Below are positions 1 through 64,000 of a DNA stretch of 64,000 bases, piece after piece (the stretch's first letter is position 1; every line of letters starts with the position of its first letter). Under the pieces are notes generated by a model that was not told the origin of the DNA, made no database searches, and saw only the letters and a program-made list of their open reading frames with translations. Both the position numbers and the translations under genes were made by a program. Where the stretch lies: positions 1 through 64,000 of the forward strand of contig NIVC01002722.1 in the NCBI GenBank assembly GCA_002269645.1. The letters run 5' to 3'. Source of the stretch: Macrostomum lignano. Taxonomy: Eukaryota.

Positions 1-719
1 TCTCTAATAGTCGCAGATACGGTACAAGTAAATGAATTACGCGGTAGAAAGCAATTCCAGATGGATTTAGATTGATGATCCTAATCTGACATAAAGACTG
101 ACTGAGACTTGAATTCTTAATATTTGATTGACTCCAAATTTTAACACAGATTAGATAACGCAATTTGCAATTGAACACTTGACAAATGAAATAACAACGC
201 ACTCCGGCGAGTGGATCTCAATGCTGGAAGAAGTGAAAAGGCGAAACCAGAACACAGGACCAACGGAAAAGCTCCCTACACACCCCTGGCCTAATCCCAA
301 GGTCCTACTCTCAGAAGAGGACACTGACGGCCTGACGGTTCAGCGAATCCCTCGCCAAATCCTACCAGATATGCCTTTCATTGAAACACTGGGGCCCTCG
401 GATCGAGGTCGCGTACTATGTCAAACCGACAGTTCCTACCTATATCGCGCTTGCCGACGACAAACTCTGAACATGGTTGTCGCGATTGTTACGCCGGCAA
501 AGGCTACTGCGGTCGGGCAGCGGAACAAGATATGGGCCGGGGCTCGACTCGATAAAAGCGCCTCAAAGCACGGCAGATGGCAAAACGGCCGGGAGACGAA
601 AACGATCAACCAGACGAAAAGGAGAAGAACCGGGATGTCTGTCTGGCTGACCGCTCGATTATCCAAATTGCACTGAACCCACGGCGCGCTCTCAGGCCGG
701 GTAGAGTCGGGTTTTGACA

Positions 720-1490
720 CCGGGTTCGGTGTTCGGGGTAGGCGTTCAGGTCGGGTTCGGGGTAGTGTATTCGGGTTCGGGTTTCGGTTGTTCGGGTTTT
801 GGTACCGGGTTCGGGGTTTTCGGGTTTTTTATATTTTTTACGAGTTGAAACGAAATTAAGCGTAAACTGAGTGTTTCTAGGTTTTTTCGCATATATTTAA
901 TTTTTTAAATCGTCTTAAATATCATTCCAGTATGCTACCTTACCTTATAATGCGCAACAATTTACACAAATGATAAATTAAGGCTTCGTCAAGAATTCGT
1001 TTAGAAAAAAAATGAATTTATATAATATTATAGCCTTCTCCAAGCAAAAGAAGACCATATTGGTGCATTTGCATTGCTTGCATTATACTGAGCTGAGGAA
1101 TGTCTTGACTAATATTATTATTATGCAATCATATTATTAAATAATTTATTGACAGAATCTTAAATAGTTCGCAGTGCCTCTATTTACGAATCTGCTGATT
1201 CCAAATTCTGAGGCATGTCTCTGGGTTAAAATGAAAAATGGACTATATTAATGTGATTTTCTAAAATTTAGTTGAATTTTTGACAGTCAGCATGACTCAA
1301 CTATACGAATAATTGTTGAGAATACGAAAAATAGTGCAACTATTTTGATTCTGATTGAGTATTGATGTTTTTTTCGGGTAGAATTTCGGGGTCGGGTTGG
1401 GTCGGGTTTTGGGTCCGGGTTCGGGGTTAGAGCTTTGGGTTCGGATTCTACCCCGAACCCGAAAAATGGAAACCCGAAAGCTCCTACCAG
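720..1490. repeat. Clusters of TCGGGTT-type short repeats (720-830 and 1380-1490), possible DNA-transposon subterminal repeats
   Basis: Many (T)TCGGG(T) units in both clusters; the second ends in an inverted CCCGAA block (tagagctttgggttcgg...ccgaaagctccta). No partner TIR or TSD identified. Confidence 0.35.
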
Positions 1491-1669
1491 GTTGTCGGCC
1501 CTCGGCTGATTTAACTGGTTTTGGAACGCGTCTAGTTGTTTCGCAATAATAAACTCTAACTAACAAAAAGCACCATGAAAACAAATCCAAAAATAGAACG
1601 AAAACATTAATTAATAATTAATGACAATTAAAGGTAATTTACGTAAGATGCTCACATTAAAGCAAGCAG

Positions 1670-3030
1670 ACTAAATGTCTAGGTATTACCCTGGAGCACA
1701 GGCTGAACTGGTCACCCCACGTTCAAACAAAAGCCAAAAAGGCCCTCGTAGTCCTCGCGCAACTGCGCAGGGCTGTCGGCACCACCTGGGGGCTCACCCC
1801 CAAGCGCCTCTGGTGAATCTACACTGCAATGGTTAGGCCCGCTATCTAGTATGGCGGCCTGATCTGGGCTAGCGCCCTGCAGATAAAGACCTGTCTAGAG
1901 GCTCTCAGGAGAACGCATGGGCGCGCATGCCGCATGATCATGAGCGCCCCCCGTCTGCTCCCTAAGATGGCCACAACGCTTTCCTCAACATTCCCCGCGC
2001 TGGACATCTTCGTCCGCAGGGAAGCGGCTAAGACTACCCGCCGTCTAATTGACGCTGGCATTCGAATCCAGCCCCAAAGGGCCATGGCTAAGCGCAAGCT
2101 CCTGCCTCTCGCCGACCTCTGCCTCAAAGACTTGAGAGACAGCGAGCGGGCTCCACGTCTTATCTGACGGCGAACGCCGCACTCTCAACCTCTTTCAGCG
2201 CTACAAGGTCACCATCCCCTCAAGGGATGCTGCCACTGACCACTGGAACTTCCAGGAGGTCCATTGCTACACGGATGGATCCATCAAAGACGGCCACGCC
2301 GGCTTTGGGGTCTGCATCATCATCAACGGCCGCGTCATTTTTACGCATGCCCAGCACACTGGTAGACTCTCCACAGTCTTCGAGAACGAAGTCCTTGCCA
2401 TCAGCTCCTGCGCTGCAGAGCTGAACGCCAAGGGTACGAGAGGAGAGACTTGTCATCCACTCTGAAAGCCAAGCGGCCTTACAGGCCCTTTGCCACACCA
2501 CCACGAACTCCCGGCCGTCGCCGACTGCGTCCGGCAGCTCAACCTCCTGGCCAGTAGCAATACTGTCAGGCTGAAGTGGATCCCAGGGCACGCAGGCTTT
2601 CCGGGGACCCTCGCCAAGAGGGGCGGCTCTGGCTCTTTCTTTGGCCCTGCCCCCTTGGTCCCTATGCCTTCGACAGTCATCAATCTCGTGCCGTGGTTCC
2701 GTGTCTCTCTCGTAGGCTCAGAAACGTCCTTCTGAACCAAAATCAGAAGGATATTCGAGCCCTTGTCATGACCTTTACTGGCCATGGCTACCTCGCCAGG
2801 CACTGCTTGCTCAGCACTTTGTTTGTCACTGCCCTTTCTTTACCAGAGACCGGCTACGCTACCTCGGGCCGAACCCGTCCACTGACGAGGTCTGCCAACC
2901 CGACAGCATCCCACGGCTCATCCAGTTCTTTCGGGCGACAAGACGAGCCACTTTCTTCCCCACGGAAGATCACGCTGCAAGACGGACCGGCGGACCACCC
3001 TTGTAGAGATCTCCAAACATGGTAGCCTAC
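1670..3030 (+). mobile_element. Decayed 3' part of an RNase H-bearing non-LTR retrotransposon (I/R1/LOA-like)
   Basis: Broken frames give RT C-terminus (LGITLEHRLNWSPHV, AVGTTWGLTPK, YGGLIWASAL), RNase H motifs (CYTDGS, LKWIPGHAG) and a following ALVMTFTGHGYL segment; multiple stops and frameshifts. Confidence 0.8.
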
Positions 3031-3690
3031 TAGAAGTAGTAAGATAAAATTATGAACACAAATTTAAAAATAGCTATGCGTCATACTCTATTTTTAGTAA
3101 CACCAGTAATATCATGCAAACAGCGAGTGACTATGCTATTGTCCGAAAAACCGGTTCTCGACATCTATTTTTAGAACTTCCAAATACGGTAAATGTTAAC
3201 CTGAATGTGACCAAAGTCTCACCCTTTTCTATTCAAAAACCCCACCCGTCAAATAATAATATTCCCTTCGTGAACTCATCAAAAAATCGGTTCTGAGCTC
3301 AAGGTCGAATCAAGGCAGACAAATTGTGTATAAATACAAAAGCAAAATTCGAGCTGAAATCTCAGACTCGGAACAGCCTCCAAAGATCTTGGGCTTTGCA
3401 AGAGCAGCCAAACGAGGCTATATCTCTGAGGAAGAGATTAAATACCAATTGGTAAGCTTTGATTGAGTCTTCGTTATTTTGATTATTGAGAGCAATTTTA
3501 TTGCCGGCCGTTACTGTTCAGTTGATTTTTACTGAGTCTATTGAGTTTGAGGCCTCCCTTTTCCTAAGAGATTGGATAGGATCTGCGGACCGATTCCGAT
3601 ACCCTTAGAGGATTATCGAGTTATTGATTTTGGTTATCCTAGATTAACCGATAGGAGCACACGACTCCGATTCCATTAGTTCTAGAAGAC

Positions 3691-3696
3691 GACGCC
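3691..3696 (+). repeat. Left target-site duplication GACGCC of the Polinton-like element
   Basis: Identical hexamer at 14439-14444 directly abutting the other TIR. Confidence 0.92.
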
Positions 3697-4029
3697 ACTA
3701 CTACGGACTGGCAGATCCGTTGATTTTGCGAAGGTCCGTCGGGCTGATGTCGGCCTCTAGCACCGCGGCAAGGTGCTCCCTCGGGGTGTACCGCCTCCCC
3801 CGGGGTGTACCTCCAGCGGGGTGGGCGTCCAGCGAGTGTACCTCCAGCGGGGTGGGCCTCCCGCGAGTGTACATCCGGCCGGCTGGGCGTCCAGCGAGTG
3901 TACCTTCAGCGCATGGGCCTCCCTCGGGGTGTACATCCGGCGGGGGGGATTCCCGCCCCTCCCACCAATGTTGTGTGCACGCGGTTAGTGTAGGAAGGAA
4001 ACCCCCGATGCTGACGCAGCCCTGTACAG
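3697..4029 (+). repeat. Left terminal inverted repeat (~333 bp), begins ACTACTAC
   Basis: Reverse complement of 14107-14438; by eye three substitutions and one G-run indel. Confidence 0.93.
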
Positions 4030-4500
4030 TGAGCATGCAGCCCTGTAGCTGGGGACAGAGAGCAGCCCCTGTAGCAGGAGGGGTAGTGCGCGGAGAGCCG
4101 CCATCCCCCTGTAGCTGGGGACAGATAACAGGCGGCCCCCTGTATCAGGAGAGGGACAGAGAGTGCGTGGAGAGCCGCCATCCCTCTGTAGCAGGGGACA
4201 GATAACAGACGGCCCCCTGTAGCAGTATGAGGTGGGTGAGGGGTACAGAGAGACACGGGGTGCTGGGACAGAGAGTGCGTGGAGGCAGTAAGGGATAGAG
4301 GAAGCCGCCCTGCATGTCGCAGCACGCGGCGTGGACAAAGAGGGAGTGTGAGTCACACACCCCGCGGAGAGAGCAGCTCAGGCAGGAGGCGCGGGACAGA
4401 GAGGCAGTGAATCACACGGAGGGACAGCGAGCTCCCCCAGGCCGGGGTGGTAGAGGGACAGACCGGCGGTGAGTGATAGAGAGCCCCCAGGCTGCAGAGG
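4030..4500 (+). repeat. Left subterminal region with imperfect ~55-60 bp repeats and patchy inverted homology to 13690-13900
   Basis: Recurrent ggagagccgccatccc..ctgtag..ggggacagataaca units; caggcaggaggcgcgggacagagaggc..gtgaatcacac is mirrored near 13745-13785. Confidence 0.7.
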
Positions 4501-4581
4501 AATTGAAAAGAAAAAACACGTAATTCAGTTGTTTCAGGTTCAGGCCATCCGGCAAACAGAGCAAAGCTCTCCAACAGTGTT

Positions 4582-5211
4582 TTATTTAGCATAAACTACG
4601 GGGTAGCGCCCCAACACATTAGCATAGTAGCGAACAGATGCGTTCTGCAAGCAATTAACAATCAGGTAGGAGTAGGGCTCCCTAGTGGCGTCTTCGTACA
4701 TTTGAACAAAACTTTTTGGGTTAGCGGGGACAAGCTGCTTTGCAATATGGGCGACTGTACTAACGTCCCGTACATTGCGGAACAATACAAGGTAGTTTGC
4801 GTTAAGGGATTGAGTGCGGTGCTCCTTGCCCTTGGCAAACAGGTTTTGCACAAGGTACCAAAGCCGGAATCCCACATGGCTGACTTTGCGAGTGAAAAAT
4901 GCGGTAAAAGCAGCGTTTTTTTCCATGGCTTGCATTTGATCATCGACAACGAGTAGAATATTCGGAGCGGGAACATAGGTTTCAGGGTTAAATGTAGACG
5001 AGCGAAAATTGACAGGGTACGGTAATTCAAACAGTTCCGGGTCTGGATAGTGCCCAAACCAATCAACGCGAACAGGCTTAGGGTCCTGAAAAAACTCGTT
5101 TCGCAGCAATTCTTTAACAAGAGTTGTTTTTCCGCTCTGGTTAACACCAGCAAAAATCGCCGAAGTATTTGGAGCAAACTTTAGAGCGTCAGGATCAATT
5201 GTTTGGTACAT
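4582..5211 (-). CDS. A32/FtsK-HerA-like genome packaging ATPase
   Basis: Walker A GVNQSGKTT, Walker B LLVVDD, downstream YLVQNLF and SLNANYLVLF typical of Polinton ATPases. First ATG at 5211 (ORF track starts at TTG 5235). Confidence 0.93.
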   Translation of the reverse strand: MYQTIDPDALKFAPNTSAIFAGVNQSGKTTLVKELLRNEFFQDPKPVRVDWFGHYPDPELFELPYPVNFRSSTFNPETYVPAPNILLVVDDQMQAMEKNAAFTAFFTRKVSHVGFRLWYLVQNLFAKGKEHRTQSLNANYLVLFRNVRDVSTVAHIAKQLVPANPKSFVQMYEDATREPYSYLIVNCLQNASVRYYANVLGRYPVVYAK

Positions 5212-5245
5212 TTTCAGGGCGAGTTGACACTCCAAATATTAAAAA

Positions 5246-5683
5246 CTATTTTATTTGTAGAACATGTTTTCGAACCATCAAATCATTTTCAAGCAGATTG
5301 GTAGAGTAACATTCCCTTAAAATCTTTTCAATCGACAATCCCTCTAAAAAGTGCTTTTCGGCCACAAAAATCACGTGCAGCCCACACGCTACACTTAGAG
5401 GGTGTTGAACAGGGTGGCGATTCATAGCAGCAGGTGAATGTACATGCTTCGAGAACCAAGCCGAGAGCAATTCCGGCACGGGTTCAATACACAGGGGGTC
5501 AAAAAATGTCACACTCTTATCATCGTGTAGGCAAATCAGTCCCCAGTGGGTGCCTGGCAGATTACCCGTGTCAAAATTAATTACGTATGCAGCAGGGTAA
5601 ACAGGTGCAGGAATTCTGTCAAGAGGGCAAACGCGCACTTCCACAGGTAGTTTTAAACGTTCCAAAATTTCCAACGTGTTCAT
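5246..5683 (-). CDS. Adenain-like (Ulp1-fold) cysteine maturation protease
   Basis: His motif GTHWGL, FFDP (Asp), oxyanion Gln plus catalytic Cys in VQHPLSVACGLH; YVINFD motif. Confidence 0.92.
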   Translation of the reverse strand: MNTLEILERLKLPVEVRVCPLDRIPAPVYPAAYVINFDTGNLPGTHWGLICLHDDKSVTFFDPLCIEPVPELLSAWFSKHVHSPAAMNRHPVQHPLSVACGLHVIFVAEKHFLEGLSIEKILRECYSTNLLENDLMVRKHVLQIK

Positions 5684-6960
5684 ACGTAGTCCAGAATGGG
5701 CTGGCGGCCTCTAGTATTTTCACCGCGTTGTCAAAGTAACCAAACACCAAAACGTTAATCCCGGCAGGTAGGGCTGCAGAAAACTTTATCTGTAGGGTCA
5801 GATTCCCTCTCTCGCGAGGCATGCTATGTCCACCCAGTTCCATGTCGGGCATTAGATTCCACGCAAATAAGCAGTAACCGGCGCGATAATCCGAATATGA
5901 CAGGTCAATGTCCAAATCGCGATTCATTTTCCCTAGGCTCTTAAACAGCATGGCGTATTCGCGAGCATAGTTTTGGGCAGCGAACCTTGGAGTGAATGGT
6001 TGACCGCACAGACTGACACCGTCCTTGTACAGGGCCACACTGTCCGCCCCAAATGGCTCGAAATTGAACGGATTATGGGTGGCCACCCCGTTATATGCGG
6101 CACTATTGACCATTCCCATAATGACAAGTTTAGGCTTCTGCTCCGGGAAAATATTATTGATTGACACGTCGCGAACTCCTACAGCGACAGAGGTGTTGTG
6201 TACAACGAGGCGCTCGATGGGGTAGACTGCATTCTGAGTTGACAGCTGTTCTTCAATCTCCAAGGCCAGTTGGGGGTTAGCCTTTACCCGACGAACGTGT
6301 AATTTTGCACTTTGAAGAACCAACTTTGCATCAACCCCTTCGGCGTGATTCTCCACAACGAATCCCGAATTTTGCAGAGTGAGCGTAACCACCATATCAG
6401 TGTAGGGCAGCAGCATACGATCGTTGGTGACAAAAAAGTCGAGACTAAGAGGGCCATACAGATGAAATGTTCGAGAACCGGCAGCCATCGCCTTGCGAGT
6501 TACAAAGCCAGGATTTCCAACCGCAGCCATTTGACCCCCAGCGTCTTTAGCGTAGCCCATCATCCGCAGTTGGTTAGACTTTGAATCAGACCCATAACTC
6601 AGCATGTACGAATGTACGCCTTGTAGGCGTGGTTGTTGTTGCTAGACTCGATATGTGTACCATTTATGGAAAGAGACACGTTTTTGAACATGGTCTCCAA
6701 GAGGTAATTGATTGGCGCCACGTTTGAATCCGCCCCAAATCGGCTCCATTAGCTCTCTTAATACAACCTTTAATCTCGAGATCAATGTCATTAAGATCGA
6801 CAAACGTCTCGCCACCCACAATTCTAAACTCGACCACACTCGCATTTTCGACGCTGGCAACCGGATGGATTTCTTCAGTAGTTGAACCTACAGCAGCAAT
6901 CTGGTGAGCACGAGGGGCAAAGAGCTCAAACTCAGACTTTGTACACAGACACTCGGACAT
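5680..6960 (-). CDS. Major capsid protein (double jelly-roll, Polinton type), split by three 1-nt deletions
   Basis: N-terminus CLCTKSEFELF..Q..IHP..VEF, restored middle VAPINYLLETMFKNVSLSING..AYKAY..LSYGSDSK, restored end ..RGRQPILDYV* whose TGA overlaps the protease ATG. Frameshifts near 6735, 6603 and 5715. Confidence 0.88.
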
Positions 6961-6988
6961 GTTTAGTAGACAGAATCGATCGGCGAAT

Positions 6989-7333
6989 CTAATTGAAGCG
7001 GGGCTTTTTATTTATAGTGCTGAAAATGTCTGAATTGAGACGCTTCGGAGCCTTTTTTCTTCTTCGTCCGCTACCCCTTTGGGTAACCGTGTCTTTAAAG
7101 GCGTCCTTGGCAGCCTGAACAGAATTGCGCAGGACAGACTCTTTCAAATTGCCTCCTTGCTCGAGGCTATCGTTAACCGTAGTTGCTAGGGCTCTAGTAC
7201 CATGACGGAGAATGTTTTTACCAAAACTCTTTAGAATTGGCAGCGCGAAGCGGGCAATGCTTCCAAACAAACCGTTGCCCCTCTGGGCGCCTGCGAAAAC
7301 AGGCAAAGCTCCACCAATCAGAATAGAAGGCAT
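6989..7333 (-). CDS. Basic core/precursor protein (pVII/pVI-like) with protease-type cleavage motifs
   Basis: LIGG/A, QRGNG/L and QRGSG/R motifs, amphipathic LFGSIARFALPILKSFGK, K/R-rich C-terminus; sits between minor and major capsid genes. Confidence 0.7.
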   Translation of the reverse strand: MPSILIGGALPVFAGAQRGNGLFGSIARFALPILKSFGKNILRHGTRALATTVNDSLEQGGNLKESVLRNSVQAAKDAFKDTVTQRGSGRRRKKAPKRLNSDIFSTINKKPRFN

Positions 7334-7376
7334 GATTAAGCACTAGGATATAGTTTACTGAGGCTGTGTTGTTTAT

Positions 7377-8514
7377 TTATAGCTTCTTTTCGTGGATGTT
7401 AACGCTCAAGACGGTCTTGCCCTTCATTACTTTTGTCATATCCCTGCCCATATCATCGTTAATTTGTACTTCAATAGTTTTGAATGGGTGCTTAACCAGT
7501 GGTAGATATGCCGGATTGACAAACTCGTAGTACTCGCGACCGCCCTGAACTTTGGGATCCATCGGTATAGCTCCCAACAGAGGAACTTTAACGTCTCCTA
7601 CAATAACAGAATCGACTATGCTCGAATAGATGTACATTGTTTGTATTCCACCGGTTAATTCCATTGATGCGTTTGCGTAGAATTCCGATATACCGAAAAA
7701 TGGGGTTGTATAATCATGCTCTGGGAAACCAAGCACGCTGGTCAAGCGCCCCAGCCCAAACATGTAATCCGTCGAGCCAATGTAATAACACCTATTCGTA
7801 ACTTCGCTGTATCTGAAAAAGTCCGTTCTAGGTGCTGGAGCCGCTATGAATCTTTGATATGTTTCCAAATTATATCGTTGAGTTCCTCCACCAATCTTTT
7901 AGGTGTACTATAGTATCCTCCCTGCATAAAAAAGATTTGATCAGACGCTGCGCTAGTAACTTGTCTTATTATTGGAGCATGGTCCATTGACTGTACAGTC
8001 GGTTCCTCAACAACTGCGGTGATGGAGGCTGCACACCCCGCGTGTAATACGAGTTCAGTAGGTAGATCCTCATTAGACTCGAAGCCGGCGACCAGTTTAA
8101 ACACCTTGGGTAGGGTATCCGGGAATTTGATGCCGACGGTGGATTTTGAAGTATTCACAATCATAAAGGCGGTTGGGGATGTTCTTAAAAAGACAATTTT
8201 CTTATTATCCCCTTCAACGTATCGGATACCGTTTAGAAAGCCGGAAATACATTCTTCAGGGGTTTTCAGACCCGCTGCGAGACAAAGGTTTGCAAACGAC
8301 GAAGCCGTCAAGAGGCCCTCCTGTTCGCGAATGGTGATCGGTATAGATTTTTTGAAAGATTCAAATTCTTTGTAAAGTAGATCCGTTCGAGGCAAACCTC
8401 ATGATTCGGAAAGTGGAGAGTGTCCGGTAAATTAATAAAATAATGAGCCGGATTATTTTCGGGATAGTGCTCGGGGCACGCATTACTAGGCAGAAAGAGA
8501 TGCATGGTAGCCAT
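7377..8514 (-). CDS. Minor capsid protein (penton, single jelly-roll), split by two 1-nt deletions
   Basis: N-terminal LFLPSNA..YPENNPAHYFINLP..EVCL and C-terminal MYIYSSIV..VGDVKVPLL..YLPL..IEVQINDDMG..GKTVL typical of Polinton minor capsid; frameshifts near 8355 and 7868. Confidence 0.85.
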
Positions 8515-8517
8515 GCA

Positions 8518-9597
8518 TTAGTTATTATTACGTTGCCGTATATTTATAACTTCATTTACAGGTACAAATGAATTAAAAATGTCGGGATAACCGCGCCAGC
8601 TAACGTAATGGTGCGCAACACCATTTATTAACACGTTTCTACGCAAAACTTTATTGATTACAAAACGCTCGGGTCGGGTAGATTTGGACAGTTCATTGTA
8701 GTAAAACCGTCCCTCAATCACTTCACCAGACAAATCAGAAATACGATAAAAATGTGGGGGTCCAGGGCAAACTTTGGATATAATGTACACCTCCTCACTA
8801 TACATGTCGTACGCCTCCTTGTCGAATGCCCTGCGAGATTTCGAAATTCTCACAAAATCCCCCTTTTTATATACGGGTTCGTCTTTTTGTTGATGCGGGT
8901 AGAGCTTTTCCCACACACGCTTCTGATTGTGGAACCCTACACTTGACGGTTTCATCTCAATAGAAGAATGCGTCGTGTTGTTGTAATTACCTACCAAATT
9001 GGGTAAGTAGTCAACCCAACGCCACGTGTTGTTGTGCTCAAAGTAGCGAGCCAGACGCTTTCGAAGAGTTCTAATCAGCCTCTCGGCCATGTTTGCCTTG
9101 TACACAGAGTTGGTGCTGTACATTTTAACATTATTGTCTTTTAGTATGCGACGCATTCGCTGATTATAAAACTCGGTACCCCGATCCACGTGAAGGTAAA
9201 GGGGGCGGGCAGGGAAATCATTCGCCAACATCGACTCAAACGCTGCGGGGGTATCACTCTTTAGTTTAATTGCCCTACAAAAAGCCTGCTTACTAAGCAC
9301 ATCAATAACAACTAGTATATATTTATGTCCGTCATTCCAACGTTTGTATCGCGACATGTCCATCAAATCGGCTTGTAGAGTTTCCATGAATCCTCCCGAC
9401 ATTACTTTTCCCGTTTTAAATCTCCTGTTGACTCTCCGGTGACGGGTGTAACTCGGTTGGGTTTCTAGCCATTCCCTGGTTTGGCGTCTTGTCAGGTTTG
9501 GCGCCAGACGTTTGGCCTCCTGATAGACACGGGCAGCATTTGAAAAAGCGGCGGCTCCTTGTTCGTAAACTCGACGAAGAGCGGTTAGAGCCCTCAT
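8518..9597 (-). CDS. Retroviral-like DDE integrase with C-terminal chromodomain-like region
   Basis: QADLMD..YILVVIDVLSK, HVDRGTEF, MAERLIRTL (D,D,E) and C-terminal KVLRR..YVSWRGYPDIFNSFVP; intact 359-aa frame from ATG 9597. Confidence 0.95.
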   Translation of the reverse strand: MRALTALRRVYEQGAAAFSNAARVYQEAKRLAPNLTRRQTREWLETQPSYTRHRRVNRRFKTGKVMSGGFMETLQADLMDMSRYKRWNDGHKYILVVIDVLSKQAFCRAIKLKSDTPAAFESMLANDFPARPLYLHVDRGTEFYNQRMRRILKDNNVKMYSTNSVYKANMAERLIRTLRKRLARYFEHNNTWRWVDYLPNLVGNYNNTTHSSIEMKPSSVGFHNQKRVWEKLYPHQQKDEPVYKKGDFVRISKSRRAFDKEAYDMYSEEVYIISKVCPGPPHFYRISDLSGEVIEGRFYYNELSKSTRPERFVINKVLRRNVLINGVAHHYVSWRGYPDIFNSFVPVNEVINIRQRNNN

Positions 9598-9730
9598 TGA
9601 CAACAAGTGTGGATGCGCAGCATGAATAGTTGCACGTAATGTCGGCTGGGGAGTTGTCTACACAAAGCTTTGACGCGGCGGCTGCTGAGCCCATGACCGC
9701 CGGGCGCGCGGTTATGTTTGGACTAGGGTT

Positions 9731-10357
9731 CTATTTATAAAGAGTCACGTATTTTTTCTTTTTCTCGGGTGGTCTTAGTTGGTAATCGTGATATTTACCC
9801 ACCCCGGTACCTTGATCCACAAGTTTGGGCATAGCATTTACACCTTTGTTGCGCGTGGTCGTTAAATCGCGGGTGTCTGTCGCAATTGTGTGCTCATATT
9901 CATCGCGGTAATCGTCGGTACCAACCAAATGGTCAACCTTCTTTTCCTCCACAGGGAGCTGTTTCCGACCGAGCATAGACATTGGTATACGGGCCTTGTC
10001 TAGTAGAGCCCAGAAAGCGGTCGAATATTTCGGGTGATTATTAGTGTTGGTGGTGACGGCTTGTAGAAGATCAAAAACGTTGCTACCACCCCAAGTTTCA
10101 CCATCAAAAACGACTTCCCACGATTGGTTGTAATTTAGGCTAGGGTGCTTTTCTGTTAGTATATTCCATATACGTTGTTGCCTATCAGAAAATAGCTGCT
10201 TTGTCGTCTTTTGGGGTTTTACTTTAGCCAATTGGGTCTGTAGCTTTGCATTGTACTCTACAAGTTTTTCGTACTCCGATTTTGGGGCAATTTCTCGCGG
10301 AGTACCCTGCCTAAGCTGATTGAATTCCTCCTCGGGGACCACAACGTACTTGTCCAT
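9731..10357 (-). CDS. Conserved uncharacterised Polinton protein
   Basis: MDKYVVVP N-terminus and W..VFDGETWGGSNVFDLL motif resemble the ORF usually found just upstream of Polinton integrases (recalled pattern, not searched). Confidence 0.6.
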   Translation of the reverse strand: MDKYVVVPEEEFNQLRQGTPREIAPKSEYEKLVEYNAKLQTQLAKVKPQKTTKQLFSDRQQRIWNILTEKHPSLNYNQSWEVVFDGETWGGSNVFDLLQAVTTNTNNHPKYSTAFWALLDKARIPMSMLGRKQLPVEEKKVDHLVGTDDYRDEYEHTIATDTRDLTTTRNKGVNAMPKLVDQGTGVGKYHDYQLRPPEKKKKYVTLYK

Positions 10358-10359
10358 TT

Positions 10360-10749
10360 TCAACGTCGTTGTCCTAGCAGACCACCAAACAGTCCAGTGA
10401 TTAACGGTGCAGCAATCTTGGCGAGAATTGGTAGGAATCCTCCAACTTGAGGGTCCGATAGTATCATATTCTTCTTCCTATTTATAGACAGTTTTTTGTC
10501 GGCCATGTCATGCAGGGCTTCTCTATAACGTTTCAACCTTGCAAACTGTCTAGGGGATAGATCGATATTGCCCTTGAGTACATTGTGACTTAACTCGCAC
10601 AGACACTGCATCAACTCATTGTCGGCTCCCCTAATAATGGCCCTCCTTCGATGTGGTCGCGCGTCACCGAGCTCCTCTAGCTCGCGACGGCAAGAACAAA
10701 GACGAGAAATTCCGTTTGTCATTATTAAGGTGGTAAGCATTGCGTGCAT
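10360..10749 (-). CDS. Small virion precursor protein (pX/pVI-like) ending in an amphipathic peptide
   Basis: ELMQCLCELSHNVLKGNIDL..QFARLKRYR core, QVGG/F cleavage-like site followed by FLPILAKIAAPLITGLFGGLL. Confidence 0.72.
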   Translation of the reverse strand: MHAMLTTLIMTNGISRLCSCRRELEELGDARPHRRRAIIRGADNELMQCLCELSHNVLKGNIDLSPRQFARLKRYREALHDMADKKLSINRKKNMILSDPQVGGFLPILAKIAAPLITGLFGGLLGQRR

Positions 10750-10787
10750 ACATGTGCATATTTTGTTTATTTATAAGCAAAGCATAA

Positions 10788-11270
10788 TTAGAGTTGCAGA
10801 ATAGCAGTCACGTGGTCGTACATTTTACACAGTTCGTCATAGTTTCGTATTCCTAGGAACACTAACCGACCATTCTTTCCGCACAGCAGGCACTTGGCCT
10901 TGCGGAATGGGGACTTTATTACAAGCCCATTGAATACCTCACTCTCCCACTCAACCCAGCGCGAGCTCGAGTTGGCAAGGCGAAAAAAGTTTGGCCTAAC
11001 ATTAACTTCTGCACGATAAGTACCGGTAGTGATAACAACAGAGTTTGGTTTACATTGAGAAAAAAGACGCAGAACATCGTTGGTTGATTGGCAACCAAAA
11101 ACAATGGCAGATAATGAACGTTTGAAAAAGTTTATTGTACACTTTCCGATCCTCAGGTTGTACAATGCCCGGGGTCTATGAAACGTTCTAGCGCGCGCCC
11201 AGTCCAAGTTCGGTAGGCTGTTCCACCTTGCGCAAAACACCCTGTTTACGCACACGACGTTCTGCAAGCG
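10788..11270 (-). CDS. Divergent TATA-binding-protein-like domain (no own ATG)
   Basis: Two TBP-like repeats: LQNVVC (cf. LQNIVS), IVFGCQSTNDV (cf. VCTGAKSEEQS), WESEVFNGLVIK (cf. YEPELFPGLIYR), NGRLVFLGIRNYDELCKMYDHVTAIL (cf. [26 protein letters not shown]). Confidence 0.7.
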   Translation of the reverse strand, partial: RLQNVVCVNRVFCARWNSLPNLDWARARTFHRPRALYNLRIGKCTINFFKRSLSAIVFGCQSTNDVLRLFSQCKPNSVVITTGTYRAEVNVRPNFFRLANSSSRWVEWESEVFNGLVIKSPFRKAKCLLCGKNGRLVFLGIRNYDELCKMYDHVTAILQL

Positions 11271-11868
11271 GTTTTTTCGGTTGCTTTTGTTTCCGCTCAG
11301 CTCCACCAGCTCCGCGCTTGCGTCCTACCTTGATTTTTAACGGTGGAATCCAGTAGCAGCGGTCAAACGCCTGCTTGGGAGCTTCTATGAATTGCAGTTG
11401 TTGAATTTTCGGCACCGCGGTTAGAACCGAGTCGTGAATCACCGCCGTGTCTAGGGCGAACAGTACTCTATAGTAGCCCGTCTTGTTCTTGTAGTCGGTG
11501 CACAACTTGCCGCTCTTGTCGTACATTTTAAAGTCTTGAGCCAATCCGAATGCAGCGCTGTCGCAGTCAAAAGTGGGGTTGTACCCCAATAGCGCCATTC
11601 CTTGGATAGAGAGCTGGTGACACACGGAATTGAACGCTTCTGGTATGCAGCTCTCCAAGTGCTTTTGGGAAAGAATGATGAATTCGCGGCGTTCATTGTC
11701 GGTTCTCACACCCTTGACAATCAGTACGGGCGTCGCATTGGCAAGATAGAGAGGGCCCTGTTCGTCGTACTCAATGTCGTACGTCTCGGTTCCGTTGTAG
11801 CTTGGACCTCTCGACTTGAGAGAGAATAGGTCGATCCTAACACTATTGTAGTCTTGAACGGTATCCAT
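11188..11868 (-). CDS. Hypothetical protein, beta-rich, possibly OB-fold ssDNA-binding; K/R-rich tail overlaps the TBP-like frame
   Basis: Intact 226-aa ORF with ATG and upstream TATATAAG; FKMYDKSGK..YYRVLFAL..VPKIQQLQFIE loosely resembles T7 gp2.5-type SSBs (weak). Confidence 0.5.
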   Translation of the reverse strand: MDTVQDYNSVRIDLFSLKSRGPSYNGTETYDIEYDEQGPLYLANATPVLIVKGVRTDNERREFIILSQKHLESCIPEAFNSVCHQLSIQGMALLGYNPTFDCDSAAFGLAQDFKMYDKSGKLCTDYKNKTGYYRVLFALDTAVIHDSVLTAVPKIQQLQFIEAPKQAFDRCYWIPPLKIKVGRKRGAGGAERKQKQPKKPLAERRVRKQGVLRKVEQPTELGLGAR

Positions 11869-11960
11869 GTTGCTGCTGCTGTTGCTGAGAGTGGGTCTCG
11901 CACCCTGAGTGCCTCCTTATATACCCTTGGGGCGGAGGGTAGGGTGGCTGGGCGTTTTTG

Positions 11961-12476
11961 TTATAGTCCTTCTTTAACGACATTTTCCGGTGTTGGAAAT
12001 CCGGAAAAAATAAACCTTTTGTTTCGATCTTCTGGTCGAGGGGTTTGAGGCGTGTCGTTAATGCAGCTGCAGTGAGGGTTGATAGTCAACTTCGCTAGCA
12101 CTGGTCTACTGTGTTTAGGCCGCCATATCCTTTGGTGTTCCGTCCACGAGGGAGCAAGCGGCTGGTGATTCCGGTACCGTATTTTTTCACGATGATCCTC
12201 TTGTAATATCGGGGTAATTATCTGCTCTATTCTTTGTAGATTGGCTTTGAAATGCATCTTATCTCTAAAGTTGTAGTCAATTCGGGCATCTGTATATTCT
12301 TGGGTGCTGTAAGGCCCCTGCCCAATTTCGTCTACCTCTACATTAAAGGTGACTAATCGCTCGGGAATTGGTTTGCCGTGACAAATGCATAACCAGTCTG
12401 TGGACTTTTTCAGGGTCTCGTACTCTGCCCTTTCTTTGCTCGATAAAAGCGGGTAGTCTCGGGAAATCCAGCTCAT
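11961..12476 (-). CDS. Hypothetical protein (CICH and HCSC Cys/His clusters)
   Basis: 171-aa ORF tiled in the element, ATG overlaps upstream stop (ATGA). No recognisable family. Confidence 0.55.
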   Translation of the reverse strand: MSWISRDYPLLSSKERAEYETLKKSTDWLCICHGKPIPERLVTFNVEVDEIGQGPYSTQEYTDARIDYNFRDKMHFKANLQRIEQIITPILQEDHREKIRYRNHQPLAPSWTEHQRIWRPKHSRPVLAKLTINPHCSCINDTPQTPRPEDRNKRFIFSGFPTPENVVKEGL

Positions 12477-12826
12477 TCCTCCGACTCGTCAGATTCGTCG
12501 AGAAAGAAATAGTGGAAGAAATTGTCGACTCTATTCTTTTCAACTGCACAAAGTATTTTGTCTGACAGGTGAAATTCGCAGTCTCCTTTTACGTACAGGC
12601 GCTTCCCGTCGATAACTTTGATAGATGCGCCGCCTCCGAGATCGTAATCTGTGCAGCTAGTGCCCAGAAATTTCATTCGATGCCATTGTGCTCGACTAAA
12701 CACGGCTCCTGGGCAGCTACAGTTTTGGCAGTGGATGCGGAAACGCGGCTTGTTTGGGTCCCAATACCCCACTTCCAGCACTGCGTTGTCAACGTGGGTG
12801 TACACTATTTCAGATTGCCAGTACAT
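12473..12826 (-). CDS. Possible PC4/Sub1-like nucleic-acid-binding protein with acidic tail
   Basis: PGAVFSRAQWHRMK resembles PC4 KGISLNPEQWSQLK; a second YDLGGG beta-repeat; DESDESEE C-terminus. First ATG at 12826, 32 nt after TATAAATA. Confidence 0.45.
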   Translation of the reverse strand: MYWQSEIVYTHVDNAVLEVGYWDPNKPRFRIHCQNCSCPGAVFSRAQWHRMKFLGTSCTDYDLGGGASIKVIDGKRLYVKGDCEFHLSDKILCAVEKNRVDNFFHYFFLDESDESEE

Positions 12827-12860
12827 TTCGATATCGTTGAGAAATACCAATTTTATTTAT

Positions 12861-13634
12861 TTATAGGTCCCCGTCTGAACAGATTTCCAACCATTCCCTC
12901 CACTGTAGAACGGTTCTCTCAATTGATAAAAGTAAATACGCCGCTAGGAGCCCCGGGTTGCCGCTGCGCGCTTCGTAAAGACAGTTGAGATATGTGTCTC
13001 TATTTGCAAATGCTGCTGGTTCTGGGAGAATCCGGTTGAACAACTTTGATAATAACAGCCTAGCAGTTCTACCATTGCCGTCGCTAAAGGGGTGTATGGT
13101 GAGAAACTTTTCTAGGAAATATGCTCCTGTCACTACTGCGTCTTGCAGGAATTGTGGTTCTTTTATGTCTCTAGTTAATTTTACCAGCTGCCGTTCGATA
13201 TTTTCTGGGGTGCTGTAATACATACTCGCGCCTGCAGGTTTAGCGTGTTTAATTCTATACGATCCCGCATTTGGGAGCAGTCCTCTGCACACGCGTGTGT
13301 GAACTTGCCTAACCAACTCTGTGTCAATTATACCCCTCGTGTCATTGAGGTGTTTTGCTGCACTCCATAAATTAGTTGTGACCATACAGGACCCGGTTTT
13401 TAGCGCTTCTTCTGCTTCCTCCAAAGTCAACGCCACCTCTCTCTCCTCAATGTTTACTTCTGTTATGAATGCCAGCCTGGCTAGATACGTGAATTCTAAG
13501 CGCTCCTTTGTGGACAATCCCGCGATTCTTTTCCTAGTGTCTGATAACAATCTTTCAATGAGGGGTATTCTGGCGCACACGCTCTCGTTGCTGAAATAGG
13601 GGTTATCAGTTATGCCCGCCTCCATGTTCTCCAT
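12861..13634 (-). CDS. Fic-domain protein (AMP transferase)
   Basis: Canonical HPFSDGNGRTAR motif, upstream GSYR flap region and an N-terminal EVNIEE helix resembling the inhibitory (S/T)xxxE(G/N) motif. Confidence 0.92.
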   Translation of the reverse strand: MENMEAGITDNPYFSNESVCARIPLIERLLSDTRKRIAGLSTKERLEFTYLARLAFITEVNIEEREVALTLEEAEEALKTGSCMVTTNLWSAAKHLNDTRGIIDTELVRQVHTRVCRGLLPNAGSYRIKHAKPAGASMYYSTPENIERQLVKLTRDIKEPQFLQDAVVTGAYFLEKFLTIHPFSDGNGRTARLLLSKLFNRILPEPAAFANRDTYLNCLYEARSGNPGLLAAYLLLSIERTVLQWREWLEICSDGDL

Positions 13635-14106
13635 ACAGAGGGTTTTGTACACTGCTTCTATTTATGGGTTTGAAATTACACGTTGCCCGTCCGTCCCTCT
13701 CCCCCGGGCCTGGGGAAGCTCACTGTACGGCTCTCTCCTGGGGGTGTGATTCACCGCCTCTCTGTCCCGCGCCTCCTGCCTGGGCTGCTCTCTGTCCCTC
13801 CGCACCCACTGCCTCTCTGTCCCCTGCAACTGGGGCGGGGCTCTCTATCCTCTGTACGGCTCTCCCCGTGGGAGTGTGTGAGTCACACTGCCTCTCTGTT
13901 CCTGCATGCGCCTCTCTATCCGGCTCCTGCAGCGGGGCGTTCTGTTCACATCTCTCTTTCCGCCAACCCTCTGGCTGTACACGCTCACCGTACAGGGCTG
14001 CGTCAGCATCGGGGTTAAAACTTCTCACTCCCTATGCTTCGACAGTATAACAGCAGCCTAGTGACTGGCTCTCTGTCCACCCACCCCTCTGTCCGTACAT
14101 GCCTCG

Positions 14107-14438
14107 CTGTACAGGGCTGCGTCAGCATCGGGGGTTTCCTTCCTACACTAACCGCGTGCACACAACATTGGTGGGAGGGGCGGGAATCCCCCCGCCGGAT
14201 GTACACCCCGAGGGAGGCCCATGCGCTGAAGGTACACTCGCTGGACGCCCAGCCGGCTGGATGTACACTCGCGGGAGGCCCACCCCGCTGGAGGTACACT
14301 CGCTGGACGCCCACCCCGCTGGAGGTACACCCCGGGGGAGGCGGTACATCCCGAGGGAGCACCTTGCCGCGGTGCTAGAGGCCGACATCAGCCCGACGGA
14401 CCTTCGCAAAATCAACGGATCTGCCAGTCCTTAGTAGT
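14107..14438 (-). repeat. Right terminal inverted repeat (~332 bp), ends TAGTAGT
   Basis: Reverse complement of 3697-4029. Confidence 0.93.
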
Positions 14439-14444
14439 GACGCC
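14439..14444 (+). repeat. Right target-site duplication GACGCC
   Basis: Identical to 3691-3696. Confidence 0.92.
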
Positions 14445-14504
14445 CTTTCTGGAGGACCTCGTAATGCTATAGAAGTTTATTTTGTTATTAGGGCGCATCG
14501 TTGA

Positions 14505-14580
14505 CATTGATTTCTGCACTCGAGGAATGCATTGATTTCTGCACTCGAGGAATACATTGATTTCTGCAATCGAGGAATAC
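14505..14580 (+). repeat. Three tandem 25-bp units (attgatttctgcactcgaggaatrc)
   Basis: Directly visible head-to-tail repeats without spacers. Confidence 0.85.
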
Positions 14581-15262
14581 TGCGACGTCGATTTTACTTT
14601 TACGCTCTCGCTTTCGGCTGATTTTAGACTTGATCAAGAAGACTACCCCGGGAGGAACAGCTCTACGGAGACGCTCTACAGACACGCACAACAAAGAAGA
14701 GGAGCCCGCAACAGTAAGTGATCAGTGATTTTGTTCCCAGGCTCAAGTGTCTGGAAGTCGGAGTTTTCGAGTGACTGATCACCACCCGATTAAACTCTTC
14801 ACCCTGACCAGCCCCACGCCTCTGCCTGTCTGCGGGCCTTTAGGGGCTAGCGGAATGGGAGACTCTCGCCTCCCCGCTGCGTCCACCCTGCAGCTAAGTC
14901 AATTAAGTCAAGTGGATATATTCGTTGATTTATCCACTATCTTGTGTTTACAACAGCAAATGATGGAACACGAAAACCAGTTTCAATGCCTGGGCTACAT
15001 TTTCCCGTAGCCTCAAGCCTACGGCCCAGCTCGGGCCTGGAGTGGAAAGATCGGTGGAGTCTCTCGGACCGATGCGCGAGTGGATTTTGGCTGCAGGGGG
15101 TGGCAGTGGCACGGTTCGATCGCACGTGCCAAAGATGCCACGCTCAATAGGCCAGTGCCACACTTTAACGCGCAACCTATACAGTCATTCGAGCAGGATG
15201 GCATCTCAGCATTTAAACGCTGATAGGAAATAATTTATCTCTGCGTCAATTGTTTGCCTAGA

Positions 15263-15546
15263 GGGGCTGTAGCTTAATGGTAAGAGCGTCGGACTCACGA
15301 ATTGAAGGTTGGGGGTTCGATTCCCGATCCTACTCGAACAATTTGTGTTCTTGAGCAAGACGCTTATCTTTGCATTGCTTCAGTTCACCCAACTGTAAAA
15401 TAAGTGCCAGCATTAGCTGGGGTAATTGAGGGTGGGTGTAGCGACTCCCCAGTCATTAGACGGAACAGTCATAGGCAGCCTTCAGCTGGCCTAATTGGGG
15501 CAGGTTAATTAATCAGTAACCAATTATTACTACATGTATTATTACT
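15263..15546 (+). mobile_element. tRNA-derived SINE (family with five copies in window)
   Basis: A-box tagcttaatgg, B-box ggttcgattc, body tgtgttcttgagcaagacgctt..cacccaactgtaaaat, AT-rich tail. Confidence 0.8.
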
Positions 15547-15559
15547 CTGCATCAATGTG

Positions 15560-15855
15560 GCATAATCCAGGCTGCATGAAAACGTCTGTGCGCTAAGCCC
15601 TTGAGCTCTGCCGTCAGGCCTCGTCCCCCTAAACTAATTTGTCCGCCTCTGGATGGTGCAGTAGCTGACGTTGCGGCCAAGATCCCATTATCTGGACAGT
15701 GGGCCCGGGTTGTTTGAAGGTACATGTACACTCCAGAGGCGTGGCCGCCATCAGTCACCTGTGCAGGAGTACAAGTCACCCGGTGAAAACTCCCTCTCAC
15801 GAGACGGGAATCCCGGACTGTAACAGACAAAGGTTTTTGAACTAGAAATGGCCGT
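15560..15855 (+). repeat. Unclassified interspersed repeat, block A (second copy 62548-62852)
   Basis: Shared segments agatcccat.atct.gacag.gggccc, ccagaggcg.ggc.gcca, ctgtaacagac, actagaaatggccg. Confidence 0.7.
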
Positions 15856-15899
15856 TAGTTGTTAAACGACTGGGTTGAATGTGTAATCCTCGGATCAGC

Positions 15900-16570
15900 C
15901 CGGGAGGGGCTCTGCCAATTTATTTAAAAAATATGCGAGATATTGGAGTATATGAATATATACGTTCAGCTTAGGATCACGTTCCGCACAGAGAAGGTGT
16001 CCCAGTATGTCTGCAACTTGAAGTCCCGTGTCCCTCGGCCTCTCAATGCAGGTGTCGTTTATAAATTTCATTGCTCTGGCGACCAGAGTATTTCGTACAT
16101 CGGAAAAACTAAGCGACACTTGTACACTAGGGTCAAGGAGCACTGGACCAAAAGATCTGCTGTACAGGAGCACCTTCTCACATGCAACTCATGCTGTAAC
16201 AACAAACCGATTGATTTATTTAAGATTATCGATTCTTGCCGCCATGAGCACACTTTGAATATCTTAGAGGCTATGTACATCAAAGATCAGAACCCGAGCC
16301 TAAACTGCCAGCTAGCTATGGGGGTGCCAGCCGCCAACTCAGCGTCTTTTAGCTTGGAGTGTACGCTACTGCACCGTGTGTTAACTTGTTTGTTTCGCTT
16401 GAAAACTACTGGTACGTACAATAATTTATATTGTGTATTCAACTTATCACAGGTATATTTATTCAACTGTTTATTAGAATTTTCAATTTCACTACTGCCC
16501 TGACGATGACCTACAAGGGTCGAAATGCATTGGCAATTGAATTAAAGTAAAAAAACGAGTTTATGTTTGT
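15900..16570 (+). mobile_element. 5'-truncated Penelope-like retroelement: GIY-YIG endonuclease plus pseudo-LTR tail
   Basis: GVVYKFHC..YIGKTKRHL..RVKEH..LEAMYIK..PSLN in ORF 15943-16503, followed by a hammerhead motif. Confidence 0.85.
16496..16535 (+). ncRNA. Minimal type I hammerhead ribozyme
   Basis: Stem I TGCC/GGCA, core CTGACGA(T), stem II GACC/GGTC, GAAA, palindromic short stem III AATGCATT, cleavage triplet ATT. Confidence 0.72.
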
Positions 16571-17149
16571 TCTCTCATTCATAAAAATAAGCACTTTAAA
16601 TATTAGTATTATAAGTGTGTATATTTTGTTAATATTTAAAACTGTAGAATGAAGTGGAAATAAAAATAGATAAGGGGTCCTCACAAAGATTTATGGACCT
16701 GTACAGGGGGGCAGTTGCTTGATTGAAGTAAAAGAAGGAGTGTAAAAAGTTATTTGCATTGAGGATTAAAAAAATAAAAGATTTAAAATGAACTACTACA
16801 AGTAGCAATTCACTTACATAATATTTTGGTAAAGAAGTAAAAGCATTTCTAGGTTAAGATTAGTAGGTAAAGGCAATATTGGAATTTTAGGCAGAAGTAA
16901 AAGCGGCGGATCACATTTCAGCAGGATGACAGATAAGAGACTGCATGAATACTATAGTAACGACAGCTGGGTATTGGGCCCCCCCCTGCCTGGTCCAGCA
17001 CTTGCCGCTTATTGATTTGCCTCAGTACTTTCGATAGTGCGCTGACAGACGGCTACATACATGTAATTACTGAGAGAACAGGAGAGGGAATCAGAGCAGC
17101 GAAGAAAAGCATTTTTTAGATTTTATGAATAGGGAACACCAGGGAAAAT

Positions 17150-20045
17150 TGAAGAGGACAAGGAATAAAGAGGGAGGGAGAGCCGCTGGCTAAGCACGCG
17201 CTCGGAAAAGTTGGGGCGTATAACTAGCTAGCCTAAGGCGGGTTTTGGGCCGCTCGGGCCGCCTCGTTGATGCCAGCTAACCTGTTAGCTTGCCTCCTTT
17301 TTAGGCTGTCCCAGAGAAGGTTCAGCACTGGAGGGCGGTTGCGGGCAGCTCTAGGGAGCTCCGGCTCAATATGGAAATCATGGTGCCTAGCCGCCTTCAC
17401 CTTGGAGAGCCAGCCTACGCCCAGGGCCTGAATCCTATCGGCCAACATGGGCATGGCCCGCCAGCTCATGCAGATAAGCCGCTTGGGTATAACTCATGGC
17501 GGATCCTAGGAGCTCGATTTTGTATTTTTTGGAGCTTGTTGAGGTTGCTTGGCGCAATGATATTTAGAACGGTTTGTCGTGAAAGGTGATCGCCTGACTC
17601 TTGTCAGCATTGATCTTGATCCCCTGCCCCCCACACCAGTTCCAGACTTCGTTGAGGTAGGGTTGCAGGAGCGTATTAAGGCCGGCAAAAGAGTCCGCCG
17701 AGGCCCAGATGGCCATGTCGTAGGCGAATTGGCTACGCTTGACATTTGAATGTTGAGGCCGTGGCATAGTGCTGATAAAAAGCAGGTACAGGAAGGGGCT
17801 TAAAATGCCACCCTGGGGAATGTCCGGCTGCAACTCGTACGGCTGGCTGAGCGCTCCATTTACCTTTACCTGCATTAACCTGTCTGCTAGATAGTCAGAG
17901 CAGATCCTGATGAGGGCGTCCTCGTGAATCGACCTCGTCTCGACCTCGTGAATCCTGTAACGCAGGTAATCGTACCAGACCGAGTCGAACGCGGCTTGGA
18001 CATCAAGGAAAATGGCTAAAAGTCTTTTGAGTTTGGCTTTGCCCACCTGGACGTCTTGGACGAGGCGGACAAGATTGTCATAGGTGGAGTGAACCTTCCT
18101 ATATGCGCACTGATCCGCACCGAGGATACTTTTGCCCTCGAGATGTTTCATCAGCCTCCTCATCAATAGCTTCTCGAAGACCTTGCTGAGGCAGGAGGTA
18201 AGGCTGATGGGCCGGTAGGATCCCGGGGATTCAGGCGGTTTATCTGGCTTGGGAATCATTGTCACCACATGGTCTGGAGGCCACGCGACGATGATCAGCT
18301 TCTCCATGAGGCAGTTCTGAAACTCCTCCCAGTTGGCTTTAGCAAAGTTCCGGGCTTGGATTGACCTGGTTGGATAAGCACAGTAGGGCGTCATGTCGAG
18401 TCACCACAGAGCCAATCATGAAGTTGCTGACCAACCCTGTTGTTGTTGTTGCGAATTTCACCCCAAGGAAGTTATGCCTGGCGTTGAGGTCTCCCATGAT
18501 AAGAGAATATTTGGCCAAAGAAAACCGAGTTAAAATTCCAACATCAAGGTTGTCCGGCGACGGAGACCGATATACCAGAGCAAGTTAGAAGGCAGGGCAA
18601 GTGCCGTCAAGAGGGGTGACCGTGCAGGTAAGAACCTCGTGATTGATGTTGTCGTACTGTTGGACATCAGCTACCTTAACCCGCTGGGGTGTGTACGAGG
18701 AGGAGTCCACACTTTGCACTAGGAAAGTCAAACCGCACTGCAGCATAGCCCGGGAATGAGCAGATTTGGGTATTTTTCAGGATGGTCTCAGAAAACAATG
18801 CAATATCCAACTTTTGACCTGAGACCCAGAGCCTGAGTTCTTTTAGTTTCGGTATTCCGCCTGCAGTTTAGGTGGGCGATCCTAAGGCCTAAGGCAGTGG
18901 AGTTGGAGCTATCTTACTCGCTATCACCGAAGGTACTAATTACTTATTATTCTAGGTCTGGCCACCCGCCTCACGCCGATTGGCGCCGAGCAGCTGACCA
19001 AGGCCTTGGTGACCTTCCGACCCGCCTTCGAGTACGGGCCAGAACCCTACTTACTACGTCCTGTACCGTTTGACGGGTACCCTCGGTAGCAGGCGGCCGT
19101 TCGACTGGGCTAAGCCAGAGGGTTGTAAGCGCCTCGACGAGTGCTTGAAATAGGAGGGGGAGAAGCCCACTCACCAGCCCTTGGAGGTCAACATTAGCGT
19201 TAGCGCTTTGCGGCGTGGAATTGTTTGGCGGAGCAGCCGATTGAGTTGGCGCTTGCGTCTGAGTCTCAGTCGAGTCGCGCGCAGGGCGCTTCCGGCTCGG
19301 GAGGCTTGGGCCGATGAGCCAGGACGAGTCGTCGTCGCCGTCTGTTGCCGTCGTCGCCGTCTGTTGCCGTCGTCGCCCGCGCTGCGGTCTCGCCTGAACC
19401 AGACGCCGTTGCCGCTGCTGGCTTCGGTGCGGGGGCGGATGGCGCCGCTGTTGCCGCTGCTGTCGGAGTCACTGCTGTTGCCACCATAGGTGGTGGAGGT
19501 GGAGCGGATAATGAGCCGCGGACGAGGCTCGGGTCTGGTTCTCGGGAGACGTCGGGTTACTGGTCCTCCGCCGAATTGAGGCTCCTGCAGGGGCCCACGC
19601 AGGAAGAGCTGGTGGTCCTGCGGAGTGGCTGGGAAGGCCAGATACCCGGTCTCGTATTGCGTTTTTTTGGTGAGTGTGGCCCGCGCCGACCCTTGAAAGT
19701 TGGCGGCGAGCCATTGGAGAAAATCTATTTGACTGCTTTTGTTGGCAGTTTTGAAGAAAATTGGCACCACGTTAGTTCTGTTGCCGCTATTGCTATTGTA
19801 TGGCCGTGAGCCCGCACCGATATTTCGGCCGCCGTGCTGGACTTGGGGGCCGTCTGGGGCCGCAAGGCTGGGCGCGCCGGCCGCCCCGCAGCCGCCTGGC
19901 TGTCCGGTCGCTGCAGTCGTCCGAGAGCCCGGCGCAGCCGGGCCAGAGCCCGCCCTGCTACTGCCAGGCCAATTACCGACGTGTGCTGCTGCTGATCGTG
20001 TTGGGCCTCCGCGCCCAGGAGTGCCCAGGAGAGAAGACTCGAAGA
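17150..20045 (-). mobile_element. Degenerate, internally deleted Jockey/I-like LINE (ORF1 remnant, AP endonuclease remnant, RT)
   Basis: RT ORF 17564-18394: IPKPDK..SYRPISLTSCLSKVFEK, IFLDVQAAFDSVW, PQGGILSP, FAYD; endonuclease remnant IMGDLNARH near 18480; ORF1-like frame 19171-19770. Confidence 0.85.
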
Positions 20046-20149
20046 GAAGAAAATTAAATAACTTGCCTGTCTTAGCAAGTTATTTAATTTAAAGAAGAGC
20101 AGGAAAGCTGCTTAGCAATTCAGGTAGTAAATATGTATGGTGTAGCACA

Positions 20150-21390
20150 GAAATTGTCACCTTTAGAAATAAGTTTTTTACTGTATGCCAGTAATACTCG
20201 TATATTGAAATGGCTCTATGCGAGGCATACAGGGACAGTCAATGCTGGAATCGAGGAATTTTGCTTAGGGTGTCTTTTAGATGGTGAGCGATCTTACTAC
20301 CGATTCCAGCTCCTAAGCCCCAGGATTCCAAGGGAAGATATAGATAACGCCATCTTAATTTTTTTCTCCTAGAATGGGTTTGATGCAATGGGGGATCGGG
20401 AAGTGCAGGCCCTAGAGCTCTCTTGTGGTGTACGAGAAGTTTATGCCAGCTGTGATTTTGTCCAAATCCTGCTCACCCTCCTCTCTGACTCTCCTTTTGC
20501 TCCGCCTCACCCTCCTCTCTGACTCTCCGATGGATCCGCCTCACCATCCGTACATCCTACGGGGACAATTATTTAAAGGTATTGTTACTGCTATGATTAT
20601 TTGGTTAAACTCGGTGATCTTCCACTACTCTGATCCTCGACTTCGATTTCATGCGCGACAGGCGCACTCATTATTCACAGTTGATACAATTCATAAGTAA
20701 ATAATTAAGTGATTGAACAGGCAGAAGCAAACGAGATAAAAATAATAGCTAATGGCCTAAATAATTAGCCCTGAAACTTGGCCTTGACCGCTCACTTACA
20801 TGAAATTATTAAAACAGAATTATGCATGATGTAAATATGTTAAGATTGGAAAAATTAGGAAATGATGAGCAATATGGGGAGGGAGACAGGGGTTGATTAT
20901 ACCCAACGGATTATACACATCAGAGAGCTAGAGAAATACCTTACAGAACACGGCCAATGGGCAGGGCTGCAATTGTGGCGCGGTGGTCGTCGGAAAGTCA
21001 GGGCGTCGGCTGCAGTCACGGATGATCGACAATCCAAACGAGACACGACCGGGAGGTTTAAAGTCAATTGGGAAGTTACAGCTTCCAATGGGTGAGAAAA
21101 GAAACGGTAGAGGAAGGGGCCATGCAGAGCGGACTCGTAAGTTCAGTGAGTAAACGCGGGAGGGGATCAAAAGCGACCGGAGCGTGGAACGCCGGCCCCC
21201 GGACAGGGCCGGATCGACCGTTGCCGCTCAGGGCTCAAATCGATCTCTTTATGGCCCTGGGATCACGCGTCACGTGATCATGTGAGCGTGATGCGTGATA
21301 TTAAAGGCAGTGTCACTTAAATCCTTGACCTCCGTTACCATAATTGCAACCCTGATGACGTCACCCGTCAGCCGCGCTGTGATTGTTCAT
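20150..21390. repeat. Unclassified interspersed repeat, block B (second copy 62860-63550)
   Basis: Shared segments gccccaggattccaa, atagataacgccatcttaattttt, tgcagg.cctagagctc, gatcacgcgtcacg, tccttgacctccgttacc, ccctgatgacgtcacccgtcag. Confidence 0.75.
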
Positions 21391-22098
21391 AATAAGAAAC
21401 TGCCAAATGCATACAGTTTAATGATCGATTTCAAACAAAATTGAATTAAGGTGGGGTCGTCGGTGCGCGAGGGAGTGGGGTGGGCGATAAGCATGATTCG
21501 TCACAGGGAAAGAAAGGAGGGTGCGCAAAAATTAGTGGAGGAGCCCAGGGACGTGCCTACATCGAATGCATGATCATATTGCTCAACAATCAATTGGAGG
21601 CCAAGATCAAATAGACTTCAAAACATTACTATACGTATGTAAATAGAATATTTCTTATATTAGATTCACTATTCAATCGTTAAGAAAATAATATGATACA
21701 TATTATCATTAGTAAATTATTTTACTTATTTTAATTTCATCAAAACAAGGGTCAAAAGAGTAAGTAATTTTTGTTAAATCGTAAAGTGCAATTGGCTGAT
21801 ATCAGCTCAATTTTTTTCGTAGAAATATCTCAAAAGGTTTAGTGGCCAGTGCAGTAATTGTTTTGTAATATTGCTGTGGTTCATTCTGGAAGGCTGGAAG
21901 CCAACGCTGTAATAAAATTTTAATGCTCTGATTTTGCAGTCCCGAGTAAATCAGACATATTGAATATATTGACTATTGTATTAGCCTAGTGATTTACAGC
22001 ATCAAAGATTCAAAGGTGACAAAGCACTGCAGGTTTGGAATTAGGTGTATTATATTCTAAACATAAAGTAAATACCGTTGTCGATTGTTTACTCCAAA

Positions 22099-25000
22099 AT
22101 GTCAAACCAGTCTAGTAAAAAAGAAATTCCTAACACTATCAAGTTTCTCTTTGGAGGCTCTGCAGGGTAAGTAAGCCTAAATAATTAATTTGAGGGCCTT
22201 AGCTTTTGGCTTAGCCTGAGCCCTGAGGCCAAAGGTATCAAACTCATTTTCATTTCATGTTGTTTTTTTATTTTTTTTTGCAATTTTACTGAAACACAGT
22301 TAAAAACAATTGATCAACTTGGATAGGCCTAGCATTCTCTATTTTATTTATAAAACTTGTAAAAGAATCATGGCAGTAAATCATATATGTATATAGCTGG
22401 CTCTATTCAAAAGTATAAAGTTTCTTTGCTAGTTTGCCTTCCATATTGTGGATTGTGTTATATGTATGCCGGAAAGTATCTGGCTATATAGTAAAGTGTA
22501 TGCCAACAAAGTACACAAATTAAGGGTTCTAGTAAATTGTATGCCAATAAAAATGCATGATTAACAAGCACAAAAACTATGAAAGAAGCATGCCAAGGCG
22601 CACATCAAAAAATTACTATAAAAAAGTAAAATTGAAAATGTACATCATTTAAAAAACAAAATAATTAGTAAAACAAAGTTTTTACATTTACTACTAGTTA
22701 AGGTACATTTTTTAAAAAGAACTTTAATATATTGTTTGAATATTCAATTTATTGTCATAACTTAGCGAAGTAACTTTATTGACTATTTAGCATAATTTAC
22801 GTAATGGTGTCGTACATCAATGCTTTTGTATGCTGCGTTGAAAGCTTGAACAAGTATAGTTAAAAATTGTAAGCAGATAATTATGCTTGGAGGTTGTATT
22901 TCCTCCGGTTACGATAGATGTACGCCAGCCAAAGAATTTGTATGCCAGATGTAAGCCACTTAAAGCGTTTGTACGCCAGATGTACGCCAGCTAAAGCATT
23001 TGTACGCTGGAATTTTCCGGTGTATACTACACCTTCCGCAATATGGTTTGCCTTGAGTTATTTTAGTGCTATAATGTATATTTGCAACTAAGGTCCAATT
23101 TTAAGATGCAATTTAGAAAGTCAAGATTTTTAATAGTATCCTTAATAGTAATATACATAGAAAAACTTGTACTTGTAGGCCTACAGGTTTTTTTGCTAGC
23201 GTTAGGATTCAAAATCAAATTCAGGTCTAATCTAAGGACAATAGCATTTTAAAGTCAAAATGCTATTGTATTGTATCCCTATCTCAAAAAGTGAATACAA
23301 TCCATTTCAATAATAGCCATTTTGGTAACTACCACTTCAATAACATAATGATGACTTTAGTCAAAAATCAGATTTACATTTGTCAACGCTATATCTTTAT
23401 GGCAATTGACTTTAGCCACTATTAGTTTATTAATTAATATGTCAAATATTGTATTGCTATATATAGTTTAATTTTCTAGTTAAACAATATTATAATTTAT
23501 TTAAATGTATATATTAACTTTATAAAAAATATAAATCCTAGAAAAGAAATTGTATATTGTCATTAATTTTTGCAAACTTAAGCGTCCCTTTTCTGGGCGT
23601 CAATGTGGCAATTCGTGCCTTCAATTGTCTATGGTATTTTCTATTTCAGTAATAGAGCAAAATAGAACAACAGTATGAAACAAAGGCCAACAAATAAGAG
23701 TAGAAGTTTATGCACTTATAAGCATGCAAAGAGAGACGATCAGTTAGTTAAATTAAATTAGTCTTTTAGGCCATAGAAATCGAACGTACAATTTCAAAAT
23801 GTTCTAGAGAAATTCACACTGACCGATAGAGCTGGCACAGCCTGCTTAACTTGTCCTTCAGCAAGACAATCTTTGCACGTAGCTGCTGCTTCCTTTATCG
23901 ACACCACACCAGTAGGGCCCACACGTTTAATGCACACAGTCGATGCGCTGGCATCAACGCTCAGCGTCTCTGACATCGCTTGAAAGTTAGCGTCTCCTCA
24001 TTTGAGAGTATCGTTCAACACTCTCCGGATTCTTGTGACCGGTGCTGCTAGCAATCGCTGCATTAAAAAATCTGTGCTCTTTCAAAACTGTGACATGCGT
24101 TACACAAATGCAATGATTCGTATAGTGTTTAGAGAGACCAAGATTTATTGACAGTTGACTCATGAGTTGATCAATCGTGTTCTTGCCCAGTATATGGGAG
24201 ACATAGTACCATTGCTAGCAAACTTTGGCTAGCAGATTTCGGCTAGCACATTTCGTCTAGCAAACTTTGGTTAGCAGATTTCGGCTAGCACATTTCAGCT
24301 AGCAAACTTTGGCTAGCAGATTTCGGCTAGCACATTTTGGCTAGCAAACTTCGGCTAGCAGATTTTGGCTAGCACATTTCAGCTAGCAAACTTTGGCTAG
24401 CAGATTTCGGCTAGCACATTTTGGCTAGCAAACTTCGGCTAGCAGATTTTGGCTAGCACATTTCAGCTAGCAAACTTTGGCTAGCAGATTTCGGCTAGCA
24501 CATTTTGGCTAGCAAACTTTGGCTAGCAGATTTCGGCTAGCACATTTCGTCTAGCAAACTTTGGTTAGCAGATTTCGGCTAGCACATTTCAGCTAGCAAA
24601 CTTTGGCTAGCAGATTTCGGCTAGCACATTTTGGCTAGCAAACTTCGGCTAGCAGATTTTGGCTAGCACATTTCGGCTAGCAGATTTCAGCAAGCAAATT
24701 TCTCGCTAGCAAACTTCGGCTAGCAGATTTCCTGCTAGCAAATTTCATAGACCCATATGGTGTATTATAATGTTAGTATAGTGTAGTATAGTGCTCTAGC
24801 ATAGCATGGTTAGTATAAGGATCTTGCATATTCATGCTATACATTGCCATAAGGTCAAGTGTCTTCAATGATTGTACTTTTATTATTGCCATAGTATCAC
24901 TTATTGCCAATAAAAGTTAAAGTAGTGAGAATAAGACACCCAAATACCTCTGATGTTGCAGCTTTAGATATGGCTTTGACAAGACCACAAAATGATCATG

Positions 25001-27831
25001 ATGGTTGCAAAGGTCTGTAATAGCCAATTTTGATATCTATTTGATACAATCAATTTGAATGAAAGTGCTAATGAAGTCATCAATTTAGCCCATAAGTGGA
25101 TTCAGGATTTATATATTCATAACTTTTACTATTGCAAAGTTAATTATGCAACTCAATTATATATTTGCTTTGCTTTTCTTGTGCCATATTAGGCTTTAAC
25201 CATTGACAGAAACAAAGTGAAATTGCTTCATAAAAATCAATAAGGTGCAGCCATTCACAATAAAAATTACATAGGTCCTTTTCTATATCAAGGTGATATA
25301 GATGTGCTCCAGATGCAAGTCAATGATTCTACAGCATTTCTACCATGACTCAGATAAAACTAGATAAAACTAGAAAGATTTAATACTTTCTAGACACTTC
25401 AAGGTTTAGTATAACTCTTTTACAAGAATATATCCTGTAAAAGAGATTGGCATACTCAAAAGTCACTCAAAAACCATTTATGAATTATGATCAATAGTAC
25501 TGTATGAGCATAGTTGAGACAGCAGGGTCCATAGTTTACCATAGAATGAGTAAGTTACATGAAATTAATTAGCTATGCTTACATATTCGGATATGGAAAA
25601 TTTTCGGTTACAGTGAACATACGTGCGAAACAGTCGGCCGACCGATTTGGCGGCAAACCAAGGAAGTCGCAAAAATGCCCACCCGAAAAAATAACGTAGT
25701 AGTACTAAGTAGCTGACGAGGCATTTTGGCTTAATAAGACAGTTAAAGTTGCTCCAGCCGTTTACCCAAATTTGCTTTAGGGTTTTTTTACATCTAAGTC
25801 GCATTTTTGGCCAAAAACTACGTCGCATTTTTTTTAAAACTAAGTCGCATGAATGACATTGAAGATCGATGCAAAGAAAAGTTTGTTTATTGCATTAAAA
25901 ATTTGTAGAATGGCGGCTACCCTGTTTGTTCAACCGTTGGATCTGGTGAAGAATCGAATGCAGCTCAGTGGTATGGGCGGCTCGCAGCGCCTCTATAACA
26001 GCTCTTTTCACGCTCTGACATCTATACTTCGAGCCGAGGGTATCACCGGGTGTACTCCGGTCTGTCAGCTGGCCTGATGCGTCAGGCCACCTACACCACA
26101 ACTAGACTTGGCGTCTATACTGCTCTATTCGATGCAGTTAGTGCTAGGAATGATAATAAGCCACCATCCTTTGTTGTCAAGGCAACTATTGGGTTAACAG
26201 CCGGAGCAATTGGAGCTTTTGTTGGCACCCCGGCTGAGGTGGCTCTGATCCGCATGACTGCCGATGGCAGACTGCCAGCTGATCAGAGACGCGGCTACAG
26301 CAGCGTGTTTAACGCTTTGGCTAGGATTGTACGCGAAGAAGGCTTAGTGACCCTCTGGCGCGGCTGCGTGCCCACAGTTGCCAGGGCAATGGTGGTTAAT
26401 GCTGCCCAGCTGGCCACCTATTCTCAGGCTAAGCAAACTATCATTAGCTCGGGTATTATTAGTGTGAGTTGCCTCTAGCCTGCTGTAGATTTGCGATGCT
26501 GGTTGTGACTTCCATTGTGACTTCCCCATTGTGACCCTCCCACTGTGACTTCCATTGTGACTCTCTCAGTGTGACTCTCCCATTGTGACCCTCCCACTTT
26601 GATTCTCCCACTGTGACTCTCCCACAGTGGTTCTTCCATTGTGACTCTTTCACTGTGACCCCCCCCACTGTGACTACTCACATTGTGACCCTCCCACTGT
26701 GACTTCCATTGTGACTCTTTCACTGTGACTCCCCCACTGTGACTACTCACATTGTGACCCTCCCACTGTGACTTCCATTGTGACTCTCTCATTGTGACCC
26801 CCCCACTGTGACTACTCACATTGTGACCCTCCCACTGTGACTTCCATTGTGACTCTCTCATTGTGACTCACATTGTGACTCTCCCACTGTGACTTCCCCA
26901 TTGTGATTCCTCCATTGTGACTTCCCTTCTGTGACTGTCTCATTGTGACTCCTATTGTGACTCTTCAGTCTTCCATTGTGACTCTCTCACTGTAAACCTC
27001 GCTCTGTGTTTCTCCCATTGTGACTATCATTGTGACTCTCACATTGTGACTCCCACATTGAGACTGTGACTGTCCCATTGTGACTCTTCCATTGTGACTC
27101 TCTCACTGTGGCTCCTATTGTGACTTTCATTGTGACTCTCCCACTGTGACTCTCATATTGTAACTTATCCATTGTGACTCTCACTGTGACCCTCGCTCTG
27201 TGACTCTCCCACTGTGACTCTCCCATTGTAACACCCAGAATCCCATTGTGACTCTCACTTCTATCTTAGTCATTAGTATGGTATATAGTAATATATTACT
27301 ATACTATACAGTATGCGAACTCAAACCGCCCACTAAAACCCACGACAGGACGGCCTTCTGTGCCATTTCGGTGCCAGCATGATCAGCGGCCTGGTCACCA
27401 CAGCGGCTTCAATGCCAGTTGACATCGTGAAGACTCGCATTCAAAATATGAAAATGATTGACGGAAAGCCGGAGTTCAATGGTATCACGGTGAGTGCTCA
27501 CCAAGTGGCAGCTGCCATTCTGACGTTTAAAACTTTAAAATTCTTGGCATACTCTTTTACACTACTAAACTTATCAGTAGCGTGATTTAGTTTAAACGGA
27601 TTTTTTTAAATGTTATTCTAATTGAATCGTTAATTTTATCCTCTCTTACAGGACGTTCTAGCGAAGGTGATCAGGCAGGAAGGCGTGCTGAGCCTGTGGA
27701 AAGGTTTCACTCCCTATTATTTTCGATTGGGCCCGCACACTGTGCTCACCTTCATCTTCTTGGAGCAGATGAATCGATTATATCGTGTCTACGTGCTGAA
27801 AGACAGCTCTACTGGATCCTCGTCTCTGTAG
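22099..27831 (+). CDS. SLC25A11: Mitochondrial 2-oxoglutarate/malate carrier; exons 22099-22166, 25909-26463, 27349-27489, 27652-27831
   Basis: IKFLFGGSAG, QPLDLVKNRMQLSG, GTPAEVALIRMTADGRLP, SMPVDIVKTRIQNM, LWKGFTPYYFRLGPHTVLTFIFLEQ; all GT-AG and in phase; one 1-nt deletion in a G-run near 26050. Confidence 0.93.
24220..24745 (+). repeat. 14-bp tandem array built on GCTAGC palindromes
   Basis: Units gctagcaaactttg / gctagcagatttcg / gctagcacattttg cycling; in intron 1 of the carrier gene. Confidence 0.9.
26505..27260 (+). repeat. Degenerate (c/at)TGTGAC minisatellite
   Basis: Dozens of tgtgac cores spaced by short C/T-rich linkers; intron 2 of the carrier gene. Confidence 0.85.
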
Positions 27832-29079
27832 GATTTGTGTTGTTTTATTTTTCTTGAAGTTGATTTTTTTAAAAACGGCACCGGGTCAATAAAGTTATTT
27901 TCGATACATATCGGGCTTGGACGCCAATGGAAATTATATTTATGAGTCAGGACCTGCAGCTGCTCCAAAATTAAACGAAAACTGTGTTCAATAAATTTAG
28001 TATTTTTAATAACTTAGCCATATTTTAGAAGTAGCATATTTTTCATAGTAAATAGCTTTAATCTGTCTAATGTAATTAATTATTCTATTTTTGACTATAG
28101 TTTCAATTTGTTTATTCTCTGACCCTTGCAAATGCTTTTTAATAAACTATATAAATGCTGCATGAGTATTTTTAAGTGCCGACCACTGCTGTTTATTGTG
28201 TATTTTTTTCAACTGCTTGATTTGACAGAAATGATCGATTTCAATATTAAGACTCAACCCTGTTTTATCCTTACTATCATGATAAACAAATAAATATATT
28301 GTATTGATGACAATTTACTTAAAAGCATAACAGAATTGCAAGTTTATTGGAAGAGAAAAGACACACACATACTGGTTAAAAGGTTAGCTTTTTATTTTAC
28401 TTTGTTTAAAAACGCATTGTAGTTTAAGACATTGTTGTTAATCTCAGTAGTAAGTTTGATAGTTTATTTAGTAATTATTCTATTTTTTGGCAATAAAAAT
28501 GTACAAATTCAGTTATTGATAGTCTCGCTTTTGAATTGGTGCGCTTCTTACAATATTAACTATAACAAATATTGTGTCTGAAAATTTGTTTTAATGGTAT
28601 TATGTACATACTGTAAGCGCATTACGCAAAATACAATATTATATAATATTTAGCCGCAATTTTAACAAAACTGGAGGATTGAACGGCTACATGAAATTAT
28701 GAGCAACATCAAAACCAACCATTAAATTAGTATCAATCATTGCGTTAATGATTCGTTCATGCCGTCCTGTTAACAATTAAAAAGTTACAATCATATTTTC
28801 ATCCTAATTCGCACCCATAATGAAGAGTCAATCCCCAAGGAACAGAGTGCACCACATGCCTGATGAGTTAGATAGTCGGGGCCAATAACACCCTGTGTGA
28901 GCGCGTGTCTGTATGAGTGCGTGCCAGCGTACACAGTATTGGCTTAGCTTGTACATGTATATTCTCAGGAGTCGGCGGTATGGGCAGAATTGACGTCAGC
29001 GCTGATGGCGGTAGGATGTCGCGAGTGCCCATTTACAGCCTGCTTGCAAATATTAATTATAATCCACCCAACCCTTAAC

Positions 29080-29410
29080 CAGGGGTCGGCAAACTTTTAC
29101 CTTGATCGAGGGCCAAATACAGACCACTCAGGGTCTTTTGAAACTTCTTCACAATAGCAATCCGGCCCGCTCAATGTTTGTCTCTTCTCTCTAATCTCAA
29201 CTTTACTCTCTCTCTCCTCTCCCTTCTACTCTCTCCTTTTCTCTCCTCGTCTCCTCTCGTCTCTCCTCATTTATCTCCCCTTTTATCTCCTGCGGGAGAC
29301 GAGAGGAGAGAAGAGTAGAGATGAAATAAGAGAGGAAAGAAAATTGAGCGGGCTGCTACTGTGGATGGTATCAATTAGGACCCGAGGGGCCGGAGTTTGC
29401 GGACCCCTTG
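29080..29410. mobile_element. hAT (Charlie-like) MITE
   Basis: Termini caggggtcggcaaact ... agtttgcggaccccttg, internal ggcccgc/gcgggc motifs; TSD not cleanly resolved. Confidence 0.6.
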
Positions 29411-29447
29411 ACCGTCTTTGACCAGATGCTTGTATTAGATGACAATT

Positions 29448-32400
29448 CTAGCAGCTATCAAGACCCCCATCTCGATTCCAGTCTGTCTGTCTCGATCGAT
29501 TTCGGCTGTGCTGTTCCGCTGTACTATCATGAGCTGTGGCCGACTTGACCTCCGTAGCCGCCTCCGAAGAGTCAAACGTCCACGACTGCTCCTCAGCCGA
29601 AGCGAACAGTAGGTAGACTGTGCCAGCAATGAGCTGGGTGGCTGCAGCACTGCTCAAAGCGATCTGCCACTCCAGTTTCACTTGGTCAGTATCGTTGCTA
29701 TTGCTGCGAACGATCATAGCGGCTATGACTGTGGACATCATTCCTGCGGTTTGAAATTCGTTAGGAGTTCGTCAGCAATCTTGGAAAACAAAGCTATAGC
29801 TGGGTATCTTCTGCTAGCTCAATAATTCACAACTTTGAAATTTAGAAATGTGGGTTGATCCAGTGAATGTAAATATTAATGTTTGTGTCTTTGGACAATG
29901 GTTTTGGTCCTTGGACAACGGGTTTGTGTATTTGGACGATGATTTGGGTCTTTGAACCATCGTTTGTGTCCTTGAACAACGGTTTGTATTTTTCGACAAC
30001 GGTTTTGTGTCTTTGTACAATGGTTTATGACTTCGGACAATCGTTTGTGTCTTTAGACAGTGGTTTGTGTTTTTGGACATCGGTTTGTGTCTTTAGATAT
30101 TAGTTTATGTCTTTGGACAATGGTTTATGTCTTTGGGCATCAGTTTGTGTCTTTGGACATGGTTAGACAGTGTTTTAGCTTAAAAGTTTTTCTAAACTAT
30201 CAAAGGACGCTTGTTCCCCCAAAAATCCTTGGAGCTAAGTGGCTCTTCCATTTACGGCTGCTGTCCACAAGCAATCCGTTTGAAGTCACTTTCCTTGCCG
30301 TCGGCCTGCCCTGAGACTATAACAACCCGAAAAGAAACCAAAAAAAGCCGACAGTGATAATAAGAGTACACGCGCGCTCATAATTGCAGCGGAATCCGTC
30401 TTCTTGTGCCTCTGCTCGCTAAATAATTGATTGCTAACTAACTTCAGTACTTCACTTTCCTATGAGAGCAGCCGTTCCATGATGTGTGTAATCATCTTGT
30501 CGATGTTACTCGCTTTGTTGGGGAAAATTAGAGGGAGTTTGGGGCGATGCCGCTGGGATAAAACAAGTAATGTAATTGCCCTAATTAGGCAGAGTGAAGA
30601 GGCCTCAAGGGAATGAACGAAATAGGCCTGTTGCACCTTACTTTATTTGGCTATAAAGGAATTTCTCTTATCTTACCTGTGAAAGTGCTGATACTGTTGG
30701 CGAATCCCATCACTAATCCCGAAAAGTTTGGAGCCAAGTCGATCACGTTCACGGCGTAGCCCGCGACTGCCAGGCCAGAGAATCCTGAAATTTCAATTTT
30801 AATAATTGCACTGCCTTTTGCTGTCATGTTTGGCCGTGAACAGGTTGCAGCTTGCAAGCACATCGGTATGCAGGAGACGAGTCATCTATTATTTACGGAA
30901 ACTGCTGCTAAAATGCTTCAGGACCAACATCACTTCTGCCCAAGGCATGATAGGAAGCACATTTAAATACAAAAAGTAACATTTTCAAGACAATAGCACC
31001 AACTTCAAGATATTAAAAACAACTTCAAGACATTTAACAGCAGCTTCAAGACATTTAACACCACCTTCAAGACATTAACAACAACTTCAAGATAATATCA
31101 ACAGCTTCAAGACACTAACAATAACAGCAACTTCAAGGCAATAACTGCAACTTCAAGATAATAACAGTAACTTCAAGACAATAACAGCAACTTCAAGACA
31201 GTAACAACAACTTTAAGACAGTAACAACAACACAGTAACAACAACTTCAAGACATTTAACACCAACTCAAGGCAATAGCATCAACTTCGAGACAGTACCA
31301 AAATCAAGGCATTTAACAGCAACTTCAAGACAATAACAGAAACTTCAAGACAATAATGGCGACTTCAAGACAATAACAACAACTTCAAGACACTAACAAC
31401 AACTTCAAGACATTTAACACCAGCTTCAAGACAATCACACCAGCTTCAAGACAATAGCACCAACTTCAAGATAATATCACCAACTACAAGACATTAACAA
31501 CAACTTCAAGAAATTTAACGCCAGCTTCAAGACAAGAGCACCAACTCAAGATACTAACGACTTGAAGAAACTAACAACGACTTCAAGACAAGACCAACGG
31601 CTTCAAGACAAAAGCACAAACTTCAATACATTTAACACCAGCTTCAAGACATTTAACAACGACTTCAAGACAAAAACAACAACTTCAAGACAAAAGCACC
31701 AACTTCAAGACATTTGACACCAGCTTCAAGACAATAACACCAGCTTCAAGAGATCTACACCAACTTCCAAGGCAATAGCACCAACTTCAAGACATTAATG
31801 TCCTACATAGTCCAATAATTGATTATTGTTATTTAAGATGGTGATGAAGATAAGACAGTAAAAATACGAGCGTATAAAAAATTCTATCTAAAATGAAGGC
31901 ATAACAGACATTTACTGTACCAAGCCTGCAGTACAATAGACGATATTGGCTAAAGTACAACCATCACAGCTAACTGTGTGCCAACGCGAACAAAGCTGGA
32001 ACGATGCAGTGTCATCTTACAGCCTTGAGAAATCTAAGCTGCATTTTACGTAAAGGCTCGACTACTAAACTTAAGCTAATTCTTTTATCTTAATAGCTAA
32101 GACCATTTCCCGGCCCTCCCAAGACCATGAAGGTGTCAAGTTGGCTTCATCTACATCTGGCTGTCGACAAACCATTTCACGCTTGAACTGAAAACGCGTG
32201 GGAAGGTCTGAAGAAGAATGCTGAAATTTGACGACCTTGTTGGAGTCTTCATTTTCTTCTGTGGAACTTCCATGGAGACTGTCCTTCAGTATCAATGATG
32301 TTCCGCCAAAACTCTTGAAGAAACGAATCATCCAAATTTCATTCTCCTTAGTGTTCAAAGTGGTTGCAACCTCCATTTTGCTTCTCCAGCTCCGAATCAT

Positions 32401-35400
32401 ATCCAGCAGAAAGTCGCTATCATCCTTGCATGCAGTGTTTGCTCCTTTTCGCTGACCACGTGACTTAACCTGCCCGCTAATTGTACGCTTGGTCCAGCTT
32501 GTTTCCTTCAAGGGCAAATCTATAGTCTATGATATAAAATGGAGGTTTCATCCCCGGATCCTCATCTGTACAGTGTTCATCCTTCAAGAGCAAGAGTTTA
32601 GTCTATGGTATAGAAAGCGGTGCTTTGCACCTCGACAAACCCAATCTGTGCCGTGTGTGCTCGATTTACTGACATTTTAATAATAGTTGGTAATAAATAC
32701 CTGTACATTTCCCACCTTGTTTCAATGTTCTGTGGCCGCAAACGGTTGAGGACTCGTTTATTGTCCCACTCAAACTTATATCCACCGTTCATACCAGGTA
32801 TTTTTTGGCATGTCCGTTGATACTCTTATAATGCATTATGACTAATAATGCTAACTTCCTGGCTACCTGACCCCTCCAGCTCCAATGGTATTATCTGAAC
32901 GATATAAGCGGAGAGTGCACAGGCAACGATGATGAGGGTGTTGTAACCCGGGGGGAGCGCCACGCCTACGCCTCAAGGATAATCTGATTGACTGCTACAT
33001 CCCGTCGGACATGCAGAGTGAGGCGAGCAGAGATGGAAGAAAGAGAAGCGAACAGGGAGAGAGTGTGAGAGCCTGTTGAGACGGCGAGATTGTTGTGGAA
33101 AAAAACCTTGAAAAGGAGCAGCCGAGAGCTACGCTGAGCAAGCAAGGGGGGCTGCTGGGGGCGCAGGAAGATGGGAAACGTGATTATCGCCAGGGCATCC
33201 CAACAGAGAGCCCGGGGCCTCTCTTGAGCAGGAAGTCAAAGTCAGGCAGCGAGGAAAGACTTTCGAGCCTCTATGCTCTCAGTGTAAGACTCGGGCATTG
33301 CGGTGCGTCTCCCCTTTCCGACAATCTCCCGTGGAGCCCCCCCCCGGGCAAATACGGAGCAAAATAGAGCATAAAATGGCTTGACGCTTAAGTGGCCGGA
33401 ACGCAGAGCTGAGGGCGCGAGGCGAGATCGAATGTTGCTTCTCACCCAGTGAATGGAGCAGATTATATCCGTGAGATTATAAAAAAATTTCCCCACGTTC
33501 CAGCTAAAATCCTTCCGCGCTTGGTGTTTAATACAAGCCGAAATCTTTATCCCTCTCTCTCTCTTCTTCCCTTCGTCGCAACCGAATCCCATCTGGAGCC
33601 GGAAACTTCAAAGGGAAGCCGATCAAATATCCCCTATTGCTTTCGCAAGAGACGCTTGCGCCCTGCCGACAATAGTCTAGCTGTGCAGTTTTATCCAGTT
33701 TACTTTGCACTGCAGAAACTCCCTCTCTATATGAGACGAAATGAATTAGACTTGTTATTTGGATGTCTTTGATATCAGATAGGTAGACAGATAGGAAATG
33801 AAGACAAGAAACTGCCACACGAGATGGTGACTGTTAGTTGTGTTGCGTGGTTAGTGTCTCTTGAGTTTGACATAGACAATTTTAAAGCTTTAACGAAAGA
33901 GAGGCCACCCGAAATGAGTCACAAATTTAGCCGTAACTTTTGAGGTGAGTGCTTTATACTTGGATTGGAATCGATGATACAGCATTGGCTTTTACGGTAT
34001 GGGCCCAAGGACTACTTAAGTAACATATACGAGCGTATATAGGACGCTACACTCGAAATCTATGGGAAATGTTTTGAAGGCCACTTTTCGCCGAAAAATA
34101 CACTACAGAGATAGGAGGTTTTAATTTTTTCAGCACAATTATTGCTTTTGATAGGAGGCAGATCCAGTGTTCATCTTTTGATATGCTGTGCCTTTCTTAT
34201 TGCTCTATTGATATTCATAAAGCTTTTCGTTCAGAAATATTTTTAAAGGCAGGTCAGGTGACGAGGCAGGTTTCACCGGAAAAATACATTACGGAGATAG
34301 GAAATTTCACGATTTTCAGTGATTGGGTCTTTTAACAGTGTCAGAGAAAGTTCTAATCACACTATTTTGTGCCTCACATGCTGCTCTAACGACGCATTAA
34401 TCGATTTTTCTTGTTAAGTTGGTCTGTCACTTGAAAAAACCTTTAAAAGAATGTCAAGACCTTGAAAAAAGTAAAACCTCCTATCTCTGTAGTGTATTTT
34501 TCGGCGAAAAGTTGCCTTCAAAACTTTTACCATAGATTTCGAGTGTTGCGTCCTTCTACTTAAGTTGCCCTTGTAATGGGCCCCAGAGTCACTAGCTACT
34601 AGCTACTTTCTGGACACCACTCATAGGTAGACAGATAGCCAGAGGACACTAAAACAGATTGGCACAGACAGGCAGACAGACAGGCTACAGATGTCACAAC
34701 TACTAGCATGACCAGGTATACCGATAGACAGGCAGGCAAACGCACACAATAAAGTCTCTCACCTAGTGCTCCAGATAGCAGGATGGTTGCCCACACAGCG
34801 TCATTAGCGAATCCCAGTGCCACAAAGAAGATCGCCTTCAAGCCGAAGCCTAAGCCAGCCAAAAGTTTCCTGATGGTGGTCCACTGCAGGCTGGTTCGCA
34901 GTTTCAAAAAGTCAGCCAGGCATCCGCCTGAAGAAATAATATAATGAATATTGAATTTCGAAACAAAATGAATCAAATAACTCAGCATAGTTATTTGGTT
35001 GATGCTCTGTTGGAATGGTACAAAACATCTTGAAAAAACTTCTATTGGAATAAAAAAGTCAAACAGTCCGCCTGCTTGTAAGTGAAGAGACACTTATGTT
35101 TGCTATATTTGTGCGGCTGCATTGGGAAGCTCGAGAAACAACTCAAGCTCAGAAACTTCGCCCCAAGCCGCGCGTCATTGCGAAATTCATGAATTATTTA
35201 TCTGCAGCTTGCATAGCTCCTTCTCCATCGTTTCTTCATCCGCTGAATAGAAGGCCTAGTTGCCGACAATATCCTTGTGTTTATACTGTGTTGCTATCGT
35301 ACCAGATGTTTGTTGGAAGGGAAATGCAGAGAGGAGCATTAGTTGAACCAGCCTTCAACATCAAGTTGAACTGTAAGATTTCAATACTATATTTGTTCGT

Positions 35401-38400
35401 GTAGATATTCAATGGTTTTTTAGTCTTTAATAAACATAATAATAATTGATTACACCTGCCCTTAATAGGCAGATGTGAAAACGACAGCTCAGCCGCAGCT
35501 TTTGCGCGGCGCATCTGAAGACTGCGGACGGCTGTTCAGTCCAAGGACTGGGAGGTCGCCTCACGCCCTCAATTACCCCAGCTAATGCTGGCACCCATTT
35601 TACTGCTGGGTGAACTGAAGCAAGCAGTGTCTTGCTCAAGGACACAAATTGTTTCGAGTAGGTCGAGAATCGAACCTCGCACCTTTCAGTGGTGAGTCCG
35701 ACGCTCTAACCACTAGGCTGCAACCCTTCTTTATCAAGGCACATGTTTTAAGTTAGCATGAGTTATTATTAGTAACGAAACTTTAACAAGAGACATCTGA
35801 CGTGTTTAATTAAGTCGAATTGCTACACTGATTGAGCTGCAAACTAACCAAGCAAACAATCTAGCAAAATAAGACCGATTGATGAAATAAAACTAAAGAG
35901 AAAATTTCTGTTCAATGTTAGTTGTTAATTTTAGTTTTAAGTTAGACAATAATGCTTTTTGTCCTGTCCTCCCACTGTGACTGTTTGTTCAGGATGCTCG
36001 CTGTTTAAACAAAAATCACACAAACCTTGTCTTGCTAAAATCCATGCCATTAACAAATTGAATGCATTCAGCACTCAATTGGTTTATCTCTAAGTTTAAA
36101 AGCCCACTCACTGTTCAAACTACGTCGTATGACTGAAAACTAAAAATACAATAAGTACAGTGTAGTTTAAGTGATTGTCAATGTATGGGAAGGCAATAAA
36201 GTCTGATTTACGGTAAAACTACCATTCGGGGAATCCCACCCCAGACAATTTTTTGTTGCACCGGAATGGAGCAACGCAGGCACACGAACTTCCAGAACGC
36301 CGGCTACCTGTTTGTTGCACACCTTCTCAAACAAGAATCAAGTCACCAGCCCTGCGGACCGTCCAGATATTCGACGATTCTGCCAGAAGGTCGGAAGTTT
36401 CCCTTTAGCGCTAGTGTATTTAGTACACTTCAATCAGCACTGCGCCTCAGTGCAGCCCTGCCAAGCCTCCAAATTTCATCAGCACGTCGACCGCATGTGT
36501 CTGCATCAGCTCTGACTTCTTTTCTTATTGGCCTTCACCCAGGCGGAGCTTCTGGACCTTCAGCAGGTGACACCAGGTGACCATGGACACACTGTTGCAA
36601 TCAAGCCTTGACAGTATACAAACTTCAACTGCTGGACATCCTCAGCTGGTCATCCAAAAAAATTGTCAGGGGGAAGTTCGACGGGCGGAAAAATGGCTTA
36701 GTATTCCTACTGTTAATCCCCTATATGCCGCAATGCCTATTGACATAAGGGTTTAATGAGTTTTCATGGATCGCATCAAAAGTACTCTCGACACGGGGGT
36801 CGGTGGGTGTGGCACGACAGGTACGAGAACTGAGAGTTAGCTGCGTTACTCAATAAATAAAGTCACTATTTGCACGTTCACCAACTTTTTTGAGTCTACT
36901 TCGACAGTATAGAAATGTCCACAGCAGCTGGAGCTGCATGAGTGGCAGCGGAACTTTGCAGCCATAAAAACCATCATTATCACTTTTGCTGCCATCGCTT
37001 CACTGAGAACTTCCCTGGATAAACTAGATCCGCCTCTCCCTCCCTCTCTCTCTGCCCACTTCAGACTCGTATATCATTGGGAGAATCTAGTGCAAACCGT
37101 ATGCTCTGGTGAGCACTGTACCTGTTTTAAGGCAGTTTATTGGCCTAGAATAACGTCACTTAAAATGGCAAGTCTAATATATCATATTTAAATATGCGAG
37201 AACTGAGAAAGATTTATCCGAATTTTATGCATAGATTAGCATTATTAATATCCTGATCTTATTTACAAGCGTAATTTGATTAATTGCTTGGTAAATCCCC
37301 GTCCTGCCAAGCCGACAGTTACCGGTTTGGAGTTTTGCTTATCCGTGGCAGAAAGGTTTGCACAAAATAAATTGGCTGGCGAAAGGTTGTAAGCTGAAAA
37401 AGTGACTGATTAGCTAGTTAGTAGCACGGACAGAGTCTTACCGATTGGCACAAACAGTGACCTGGCCAGGAACGGAAATGATAGCAGGAATATGGTGTGA
37501 CCAACGTCGGTTTTGTACATCTGGTGATAGTAGCTCTGCATGCACACCGAGCTGATCTGGAAGGTCCAGTCGTCTGCTGCGTACGTGAAAAATATCGCAT
37601 AGACCTGTCTAGATTTAAAAATCTCCTTCCACGGTACTCGAAGACGCCTGTGCGCGTACAGGACCTTCTTGGTGACCGTCACTTCCAAGTACTGGCGCTC
37701 CTGTTTGCCCAGGTTCTTGTCCTTCAAGGGCTTCTCGTCGATCAGTCGCCACCAGAAGATGCACCAGATCAAGCCGATGTTGGCGTAGATGTAGAACACC
37801 ACCGCCCAGCCCCAGTGGTTCTCGATCTCCTGGCACACCGGCAGGCCGATCAGCGGACCGAGCGACACCCCGATGACGGCGAAGCAGAGCAGCGAGGATC
37901 GCTCACCTTCGGGTCCCCAGAAGCGCATCACACCAAAGACGGCCGGTATGAGGCAGCCTTCAGCCAGGCCCTGCATCAGTCGCAGCACTACAATAATCGC
38001 TATGGACGCTGAGATATCTGCCGCGATTTGCGTAACCAAGGGCAGGAACAGGTTGAGACCGCAGGTGAGCGCCACGGAGCAGCCGAGTAGCAGGGAGCTG
38101 TCGTGATGCACCGTCAGGTAGCCGCCAACAGGGCTAGCCACCAGGTAGCCGATGAACACCGAGTTCTCAATCAGATCGTTGGCGGTGTTCTGCCAAGGCA
38201 TCTGTCGGTGAGCGTTGGGCTGAAAGATTGAGGCGCTGCTGCTCGACCTAGCAACTGTGGCCGAGACGTTGGACTGCTTGTTCAAATAGTCCATGATGGC
38301 GACCATCTCCGCTCGCATGCCAATAACCACCGTCAGTCCGATGCAGCACAGCAGAGCTATCAGGTATCGTTTCCGACCGGGGCCGCAGCAGCAGAAGACG

Positions 38401-38519
38401 GGCCTCGATGCCGCAGCGCTGGCTGATGGCGTGTCAGCATGACCTGTGTGAGGGCAGTTCCTAGTTCTGCTAGTGCCGCTGCCGCTGTTGTTGCTGTTGC
38501 TCTCCGCGCTCCACATCAT
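29448..38519 (-). CDS. SLC17 / vesicular glutamate transporter-like MFS protein; exons 38519-37442, 34927-34763, 30784-30677, 29743-29448
   Basis: KRYLIALL..IGMR, GYLV..VGGYL, RLMQGLAEG, FWGPEGERS, VPWKEIFKSRQVYAI, GGCLADFL, GFSGLAVAGYAVNVIDLAPNFSG; phase-1 junctions consistent. Upstream exon cannot be excluded. Confidence 0.85.
29875..30170 (+). repeat. ~20-bp minisatellite (tttgtgtctttggacaatgg)
   Basis: Visible degenerate tandem units in the last intron of the SLC17-like gene. Confidence 0.85.
30985..31800 (+). repeat. ~20-21-bp minisatellite (caacttcaagaca core)
   Basis: About 40 degenerate units. Confidence 0.88.
34007..34572. mobile_element. MITE with ~110-bp terminal inverted repeats
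   Basis: aggacgctacactcgaaatctatgg..cttttcgccgaaaaatacactacagagataggaggtttt mirrored at 34455-34560; related fragments near 39570 and 54490. Confidence 0.75.
35435..35726 (-). mobile_element. tRNA-derived SINE copy
   Basis: Reverse complement of the 44078 copy including A/B boxes and tail. Confidence 0.85.
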
Positions 38520-39269
38520 TCGATTGTCCGACCTGTCTGTCTCTGATAGTCCATGCAGACTCACGATGGGTCTACAGAACTGGGTAGGCAAGCAGAATGA
38601 TTTTAAGAACGCTGTTTCGTAGACAGAAGAAAAGCACCTTAAAGGGGAAGCGATGCTTCCATCCGACGGCTGCTCCAACCTCACACTTTCCTGCCCGAAA
38701 GTTTGAGGATTTGACTGAGTTAAGCTCAGCCAATAGTGAGAGCCTAGGCTTTAGTCTCTTGCGCAGCAGACTTCACCTAGGCCTTGTGGACACTGGATTG
38801 CTGTCGCCCTCAACCTCCTCTCTCGCAGCCTTTCTCCTTGCTTCTAGCAAAGACACACACAAACACGCGCTCACACACACGCACACGCACAAGCTCGCAT
38901 GCAAACTCGCCGTCTGGTCGCTTATCGAAGCAGAGAGTCACCAGAACTGGCGTTGCCACCCAGCGGAGCGTGACAATGAGCTTCCGCTGGGGCTCTCCTC
39001 CTCTCCCAGTGCCACCTAGGCTCTGCGTCCGCTCCCCTCTCCCCTTCGCTGTCTCCTTCTCTCTCTGCCTCTCGTTCCTCCGCCAACATAAATTACGCTT
39101 GTACAAATGCGACGCAAACGAGGGGCAAAGCTTGAGTAGTACTCGTATTAGTAGTATGCGTCCCCATAGCGTCCTGGTTTTCAAGGATAAATTTCGTGTT
39201 CCGATGCAGTCTTAATTTACGTAAAGCGATTTTCAATGAATTCGTGTTGTATATACCAGCAGCTCAATA

Positions 39270-39445
39270 ATGATAATAATAATAATAATAATTGATTACA
39301 CCTGCCCTATTGAGCCAGATGTGCAACCGACAGCTCAGCCGCAGCTATTGCGCGGCGCATCTGAAGGCTGCGTACGGCTGTTGGTTGTCGCCACACTCAC
39401 CCTCAATTACCCTAGAAGGTCGAGAATCGAACCTCCGACCTTTTA
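39270..39445 (-). mobile_element. Internally deleted SINE copy
   Basis: 3' body and (ATT)n tail joined to the B-box region. Confidence 0.7.
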
Positions 39446-40419
39446 GTACGGACTACTTAATTGTCGTAAATATAGAACGCGACACACGATTCGTGTAATT
39501 TTTTGGAGGCAGAATTTTTCTTAGCGTATACTATAGCAGGCATGGACGTTTTGTGCGTGACGTGTCCTTCTACTTAAGTAGCCCGTGTCTTTTAGTTGTG
39601 AGTCGGAAGCTCTACTAGGTTGCCAACCTCAACTAAGGTTGCAAACTGTAACTAATGCAAGGACGACTAAAGTACCAATATATAAGTAGTAGTCCTTGAT
39701 CTAAAACTGTGTTAGGATTGGAGAAGGCACTCGCAGAAGTATCTTTGCTGTGCTAAAACTTACCTAATAATACTGAGTTCCCGCTACTTTCTTCTCAATA
39801 GGGCAGGGAAAGCCCTTTGATAAAAGTTATTTCTCTAATAGCTGATACTGTTGGTTCTTGTCGCGCAACCCGACGCAAATCTCTAATGAGATATTGTAGA
39901 TCGCTGAGAATCAAATTCACCTGTAGACTTTTCTTCAAGGACTGATTGATTTTAATAATTTTATTTTCATGTTTGTAAATCTTCTGTCGCACGCAAAAAT
40001 ATAAAGACACACGGAGATTAGAAAAATAAATTTAAAGAATTTCTAAGAAATCCGTGCATCTTTCTTGCAAATCCATCCACCCCACTGACAAAGTCTCCAA
40101 GGTCCCAAATGGGATTTCTACAGATTGAACACGGGACAAGAGAAAAACAGGACAACAACAATTCTCCTGTTGAATCACGCGAGCCAAATCTTTCAGATGT
40201 AAGATTCTAATTCCGCTTGCAATCCTGATCTGCTTTGAGCGTTTTGAGCAGCTGTGTTATTAACAAAATCTGCTGAGGCTCATTATTTTTGGCTAAGACT
40301 TGTTTAGCATTCTAGCAAATTCTTTTTTAGGAAATTTTTTGCTCACATTGGAACATGCATCACATGCATATTGTGTTATTACTTTTATGCAAAGAACTCT
40401 AATAACTCTCCTGCTTGTG

Positions 40420-40735
40420 TCACTCTAATGATTCTCACGATTGTGTCACTCTAATGACTCTTACGTTTACGTCACTCTAATGATTCCCATGCTTGTGTCA
40501 CTCTAATGATTCTCATGCGTGTGTCACTCTAATGATTCTCACGCTTGTGTCACTCTAATGATTCTCACGCTTGTGTCACTCTAATGATTCTCATGATTGT
40601 GTCACTCTAATGATTCTCATGATTGTGTCACTCTAATGATTCTCATGTTTGTGCCACCCTAATGATTTTTACGAGTGTGTCACTCTAATGATTCTCACGC
40701 TTGTGTCACTCTAATGATTCTCATGTTTGTGTCAT
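40420..40735 (+). repeat. 26-bp minisatellite (gtgtcactctaatgattctcaygctt)
   Basis: About 12 tandem units. Confidence 0.9.
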
Positions 40736-41261
40736 GATGCAAATGCAAAGTGCATAGAGAAATGCATAGAGTACTCTTAAAACGCAAAAAGTACAGGTTC
40801 AACTTAAAGAACTAGCAGGAAGGGAATGAAAACCAGCCCAAGACAGACGCAGCTTAGATTAGATTAGTCAGAGCTTAGAAATTTCGATTAGAGAAACAGA
40901 TTAAGCCTATTACTATATAGATGCTTTCTAATTAATGCATTCGCACATCTGCGATACTCACTCACCCCGGGGGCTTAAGGTTTCCTGCCAAGCTCCCGAG
41001 CTTCATCAACCCGCATCCTTATCATCCAAGGCTTCCTATTCCATCGAAAAGCAGAGCTACTCAATCAACCTAAGAATGCGCTCACTGATTGCCTGCATGG
41101 GTTTTGTTCGGGTTTTGCTCGGAAGACATCAAATAAATGAATAGATTTGATTTTTTAGCCAAATTTTATCAGAAAAATCTCTGCTAATGCTAATGCCAAA
41201 TGCACTTTGTACAGCTTGAATTTTTCGTTCACATTTGGATGCTTTCTAGCTTTGCTGAATT

Positions 41262-41660
41262 TCTGGCGCCCCTGGTGCTGGCGCCCCTGGAGCTGGCGCC
41301 CCTGGTGCTGGCGCCCCTGGAGCTGGCGCCCCTGGAGCTGGCGCCCCTGGAGCTGGCGCCCCTGGAGCTGGCGCCCCTGGAGCTGGCGCCACTGGAGCTG
41401 GCACCCCTGGAGCTGGCGCCCCTGGAGCTGGCGCCACTGAAGCTGGCGCCCCTGGAGCTGGCGCCCCTGGTGCTAAAGCCCCTGGTACTAAAGCCCCTGG
41501 TGCTAAAGCCCCTGGTGCTAAAGCCCCTGGTGCTAAAGCCCTGGTGCTAAAGCCCCAGGTGCTGGCGCCCCTGGTACTAAAGCCCCTGGTGCTAAAGCCC
41601 CTGGTGCTAAAGCCCTGGTGCTAAAGCCCCAGGTGCTAAAGCCCCTGGTGCTAAAGCCAC
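41262..41660 (+). repeat. 15-bp minisatellite (ctggcgcccctggag grading into ctaaagcccctggtg)
   Basis: Tandem units; produces spurious PLELA/PLVLK ORFs. Confidence 0.9.
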
Positions 41661-44065
41661 ATTTAAACAAATCAGACTGCCTCAGAAATGAGATGGGCTT
41701 TATTTGCTTTTGGGTAAAGTGATTTCATTCTTATAAAAGTCTTAATGGCATAGAATCTCCTAGTATAATAACTATTCTGCGTACAGTCAAACCGAACGCG
41801 GGTGTTGGTCGAGGAAACGCAGCGGCAGTGCAGTGCTGGTTCTTTCCTCTATAATTCTATCTCTGCTATTTTTTGCACAGTCGCGTACGTGCACGTGACT
41901 GGTTCTGTCGACCTTAGTCTCTCTCCCCCGCTCCGCTCAGGGCTGCGCATACCTTCTCTCTATTATGCCTCATGCACCTCACCCACCTCAGGCCAAGTAC
42001 AAGCCACGATACTGAGCATAGAGTTGTACGTATTATGCCTGCAGATTTTTACAAGACAAGGGCAAGACAAGGTCGAGGTTCTTAGGGGTGGGTAGTTACT
42101 CCAGTGTTCTTCTCCTCTCCTCTGTCTGTGACTCTCTCTCTCTACTTCTCTTCCGCAGTGTACAGCGGGGAGTGGCGTCAGAGTTCTCTGTCTTTTTCCT
42201 ATAGCTAGCTACAGTTTGGATAAAACATACCGTTTAACAACGCACAACTTTTATTATGCAGCTCTTCCTGTGTTGTCCAATTTGGCTTGATACTTGTAGC
42301 TCGTAATAGATCAAAACTCAAAAGCGTCTGGAAAATAAATTAGTATTCAATGTGCCTGGCGTCTGCTGAACCAGCTATCGCGTTGCATTTCATCAATCAA
42401 TCTAAAAACCTGCACTAATCTGGTTGGCATAGTTAATATCGAAGATGCCCAAGTTTTCCCAGATATCTGGTAAGTGTTCATAATAATACTTCAGAAGTAA
42501 CTGCGTCATGAGCTTTTACTATCAATCTTGATTCCGAAATTATATGCATTAGATAAATTATATCAAATAACTCGCGCAATTACAATTCAATTCGCAATGC
42601 CATCGCCATATAGGCAAGCAGGCAAGCAGCGATGAGTCTTCTGAGCAGAAGACCGCTGTAGGAGACTCAGTCAAGGGAAGAGGTGAGGTCGAAAATTTAA
42701 GCAAGAGACGTTTGTATAGCTGAGGAAAAACACAGTGTAAAAAAGCAAAAGGTGCATGCAGATCAGAGCAGCTCAGAGTTTATAGCAAAACCTCTGACTC
42801 TCATGCCACGACCCCGTGGTTCGATTCTGTGAGCGACCACGTAAATTCTGGGTTAGTGTGTGCACGAAAATTGGATAATGGGTTGTGGGACTCGTGGGAC
42901 CCTACCGACAATCGTCAGCGCCGGTTGTGGGACCATGTTGCCGAATGCGTTGCACTTTTCAGGCCCACAACCAGCCTGCAAATCATCTGCTTTTAATTTA
43001 TAATATAGGCGCATGTAAGAATTGAGGCATCTTAGCTAGCTGACTGCGCAAAAGGCAAATCAATTTATAACATGCCACGTAAAACCGCGCGAAGACAGTC
43101 GGCGGTGCCCACTAGCTAGGAGACTTGCGAGGAAATGCTTGCGCATGATTTGCACGAAATCTTTAACTTTTTAAGAGTCGTTTTCTTTCTATTAATCGGC
43201 CGAGAAATCAAATCGGAACTTATTCAAATTTGTACTTCTGACTCGGCTTCGCTGATCTCACTAAAAGATTTTTGTTACAACGTCTCCTGCTTCACGTTGC
43301 ATGCGTGAGTCATCCAGTGATTTTACAATGACTTTTCAAAGCCTTTGAAATCTGATAAAAACACTAACGCGGAATGCTGCCGATTGGCATCAAGAATGTT
43401 TTTTGTGAATAATATTTATCGAAGTTGACGAGTACTTACTTAACAGGTTGAAGTTCATAATGTCATCAGGTAACAGTCTATTTGTCGAATAGTTGCCTCA
43501 TTGAATGCATTTACATTGTTGGTATTTCCAGAGCGCTTCCAACGGCTCAAGGCGTATTGGGAAGATCTGGGGGCATCTTCGACATCGCCAACTGCCAGAG
43601 GAGCTGAAGGCTACACGGGATTGTAAGAAGTTATTATGCTGTAAAATTTGAATTTTCACAAAGTATTTAAGAGTGCTTGTTAGTTTTGAGTTCTTAAATG
43701 ACTGAATTAGTCCTACTCATACGACCGCGATTTTATACCTGACTGATCTAAGTCTTTCATAAATTAATCATCTACATGGTATTTTGACTTTCAGCGGATC
43801 AACTCACCGTCTCGCCCCTGCTGGTGGCAGTTTGCGAAAGTACTCAAATCATGCAACCAATTCATCTGGTGATCAAAGGCCTCAGCATGAGATGGTGGCT
43901 TCTACCGGTGAGTGAAACTGAGCACGCAACATCAAAACAATTACAGTGCAACTCAATTATCGCACTGTGATGTTGAACCATCGTCGTTGCCCTACTGGAG
44001 TCAGTAGTGCGTGGAGACAAAACCAAAAGTTATAAACGAGAACTGATTTTGGTGCCTCAGGCCAG

Positions 44066-44392
44066 TGGTTGTGAGTAGGGGTTGTAGCCTAGTGGTTAGA
44101 GCGTCGGACTCACCACTGATAGGTCCGGGGTTCGATTCTCGACCCACTCGGAACAATTTGTGTCCTTGAGCAAGACACTTAACTCTGCATTGCTTCAGTT
44201 CTACAAGCTGTAAAATGGGTGCCAGCATTCTCTGGTGTAATTGAGGGCCGGTGTGTGGCGACCCCCAGTCCTTGGACTGAACAGCCGTACGCAGCCTTCA
44301 GATGCGCCGCGCAATAGCTGCGGCTGAGCTGTCGGTTGCACATCTGCCCACTGGGGCTGGGATAATCAATTATTTTATTACTATTATCAATA
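44066..44392 (+). mobile_element. Full-length tRNA-derived SINE with candidate 10-bp TSD
   Basis: A-box tagcctagtgg, B-box ggttcgattc, CORE-like tgtgtccttgagcaagacacttaac, AT tail; CTCAGGCCAG at 44056-44065 and 44393-44402. Confidence 0.88.
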
Positions 44393-45951
44393 CTCAGGCC
44401 AGACTAAAGCATCTGATGCTCATTTTGGCGCAAGGACCAATTCAGAATTTTCTAATTGGTCCTTGAAATTTTGGTCTTTTGAAGTCCTCCATAGCGCTAA
44501 ATGGGGTTTTGTGATAGAAAAATTGGGTGGAGAAGAGAATTAATTAATCAGAGTAAATTCACTAGCAATGCTAAAAATATACGTTCTTTTCCGACCTCAT
44601 CTCATTTCTAAGAAAGTCGAGTTTCCATGCTTTGCTTTGATCAAGTTTCAACCTCCTGAGGTTGAAGTATGGATGAAAGCGAACTGATATTTTTCAGGCA
44701 GTTCCTGGTGCCCTAAATAGTTGGAAAATTAACTATTTCACTCTGATGATGACGGATGTGCACTACCCCCCCCCCGCCCTACCTGCAAAGAAGAACACTT
44801 TTCAATTACCCTAATTAACGGGACCTGAAGCCTTGTTTTGAGGTGTCCAAAAAGTTCTTCTTTGTCATCTTAGTCCGGTGCTTTCAGAAGCTTCTAATAA
44901 AATAGTTGCATGCACTGAATAAATTCACGTTGGAAACCAAATGCTAGTATAATTTCGGGATGCAATGGTGTATTTACTGCGGAGCAAATTTATCATGCAA
45001 TATTTCAATCGCGCAATACGAAATTTAATATTTTGCTCGTATTGTAACAACTAAATATGGCTTGGAGCTGGTTTTCTGTCAGTTGCAAATGGTTAACGGG
45101 GCTTTTATTGCACAATTTATGTGCCGTCTTTCGTATTGGCTGCTACACCCACTGCCAGCGACACGAAATGCTGCGATTATTATCTTGATTGCTCGAAGCA
45201 CAGCTACGCTTGCATGTAGCGACTCTCAGCTCGAGATATTCCGCTCAAACTCTATCGAGTCGAGCGGCTCTATAGGGCTTGAAGGCAGTCACGTGACTTG
45301 AGTCATTAAATTTTGAAGCCTGTTACGTCCAGTTCGAATTCGTTATGGAGCTGGTCCGCGCGATTAAGTCAATAATACATCCAGAAAGAGAGATTATAGA
45401 CTGGACTGAAACTGTGCTTTACGACTCAAAAAAAGATAATTTTGAGTCAATAAATTCAGCTCGGGTTTGACTTTGATAGGGGCCTGTTGGATGCCTCGGG
45501 GCTCGAATGTACTCACTCCCACACTGCAGGGGTGCATTCGTATTTAATGGTTGGGGCGAGTTTGCCGTGTGGAAATCGATATTTAGCTTTGTCGATTTTT
45601 GAATCCATCAGTTTGTTTTAAATTTATTTTACCAGACTGCCTCAGCGGGCAATACGGCAATTCCGAACTGGTCCGAGCTCTGGGGCCCAGCAAAGGTGCT
45701 CGCGCAAGCGGCCGAGGAACCGTCAAGCAGGGTATTCGAAAGCGTTTCGAAAGTAAGTCACCAATGCGAAATTCCGACATCCACTGTCACACGTATATTT
45801 TTCACAATGTCTATCATTTTTGCAATAAATTTCGAACAGTATCATCAACGTCGATAACGTTTCCATAGTACACGTACGTTATTACTCTACTTGGAAGCTT
45901 CTATTATCTTTCTCTTTCCCCGGTTTTTTTTCTATTTTAGTCTTTGAGGAC

Positions 45952-48900
45952 ATGGCTAGCAACGGAGGGTAAGCTTGACGCCAACTGTGTTGAATGCTAA
46001 TTTGAATTTTACAAAAACATTTACGAGAAATAGTTTATGACATTTTAGAGGAAAAATCAATCCAAATATTTCAGCCTGGACAGCCGAAAAGGCAGCTTCT
46101 CTGATGAGACAAAAGCGGAAAGAGCTGAGATATTTCTGAGGGTGAGTTCATATACAGAAGGCGTTTGGAAAGCTAGAGAGAAGTCTTAAGCTTTAGCTTG
46201 CGATAATAATAAGATTATTTGTGAAAACCTTCCATTGATCCTTAATTTGGATGTTATAACTGGGCACTTAAAACAAATTAATCTGCAGTACCAAGCCGAG
46301 AAGCTGCAAGATCGTAGCAAATACAAGTCGGTTTTCTACGATCGAGTTGGGCCGGAGTTCGAAGATCCAACTGCGAGACTGAGTAAGACTACATTTTTTT
46401 CTTTTTATGCCAAACCAGCTCTGTCAATTGTCTACTTAAAATCGAAGAGAATGAAATGTAAAACAAAGGACTACTTAACAACAAGTAGTGCTGGGAGAAA
46501 GTCGCCATGGTTCTCCCTCCAGACACGATGCAGTAGCCGTAGCTAGAGGCAGAGTTGATTTGGGATCTGTCAGTGAAGCAGTGGATTTCACGGGGTTTCC
46601 AGTTGTCTCTGGCCTCATGACGTGGTGCAGGAATGCTGGTTTTGAATTTGAGCCGAGAGCAGAGCGTGGATGGGATTCCGTCCGAGAGGGTCAGCAGGCC
46701 TCCCGCTGCTTTCAGATCACGCCGTGCGGACGGAGGTTCCGCTTTCTGAAAGCGTCGAGCAGACGGCGGGTGGTCTTCATTGCCTCCCCTCTGACAAAGA
46801 GGTCAAGAGGGGATGTCCAGGAAGTAGTTCATGCCAGCAAAGGGCGTAGAGGGAGTCGTGCAATGGCAGTATATAGCTCGACAAGCGCGGCCTTGCACCC
46901 TGTTAAGAGCTTCAAGAACCCCTTTCACCTCTAGAGCACTGTTCCAGATGAAGCCGGCGAAGGAGCTGGTTTGGTCTAACAATGGCAGTGTAAACCCACC
47001 AGAGGCGGCGGGAGGAGAGGCCGCAGTTTTTAAGTAGTCCTTGTGTAAATCACGCGTCTCGGAGTTTCCGCTTATATTGTAGTTTTGTTTAATCCATACT
47101 TCAGGCGCGTTACAGACGTCGGATAGTGAGGGCGATCTTCATGAGAATCACGGATCTGCTGCTACAACATCAGCCACTTCTGTTGGTGCAACGAATAACC
47201 GGAGTTCAGCTTTAAGATTAGCCGAACAGTCAGGAAACTTGTCAGACGAGTCGCAGCAGCCGCAGCCGCAAGACCAGCGAGGCGGTGAGCTGGCCGGAAG
47301 GCTGACCAGCAGCGGGCCCAGCCGAACTCTCTGGCGAAACATGCCAGAAGTTGCCGAAGCTGGACTGTTGGAATCGCTGTCTAAGGATGAGGTCAAGCTG
47401 AAGGAGGTACGTTGCTTTGAAAAACAAGTACAAAAAACAAGTTGTAACTAGCTTGTAGTAGAGACAGGATTTCTCATATGGTTAGGGATTTAACACCAGG
47501 GGCTTTAGCACCAGGGGCTTTAGCACCAGGGGCTTTAGCACCAAGTGCTTTAGCACCCGGGGCTTTAGCACCAGGGGCTTTAGCACCAGGGGCTTTAGCA
47601 CCAGGGGCTTTAGCACCAAGTGCTTTAGCACCCGGGGCTTTAGCACCAGGGGCTTTAGCACCAAGGGATTTAGCACCAGGGGCTTTAGCACCAAGGGCTT
47701 TAGCACCAAGTGCTTTAGCACCCGGGGCTTTAGCACCAGAGGCTTTAGCACCAAGGGATTTAGCACCAGGGGCTTTAGCACCAGGGGCTTTAGCACCAGG
47801 GGCTTTAGCACCAGGCGCTTTAGCACCAGGGGCTTTAGCACCAGGGGCTTTAGCACCAGAGGCTTTAGCACCAGGCGCTTTAGCACCAGGGGCTTTAGCA
47901 CCAGGAAGGGGCTTTAGCACTGGGTGCGCCCTAGCTACAAACTACGACCTTGCTAATGTATGCATCTACCAAACATATTGATTCAATTAGCAAAATGCAT
48001 CTGAAAAATCGATCTGATTTTCAACATAATTTCAGGCCCAGTTCGAATTCATCACTTCGGAGGCGTCTTACTACAAAAACTTGCTGGTCTTAGTTGACGT
48101 GTTCTACAACAGTTCCCTGTTTGATCACACACGCCAAAATGCACTGGTTAAGGCTCTGGATAAGCACCATCTGTTCTCAAATATCGTGGACATCATTGAG
48201 TGCTCAACCTCGTAAGTGAACTGTTGGATTTTTTTAATTAGATACATGCGTCAAGACCCAAGCAACTTCATCACATGGCAGCCAACATCTTGACTTTGTA
48301 CGATTATATGGAACTATAAGGAATGAAAAATAAAAAAAAATCGGTTGCTGAAAAGTTTTCCAGATTTCCATTGGATTCAGACAAACAGATTTTTTGGAAA
48401 AAAAACCCAATATTTAACAAAGTTGACAAGAAACAGAGAGATTTTGAAAGTATGACAAACTTTCACAGGAAAATTCTGATAGTTTTCTGGTCTAAAATTG
48501 TGTTCAATGCGTGTATAGGCTATACAACAAGTGTCTACGAAAATTCACAGGCACGTCGCCAACTGGGGGGACAGGGGGGACATGTCCCCCTCAGTAAAAG
48601 CTATGGGGGTGGGGGGGACATGCAAATGCTTTGTCCCGGCCCATCCCACCCCACTTTGTGACCTGCTGTGGCAATCAATAAGTTTTCTTCAGGGCGCCAA
48701 AGAAAAAATGAGTGTCTGTGGCACTAAAAGTAATGCCTATGGCGCCGAAATGAGTGCCTGCGGCGCCAAAATGAGTGCCTGCGGCAATAAAAGGAGTGCC
48801 TATGGCGCCGAAATGAGTGCCTGCGGCGCCAAAATGAGTGCCTGCGGCGCCAAAATGAGTGCCTGCGGCGCTAAAATGAGTGCCTGCGGCAATAAAAGGA

Positions 48901-51900
48901 ATGCCTATGGCGCCGAAATGAGTGCCTGTGGCGCCAAAATGAATTCCTGCGGCGCCAAGATGAGTGCCTACAGCGCTAAAATGAATGCCTGTGGCGCCGA
49001 AATGAGTGCCTGTGGCACTAAAATGAGTGCCTGCGGCGCCAAAATGAATGCCTGCGGCGCCGAAATGAATGCCTGCGGCGCTAAAAGGAATGCCTGTGCC
49101 ATTCCATAAAATGCACAAAATCCACCATAAAATCCTTAGCGACGCCCCTGAATAGTCATAACGTTCCTATACCTGTTCCCAGCTCATTTCTAAGAAAGTC
49201 GAGTGTAGTGTCCTACTTGAACTGTTCATATACTGCTAGTGTGGCGCGAAAATCGCATTAGTGTGCAACCATGCGAGCGACACGCGTTCCATCAAGTCTT
49301 ATCTACCAGAGTGTTTACCCTTGACATGCACTTGACAGCATAGATGTCAGTTTCTCGGTCAATGTTTCTCCGAATAAAATAGCTTCGCCACTTCATCGAT
49401 TCTAATTAGATATTATCTCTGCCTGTTTATGAGTGCTAATAGAAAAAATAATAATTGATTATTAAACCTACCCTAATGTACTGATGTGACACCGACAGCT
49501 TAAAGACAGTGTACGGCTGTATAGTCCAAGGAGTGGGGGGGGTGGGATCGCTTCACGCAACCTCAATTATCCCCAGCTAATGCTGGCACCCATTTTACAG
49601 CTGGGTAAACTGAAGCAATGCAGAGTTAAGTGTCTTGCTCAATAACACAAATTTTTCCGAGTGTGTCGGGAATCGAACCCCTGACCTTTCAGTTATGAGT
49701 CGACCGACGCTCTAACCACTAGCCTAAAACCCTCACTCGGGGTATTAGTGTTAAGTTAAGTACTCGCAGGAGGGTTTGGGGCCACCCAGAATCGCACAGA
49801 ACCCCCCCCCCTCCTCAGACCCCTCTCCTCGGTCGAGCACAAGCACCATTGCTCAGACCTTCCGCGATGGTTTCCGATTCAGGTGCAGCATGGAATTTTC
49901 AGTGACGGCTTTGTGTGCTGCTCCTTGCGTTGTTAACGCCCGACTAAAATTTCACAGTGACAACATCCTGTGTCGCAGACCTTATACTTATTCTCATGCT
50001 ATTCGACTTACTTTTAGTAGTCTGGCGCACAAATTAACCAACCAGTCTGACTACATCTGATTAATATAGTATCTTCAATTGACAAAATCAAATCTTCAAC
50101 AGATTTCTCAAAGCCATGGAAGAGCAATGGAAGAAGAGCCCGAGAATGGAATGGATTAGCCAAGTTATCCTAGACAGCATCGAGAGCCTGAAAGTTTATA
50201 AAGACTATTGCCGGAATTTCTACTATCAGACAAAGACTCTGCACAAACTCTGCGAGAATGCCGATTTTGTGAATGAGCTCGGCGAGCTGGAGCAGCGGCC
50301 CGACTGTCGCCGCATTGCCCTGCAGAGCTACCTGGAGATGCCGATGAAGCGGGTGATGAGTCTGCAGCTGCTCATGGACGCTGTGGTTCGTAGGATGTCG
50401 CAGGATGATCCAAATTATGGCGCCAGCATGTTGGCACTGGGCCAGCTGCTCACCCTGGCCAGAGAGTGCGACCAGGAGTCACGGATGATGTCTGAGAAGG
50501 AGCAGATGCTCAAACTTCAGAATCAGCTCATCTTTACTAAAGTCAAGGCAAGTTTTTTTCATTCAAATTTAGATTCCAGAGACTCGTTCTCATTTATTTG
50601 ATTTTTGAAAATTGTCATCTCTCTTCTACAGAAAGTCGGTTGCTGGGGCGGTGGCCGTCACCTGATCCGCGAGGCGCAGGTTCGAGTGATCAGCGCTACG
50701 CCGAATACGCAGGGCTTCGTGGCGAAGATGTTCCTACGAAAGAACTACCTGCAGTTGCACGCCTTCTCAGACCTGCTTATCGTGTCCAAGCCGAAGAGGT
50801 AAGTTGCCGCTCTTTCTAGTTGGGTTATTCTGCCCTCGAAATTATGATTGCGTATTACTGGATAAAGTTACAAACCATCTATCTATTGTTAGTAGCATTA
50901 CGTACTTGTTTTTTAGCGCCCTTTCACAAGATCTTGAGAAATTCTGTTACAAAGCGAGTGTGTGAAAATTTTCTCGATATATTAAGCTTGCAGGATTTTT
51001 ATCTCAGTTTAAAATTAAGAGTGGTTTTGTAGAGTTTAGCTTTAAAATGCGTTTATTTATTTTTAGCGACCAAGGCTTCCAAGTGCTGAAGCACTGTCCA
51101 CGAGCCTATGTGGACGTTGAATACCTGTCCAACGCATCCTACTCAACCTTTGATGAGTCCTCTCAAAAGCCAACTCTGAGACTTCGCATGGTAGACAGCT
51201 CAGACGGTACTCCGCCAGTCTCTCTGGTGCTGGAGATGCCTAGCAGGGAGGAAGCTGAGCGATGGCTGATGATCTTCAGCCCTCGGGACGAGCTGGGCGA
51301 CCCGGTGTACGAGCCCGACGACTGTCCTCAGGCCGAGGCGATCCGGGCCTATACCGCTCAGCAGAAAGACGACTTGGAACTGCGACGAGGGGACATAGTT
51401 AACATCTACAAGAAGACTGAGGATGGTTAGCTTAATTCTGATGCTTTTTGTGCACCCATCAGATAGCATGATGAGTTTAGCAGGTTCGATTTAATGGGGT
51501 CCTTATGTACAAAAAATGTGTTTGATTATTTCCCATGCGATTCACACCTCTATTAGAGTCAACACCCAGGAGTGTTATATACTATCTGGAGTTTGGGCCA
51601 GTTACTGCCGACGAATTTATTACTTTTTGTGCGTAAATACCGTCTGTTTAGTCGTCACTGAGGTCCATCGATTGCTGCTCCTTGTCCACCTTGATGACTA
51701 AACTCTTTTGTGATAGAGCTGATAGCTACGTAGATACGCTTTTACCCTACTAGTAATGACAAGGGGTTTGGGAGTTTCTATACTGGCATAGACCAGTTGG
51801 GATCTGGGAAAAGAAAACCTCCTGCCTTGTCGCGTTGGGACTTAAAAAATACAGGCAAAACTGAAACTTTGGGTCAACTAGGGATAAGCGAGGTAAAGCC

Positions 51901-52172
51901 AAGGAATGAGGGACTGGTAATACGTAAAAATGGTAGTCATTGCTTAATCTCTTATATTTCGAGACACTGCGCCCACGCCTCTCTCCGTCCCCTGCACCCT
52001 CACCACAGGTTGGTACCTGGGCAGCCGGCTCACTCAGCTGGGCCATCGCGGCTGGTTTCCAGCCAACCACGTGCGCGAAATCGAGAACGAGCACTACAAA
52101 GCCAAACTCAAGAAGGTGTCTTTTCGTCGAAAAAGTGCCGTAGCAGCTTATGCAAGGCACAAACACTTGTAA
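45952..52172 (+). CDS. Ephexin/SGEF-type RhoGEF (DH-PH-SH3); confident exons 47105-47406, 48036-48211, 50103-50547, 50632-50798, 51067-51425, 52009-52172; tentative 5' exons from 45952
   Basis: LWRNMPEV..KLKEAQFEFITSEASYYKNL, LQSYLEMPMKRV, AFSDLLIVSKPK, AYTAQQKDDLELRRGDIV..GWYLG..GWFPANHV; splice phases consistent. Confidence 0.88.
46560..47040 (-). mobile_element. Fragment of the same RNase H-LINE family as 1670-3030
   Basis: Minus strand reads FIWNSAL..EALNRVQGRACR..LDLFVRGEAMKTTRRL, matching the 1850-2060 segment. Confidence 0.75.
47492..47918 (-). repeat. 15-bp minisatellite (accaggggctttagc), inverse of the 41470-41660 array
   Basis: Exact reverse complement of gctaaagcccctggt. Confidence 0.9.
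48548..49150. repeat. Possible MITE containing a 21-bp array (atgagtgcctgcggcgccaaa, 48710-49100)
   Basis: Imperfect termini caggcacgtcgc ... gcgacgcccctg; tandem array is certain, MITE call tentative. Confidence 0.5.
49440..49735 (-). mobile_element. tRNA-derived SINE copy
   Basis: Reverse-complement match to the 44078 copy. Confidence 0.82.
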
Positions 52173-54844
52173 ATATTCACAGGGCTGATACGTAATCTCG
52201 AATGGAAAACAACAACAGTATTTGTCCCGTCTGTCTGCATGCCAATTCAACTTTGCACTGCGTCTTTCAGTTGCGGTTAATTTTGTGCTAATGCTTTTTA
52301 CTCATAATTTAATAATAACTATTCATTGCCTAATTTATTTATTTAATAGCACACATTGCGTGTGTGTACGAAAATTGGCCTGGGGGAGCTGTTGTACGAT
52401 TCCAGCCATGAGGACCAATCGGCCCTAAGGCACGGAGAGTGTGACACATGCCTGGCGAGTGTGTAAGAGTGCGTGTCTGTGTACAGTATTGCGCGTTTGC
52501 ATGTGCTCATCAGGAGTCAGCGATATGCGTTGGTTGTACTATTATTATATCTATGACTAATATAAGCACAGGCCTTTACATGTACATACATTGCCTTTGA
52601 TCACATAACTACTAAAAGTACACGCACAAGCAACTCCTGCAGTGCCTGTAAGCGACGCTCGGTTTTATAATCTACTTTAATAAGTGCTTTGATTTCTTTC
52701 TAAAAAAATTGATGAGCTATTTTTTACCTGCTTAACCCTGCTTGACTGTACATCTGCCGGACATCGAATTCTAATAGTTAGTTAAACGACCTTGGAGTTG
52801 TTTTTTGAGAATACTCTCAAGTCTGCTGCTAGTATATATCTGTGCCTTTTCAATGCGGACATCATTCCATAGTTTTTACGCAGTCTGCTGTAAATATTCG
52901 CGCTTTTAAATCGACCCTGTTCTAACGTATTAATTATTTTCCGGCTTTTTTGTACTTTAGCTGTGAAATTCAAGGAAAGTAGTTCCAGAGGGTGAAACAA
53001 AAAATCTTCCAATGCTACTGATACATGTATACAGTAGTTCGGTGCAGTCAGATGCTCTATTATATTTTTAAGCGCAACAGCAAACAATGAAGTGTGATCT
53101 ATATGCTCGTAATGTAGTTCATATTTTCCTACCAATACGCTCGTACTCAATGGAGTGCTATATTGATTTCTTAGCTTCAAAGTTACTCGGGGACCAATAA
53201 GTGCGTTTCAAAGTTTCTGGAAAAAATACACTGTCTATTTTGCGTAACAATTTTAATAGGATCAAGTGTAATTTAACACCAAACATTTTCGGCTGGGAAT
53301 TCATGCAATAATGGCAATATCAGCTTTATATTTCTTTTATCGTTGTTTGTATAATTGAACCGCAGAAAAATTGCGCAAGTTACGAACATTTAATTGTACA
53401 CAGCCATGCATATACTTACGTTTCAACAAAGGCAAAATTTAAAATTCAATACAAAACATTGTATTTTGAAATTTTGTTGGTTGGTAAGAAACAGTTTGAA
53501 GAGCTTTAAATTTTTAATACGCTCGATCGTAAGTCGAATTATTTCGTCAACTAAATTCGTCAGATTCATTTTCGTTGAAAGACAATCTAAATCTAATTTT
53601 TCGAAATGAATGAATGAAAAAAGACGTCGATAGTGTGTGAAAATGGTGAAATAAAAAAACAGTTTTTAGTACCAGAATCTGTGACACAATTGTTAAAAAT
53701 ACTTTCCGATTAAATTTATATAATTCTTGTTAAAACTTGAATATGCTGATTTATCAAATCTAATTTATTGTCTAAAAATAATTTTCTATATACACTATCA
53801 AAGAGTTTGTAACGGAAATTTGGGGTCTAAAATACTGAAAATTGAGATAGGCTGTAACATGTAATATCATGTAAATAGTAATATATATACTGTTCTTGCA
53901 ATTGTAATTGTGAAAATTAATAACATGAGCAAAAGTTAGGCATGCAGCTACTGTTTTAGCGTAAAACCGTGGTTATAAATAATTGGTTGGCAATGATAAC
54001 AGCAAAATAATAAAAACTGATAAAACGTGAAGTATAAAATGCTGTTCAACTGCATGCTTATAAAATTACTTGTTGTGAAACCTGCTGGAAGTTGTTGAAA
54101 TTATATGAACGAGACTTTAAGACTTTTCGAGAATAGCACAGGAACTAAAATTAATTTTTTTTGTCAGGAGATCTATATGTACACTCGATTTCTACGTAGT
54201 TTCTTGTAAATTTTTGAGAGGTAGGTGGTTACAGAAAAAATGAATTATGGAGATATATAGGAGGTTTTCATATTGGTATAGCTTTTGATAGAAGGTAGAC
54301 TCAATGTTCCTTTTTTCTATAAATGACTTGCCTTTCAATTTATAGCTAGCTTTACTGATGTTCTTATTGGTTTTATGAATCTATTTTATCATTCTGCTAC
54401 ACTTTTTTGTTACATAGTCATAAAGAACGATTTTTTACTTCTAGGCACAGGACATATGTATGTACATGTAGGATATAAAATTAACAGTGTCCTAAAACAA
54501 TGAAAACCTCCTATCTTCGTAATGCATCTTTCCGGTAAAACCTGCCTCAATTTTTTAAAAGTAACCTAGTTTCCCGATCTTCTACTCAGGTAGGCCTTGA
54601 ATCCAATTTCTCATCTGTAGAGGACATCTTGTACTAAGATCTTAAACTTATTTTAAAAAAAAAACTCGAGTATAGCGTTCTATTACTTCAGCTGGCCATA
54701 CAGTAAAAAACTTTTAGGTGTAATTGGTTTTTTAAAGCTTTTGAAAAAAAGGTTTTGTTTGTTTTACTTAATTTACAAGATACCGTTTGAACATTGCTAC
54801 TGGAACTGGAGGTGAACATTGAATCGTCTCTCGTGTCAATGTCG

Positions 54845-61075
<6,231 letters not shown>

Positions 61076-62547
61076 CTGCGCTGCCGATCGTTATGGAATT
61101 GACGTCTGCTAACTGTGGGATTTTATTTTATTTAACTGAATTAACTTAAATCCTCAAAGTGATAATTATATTAATTTTTTTAAGTTATAAAAGACTAAAA
61201 GAATATAAAAAGTATTAAAGACTAATCATTTATTCTTTTTTGTTTAGGGCTGAAAGCTGAATAAGAAGGCAAGCAGCGCAAAAGAATTAAGTATACAAAG
61301 TACTTCAAAGTTACACAATACGATAAAAGCCATAAACAACTGCTGAAACTAAGCATTTTAAATAGGACTTGAAATTTGCATGCATAAATTCTAACTTAAC
61401 AATTGTAGTTTATAACTTTATACATTGAACTTTTTATCTAATACAGAGATGGAGGGCTGGAAATTTCAATAAGCACTTTGCTTTTATAACACTTAGTAAC
61501 TTTTCATTCAAAATTATTTTATTTATTACAGATATTTCTATTTATTCGATTAAGCAAATCTATTATTATCAGTGGATATCGATTTCACAAACAAAACACA
61601 ATTGTAAATTCAGTTTCAATACCGACTTTATTAAATAAAAACTGTGATAACTGTGATACTTACAGCAAAATTATTTATAATACTTTCGAAACGGTGTAAT
61701 CATATTCTTTTCAAATTTTACAATAAAATTATGATGAGAGCCCTGTCCGTGGCCGTCGAAAACGTGCTTTGCCACCTTAAAAAAGATGGTAAAAATCATG
61801 TTGAAAAAGTGCGTTACTTGTTTTTAATAGATTCAGAGTGTTAAAACAAATTTACACATGCATTCGAAGATTCGGATGATTGTAATGTAAGGATAATTTT
61901 AGTTTAAAATTTTTTATAATATTACGAGCTAAATTCAGATTTTTTATCTAGAAGCTAATGCATTAGTAGATATCGCCAGCATCGTGAGCTAGATTATTGA
62001 ACATTGTCTAACAGGCTTAAAAACTTTTTTAATTAGGGCATTAAAGTATACGCATCAGAGTATCATGCATTTAGAAAAAGATAGTTTAAAGCATCGCATG
62101 CTTTATTTTTATTGAATAATTTTCAACTGGAAAGTTCATTTTTAATTCCTACGGTTCTGGAAGACAACAGAATATTTTAAACTTAATGCGGACGCCGTGG
62201 GAAACCTTTGGCAAGCATCTGAGTCAAAGACAAAGTCTATTTCCTCTTCAGAACTAGACTATGCATGAAAAATCTGATCCAACCCTTTGAACTGGATCCC
62301 ATCATCATGATGGACTGCTCGACACACTTGATCCTAAAAGCTGCAGGCTATACATGTATATACTGTAGCTTCCTAGCTATGTACATGTACATGGTAATCA
62401 ACACTTAAAGTTATACTACGCCATATTAACAATTTGATCCATTATGCATCAATTACTGAAACTTGGCTACCGATCGGATCCGACGTTGAAATAATTAAAT
62501 CAAGAATGGCAAAGCTGATCAGGTTTGTTTTTATACATTATGTTTTG

Positions 62548-63550
62548 ACGTAACCCTGGCTGCAGAAAAACGCCTGTTCTAATTCCCCTGGGCTGTGCCG
62601 CTGAAAGGTACAGCCGCTAGGCGTCATCCCTTAGACTTTGTCTGGTAGTTGACGTTTGCGTCCGAGATCCCATCATCTAGACAGCGGGCCCCGCGGTTAT
62701 GTTTGAAGATACACGCCAGAGGCGCGGCTGCCACCAACACCGCAGCAGGGAGTACATGTACACCTCGGGAAAAACTGTCACTAACGATACGGGACACCCC
62801 GGTCTGTAACAGACGAGGATTCTTGAACCCAACTGTACTAGAAATGGCCGACTAAGGGACTGTATACGAGGCACACAAGGACCGCTGTCTATGTCAGTGC
62901 TGGAAATGAGGACTTTTAAATAGAGAAGGGTTCTTTTAGCTCGTGAGAGGTTTTAGACTACAATTCCCTCCTTGAGCCCCAGGATTCCAAAAATGGATAA
63001 TAGATAACGCCATCTTAATTTTTTTCCTCCTATACATAGATGGGTTCGATGCTGTATTGGCTGGGGAAATGCAGGTCCTAGAGCTCACTCGTGATAATTC
63101 GGCTCATACTATGTAATCTTCCACTTAGCTCTGATCCTCAGCAAGACCTTCCAGACGCGGCCGACGGCCAGGGGCTGTTTGGCCTGCGTGGTCGTCGGAT
63201 GGTCATGGCGGCGGCTGCAGTCACGGATAACCTCCGTCCAGATGAGACGCGTCAGGAGGTCAAAGCCAAGGGAAGTTCAGCTCAGCACCGAAAAGGGAGA
63301 ACGGGCTCCGAACGGTTGTTACAGCTCCAAAGGGGGGAAAAGGAAACAAAAGGGGAAGGAAACGGTCTGTGAACATAGAACGTTGCCTCTCAGAGCTCAA
63401 AACAGCTCTTATTTATAGCCCTGAGATCACGCGTCACGCGATTACGTAAGCGTGATGCGTGATTTTGAAAGCCGTGACTTGTCCTTGACCTCCGTTACCG
63501 AGCAGCCCTGATGACGTCACCCGTCAGTCGTCGCGCTGTGATTGGACGAG
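62548..63550. repeat. Contiguous copy of repeat blocks A+B
   Basis: Homologous to 15560-15855 followed immediately by homology to 20150-21390. Confidence 0.72.
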
Positions 63551-64000
63551 AAATTGGGGTATAGCGCGCAGCAGAGAAAAACGATTTATGATGGGGTATT
63601 ACGTACCAGGCAGGAAAAGATTTTGGAGATAGGGGGGAGGTCATAAAACTGTCACACGCATGAATGATTTGGAACAGAATGAATAATCCTATAGCTTGCT
63701 GGCAAATATCGGTTGGCTACTAAAAACTGACAAAATTCTACTAGAAAATTTCCTGAGACTGACTGAGAAGATTTTTCTGCCTATCAAGTGCAATGGGAGC
63801 TGCGCATGTTTAAGCATACAGATGCCAACACAGCAGCCCCAGTTCCCATCAAATTAAGCAACAGTTCCCCACTGACTAAGTACTCAACACACACTTTGCC
63901 AACTTTGCGTAATCCTTGAGCTAGCCCATAAAGTCAACTAAAATCGGTCAACTGAGCTTGAGTAAGTCCATGCATACAAATGAGCCCGCCAGCTAATTGA

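What the first reader, a model, noticed from the sequence alone, without database searches (positions are those of the whole stretch)
3697..14438. Complete capsid-encoding Polinton-like virus with no DNA polymerase
Seen: near-identical TIRs, a perfect 6-bp TSD, and intact integrase, ATPase and protease genes plus both capsid genes. ORFs tile 4582-13634 with only short gaps, so the ~3-4 kb pPolB gene cannot fit, and no helicase or primase motif is visible. Established: pPolB is a defining core gene of Polintons/Mavericks/adintoviruses. Inference: this is either a satellite that borrows pPolB from a helper Polinton, or a lineage that uses host replication and carries a transcription-factor/Fic block instead. 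The clean, promoter-equipped junctions argue against a single random deletion.
Basis: partly seen in the sequence, partly recalled or inferred. Interest (0 to 1): 0.86.

Follow-up and report, generated by a model that had tools for sequence, protein, structure and literature searches.

The report
Polymerase-less Polinton with broken capsid genes

Summary
The element is real: 10,742 bp, 341-bp TIRs (98.2% identical), perfect GACGCC target-site duplication, and no polymerase, helicase or primase match in 110 six-frame segments. The largest gap between genes is 133 bp. It is not a complete virus as assembled: the major capsid gene has three frame breaks against intact 427-aa relatives, and the putative minor capsid gene lies in three frames. 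New here: ORF 11868-11188 folds as a T7 gp2.5/ASFV CP312R-type ssDNA-binding protein (Z 11.6), so a replication accessory is kept. The adjacent TBP-like frame has no usable ATG and is probably expressed as a spliced SSB-TBP fusion through a 67-nt candidate intron, whose flanking residues are kept in 6 of 6 relatives. A database protein reveals a second, ~98% identical copy. Best reading: a non-autonomous Polinton derivative copied in trans by a helper pPolB (0.45). A post-insertion deletion or assembly collapse (0.25) is not excluded, because the relatives' gene neighbourhoods could not be seen. Mobile polB-less Polintons are already reported in Pieris. New variant of a known kind.

The parts
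3691..3696 (+). Target-site duplication GACGCC (left)
3697..4037 (+). Left TIR, 341 bp; starts with a 3-bp tandem (ACT ACT A); holds a 31-bp tandem array at 3793-3956
4038..4581 (.). Sub-terminal GC-rich degenerate repeats, partly homologous to the right sub-terminal zone; poly(A) signal of the last gene at 4586 on the minus strand
   Evidence: (82% over 111 bp between the two zones)
4582..5211 (-). P-loop ATPase, 209 aa (packaging ATPase by position and recalled family)
   Evidence: Walker A/B motifs; weak AAA_14 match E 0.015
5246..5683 (-). Cysteine protease, 145 aa (adenain-like, by recalled motifs)
   Evidence: H/D/C-type motifs; no Pfam or PDB match
5683..6960 (-). Major capsid protein gene, broken by three frameshifts (near 6736, 6603, 5715)
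   Evidence: tblastn of P0001-P0003 (427 aa, ~80% identity); 18 homologues; homologue P0005 weakly matches Pfam DJR-like_dom E 0.027
6989..7333 (-). Small basic ORF, 114 aa, with protease-site-like G-x-G motifs (core-protein-like; label recalled)
7377..8514 (-). Putative minor capsid (penton) gene in three reading frames (8514-8308, 8398-7844, 7898-7377); label from recalled terminal motifs and position
   Evidence: no library match
8518..9597 (-). Retroviral-type (rve) integrase, 359 aa, intact DDE
   Evidence: Pfam rve E 2e-09; alignment; tree
9731..10357 (-). ORF208, unassigned
   Evidence: no credible family match
10360..10749 (-). ORF129, basic, with a C-terminal GGF/GGL motif (protein-X-like; label recalled)
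10788..11324 (-). TBP-like reading frame, 178 codons, no Met before residue 168; overlaps the SSB tail by 137 bp
   Evidence: Pfam TBP E 1.6e-4; NCBIfam TBP E 1.7e-4; 14 of 14 PDB sequence hits are TBP entries or a TBP-aligned microsporidian protein, best E 0.004
11262..11328 (-). Candidate 67-nt GT-AG intron that would join SSB residues 1-180 in phase to 157 residues of the TBP-like frame
   Evidence: prediction; no transcript seen
11188..11868 (-). Single-stranded-DNA-binding protein of the T7 gp2.5 / Enc34 / ASFV CP312R fold (residues 1-170) with a basic C-terminal tail, 226 aa
   Evidence: AF2 pLDDT 79.3, pTM 0.75; Foldseek and VIA
11961..12476 (-). ORF171, unassigned; start overlaps the stop of ORF117; candidate site of a deletion junction
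   Evidence: no credible match
12473..12826 (-). ORF117, unassigned (PC4-like by eye only; not supported by any search)
   Evidence: present in the second copy P0080
12861..13634 (-). Fic/DOC-family protein, 257 aa, intact HPFxxGNGRxxR motif
   Evidence: Pfam Fic E 2.6e-14
14098..14438 (-). Right TIR, 341 bp
14439..14444 (+). Target-site duplication GACGCC (right)

Best explanation
A non-autonomous derivative of a Polinton/Maverick. It lost pPolB before this insertion and is copied in trans by the protein-primed polymerase of an autonomous relative in the same host that recognises the shared termini. Its own rve integrase inserts it, giving the 6-bp duplication. Its own gp2.5-type SSB would coat the strand displaced during synthesis. 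Its genes are transcribed by host RNA polymerase II from TATAAATA-type boxes, probably helped by a TBP-like domain expressed as a spliced SSB-TBP fusion. This copy is no longer virion-competent as assembled, because both capsid genes are frameshifted. Shown: ends, TSD, absence of polymerase, integrase motifs, SSB fold, capsid breaks, promoter boxes, a second copy. Inferred: helper replication, loss before insertion, splicing, and what the TBP domain does.
For: No replicase in any frame and no room for one. Both TIRs and sub-terminal zones are whole and abut a promoter-like box or a poly(A) signal; 8 of 12 gene starts have TATAWAWR within 160 bp, 2 more have a one-mismatch box, and the other 2 overlap the upstream stop. 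SSB fold: VIA Z 11.6 (rmsd 4.0, 157 aligned) to ASFV CP312R, Z 9.9 to T7 gp2.5, Z 9.0 to Enc34 SSB; the fifth row is Z 4.9; the same proteins top Foldseek. Second copy: P0080 carries a TIR-derived peptide, the distal half of ORF117 and the SSB (169 of 173 residues identical) in the same order, followed by sequence with no match in this window. Termini keep a short tandem unit, as protein-primed slide-back initiation requires (recalled). Precedent: polB-less, TIR-flanked polintons next to polB-bearing close relatives, inferred to remain mobile (10.1101/2025.02.07.637071, passages).
Against: No helper was seen: the window holds none and no genome was available. P0080 is a spliced-looking gene model that skips the very intervals where pPolB could lie, so it does not show that the second copy lacks pPolB. 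Integrase relative P0023 and SSB relative P0076 are both listed on 2 contigs with longest 8,848 bp, while no capsid hit shares that length. If these are one contig, it must extend at least ~3.4 kb upstream of the SSB, more than the 2,570 bp this element has. That fits a pPolB-bearing relative, or host flank. Five frame breaks and 6 TIR differences show decay or sequence error, so a local deletion is plausible.
Confidence: 0.45

Rival explanations
1. A one-off loss: an ordinary pPolB-bearing Polinton inserted here and lost the polymerase afterwards by deletion (for example within or next to ORF171, or beside the Fic gene), or the assembly collapsed that segment. The copy is dead.
For: Capsid genes are frameshifted. 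TIRs differ at 6 of 342 columns. ORF171 has no match and a low-information C-terminal part. The 8,848-bp contig hint suggests longer relatives. 10.7 kb is below the 13-25 kb range given in 10.1101/2023.08.22.554363 (passage).
Against: No polymerase remnant in 110 segments. Every gene keeps its promoter-like box or a coupled start, so a random deletion would have had to fall between genes. No N in the window.
Confidence: 0.25
2. An old, stable replicase-less lineage: the whole clade (integrases at 68-72%, capsids at 80%, SSBs at 35-57%) lacks pPolB and lives as a satellite of Polintons or of another DNA virus, supplying its own SSB-TBP protein.
For: The integrases form a long-branched, fully supported 7-member clade (100/100). 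SSB homologues were found in only a small set of proteins (4; 4 credible of 7 listed), which fits one lineage. Gene junctions are clean. PLV group VC40 lacks detectable replication genes (10.64898/2026.06.19.733378, passage).
Against: No relative's gene neighbourhood was seen. The 8,848-bp contig leaves room for pPolB. The animal elements surveyed in PMC8502044 (section 3.1) and PMC11131425 (passage) nearly all carry PolB.
Confidence: 0.2
3. No helper is needed: the element moves by integrase-driven cut-and-paste, or is copied by host polymerases from a panhandle formed by the TIRs, with SSB assisting; capsid genes are then dispensable and decay.
For: All five frame breaks fall in the two capsid genes, 28% of the coding length (P 0.0017 if all other ORFs are intact), while the integrase is intact.
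Against: The test is post hoc, and P is only 0.065 using ORFs verified against homologues. The main capsid fragment shows no excess of private substitutions (15 versus 10-16 in three relatives), which points to recent damage or indel error rather than long relaxed selection. One TIR arm has no unusual self-structure (z 0.38). No initiator nuclease, helicase or primase was found.
Confidence: 0.1

Closest known systems
Polintons/Mavericks/adintoviruses (class Polintoviricetes)
   Same: TIRs, 6-bp TSD, rve integrase, ATPase, cysteine protease, major and putative minor capsid genes.
   Different: No pPolB; 10.7 kb; capsid genes frameshifted; carries a gp2.5-type SSB overlapped with a TBP-like frame, and a Fic gene.
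polB-lacking polintons of Pieris mannii and a Gypsy-carrying insect group (bioRxiv 10.1101/2025.02.07.637071, passages seen)
   Same: TIR-flanked, structural genes kept, polB absent, inferred to remain mobile.
   Different: Those carry a LINE or LTR element as cargo and have identified polB-bearing close relatives; here no transposon cargo lies inside and no parent was seen.
PLVs and Group 2 Maverick-Polintons with swapped replicases; PLV cluster VC40 with no detectable replication gene (10.64898/2026.06.19.733378, passages; PMC11161782, passages)
   Same: Capsid module uncoupled from pPolB.
   Different: Those usually substitute a helicase, primase or PolA fusion and often a tyrosine recombinase; none is found here.
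T7 gp2.5 / Enc34 / ASFV CP312R and NCLDV SSBs
   Same: Predicted fold of residues 1-170 (Z 9.0-11.6; 117 BFVD matches at E <= 0.001, the 50 listed being mostly uncharacterised large-DNA-virus proteins).
   Different: 5-13% sequence identity to the solved SSBs; basic tail rather than the acidic tail of gp2.5 (PMC2965674, abstract start); probable spliced fusion to a TBP-like domain.
Viral TBP mimics of beta/gammaherpesviruses (KSHV ORF24; PMC12529657, PMC7498053, search listing and abstract start only)
   Same: A divergent virus-encoded TBP-like domain alongside a uniform AT-rich promoter box: a functional analogy.
   Different: No homology tested; no other pre-initiation subunits recognised here; the box is canonical TATA-like.

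Membership tests
Polinton/Maverick (Polintoviricetes) | [quoted passage not shown] | tested here: not met
   0 of 110 six-frame segments match a polymerase family; largest gap 133 bp
Polinton/Maverick (Polintoviricetes) | Retroviral-like rve integrase with DDE | tested here: met
Polinton/Maverick (Polintoviricetes) | TIR of 100-1500 bp and TSD of 5-8 bp | tested here: met
   341 bp and 6 bp; ranges from 10.1101/2023.08.22.554363 passage
Polinton/Maverick (Polintoviricetes) | Length 13-25 kb | tested here: not met
   10,742 bp
Polinton/Maverick (Polintoviricetes) | Double jelly-roll major capsid protein | tested here: inconclusive
   1 of 4 homologues scanned weakly matches Pfam DJR-like_dom (E 0.027); no PDB sequence match; not folded; label rests on recalled motifs and gene order
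Polinton/Maverick (Polintoviricetes) | Intact capsid genes (virion-competent copy) | tested here: not met
   three breaks in the major capsid gene; minor capsid region in three frames
Polinton/Maverick (Polintoviricetes) | Packaging ATPase and adenain-like protease | tested here: inconclusive
   catalytic motifs present but no specific family match
Adintovirus (Starrett et al.) | PolB with N-terminal OTU domain | tested here: not met
   definition
Adintovirus (Starrett et al.) | Integrase with C-terminal chromodomain | tested here: inconclusive
   no chromodomain match for the window protein; PF00385 is listed for 11 of 57 homologues, none among the six closest
PLV (Aquintoviricetes and related) | Alternative replicase (SF1/SF3 helicase, primase, PolA) and often tyrosine recombinase | tested here: not met
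T7 gp2.5/NCLDV-type SSB | OB-fold with gp2.5-type elaborations | tested here: met
T7 gp2.5/NCLDV-type SSB | Binds single-stranded DNA | not testable with these tools
   needs a binding assay
TBP family | TBP repeat profile above the curated cut-off | tested here: inconclusive
   21.9 bits versus cut-off 22.9, E 1.6e-4, only the second repeat matched; consistent weak hits
Non-autonomous mobile family | Several copies of the same deleted layout with different TSDs | not testable with these tools
   no host genome available; P0080 shows a second copy but not its length

The most novel reading that the evidence does not exclude
This is the first seen member of an old animal Polinton lineage that has given up its replicase altogether and lives as a satellite of other Polintons, encoding through a conserved alternative splice both a free SSB and an SSB-TBP fusion that couples replicating single-stranded DNA to transcription of its TATAAATA-driven capsid genes.
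Probability: 0.15. Interest if true: 0.82.

Novelty: new variant of a known kind. Interest (0 to 1): 0.5.

Why it matters
No Polinton replication cycle has been shown directly (own knowledge). A polymerase-less family that keeps its termini, integrase and SSB would show which cis signals and accessory proteins a helper pPolB needs, and would be missed by pipelines that require pPolB to call an element (the nematode survey filtered on five query proteins). Separately from the polymerase question, the conserved SSB/TBP overlap points to a virus-encoded transcription factor in animal Polintons. In my literature searches TBP appeared only as a figure label for MELD viruses.

Tried and rejected
Single-sequence AF2 of ORF226 gave pLDDT 39 and was not used; the 8-row model was, although only 2 of its 5 models were confident (79.3, 78.4 versus 37-46). 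ESM Atlas: no usable hit for ORF226 or ORF117. PDB sequence searches: nothing for the capsid, its profile or the protease; only chance-level hits for ORF117, the ORF226 profile and ORF171. PHROGs and NCBIfam added only Fic and TBP. Phage collection: no match for ORF171 or the capsid. GTDB genome scan with the capsid alignment: 1 of 62 candidates confirmed, a 1,072-bp contig with no neighbourhood. Rfam: 0 matches. TIR arm folding: z 0.38. Two tests for dual-coding constraint on the SSB tail did not support it: second-position conservation 0.39 in the tail versus 0.48 in the core; +1-frame compatibility 54 of 88 in the tail versus 349 of 688 in the core, with the +2 control rising similarly, 50 of 88. 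P0084-P0086 (3 of 7 rows) were dropped as tandem-repeat artefacts; P0082 is a fragment and was left out of the splice-site count. A first spacer count for P0078 (151 aa) was a pattern error, corrected to 20. ORF117 as PC4-like and ORF171 as a pPolB N-terminal remnant are impressions from recall that no call supported. Cluster membership and contig counts for the window's proteins could not be obtained. Viral and metagenome contig collections stayed unchecked. My guess of a flatworm host (from base composition) was not verified; a literature search on it found 1 unrelated paper and no hit in the adintovirus supplement.
Full report
Observation. The element runs from 3697 to 14438 (10,742 bp) and is flanked by GACGCC on both sides; its TIRs align over 341 bp at 98.2% with 4 mismatches and 2 gaps. 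They begin with a 3-bp tandem and hold a 31-bp array. Related degenerate repeats continue to about 780 bp from each end. No other part of the window matches the interior. The flanks hold decayed retroelement-like frames and intron-containing animal-type genes; the host was not identified by any search.

Gene content. All genes lie on the minus strand, from the right TIR: Fic, ORF117, ORF171, ORF226, a TBP-like frame, ORF129, ORF208, integrase, putative minor capsid, ORF114, major capsid, protease, ATPase. The largest gap is 133 bp. Pfam on 110 stop-free segments of 45 aa or more in all six frames of 4000-14100 returned rve, Fic, TBP and a weak DUF5646, and no polymerase, helicase or primase. 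The absence of pPolB is therefore confirmed at this sensitivity. The integrase keeps D77/D138/E172; Walker A/B, protease and Fic motifs are present. TATAWAWR occurs 10 times on the coding strand and 0 times on the other, against 1.3 expected; 8 of 12 gene starts have one within 160 bp, 2 have a one-mismatch box, and 2 overlap the upstream stop.

The capsid genes are broken. The main capsid frame found 18 homologues among 1,894 candidates, three of them 427 aa long and about 80% identical. Against these the gene falls in four pieces with breaks near 6736, 6603 and 5715. The putative minor capsid region spans three frames; I had no homologue to confirm this. All five breaks lie in the capsid genes (P 0.0017 if every other ORF is intact, 0.065 counting only the two ORFs verified against homologues; post hoc). 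The main capsid fragment has no excess of private substitutions (15 versus 10-16), so recent damage or indel errors in the assembly are as plausible as long relaxed selection. The capsid labels rest partly on recalled motifs and gene order: the only library support is a weak Pfam double-jelly-roll match for 1 of 4 homologues scanned (E 0.027), and PDB sequence searches were empty.

ORF226 is a viral-type SSB. It has 4 homologues at 52-55% among 580 candidates; the profile search listed 7, of which 4 are credible. An AF2 model of residues 1-180 from 8 rows reached pLDDT 79.3 and pTM 0.75. It matches ASFV CP312R (Z 11.6, rmsd 4.0, 157 aligned), T7 gp2.5 (Z 9.9) and Enc34 SSB (Z 9.0), then a DUF2815 phage protein (Z 7.8), then Z 4.9. 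Foldseek ranks the same proteins first and gives 117 viral matches at E <= 0.001. That the SSB serves strand-displacement synthesis is inference from adenovirus, PRD1 and phi29 (recalled).

The TBP-like frame. 11324-10788 matches TBP weakly but consistently (Pfam E 1.6e-4, just under the cut-off; NCBIfam E 1.7e-4; best PDB hit E 0.004). It has no Met until residue 168 and overlaps the SSB tail. A 67-nt GT-AG interval (11328-11262) would join SSB residue 180 in phase to 157 TBP-frame residues; its acceptor is the only YYNCAG site in the open overlap, about 0.06 expected in phase by chance. In 6 of 6 full-length relatives examined, the residues that spell the donor (IKV) and the acceptor ([AS]E) are kept, while the spacer varies from 19 to 60 aa and is 22% identical against 57% on either side. 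Against: the read-through frame is also open in all of them, so splicing would have to be alternative; two dual-coding tests were not supportive; the gene model P0080 does not use this junction; and 5 of 6 relatives could place a start codon early in the tail, so a separate overlapping gene remains possible. I put the spliced fusion at about 0.6. No transcript was seen.

Other copies and relatives. P0080 reads as a spliced model of a sister copy: a TIR-derived peptide, the distal half of ORF117, then the SSB (169 of 173 residues identical, with a tandem duplication), then sequence absent from this window. The family has at least two copies with the same left-arm order, but the model skips the intervals where pPolB might lie. 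The integrase groups with six relatives at 68-72% (100/100; tree of 28 of the 58 sequences available). P0023 (integrase) and P0076 (SSB) share the listing '2 contigs, longest 8,848 bp', and no capsid hit does. If they share a contig, it has more DNA upstream of the SSB than this element, which leaves room for pPolB in that relative. This is a hint only. Neighbourhoods of relatives could not be read: the GTDB scan gave one 1,072-bp contig and viral and metagenome contigs stayed unchecked.

Mechanism. Most likely (0.45) a non-autonomous derivative: polymerase lost before this insertion, replication by a helper pPolB at the shared termini, own SSB and integrase, host Pol II transcription from TATAAATA boxes perhaps aided by the TBP-like domain. 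Rivals: loss at this locus or assembly collapse (0.25), an old replicase-less lineage (0.2), helper-free movement (0.1).

Comparison with what is known. It works like a Polinton but fails the pPolB, length and intact-capsid tests, so I file it as a derivative, not a full member. Passages of bioRxiv 10.1101/2025.02.07.637071 report TIR-flanked polintons lacking polB in Pieris mannii and a second insect group, inferred to remain active. Passages of 10.64898/2026.06.19.733378 and 10.64898/2026.10.13.758929 describe frequent replicase turnover and a PLV cluster with no detectable replication gene. PMC8502044 (section 3.1 and passages; its one held supplement searched without hits), its preprint, PMC11131425, PMC11161782, 10.1101/2024.03.25.586562, 10.1101/2023.08.22.554363, PMC11296320, PMC3014272, 10.1101/2022.07.28.501842 and PMC6431247 were read as passages only. 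Nine searches showed no description of an SSB-TBP overlap or fusion in Polintons in the listings and passages I saw; TBP and DUF2738 appear only as figure labels for MELD viruses and PLVs. Figures and bioRxiv supplements, which I could not see, may hold such elements, and subscription papers were not searched.

Verdict. Real, partly as described; a new variant of a known kind. Interest 0.5: the missing polymerase has precedent and this copy is damaged, but the retained SSB and the conserved SSB/TBP arrangement are worth following.

Noticed in passing
window 11262-11328 (-), with P0076-P0079, P0081, P0083: Candidate conserved intron joining the SSB to a TBP-like domain; the read-through frame is also open in all relatives examined.
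   Followed up: yes
P0080 (database protein): Spliced-looking gene model of a ~98% identical sister copy, with a tandem duplication inside the SSB and a different downstream sequence.
   Followed up: partly
P0023 and P0076: Integrase and SSB relatives list the same contig count and longest length (8,848 bp), hinting at one contig longer on the SSB side than this element.
   Followed up: partly
window 3697-3703 and 14432-14438: Termini read 5'-ACTACTA...TAGTAGT-3'; the Polinton termini I recall start with AG, so this may be a distinct terminal class (recall only).
   Followed up: no
window 15928-16503 (+): Open frame with a GIY-YIG-like motif typical of Penelope-like retroelements (label recalled; no Pfam match).
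   Followed up: no
window 2200-2600 (+) and 17564-18400 (-): Fragments resembling RNase H and reverse transcriptase of non-LTR retrotransposons (by eye).
   Followed up: no
window 37410-38750 (-): Host 446-codon frame of an SLC17-like anion transporter (NCBIfam TIGR00894 E 1.5e-44), largely intron-free.
   Followed up: no
window 54845-61127 (-): Exons resembling an espin/forked-like ankyrin-repeat actin-bundling gene (by eye), interrupted by minisatellites.
   Followed up: no
window 41203-41686 and 47394-47993: Two arrays of a related 15-bp minisatellite in opposite orientation about 6 kb apart; many other 8-26 bp minisatellites occur across 24-59 kb.
   Followed up: no
L001 1-1072: A short contig in a bacterial MAG encodes a 31%-identical piece of this capsid family, probably a mis-binned eukaryotic virus fragment.
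   Followed up: no

Follow-up and report, generated by a model that had tools for sequence, protein, structure and literature searches.

How Maverick/Polinton elements turn on their capsid genes bears on whether and how particles form. The window considered here, 64,000 nucleotides of Macrostomum lignano contig NIVC01002722.1 (GCA_002269645.1), carries an element of this type in which a short box recurs at gene junctions. The borders of the element are as follows.

3697..14438, minus strand: Maverick/Polinton-type element, family A; 10,742 bp, termini ACTACT...AGTAGT, every gene on the minus strand, without PolB
3691..3696, plus strand: left target-site duplication GACGCC, 6 bp
14439..14444, plus strand: right target-site duplication GACGCC, 6 bp
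3697..4417, no strand: left terminal inverted repeat region; outer 266 nt 97%, patchy further inward
13720..14438, no strand: right terminal inverted repeat region

Beyond the long inverted repeats and the 6-bp duplication flanking both ends, the element encodes an rve integrase (Pfam E=2e-9) and a packaging ATPase and maturation protease recognised from the matching genes of PolB-bearing elements (30-42% and 30-38% identity, respectively; Pfam gives a weak AAA match only). The major-capsid-like gene, a candidate for a jelly-roll capsid protein, is 27-32% identical to its counterpart in PolB-bearing elements and had no match in a Pfam search. Perfect 6-bp duplications also flank both family-B copies in which both ends were found, and the duplication is mismatched in the sole other such family-A copy. 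No long open reading frame for a protein-primed family B DNA polymerase was found in the element, and tblastn with three resident PolBs gave no match in it or in 32 stretches of family A and B copies. Because PolB is absent by both searches, family A is best described as a PolB-less Maverick relative and not as a canonical self-synthesising Maverick. Its genes and boxes are listed from the right end.

13659..13666, minus: variant box CATAAATA; first base 32 nt upstream of the Fic ATG
12861..13634, minus: Fic-domain gene, 257 aa (Pfam Fic E=2.6e-14)
12858..12865, minus: TATAAATA box; contains the Fic stop (TAA), upstream of ORF117
12473..12826, minus: ORF117
11961..12476, minus: ORF171; without its own box, its start overlapping the ORF117 stop as ATGA
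11916..11923, minus: TATATAAG box; follows a CCACCC/CTCCGCCC tract, upstream of ORF226
11329..11868, minus: conserved part of ORF226, 180 aa; predicted exon 1
11262..11328, minus: predicted intron, 67 nt, GTAGG...TTGCAG, phase 0
10788..11324, minus: ATG-less TBP-like reading frame; predicted exon 2 begins at 11261
10768..10775, minus: TATAAATA box; intergenic, extends to AATAAA, upstream of ORF129
10360..10749, minus: ORF129, small conserved protein; 77% identity in family B
10479..10486, minus: TATAAATA box; within ORF129, codons S-I-N-R
9731..10357, minus: ORF208; 53% identity in family B, 23-30% to the matching family-C gene
9732..9739, minus: TATAAATA box; overlaps the ORF208 stop (TAG)
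9416..9694, minus: ORF92, Cys-rich, Met-Gly start; 62% identity in family B, overlaps the integrase start in another frame
8518..9597, minus: rve integrase, 359 aa
8541..8548, minus: TATAAATA box; within the integrase 3' end (V-I-N-I), upstream of the minor-capsid-like gene
7377..8514, minus: minor-capsid-like gene; named after its place in the gene order and the initial annotation, frame interrupted in the assembled copy
7374..7381, minus: TATAAATA box; contains the minor-capsid stop (TAA), upstream of the core-protein-like ORF
6989..7333, minus: core-protein-like ORF, 114 aa; 87% identity in family B
7009..7016, minus: TATAAATA box; within the core ORF (T-I-N-K), upstream of the major-capsid-like gene
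5680..6960, minus: major-capsid-like gene; frame interrupted in the assembled copy
5246..5683, minus: protease-like ORF; without its own box in all five elements compared
5252..5259, minus: variant box TACAAATA; within the 3' end of the protease ORF, unchanged in family B, upstream of the ATPase
4582..5211, minus: packaging-type ATPase; Walker A GVNQSGKT, AATAAA overlaps the stop

The seven exact minus-strand copies of TATAAATA and the three variants reported in the initial annotation all lie where it placed them, and its box-to-ATG distances of 49, 41, 27 and 32 nt (boxes 7009, 7374, 8541 and 12858) are right as coordinate differences. The box at 11916, however, belongs to a separate class. 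Support for the PC4-like label given to ORF117 is weak, with 8 of 28 identities to the family-C PC4 (E=0.008) and no Pfam or PDB match. The octamer TATAAATA is the most frequent 8-mer of the 9.1-kb element interior, on whose plus strand no exact copy occurs; Markov models of orders 0-3 predict 0.17-0.29 copies (P 8e-10 to 3e-8; 1e-4 to 4e-3 after Bonferroni correction across all 8-mers and both strands), while an order-4 model, which absorbs the motif, leaves it non-significant after correction (0.73). In 300 first-order simulations it never exceeded two copies, and 53 kb of host flank hold five on both strands. All seven fall in the zone 25-135 nt upstream of start codons, which makes up 15% of the interior, and six of them in the 25-65 nt zone (6%). 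The box at 10479 serves ORF208, whose ATG 129 nt on is the next beyond +19; that at 9732 precedes the conserved 92-aa ORF (9694) and not the integrase directly.

Comparison with the sister family B (72% coding DNA identity) indicates that the boxes are constrained. All nine boxes compared are identical (72 of 72 letters), against an identity of 39% (197/508) at four-fold, 66% at three-fold and 62% at two-fold sites; the 14 synonymous positions within coding-anchored boxes are by themselves sufficient for P of about 1e-4. At the end of ORF208 the box is retained in family B despite a changed reading frame over it. The CATAAATA box before Fic is identical in nine other family-A copies shown and differs by one letter in a tenth; the Fic gene itself is a 3' remnant in the family-B copies read.

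Out-of-frame ATGs provide a hint as to where transcripts begin. They occupy 11 of 545 positions at +8 to +28 from the box and 4 of 945 from +29 to the start codon (Fisher P=0.004; shuffling expects 14.1; 39 sites, five elements), a boundary that is not sharp, as placing it anywhere from +20 to +40 gives similar P values. For families A and B alone the contrast has P=0.03 (shuffle P=0.06). The pattern agrees with transcription starting downstream of the box and not inside it; no initiator signal stood out. The compact per-gene promoter system proposed at the outset finds support in position, conservation in family B and ATG loss beyond about +29, its promoter function being deduced from sequence.

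The canonical TATA consensus is TATAWAWR, with transcripts beginning some 25-31 nt past such a box. TATAAATA matches it perfectly and, therefore, host TBP could read the family-A box. Neither this match nor the missing start codon of the TBP-like frame had been remarked upon in the initial annotation.

The element-encoded TBP-like frame is the other candidate reader. Its Pfam match to TBP (E=1e-4) falls just below the curated cut-off, and all 15 of its PDB sequence matches are TBPs. The predicted structure (pLDDT 84.6) aligns with TBPs at TM 0.65-0.75, and Foldseek matches through rank 44, among those listed, are TBP-containing entries; because the alignment behind the model included cellular TBPs this fold result is partly circular, and the sequence-only matches agree with it. 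The model thus displays the two-repeat saddle of the family. Identity to the host TBP is about 20%, the long helix of the first repeat is short, and only two of the four DNA-intercalating phenylalanines (yeast numbering) align in families A and B, the alignment being unsure at the first. The acidic TFIIB-binding stirrup is better preserved, with both glutamates kept in families A, B, C and E and D/E in family D. The family-A protein is accordingly a degenerate TBP.

In families A and B this frame lacks an ATG, and it is likely exon 2 of ORF226. A GTAGG donor and an AG acceptor are present in 42 of 44 loci, with predicted introns of 66-67 nt in A and 196-206 nt in B. In four outside homologues, similarity ends exactly at IK|V; the next residue is R or C in these and G in A/B, all encoded by codons with G at donor +5. 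The acceptor CAG also encodes the Q of the TBP LQN motif, so conservation of the acceptor is ambiguous. The RNA joint between ORF226 and the TBP frame was not seen in any run, and a search for relatives of the ORF226 domain identified none.

Other Maverick lineages of the same genome strengthen the case for an element-encoded reader beyond what the window alone offers, because they combine TBPs of their own with boxes of their own. At eight homologous junctions, TATAAATA occupies six in family A and six in family B, YTTAAGAA five and six in two family-C elements, and TATAAGY five in family D, with the boxes of C and D having been found post hoc; cross-use of another lineage's box is 0/8 in every off-diagonal cell across the five elements. 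Family C encodes a clear TBP (Pfam E=1e-23) and its box departs from the canonical TATA; ten family-C stretches carry five to nine coding-strand copies of YTTAAGAA and their gene block lacks TATAAATA, and one family-C fragment (L137) has no box. The family-D frame has no Pfam match and was assigned by alignment to the TBPs of other lineages. Family E (L135) has a TBP, but its boxes are loose TATAARA only. An AT-rich lineage has neither a detectable TBP (best E about 5) nor an over-represented box. Since the members of one family do not count as independent, the support for this pairing comes from three lineages and one negative. Boxes of the canonical form TATAWAAG are found upstream of ORF226 in A and B, of the PC4 gene in C and of two genes in D. 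The suggestion that the element's own protein reads the box thus gains from the existence of that protein and from the sister pairs, with host TBP also a possible reader.

Since related families differ in box and carry their own TBP-like genes, the boxes are likely promoters, probably read by each element's own factor. On balance we favour a reading in which TATAAATA serves most virion and integration genes as their individual late promoter and is probably read by the element's TBP-like protein. Host TBP and Pol II would start at the TATATAAG box, which we infer to be an early promoter of host type that drives ORF226 together with the TBP exon. Splicing out the 67-nt intron would join the two into a protein of about 337 aa; this factor would bind TATAAATA and, through its retained acidic stirrup, bring in host TFIIB and Pol II for initiation some 25-35 nt further on. 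Box-less genes (ORF171, the protease, probably the integrase) would be translated from the upstream gene's mRNA. Boxes fall in the previous gene's last codons or stop because gene gaps are only tens of bases, and where AATAAA arises at a box the upstream mRNA may also end there. More tentatively, each lineage's captured TBP may have co-evolved with its own box (TATAAATA, YTTAAGAA, TATAAGY), giving a two-stage programme with private codes and insulated promoter systems in one genome; in A and B, where the factor could be made only by splicing the TBP exon onto an early protein, a single intron might be the early-to-late switch.

The promoter reading has to be weighed against host TBP/TFIID using the boxes as ordinary TATA boxes, the element's protein being dispensable there or otherwise used (for example as a decoy for TFIIB, NC2 or Mot1) and box differences reflecting earlier hosts. 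The consensus fit of TATAAATA, and a family-A protein without half of its DNA-wedging phenylalanines and without a start codon, speak for it. Yet all seven promoter-placed late boxes use the same one of the eight canonical variants, which makes up 5 of the 28 canonical matches found in the host flank; no box drifted between A and B, the family-C box is non-canonical, and lineages sharing one host genome do not share boxes. We regard this explanation as unlikely, though less so than the other rivals. The TAAAT and TAAG cores are reminiscent of late initiators in poxviruses and baculoviruses, and the boxes could serve the machinery of a large helper DNA virus, one helper per lineage. Families A and B have no polymerase and so need help in trans, and promoter sharing with a helper is documented for virophages and PgVV-14T (10.1101/2022.07.28.501842). 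Tolerance of out-of-frame ATGs to about +28 and depletion beyond, however, sits poorly with initiation inside the box, and nuclear Pol II is indicated by TBP-like genes in the elements themselves, by their host-type TATAWAAG boxes and by an intron predicted to be spliceosomal; a helper is improbable.

The octamer had also been credited with a triple use as TATA box, stop codon and poly(A) signal. A promoter role is likely, but the triple use was overstated. Three boxes do overlap an upstream stop (12858, 9732 and 7374), and with such short intergenic gaps this overlap, at three of seven sites, is a by-product of compaction. Four do extend to AATAAA (7009, 7374, 10768 and 12858; P=0.018), and of the 11 AATAAA on the coding strand of family A, 7 are no more than 25 nt from a stop; together with the spliced-leader trans-splicing reported for the host species (PMC8629364), this could make the motif mainly an RNA signal, for 3'-end formation or for trans-splicing of a polycistronic transcript. 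Against this, three boxes lie within coding sequence, up to 119 nt upstream of the stop; the extension is absent in family B at two of the four sites and from all C and D boxes; AATAAA in family C is concentrated mainly behind the genes at the two ends of the block; and a pyrimidine tract with YAG precedes the ATG at 4 of 39 sites against 4.8 expected. An RNA signal is therefore slightly more improbable still than a helper, and poly(A) reuse at some junctions, not intrinsic to the box, is plausible. Chance or a coding by-product (Ile-Asn codons, stop codons, an A-rich genome) is scarcely credible. Some 8-mer did reach at least seven copies in 5 of 300 simulations, and several boxes read I-N or contain TAA, but two are fully non-coding, one persists where the reading frame changes, all seven precede starts and other lineages swap the box at the same junctions; the conservation tests make this reading very unlikely.

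The proposed late-promoter system would work like that of beta- and gamma-herpesviruses, whose TBP mimics (KSHV ORF24, EBV BcRF1, HCMV UL87) act on TATT late promoters (PMC6541308, PMC12529657). Set beside those reports, the element shares a virus-encoded TBP-fold protein, a minimal box upstream of structural genes, early genes with a canonical TATA, polar residues substituted on the face predicted to bind DNA and an extra domain joined to the TBP fold (here predicted). The comparison is an analogy of working only: herpesviruses are an unrelated virus class, and their system was shown by experiment, whereas ours is deduced from sequence. ORF24 is described as keeping all four phenylalanines while the TFIIB-binding glutamates are missing, a pattern opposite to that of family A, and as needing a six-protein pre-initiation complex, of which no counterpart was identified in the element. 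Direct binding of Pol II also marks the herpesviral system. Moreover, several box/TBP pairs coexist in this genome, and the non-canonical box on structural genes typical of herpesviruses occurs only in family C, A and B being canonical.

With Mavericks/Polintons and adintoviruses (Starrett et al. 2021, PMC8502044) the element shares inverted repeats, 6-bp duplication, integrase, ATPase, protease and capsid-like module, but families A and B lack PolB. A figure legend of that paper lists 'TBP' for MELD viruses of non-animal datasets; its main text does not contain the word 'promoter' and links TBP to no DNA motif. Our literature search found no promoter description for animal Mavericks/Polintons. 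Virophages and polinton-like elements likewise repeat one short AT-rich motif upstream of many genes, differing between clades (PgVV-14T, 10.1101/2022.07.28.501842; Halocafeteria elements, 10.64898/2026.07.28.741278). Those motifs are reported to be shared with giant viruses and to match the helper's polymerase; here the candidate reader is element-encoded and the spacing fits a TATA box. The cellular TBP/TATA system resembles ours in saddle fold, E-x-E-x-F stirrup and box consensus, and differs from it in protein sequence, in the single invariant box variant and in the A/B reader's missing start codon.

A defined box with a candidate element-encoded reader makes the proposal directly testable. 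If true, the lineage-specific pairs would be natural altered-specificity TBPs that inform how TBP reads DNA and may be useful as small orthogonal promoter/factor pairs, and these elements would have arrived independently at the TBP-mimic strategy of herpesviruses.

The element that carries the boxes, and its surroundings in the window, comprise the following features.

3697-14438: family-A element, 10,742 bp, bounded by inverted repeats and a 6-bp duplication (GACGCC)
Minus strand, first half of the element: Fic, ORF117, ORF171, ORF226, TBP-like frame, ORF129, ORF208, ORF92
Minus strand, second half: rve integrase, minor-capsid-like, core-like, major-capsid-like, protease-like, ATPase
10788-11324, minus strand: TBP-like frame (Pfam TBP E=1e-4, just below the cut-off)
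25853-27585, 37410-38519, 50116-51430, 58863-61075: host gene exons, assigned by eye (mitochondrial carrier, SLC17-like transporter, RhoGEF/SH3-like, ankyrin-repeat fragments)
1846-2785, 17564-18394: LINE-type reverse transcriptase remnants

Every gene of the element is on the minus strand. No polymerase gene was found in it, which makes family A a PolB-less relative of Mavericks, and its diverged sister, family B, is likewise without one; both families are nevertheless multi-copy. With 40 of 94 candidates scored, at least 24 near-full genomic matches to a 4.3-kb query (95-100%) were obtained, the window included. The termini read ACTACT...AGTAGT in family A and ACTACGT...ACGTAGT in family B. 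At 3690/14439, a contig of one sequencing run joins both flanks with the target site present once, so the contig shows either an unoccupied site or a different copy of the repeat that the element had entered. Between 5680 and 8514 the capsid-like frames are interrupted in the assembled copy and run contigs differ from the assembly, so that the interruptions may be private to this copy or assembly errors.

All seven exact TATAAATA boxes and three variants described in the initial annotation were confirmed, as was the enrichment of the exact sequence. TATAAATA is the top 8-mer of the element interior (7 versus 0.17-0.29 expected), and the excess holds under Markov orders 0-3 after correction for all 8-mers. 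Order 4 leaves it non-significant after correction because that model absorbs the motif. In simulations the TATAAATA count was always 2 or lower, though in 5 of the 300 one 8-mer or another occurred at least seven times. Further, all seven boxes sit 25-135 nt upstream of a start, a zone covering 15% of the interior. A chance origin, for which the five simulations speak, has next to no probability in our judgement.

Conservation at homologous junctions, named in the initial annotation as one of the tests that could overturn the proposal, was found in family B. Across nine genes the two families share 72% of nucleotides and 75% of amino acids, with just 39% identity at four-fold sites; all nine compared boxes are kept in 72 of 72 letters, TATATAAG and TACAAATA among them. 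For coding-anchored boxes, the 14 synonymous positions alone give P of about 1e-4. The box at the ORF208 end is kept though the overlying frame differs, and the constraint therefore acts at the DNA or RNA level and not on the protein. In sixteen more family-B stretches the motif was counted 5-8 times on the coding strand, compared with 0-2 times on the opposite strand. The TATAAATA box pattern is a genuine feature. Fic and ORF117 are missing from family B, except that the 3' end of Fic and its TATAAATA box remain (L013, 4600-5020); behind them come a partly duplicated ORF171 end and another TATATAAG. In the window, ORF92 (9416-9694; conserved, Cys-rich, Met-Gly start) covers the integrase start in a different frame; since the ATG nearest downstream of the box belongs to ORF92, leaky scanning may supply the integrase in small amounts.

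PolB-bearing elements of the same genome with the same gene module as family A carry other boxes. Family C encodes a clear TBP (Pfam E=1e-23; over a hundred matches), and its gene block contains no TATAAATA; in ten stretches the coding strand has 5-9 copies of YTTAAGAA (e.g., CTTAAGAA). The TBP-like frame of family D is more remote, alignable but without a Pfam match, and the box is TATAAGY. At eight homologous junctions, the lineage's own box occurs at 6/8 in A, 6/8 in B, 5/8 and 6/8 in C and 5/8 in D, and any foreign box at 0/8 throughout; the protease lacks a box in every element compared. In family E, which also encodes a TBP, the boxes are no more than loose TATAARA matches, and one family-C fragment has no box. 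An AT-rich lineage without a detectable TBP has no such box; there (L082, L083; G000:C506) TAAA-rich runs abut many ATGs with no box 30-60 nt upstream, possibly reflecting a different transcription mode. Three lineages plus one negative underlie the pairing of TBP and box; the boxes of C and D were identified post hoc. In a quick-search tree of 109 TBPs, C and E cluster (SH-aLRT 92) and A/B and D form very long branches. Family D also has thymidylate/deoxynucleoside kinase and dUTPase genes beside PolB (L126, 1970-8122; called on the near-identical copy L093/L094).

A canonical TATAWAAG stands upstream of ORF226 in A and B, of the PC4 gene in C and of two genes in D. Upstream of it, a CCACCC...CTCCGCC tract, which we take to be Sp/KLF-like, occurs in family A (window 11924-11950) and two family-C elements (L075 4750-4796; L132 1000-1047), and is absent in B, D and another C element. 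A proline is reported to favour T at the first TATA position (PMC12529657). The corresponding residue is Ser in C and Asn in A/B, with proline retained in D; the first box letter is C or T in C and T in D, and A/B include one CATAAATA. Thr occupies two positions in the first strand of the second repeat in A, B, C, D and E.

The host genome has one TBP. For the joint change of five to six sites per lineage, the simplest explanation is a reader travelling with the element. Earlier hosts could also have produced lineage-specific changes, and reading of the boxes by host TBP alone is unlikely, though it carries appreciable weight. Different helper viruses could have had the same effect, and in the material available on virophages and PLVs shared motifs are linked to helper viruses; use of the boxes by a helper-virus polymerase is nonetheless improbable.

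The candidate for a travelling reader is the TBP-like frame. All 15 PDB sequence matches are TBPs, and the model (pLDDT 84.6; TM 0.65-0.75 to TBPs) gives partly circular support because the alignment included cellular TBPs. The acidic stirrup is kept, with only two of four wedge phenylalanines. The frame lacks an ATG. At 42 of 44 loci, the other two being decayed fragments, ORF226 codon 180 is followed by a GTAGG donor and the TBP frame has an in-phase AG acceptor. Donor and acceptor lie 66-67 nt apart in family A and 196-206 nt apart in family B. The acceptor CAG doubles as the codon of a conserved TBP glutamine, which makes its conservation ambiguous. In four outside ORF226 homologues (54-58% identical), the alignment ends at the same IK|V, the next residue has a codon with G at the donor's +5, and an out-of-frame trace of the TBP exon follows later. 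They are known as proteins only, as the viral and metagenome contigs searched contained no related locus. These features suggest that a spliced ORF226-TBP product of ~337 aa is probably made. A ribosomal frameshift may instead join the frames; however, spacer phase varies among family-B copies (3n+1 in 7/20, 3n+2 in 13/20, single-base differences being possibly assembly errors), and a slippery site common to them was not seen. A search for a longer, fused TBP protein came up empty, which is weak evidence, and two longer ORF226 matches proved to be chimeric gene models. ORF226 itself had no match in Pfam, PDB or Atlas, and a guess by eye of an SSB/OB-fold was not supported (model pLDDT 38.7).

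Twenty sequencing runs contain the stretch, none recorded as RNA. Contigs of eight of the 24 runs listed include none with a joint at 11262-11328, the predicted intron, and five of the eight have contigs spanning it unspliced; coverage in one batch of these runs is flat and DNA-like. Such contigs are uninformative here, as rare forms are dropped and starts and ends are not visible. Contig ends inside boxes (7377, 7378, 5259) were discarded as evidence (~1 expected by chance, rough count).

Promoter geometry was assessed on 39 boxes, taken from five elements. Between +8 and +28, 11 of 545 positions hold an out-of-frame ATG; between +29 and the start, 4 of 945 do (P=0.004; shuffling gives an expectation of 14.1). 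In A and B only, the depletion is weaker (P=0.03; shuffle 0.06), and its boundary is not sharp. The pattern is as predicted for a putative start site ~25-35 nt downstream of the box and argues against initiation within it. An initiator search gave no peak.

The initial annotation also had the motif serving as stop codon and poly(A) signal. The stop overlap is real at three of seven sites, but is expected, since a distance of 30-60 nt from box to following ATG is required and the gaps are equally short; family D has one such overlap with a different box. Extension to AATAAA slightly exceeds chance expectation (P=0.018), yet family B retains only two of the four. Seven of 11 AATAAA in family A lie within 25 nt of stops, and in family C they mostly follow the gene that opens the block and the one that closes it. 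Poly(A) use at some junctions is plausible and is not a property of the motif itself. Trans-splice acceptors are not enriched (4/39 boxes versus 4.8 expected). That the boxes are an RNA-processing signal is very improbable.

Herpesviral TBP mimics with TATT boxes are the nearest working analogue in the sections available (PMC6541308, PMC12529657), yet the family-A residue pattern and box both differ, making the likeness analogy, not membership. A figure legend names TBP-like genes in non-animal MELD viruses (PMC8502044, in part). No account of Maverick promoters or a TBP/box pairing was found in the literature searched, outside of which lie subscription papers and supplements that may bear on novelty; on term look-up, PMC11296320, PMC11161782, PMC12220804, PMC11131425, PMC10748475 and 10.1101/697771 showed no TBP-promoter link.

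On balance, the following scheme appears likely for family A. An early host-type promoter would yield the ORF226 transcript, and its splicing would produce the TBP fusion. The fusion would read TATAAATA as late promoters, bringing host TFIIB and Pol II to the virion and integration genes, and genes without a box would be expressed from upstream mRNAs.
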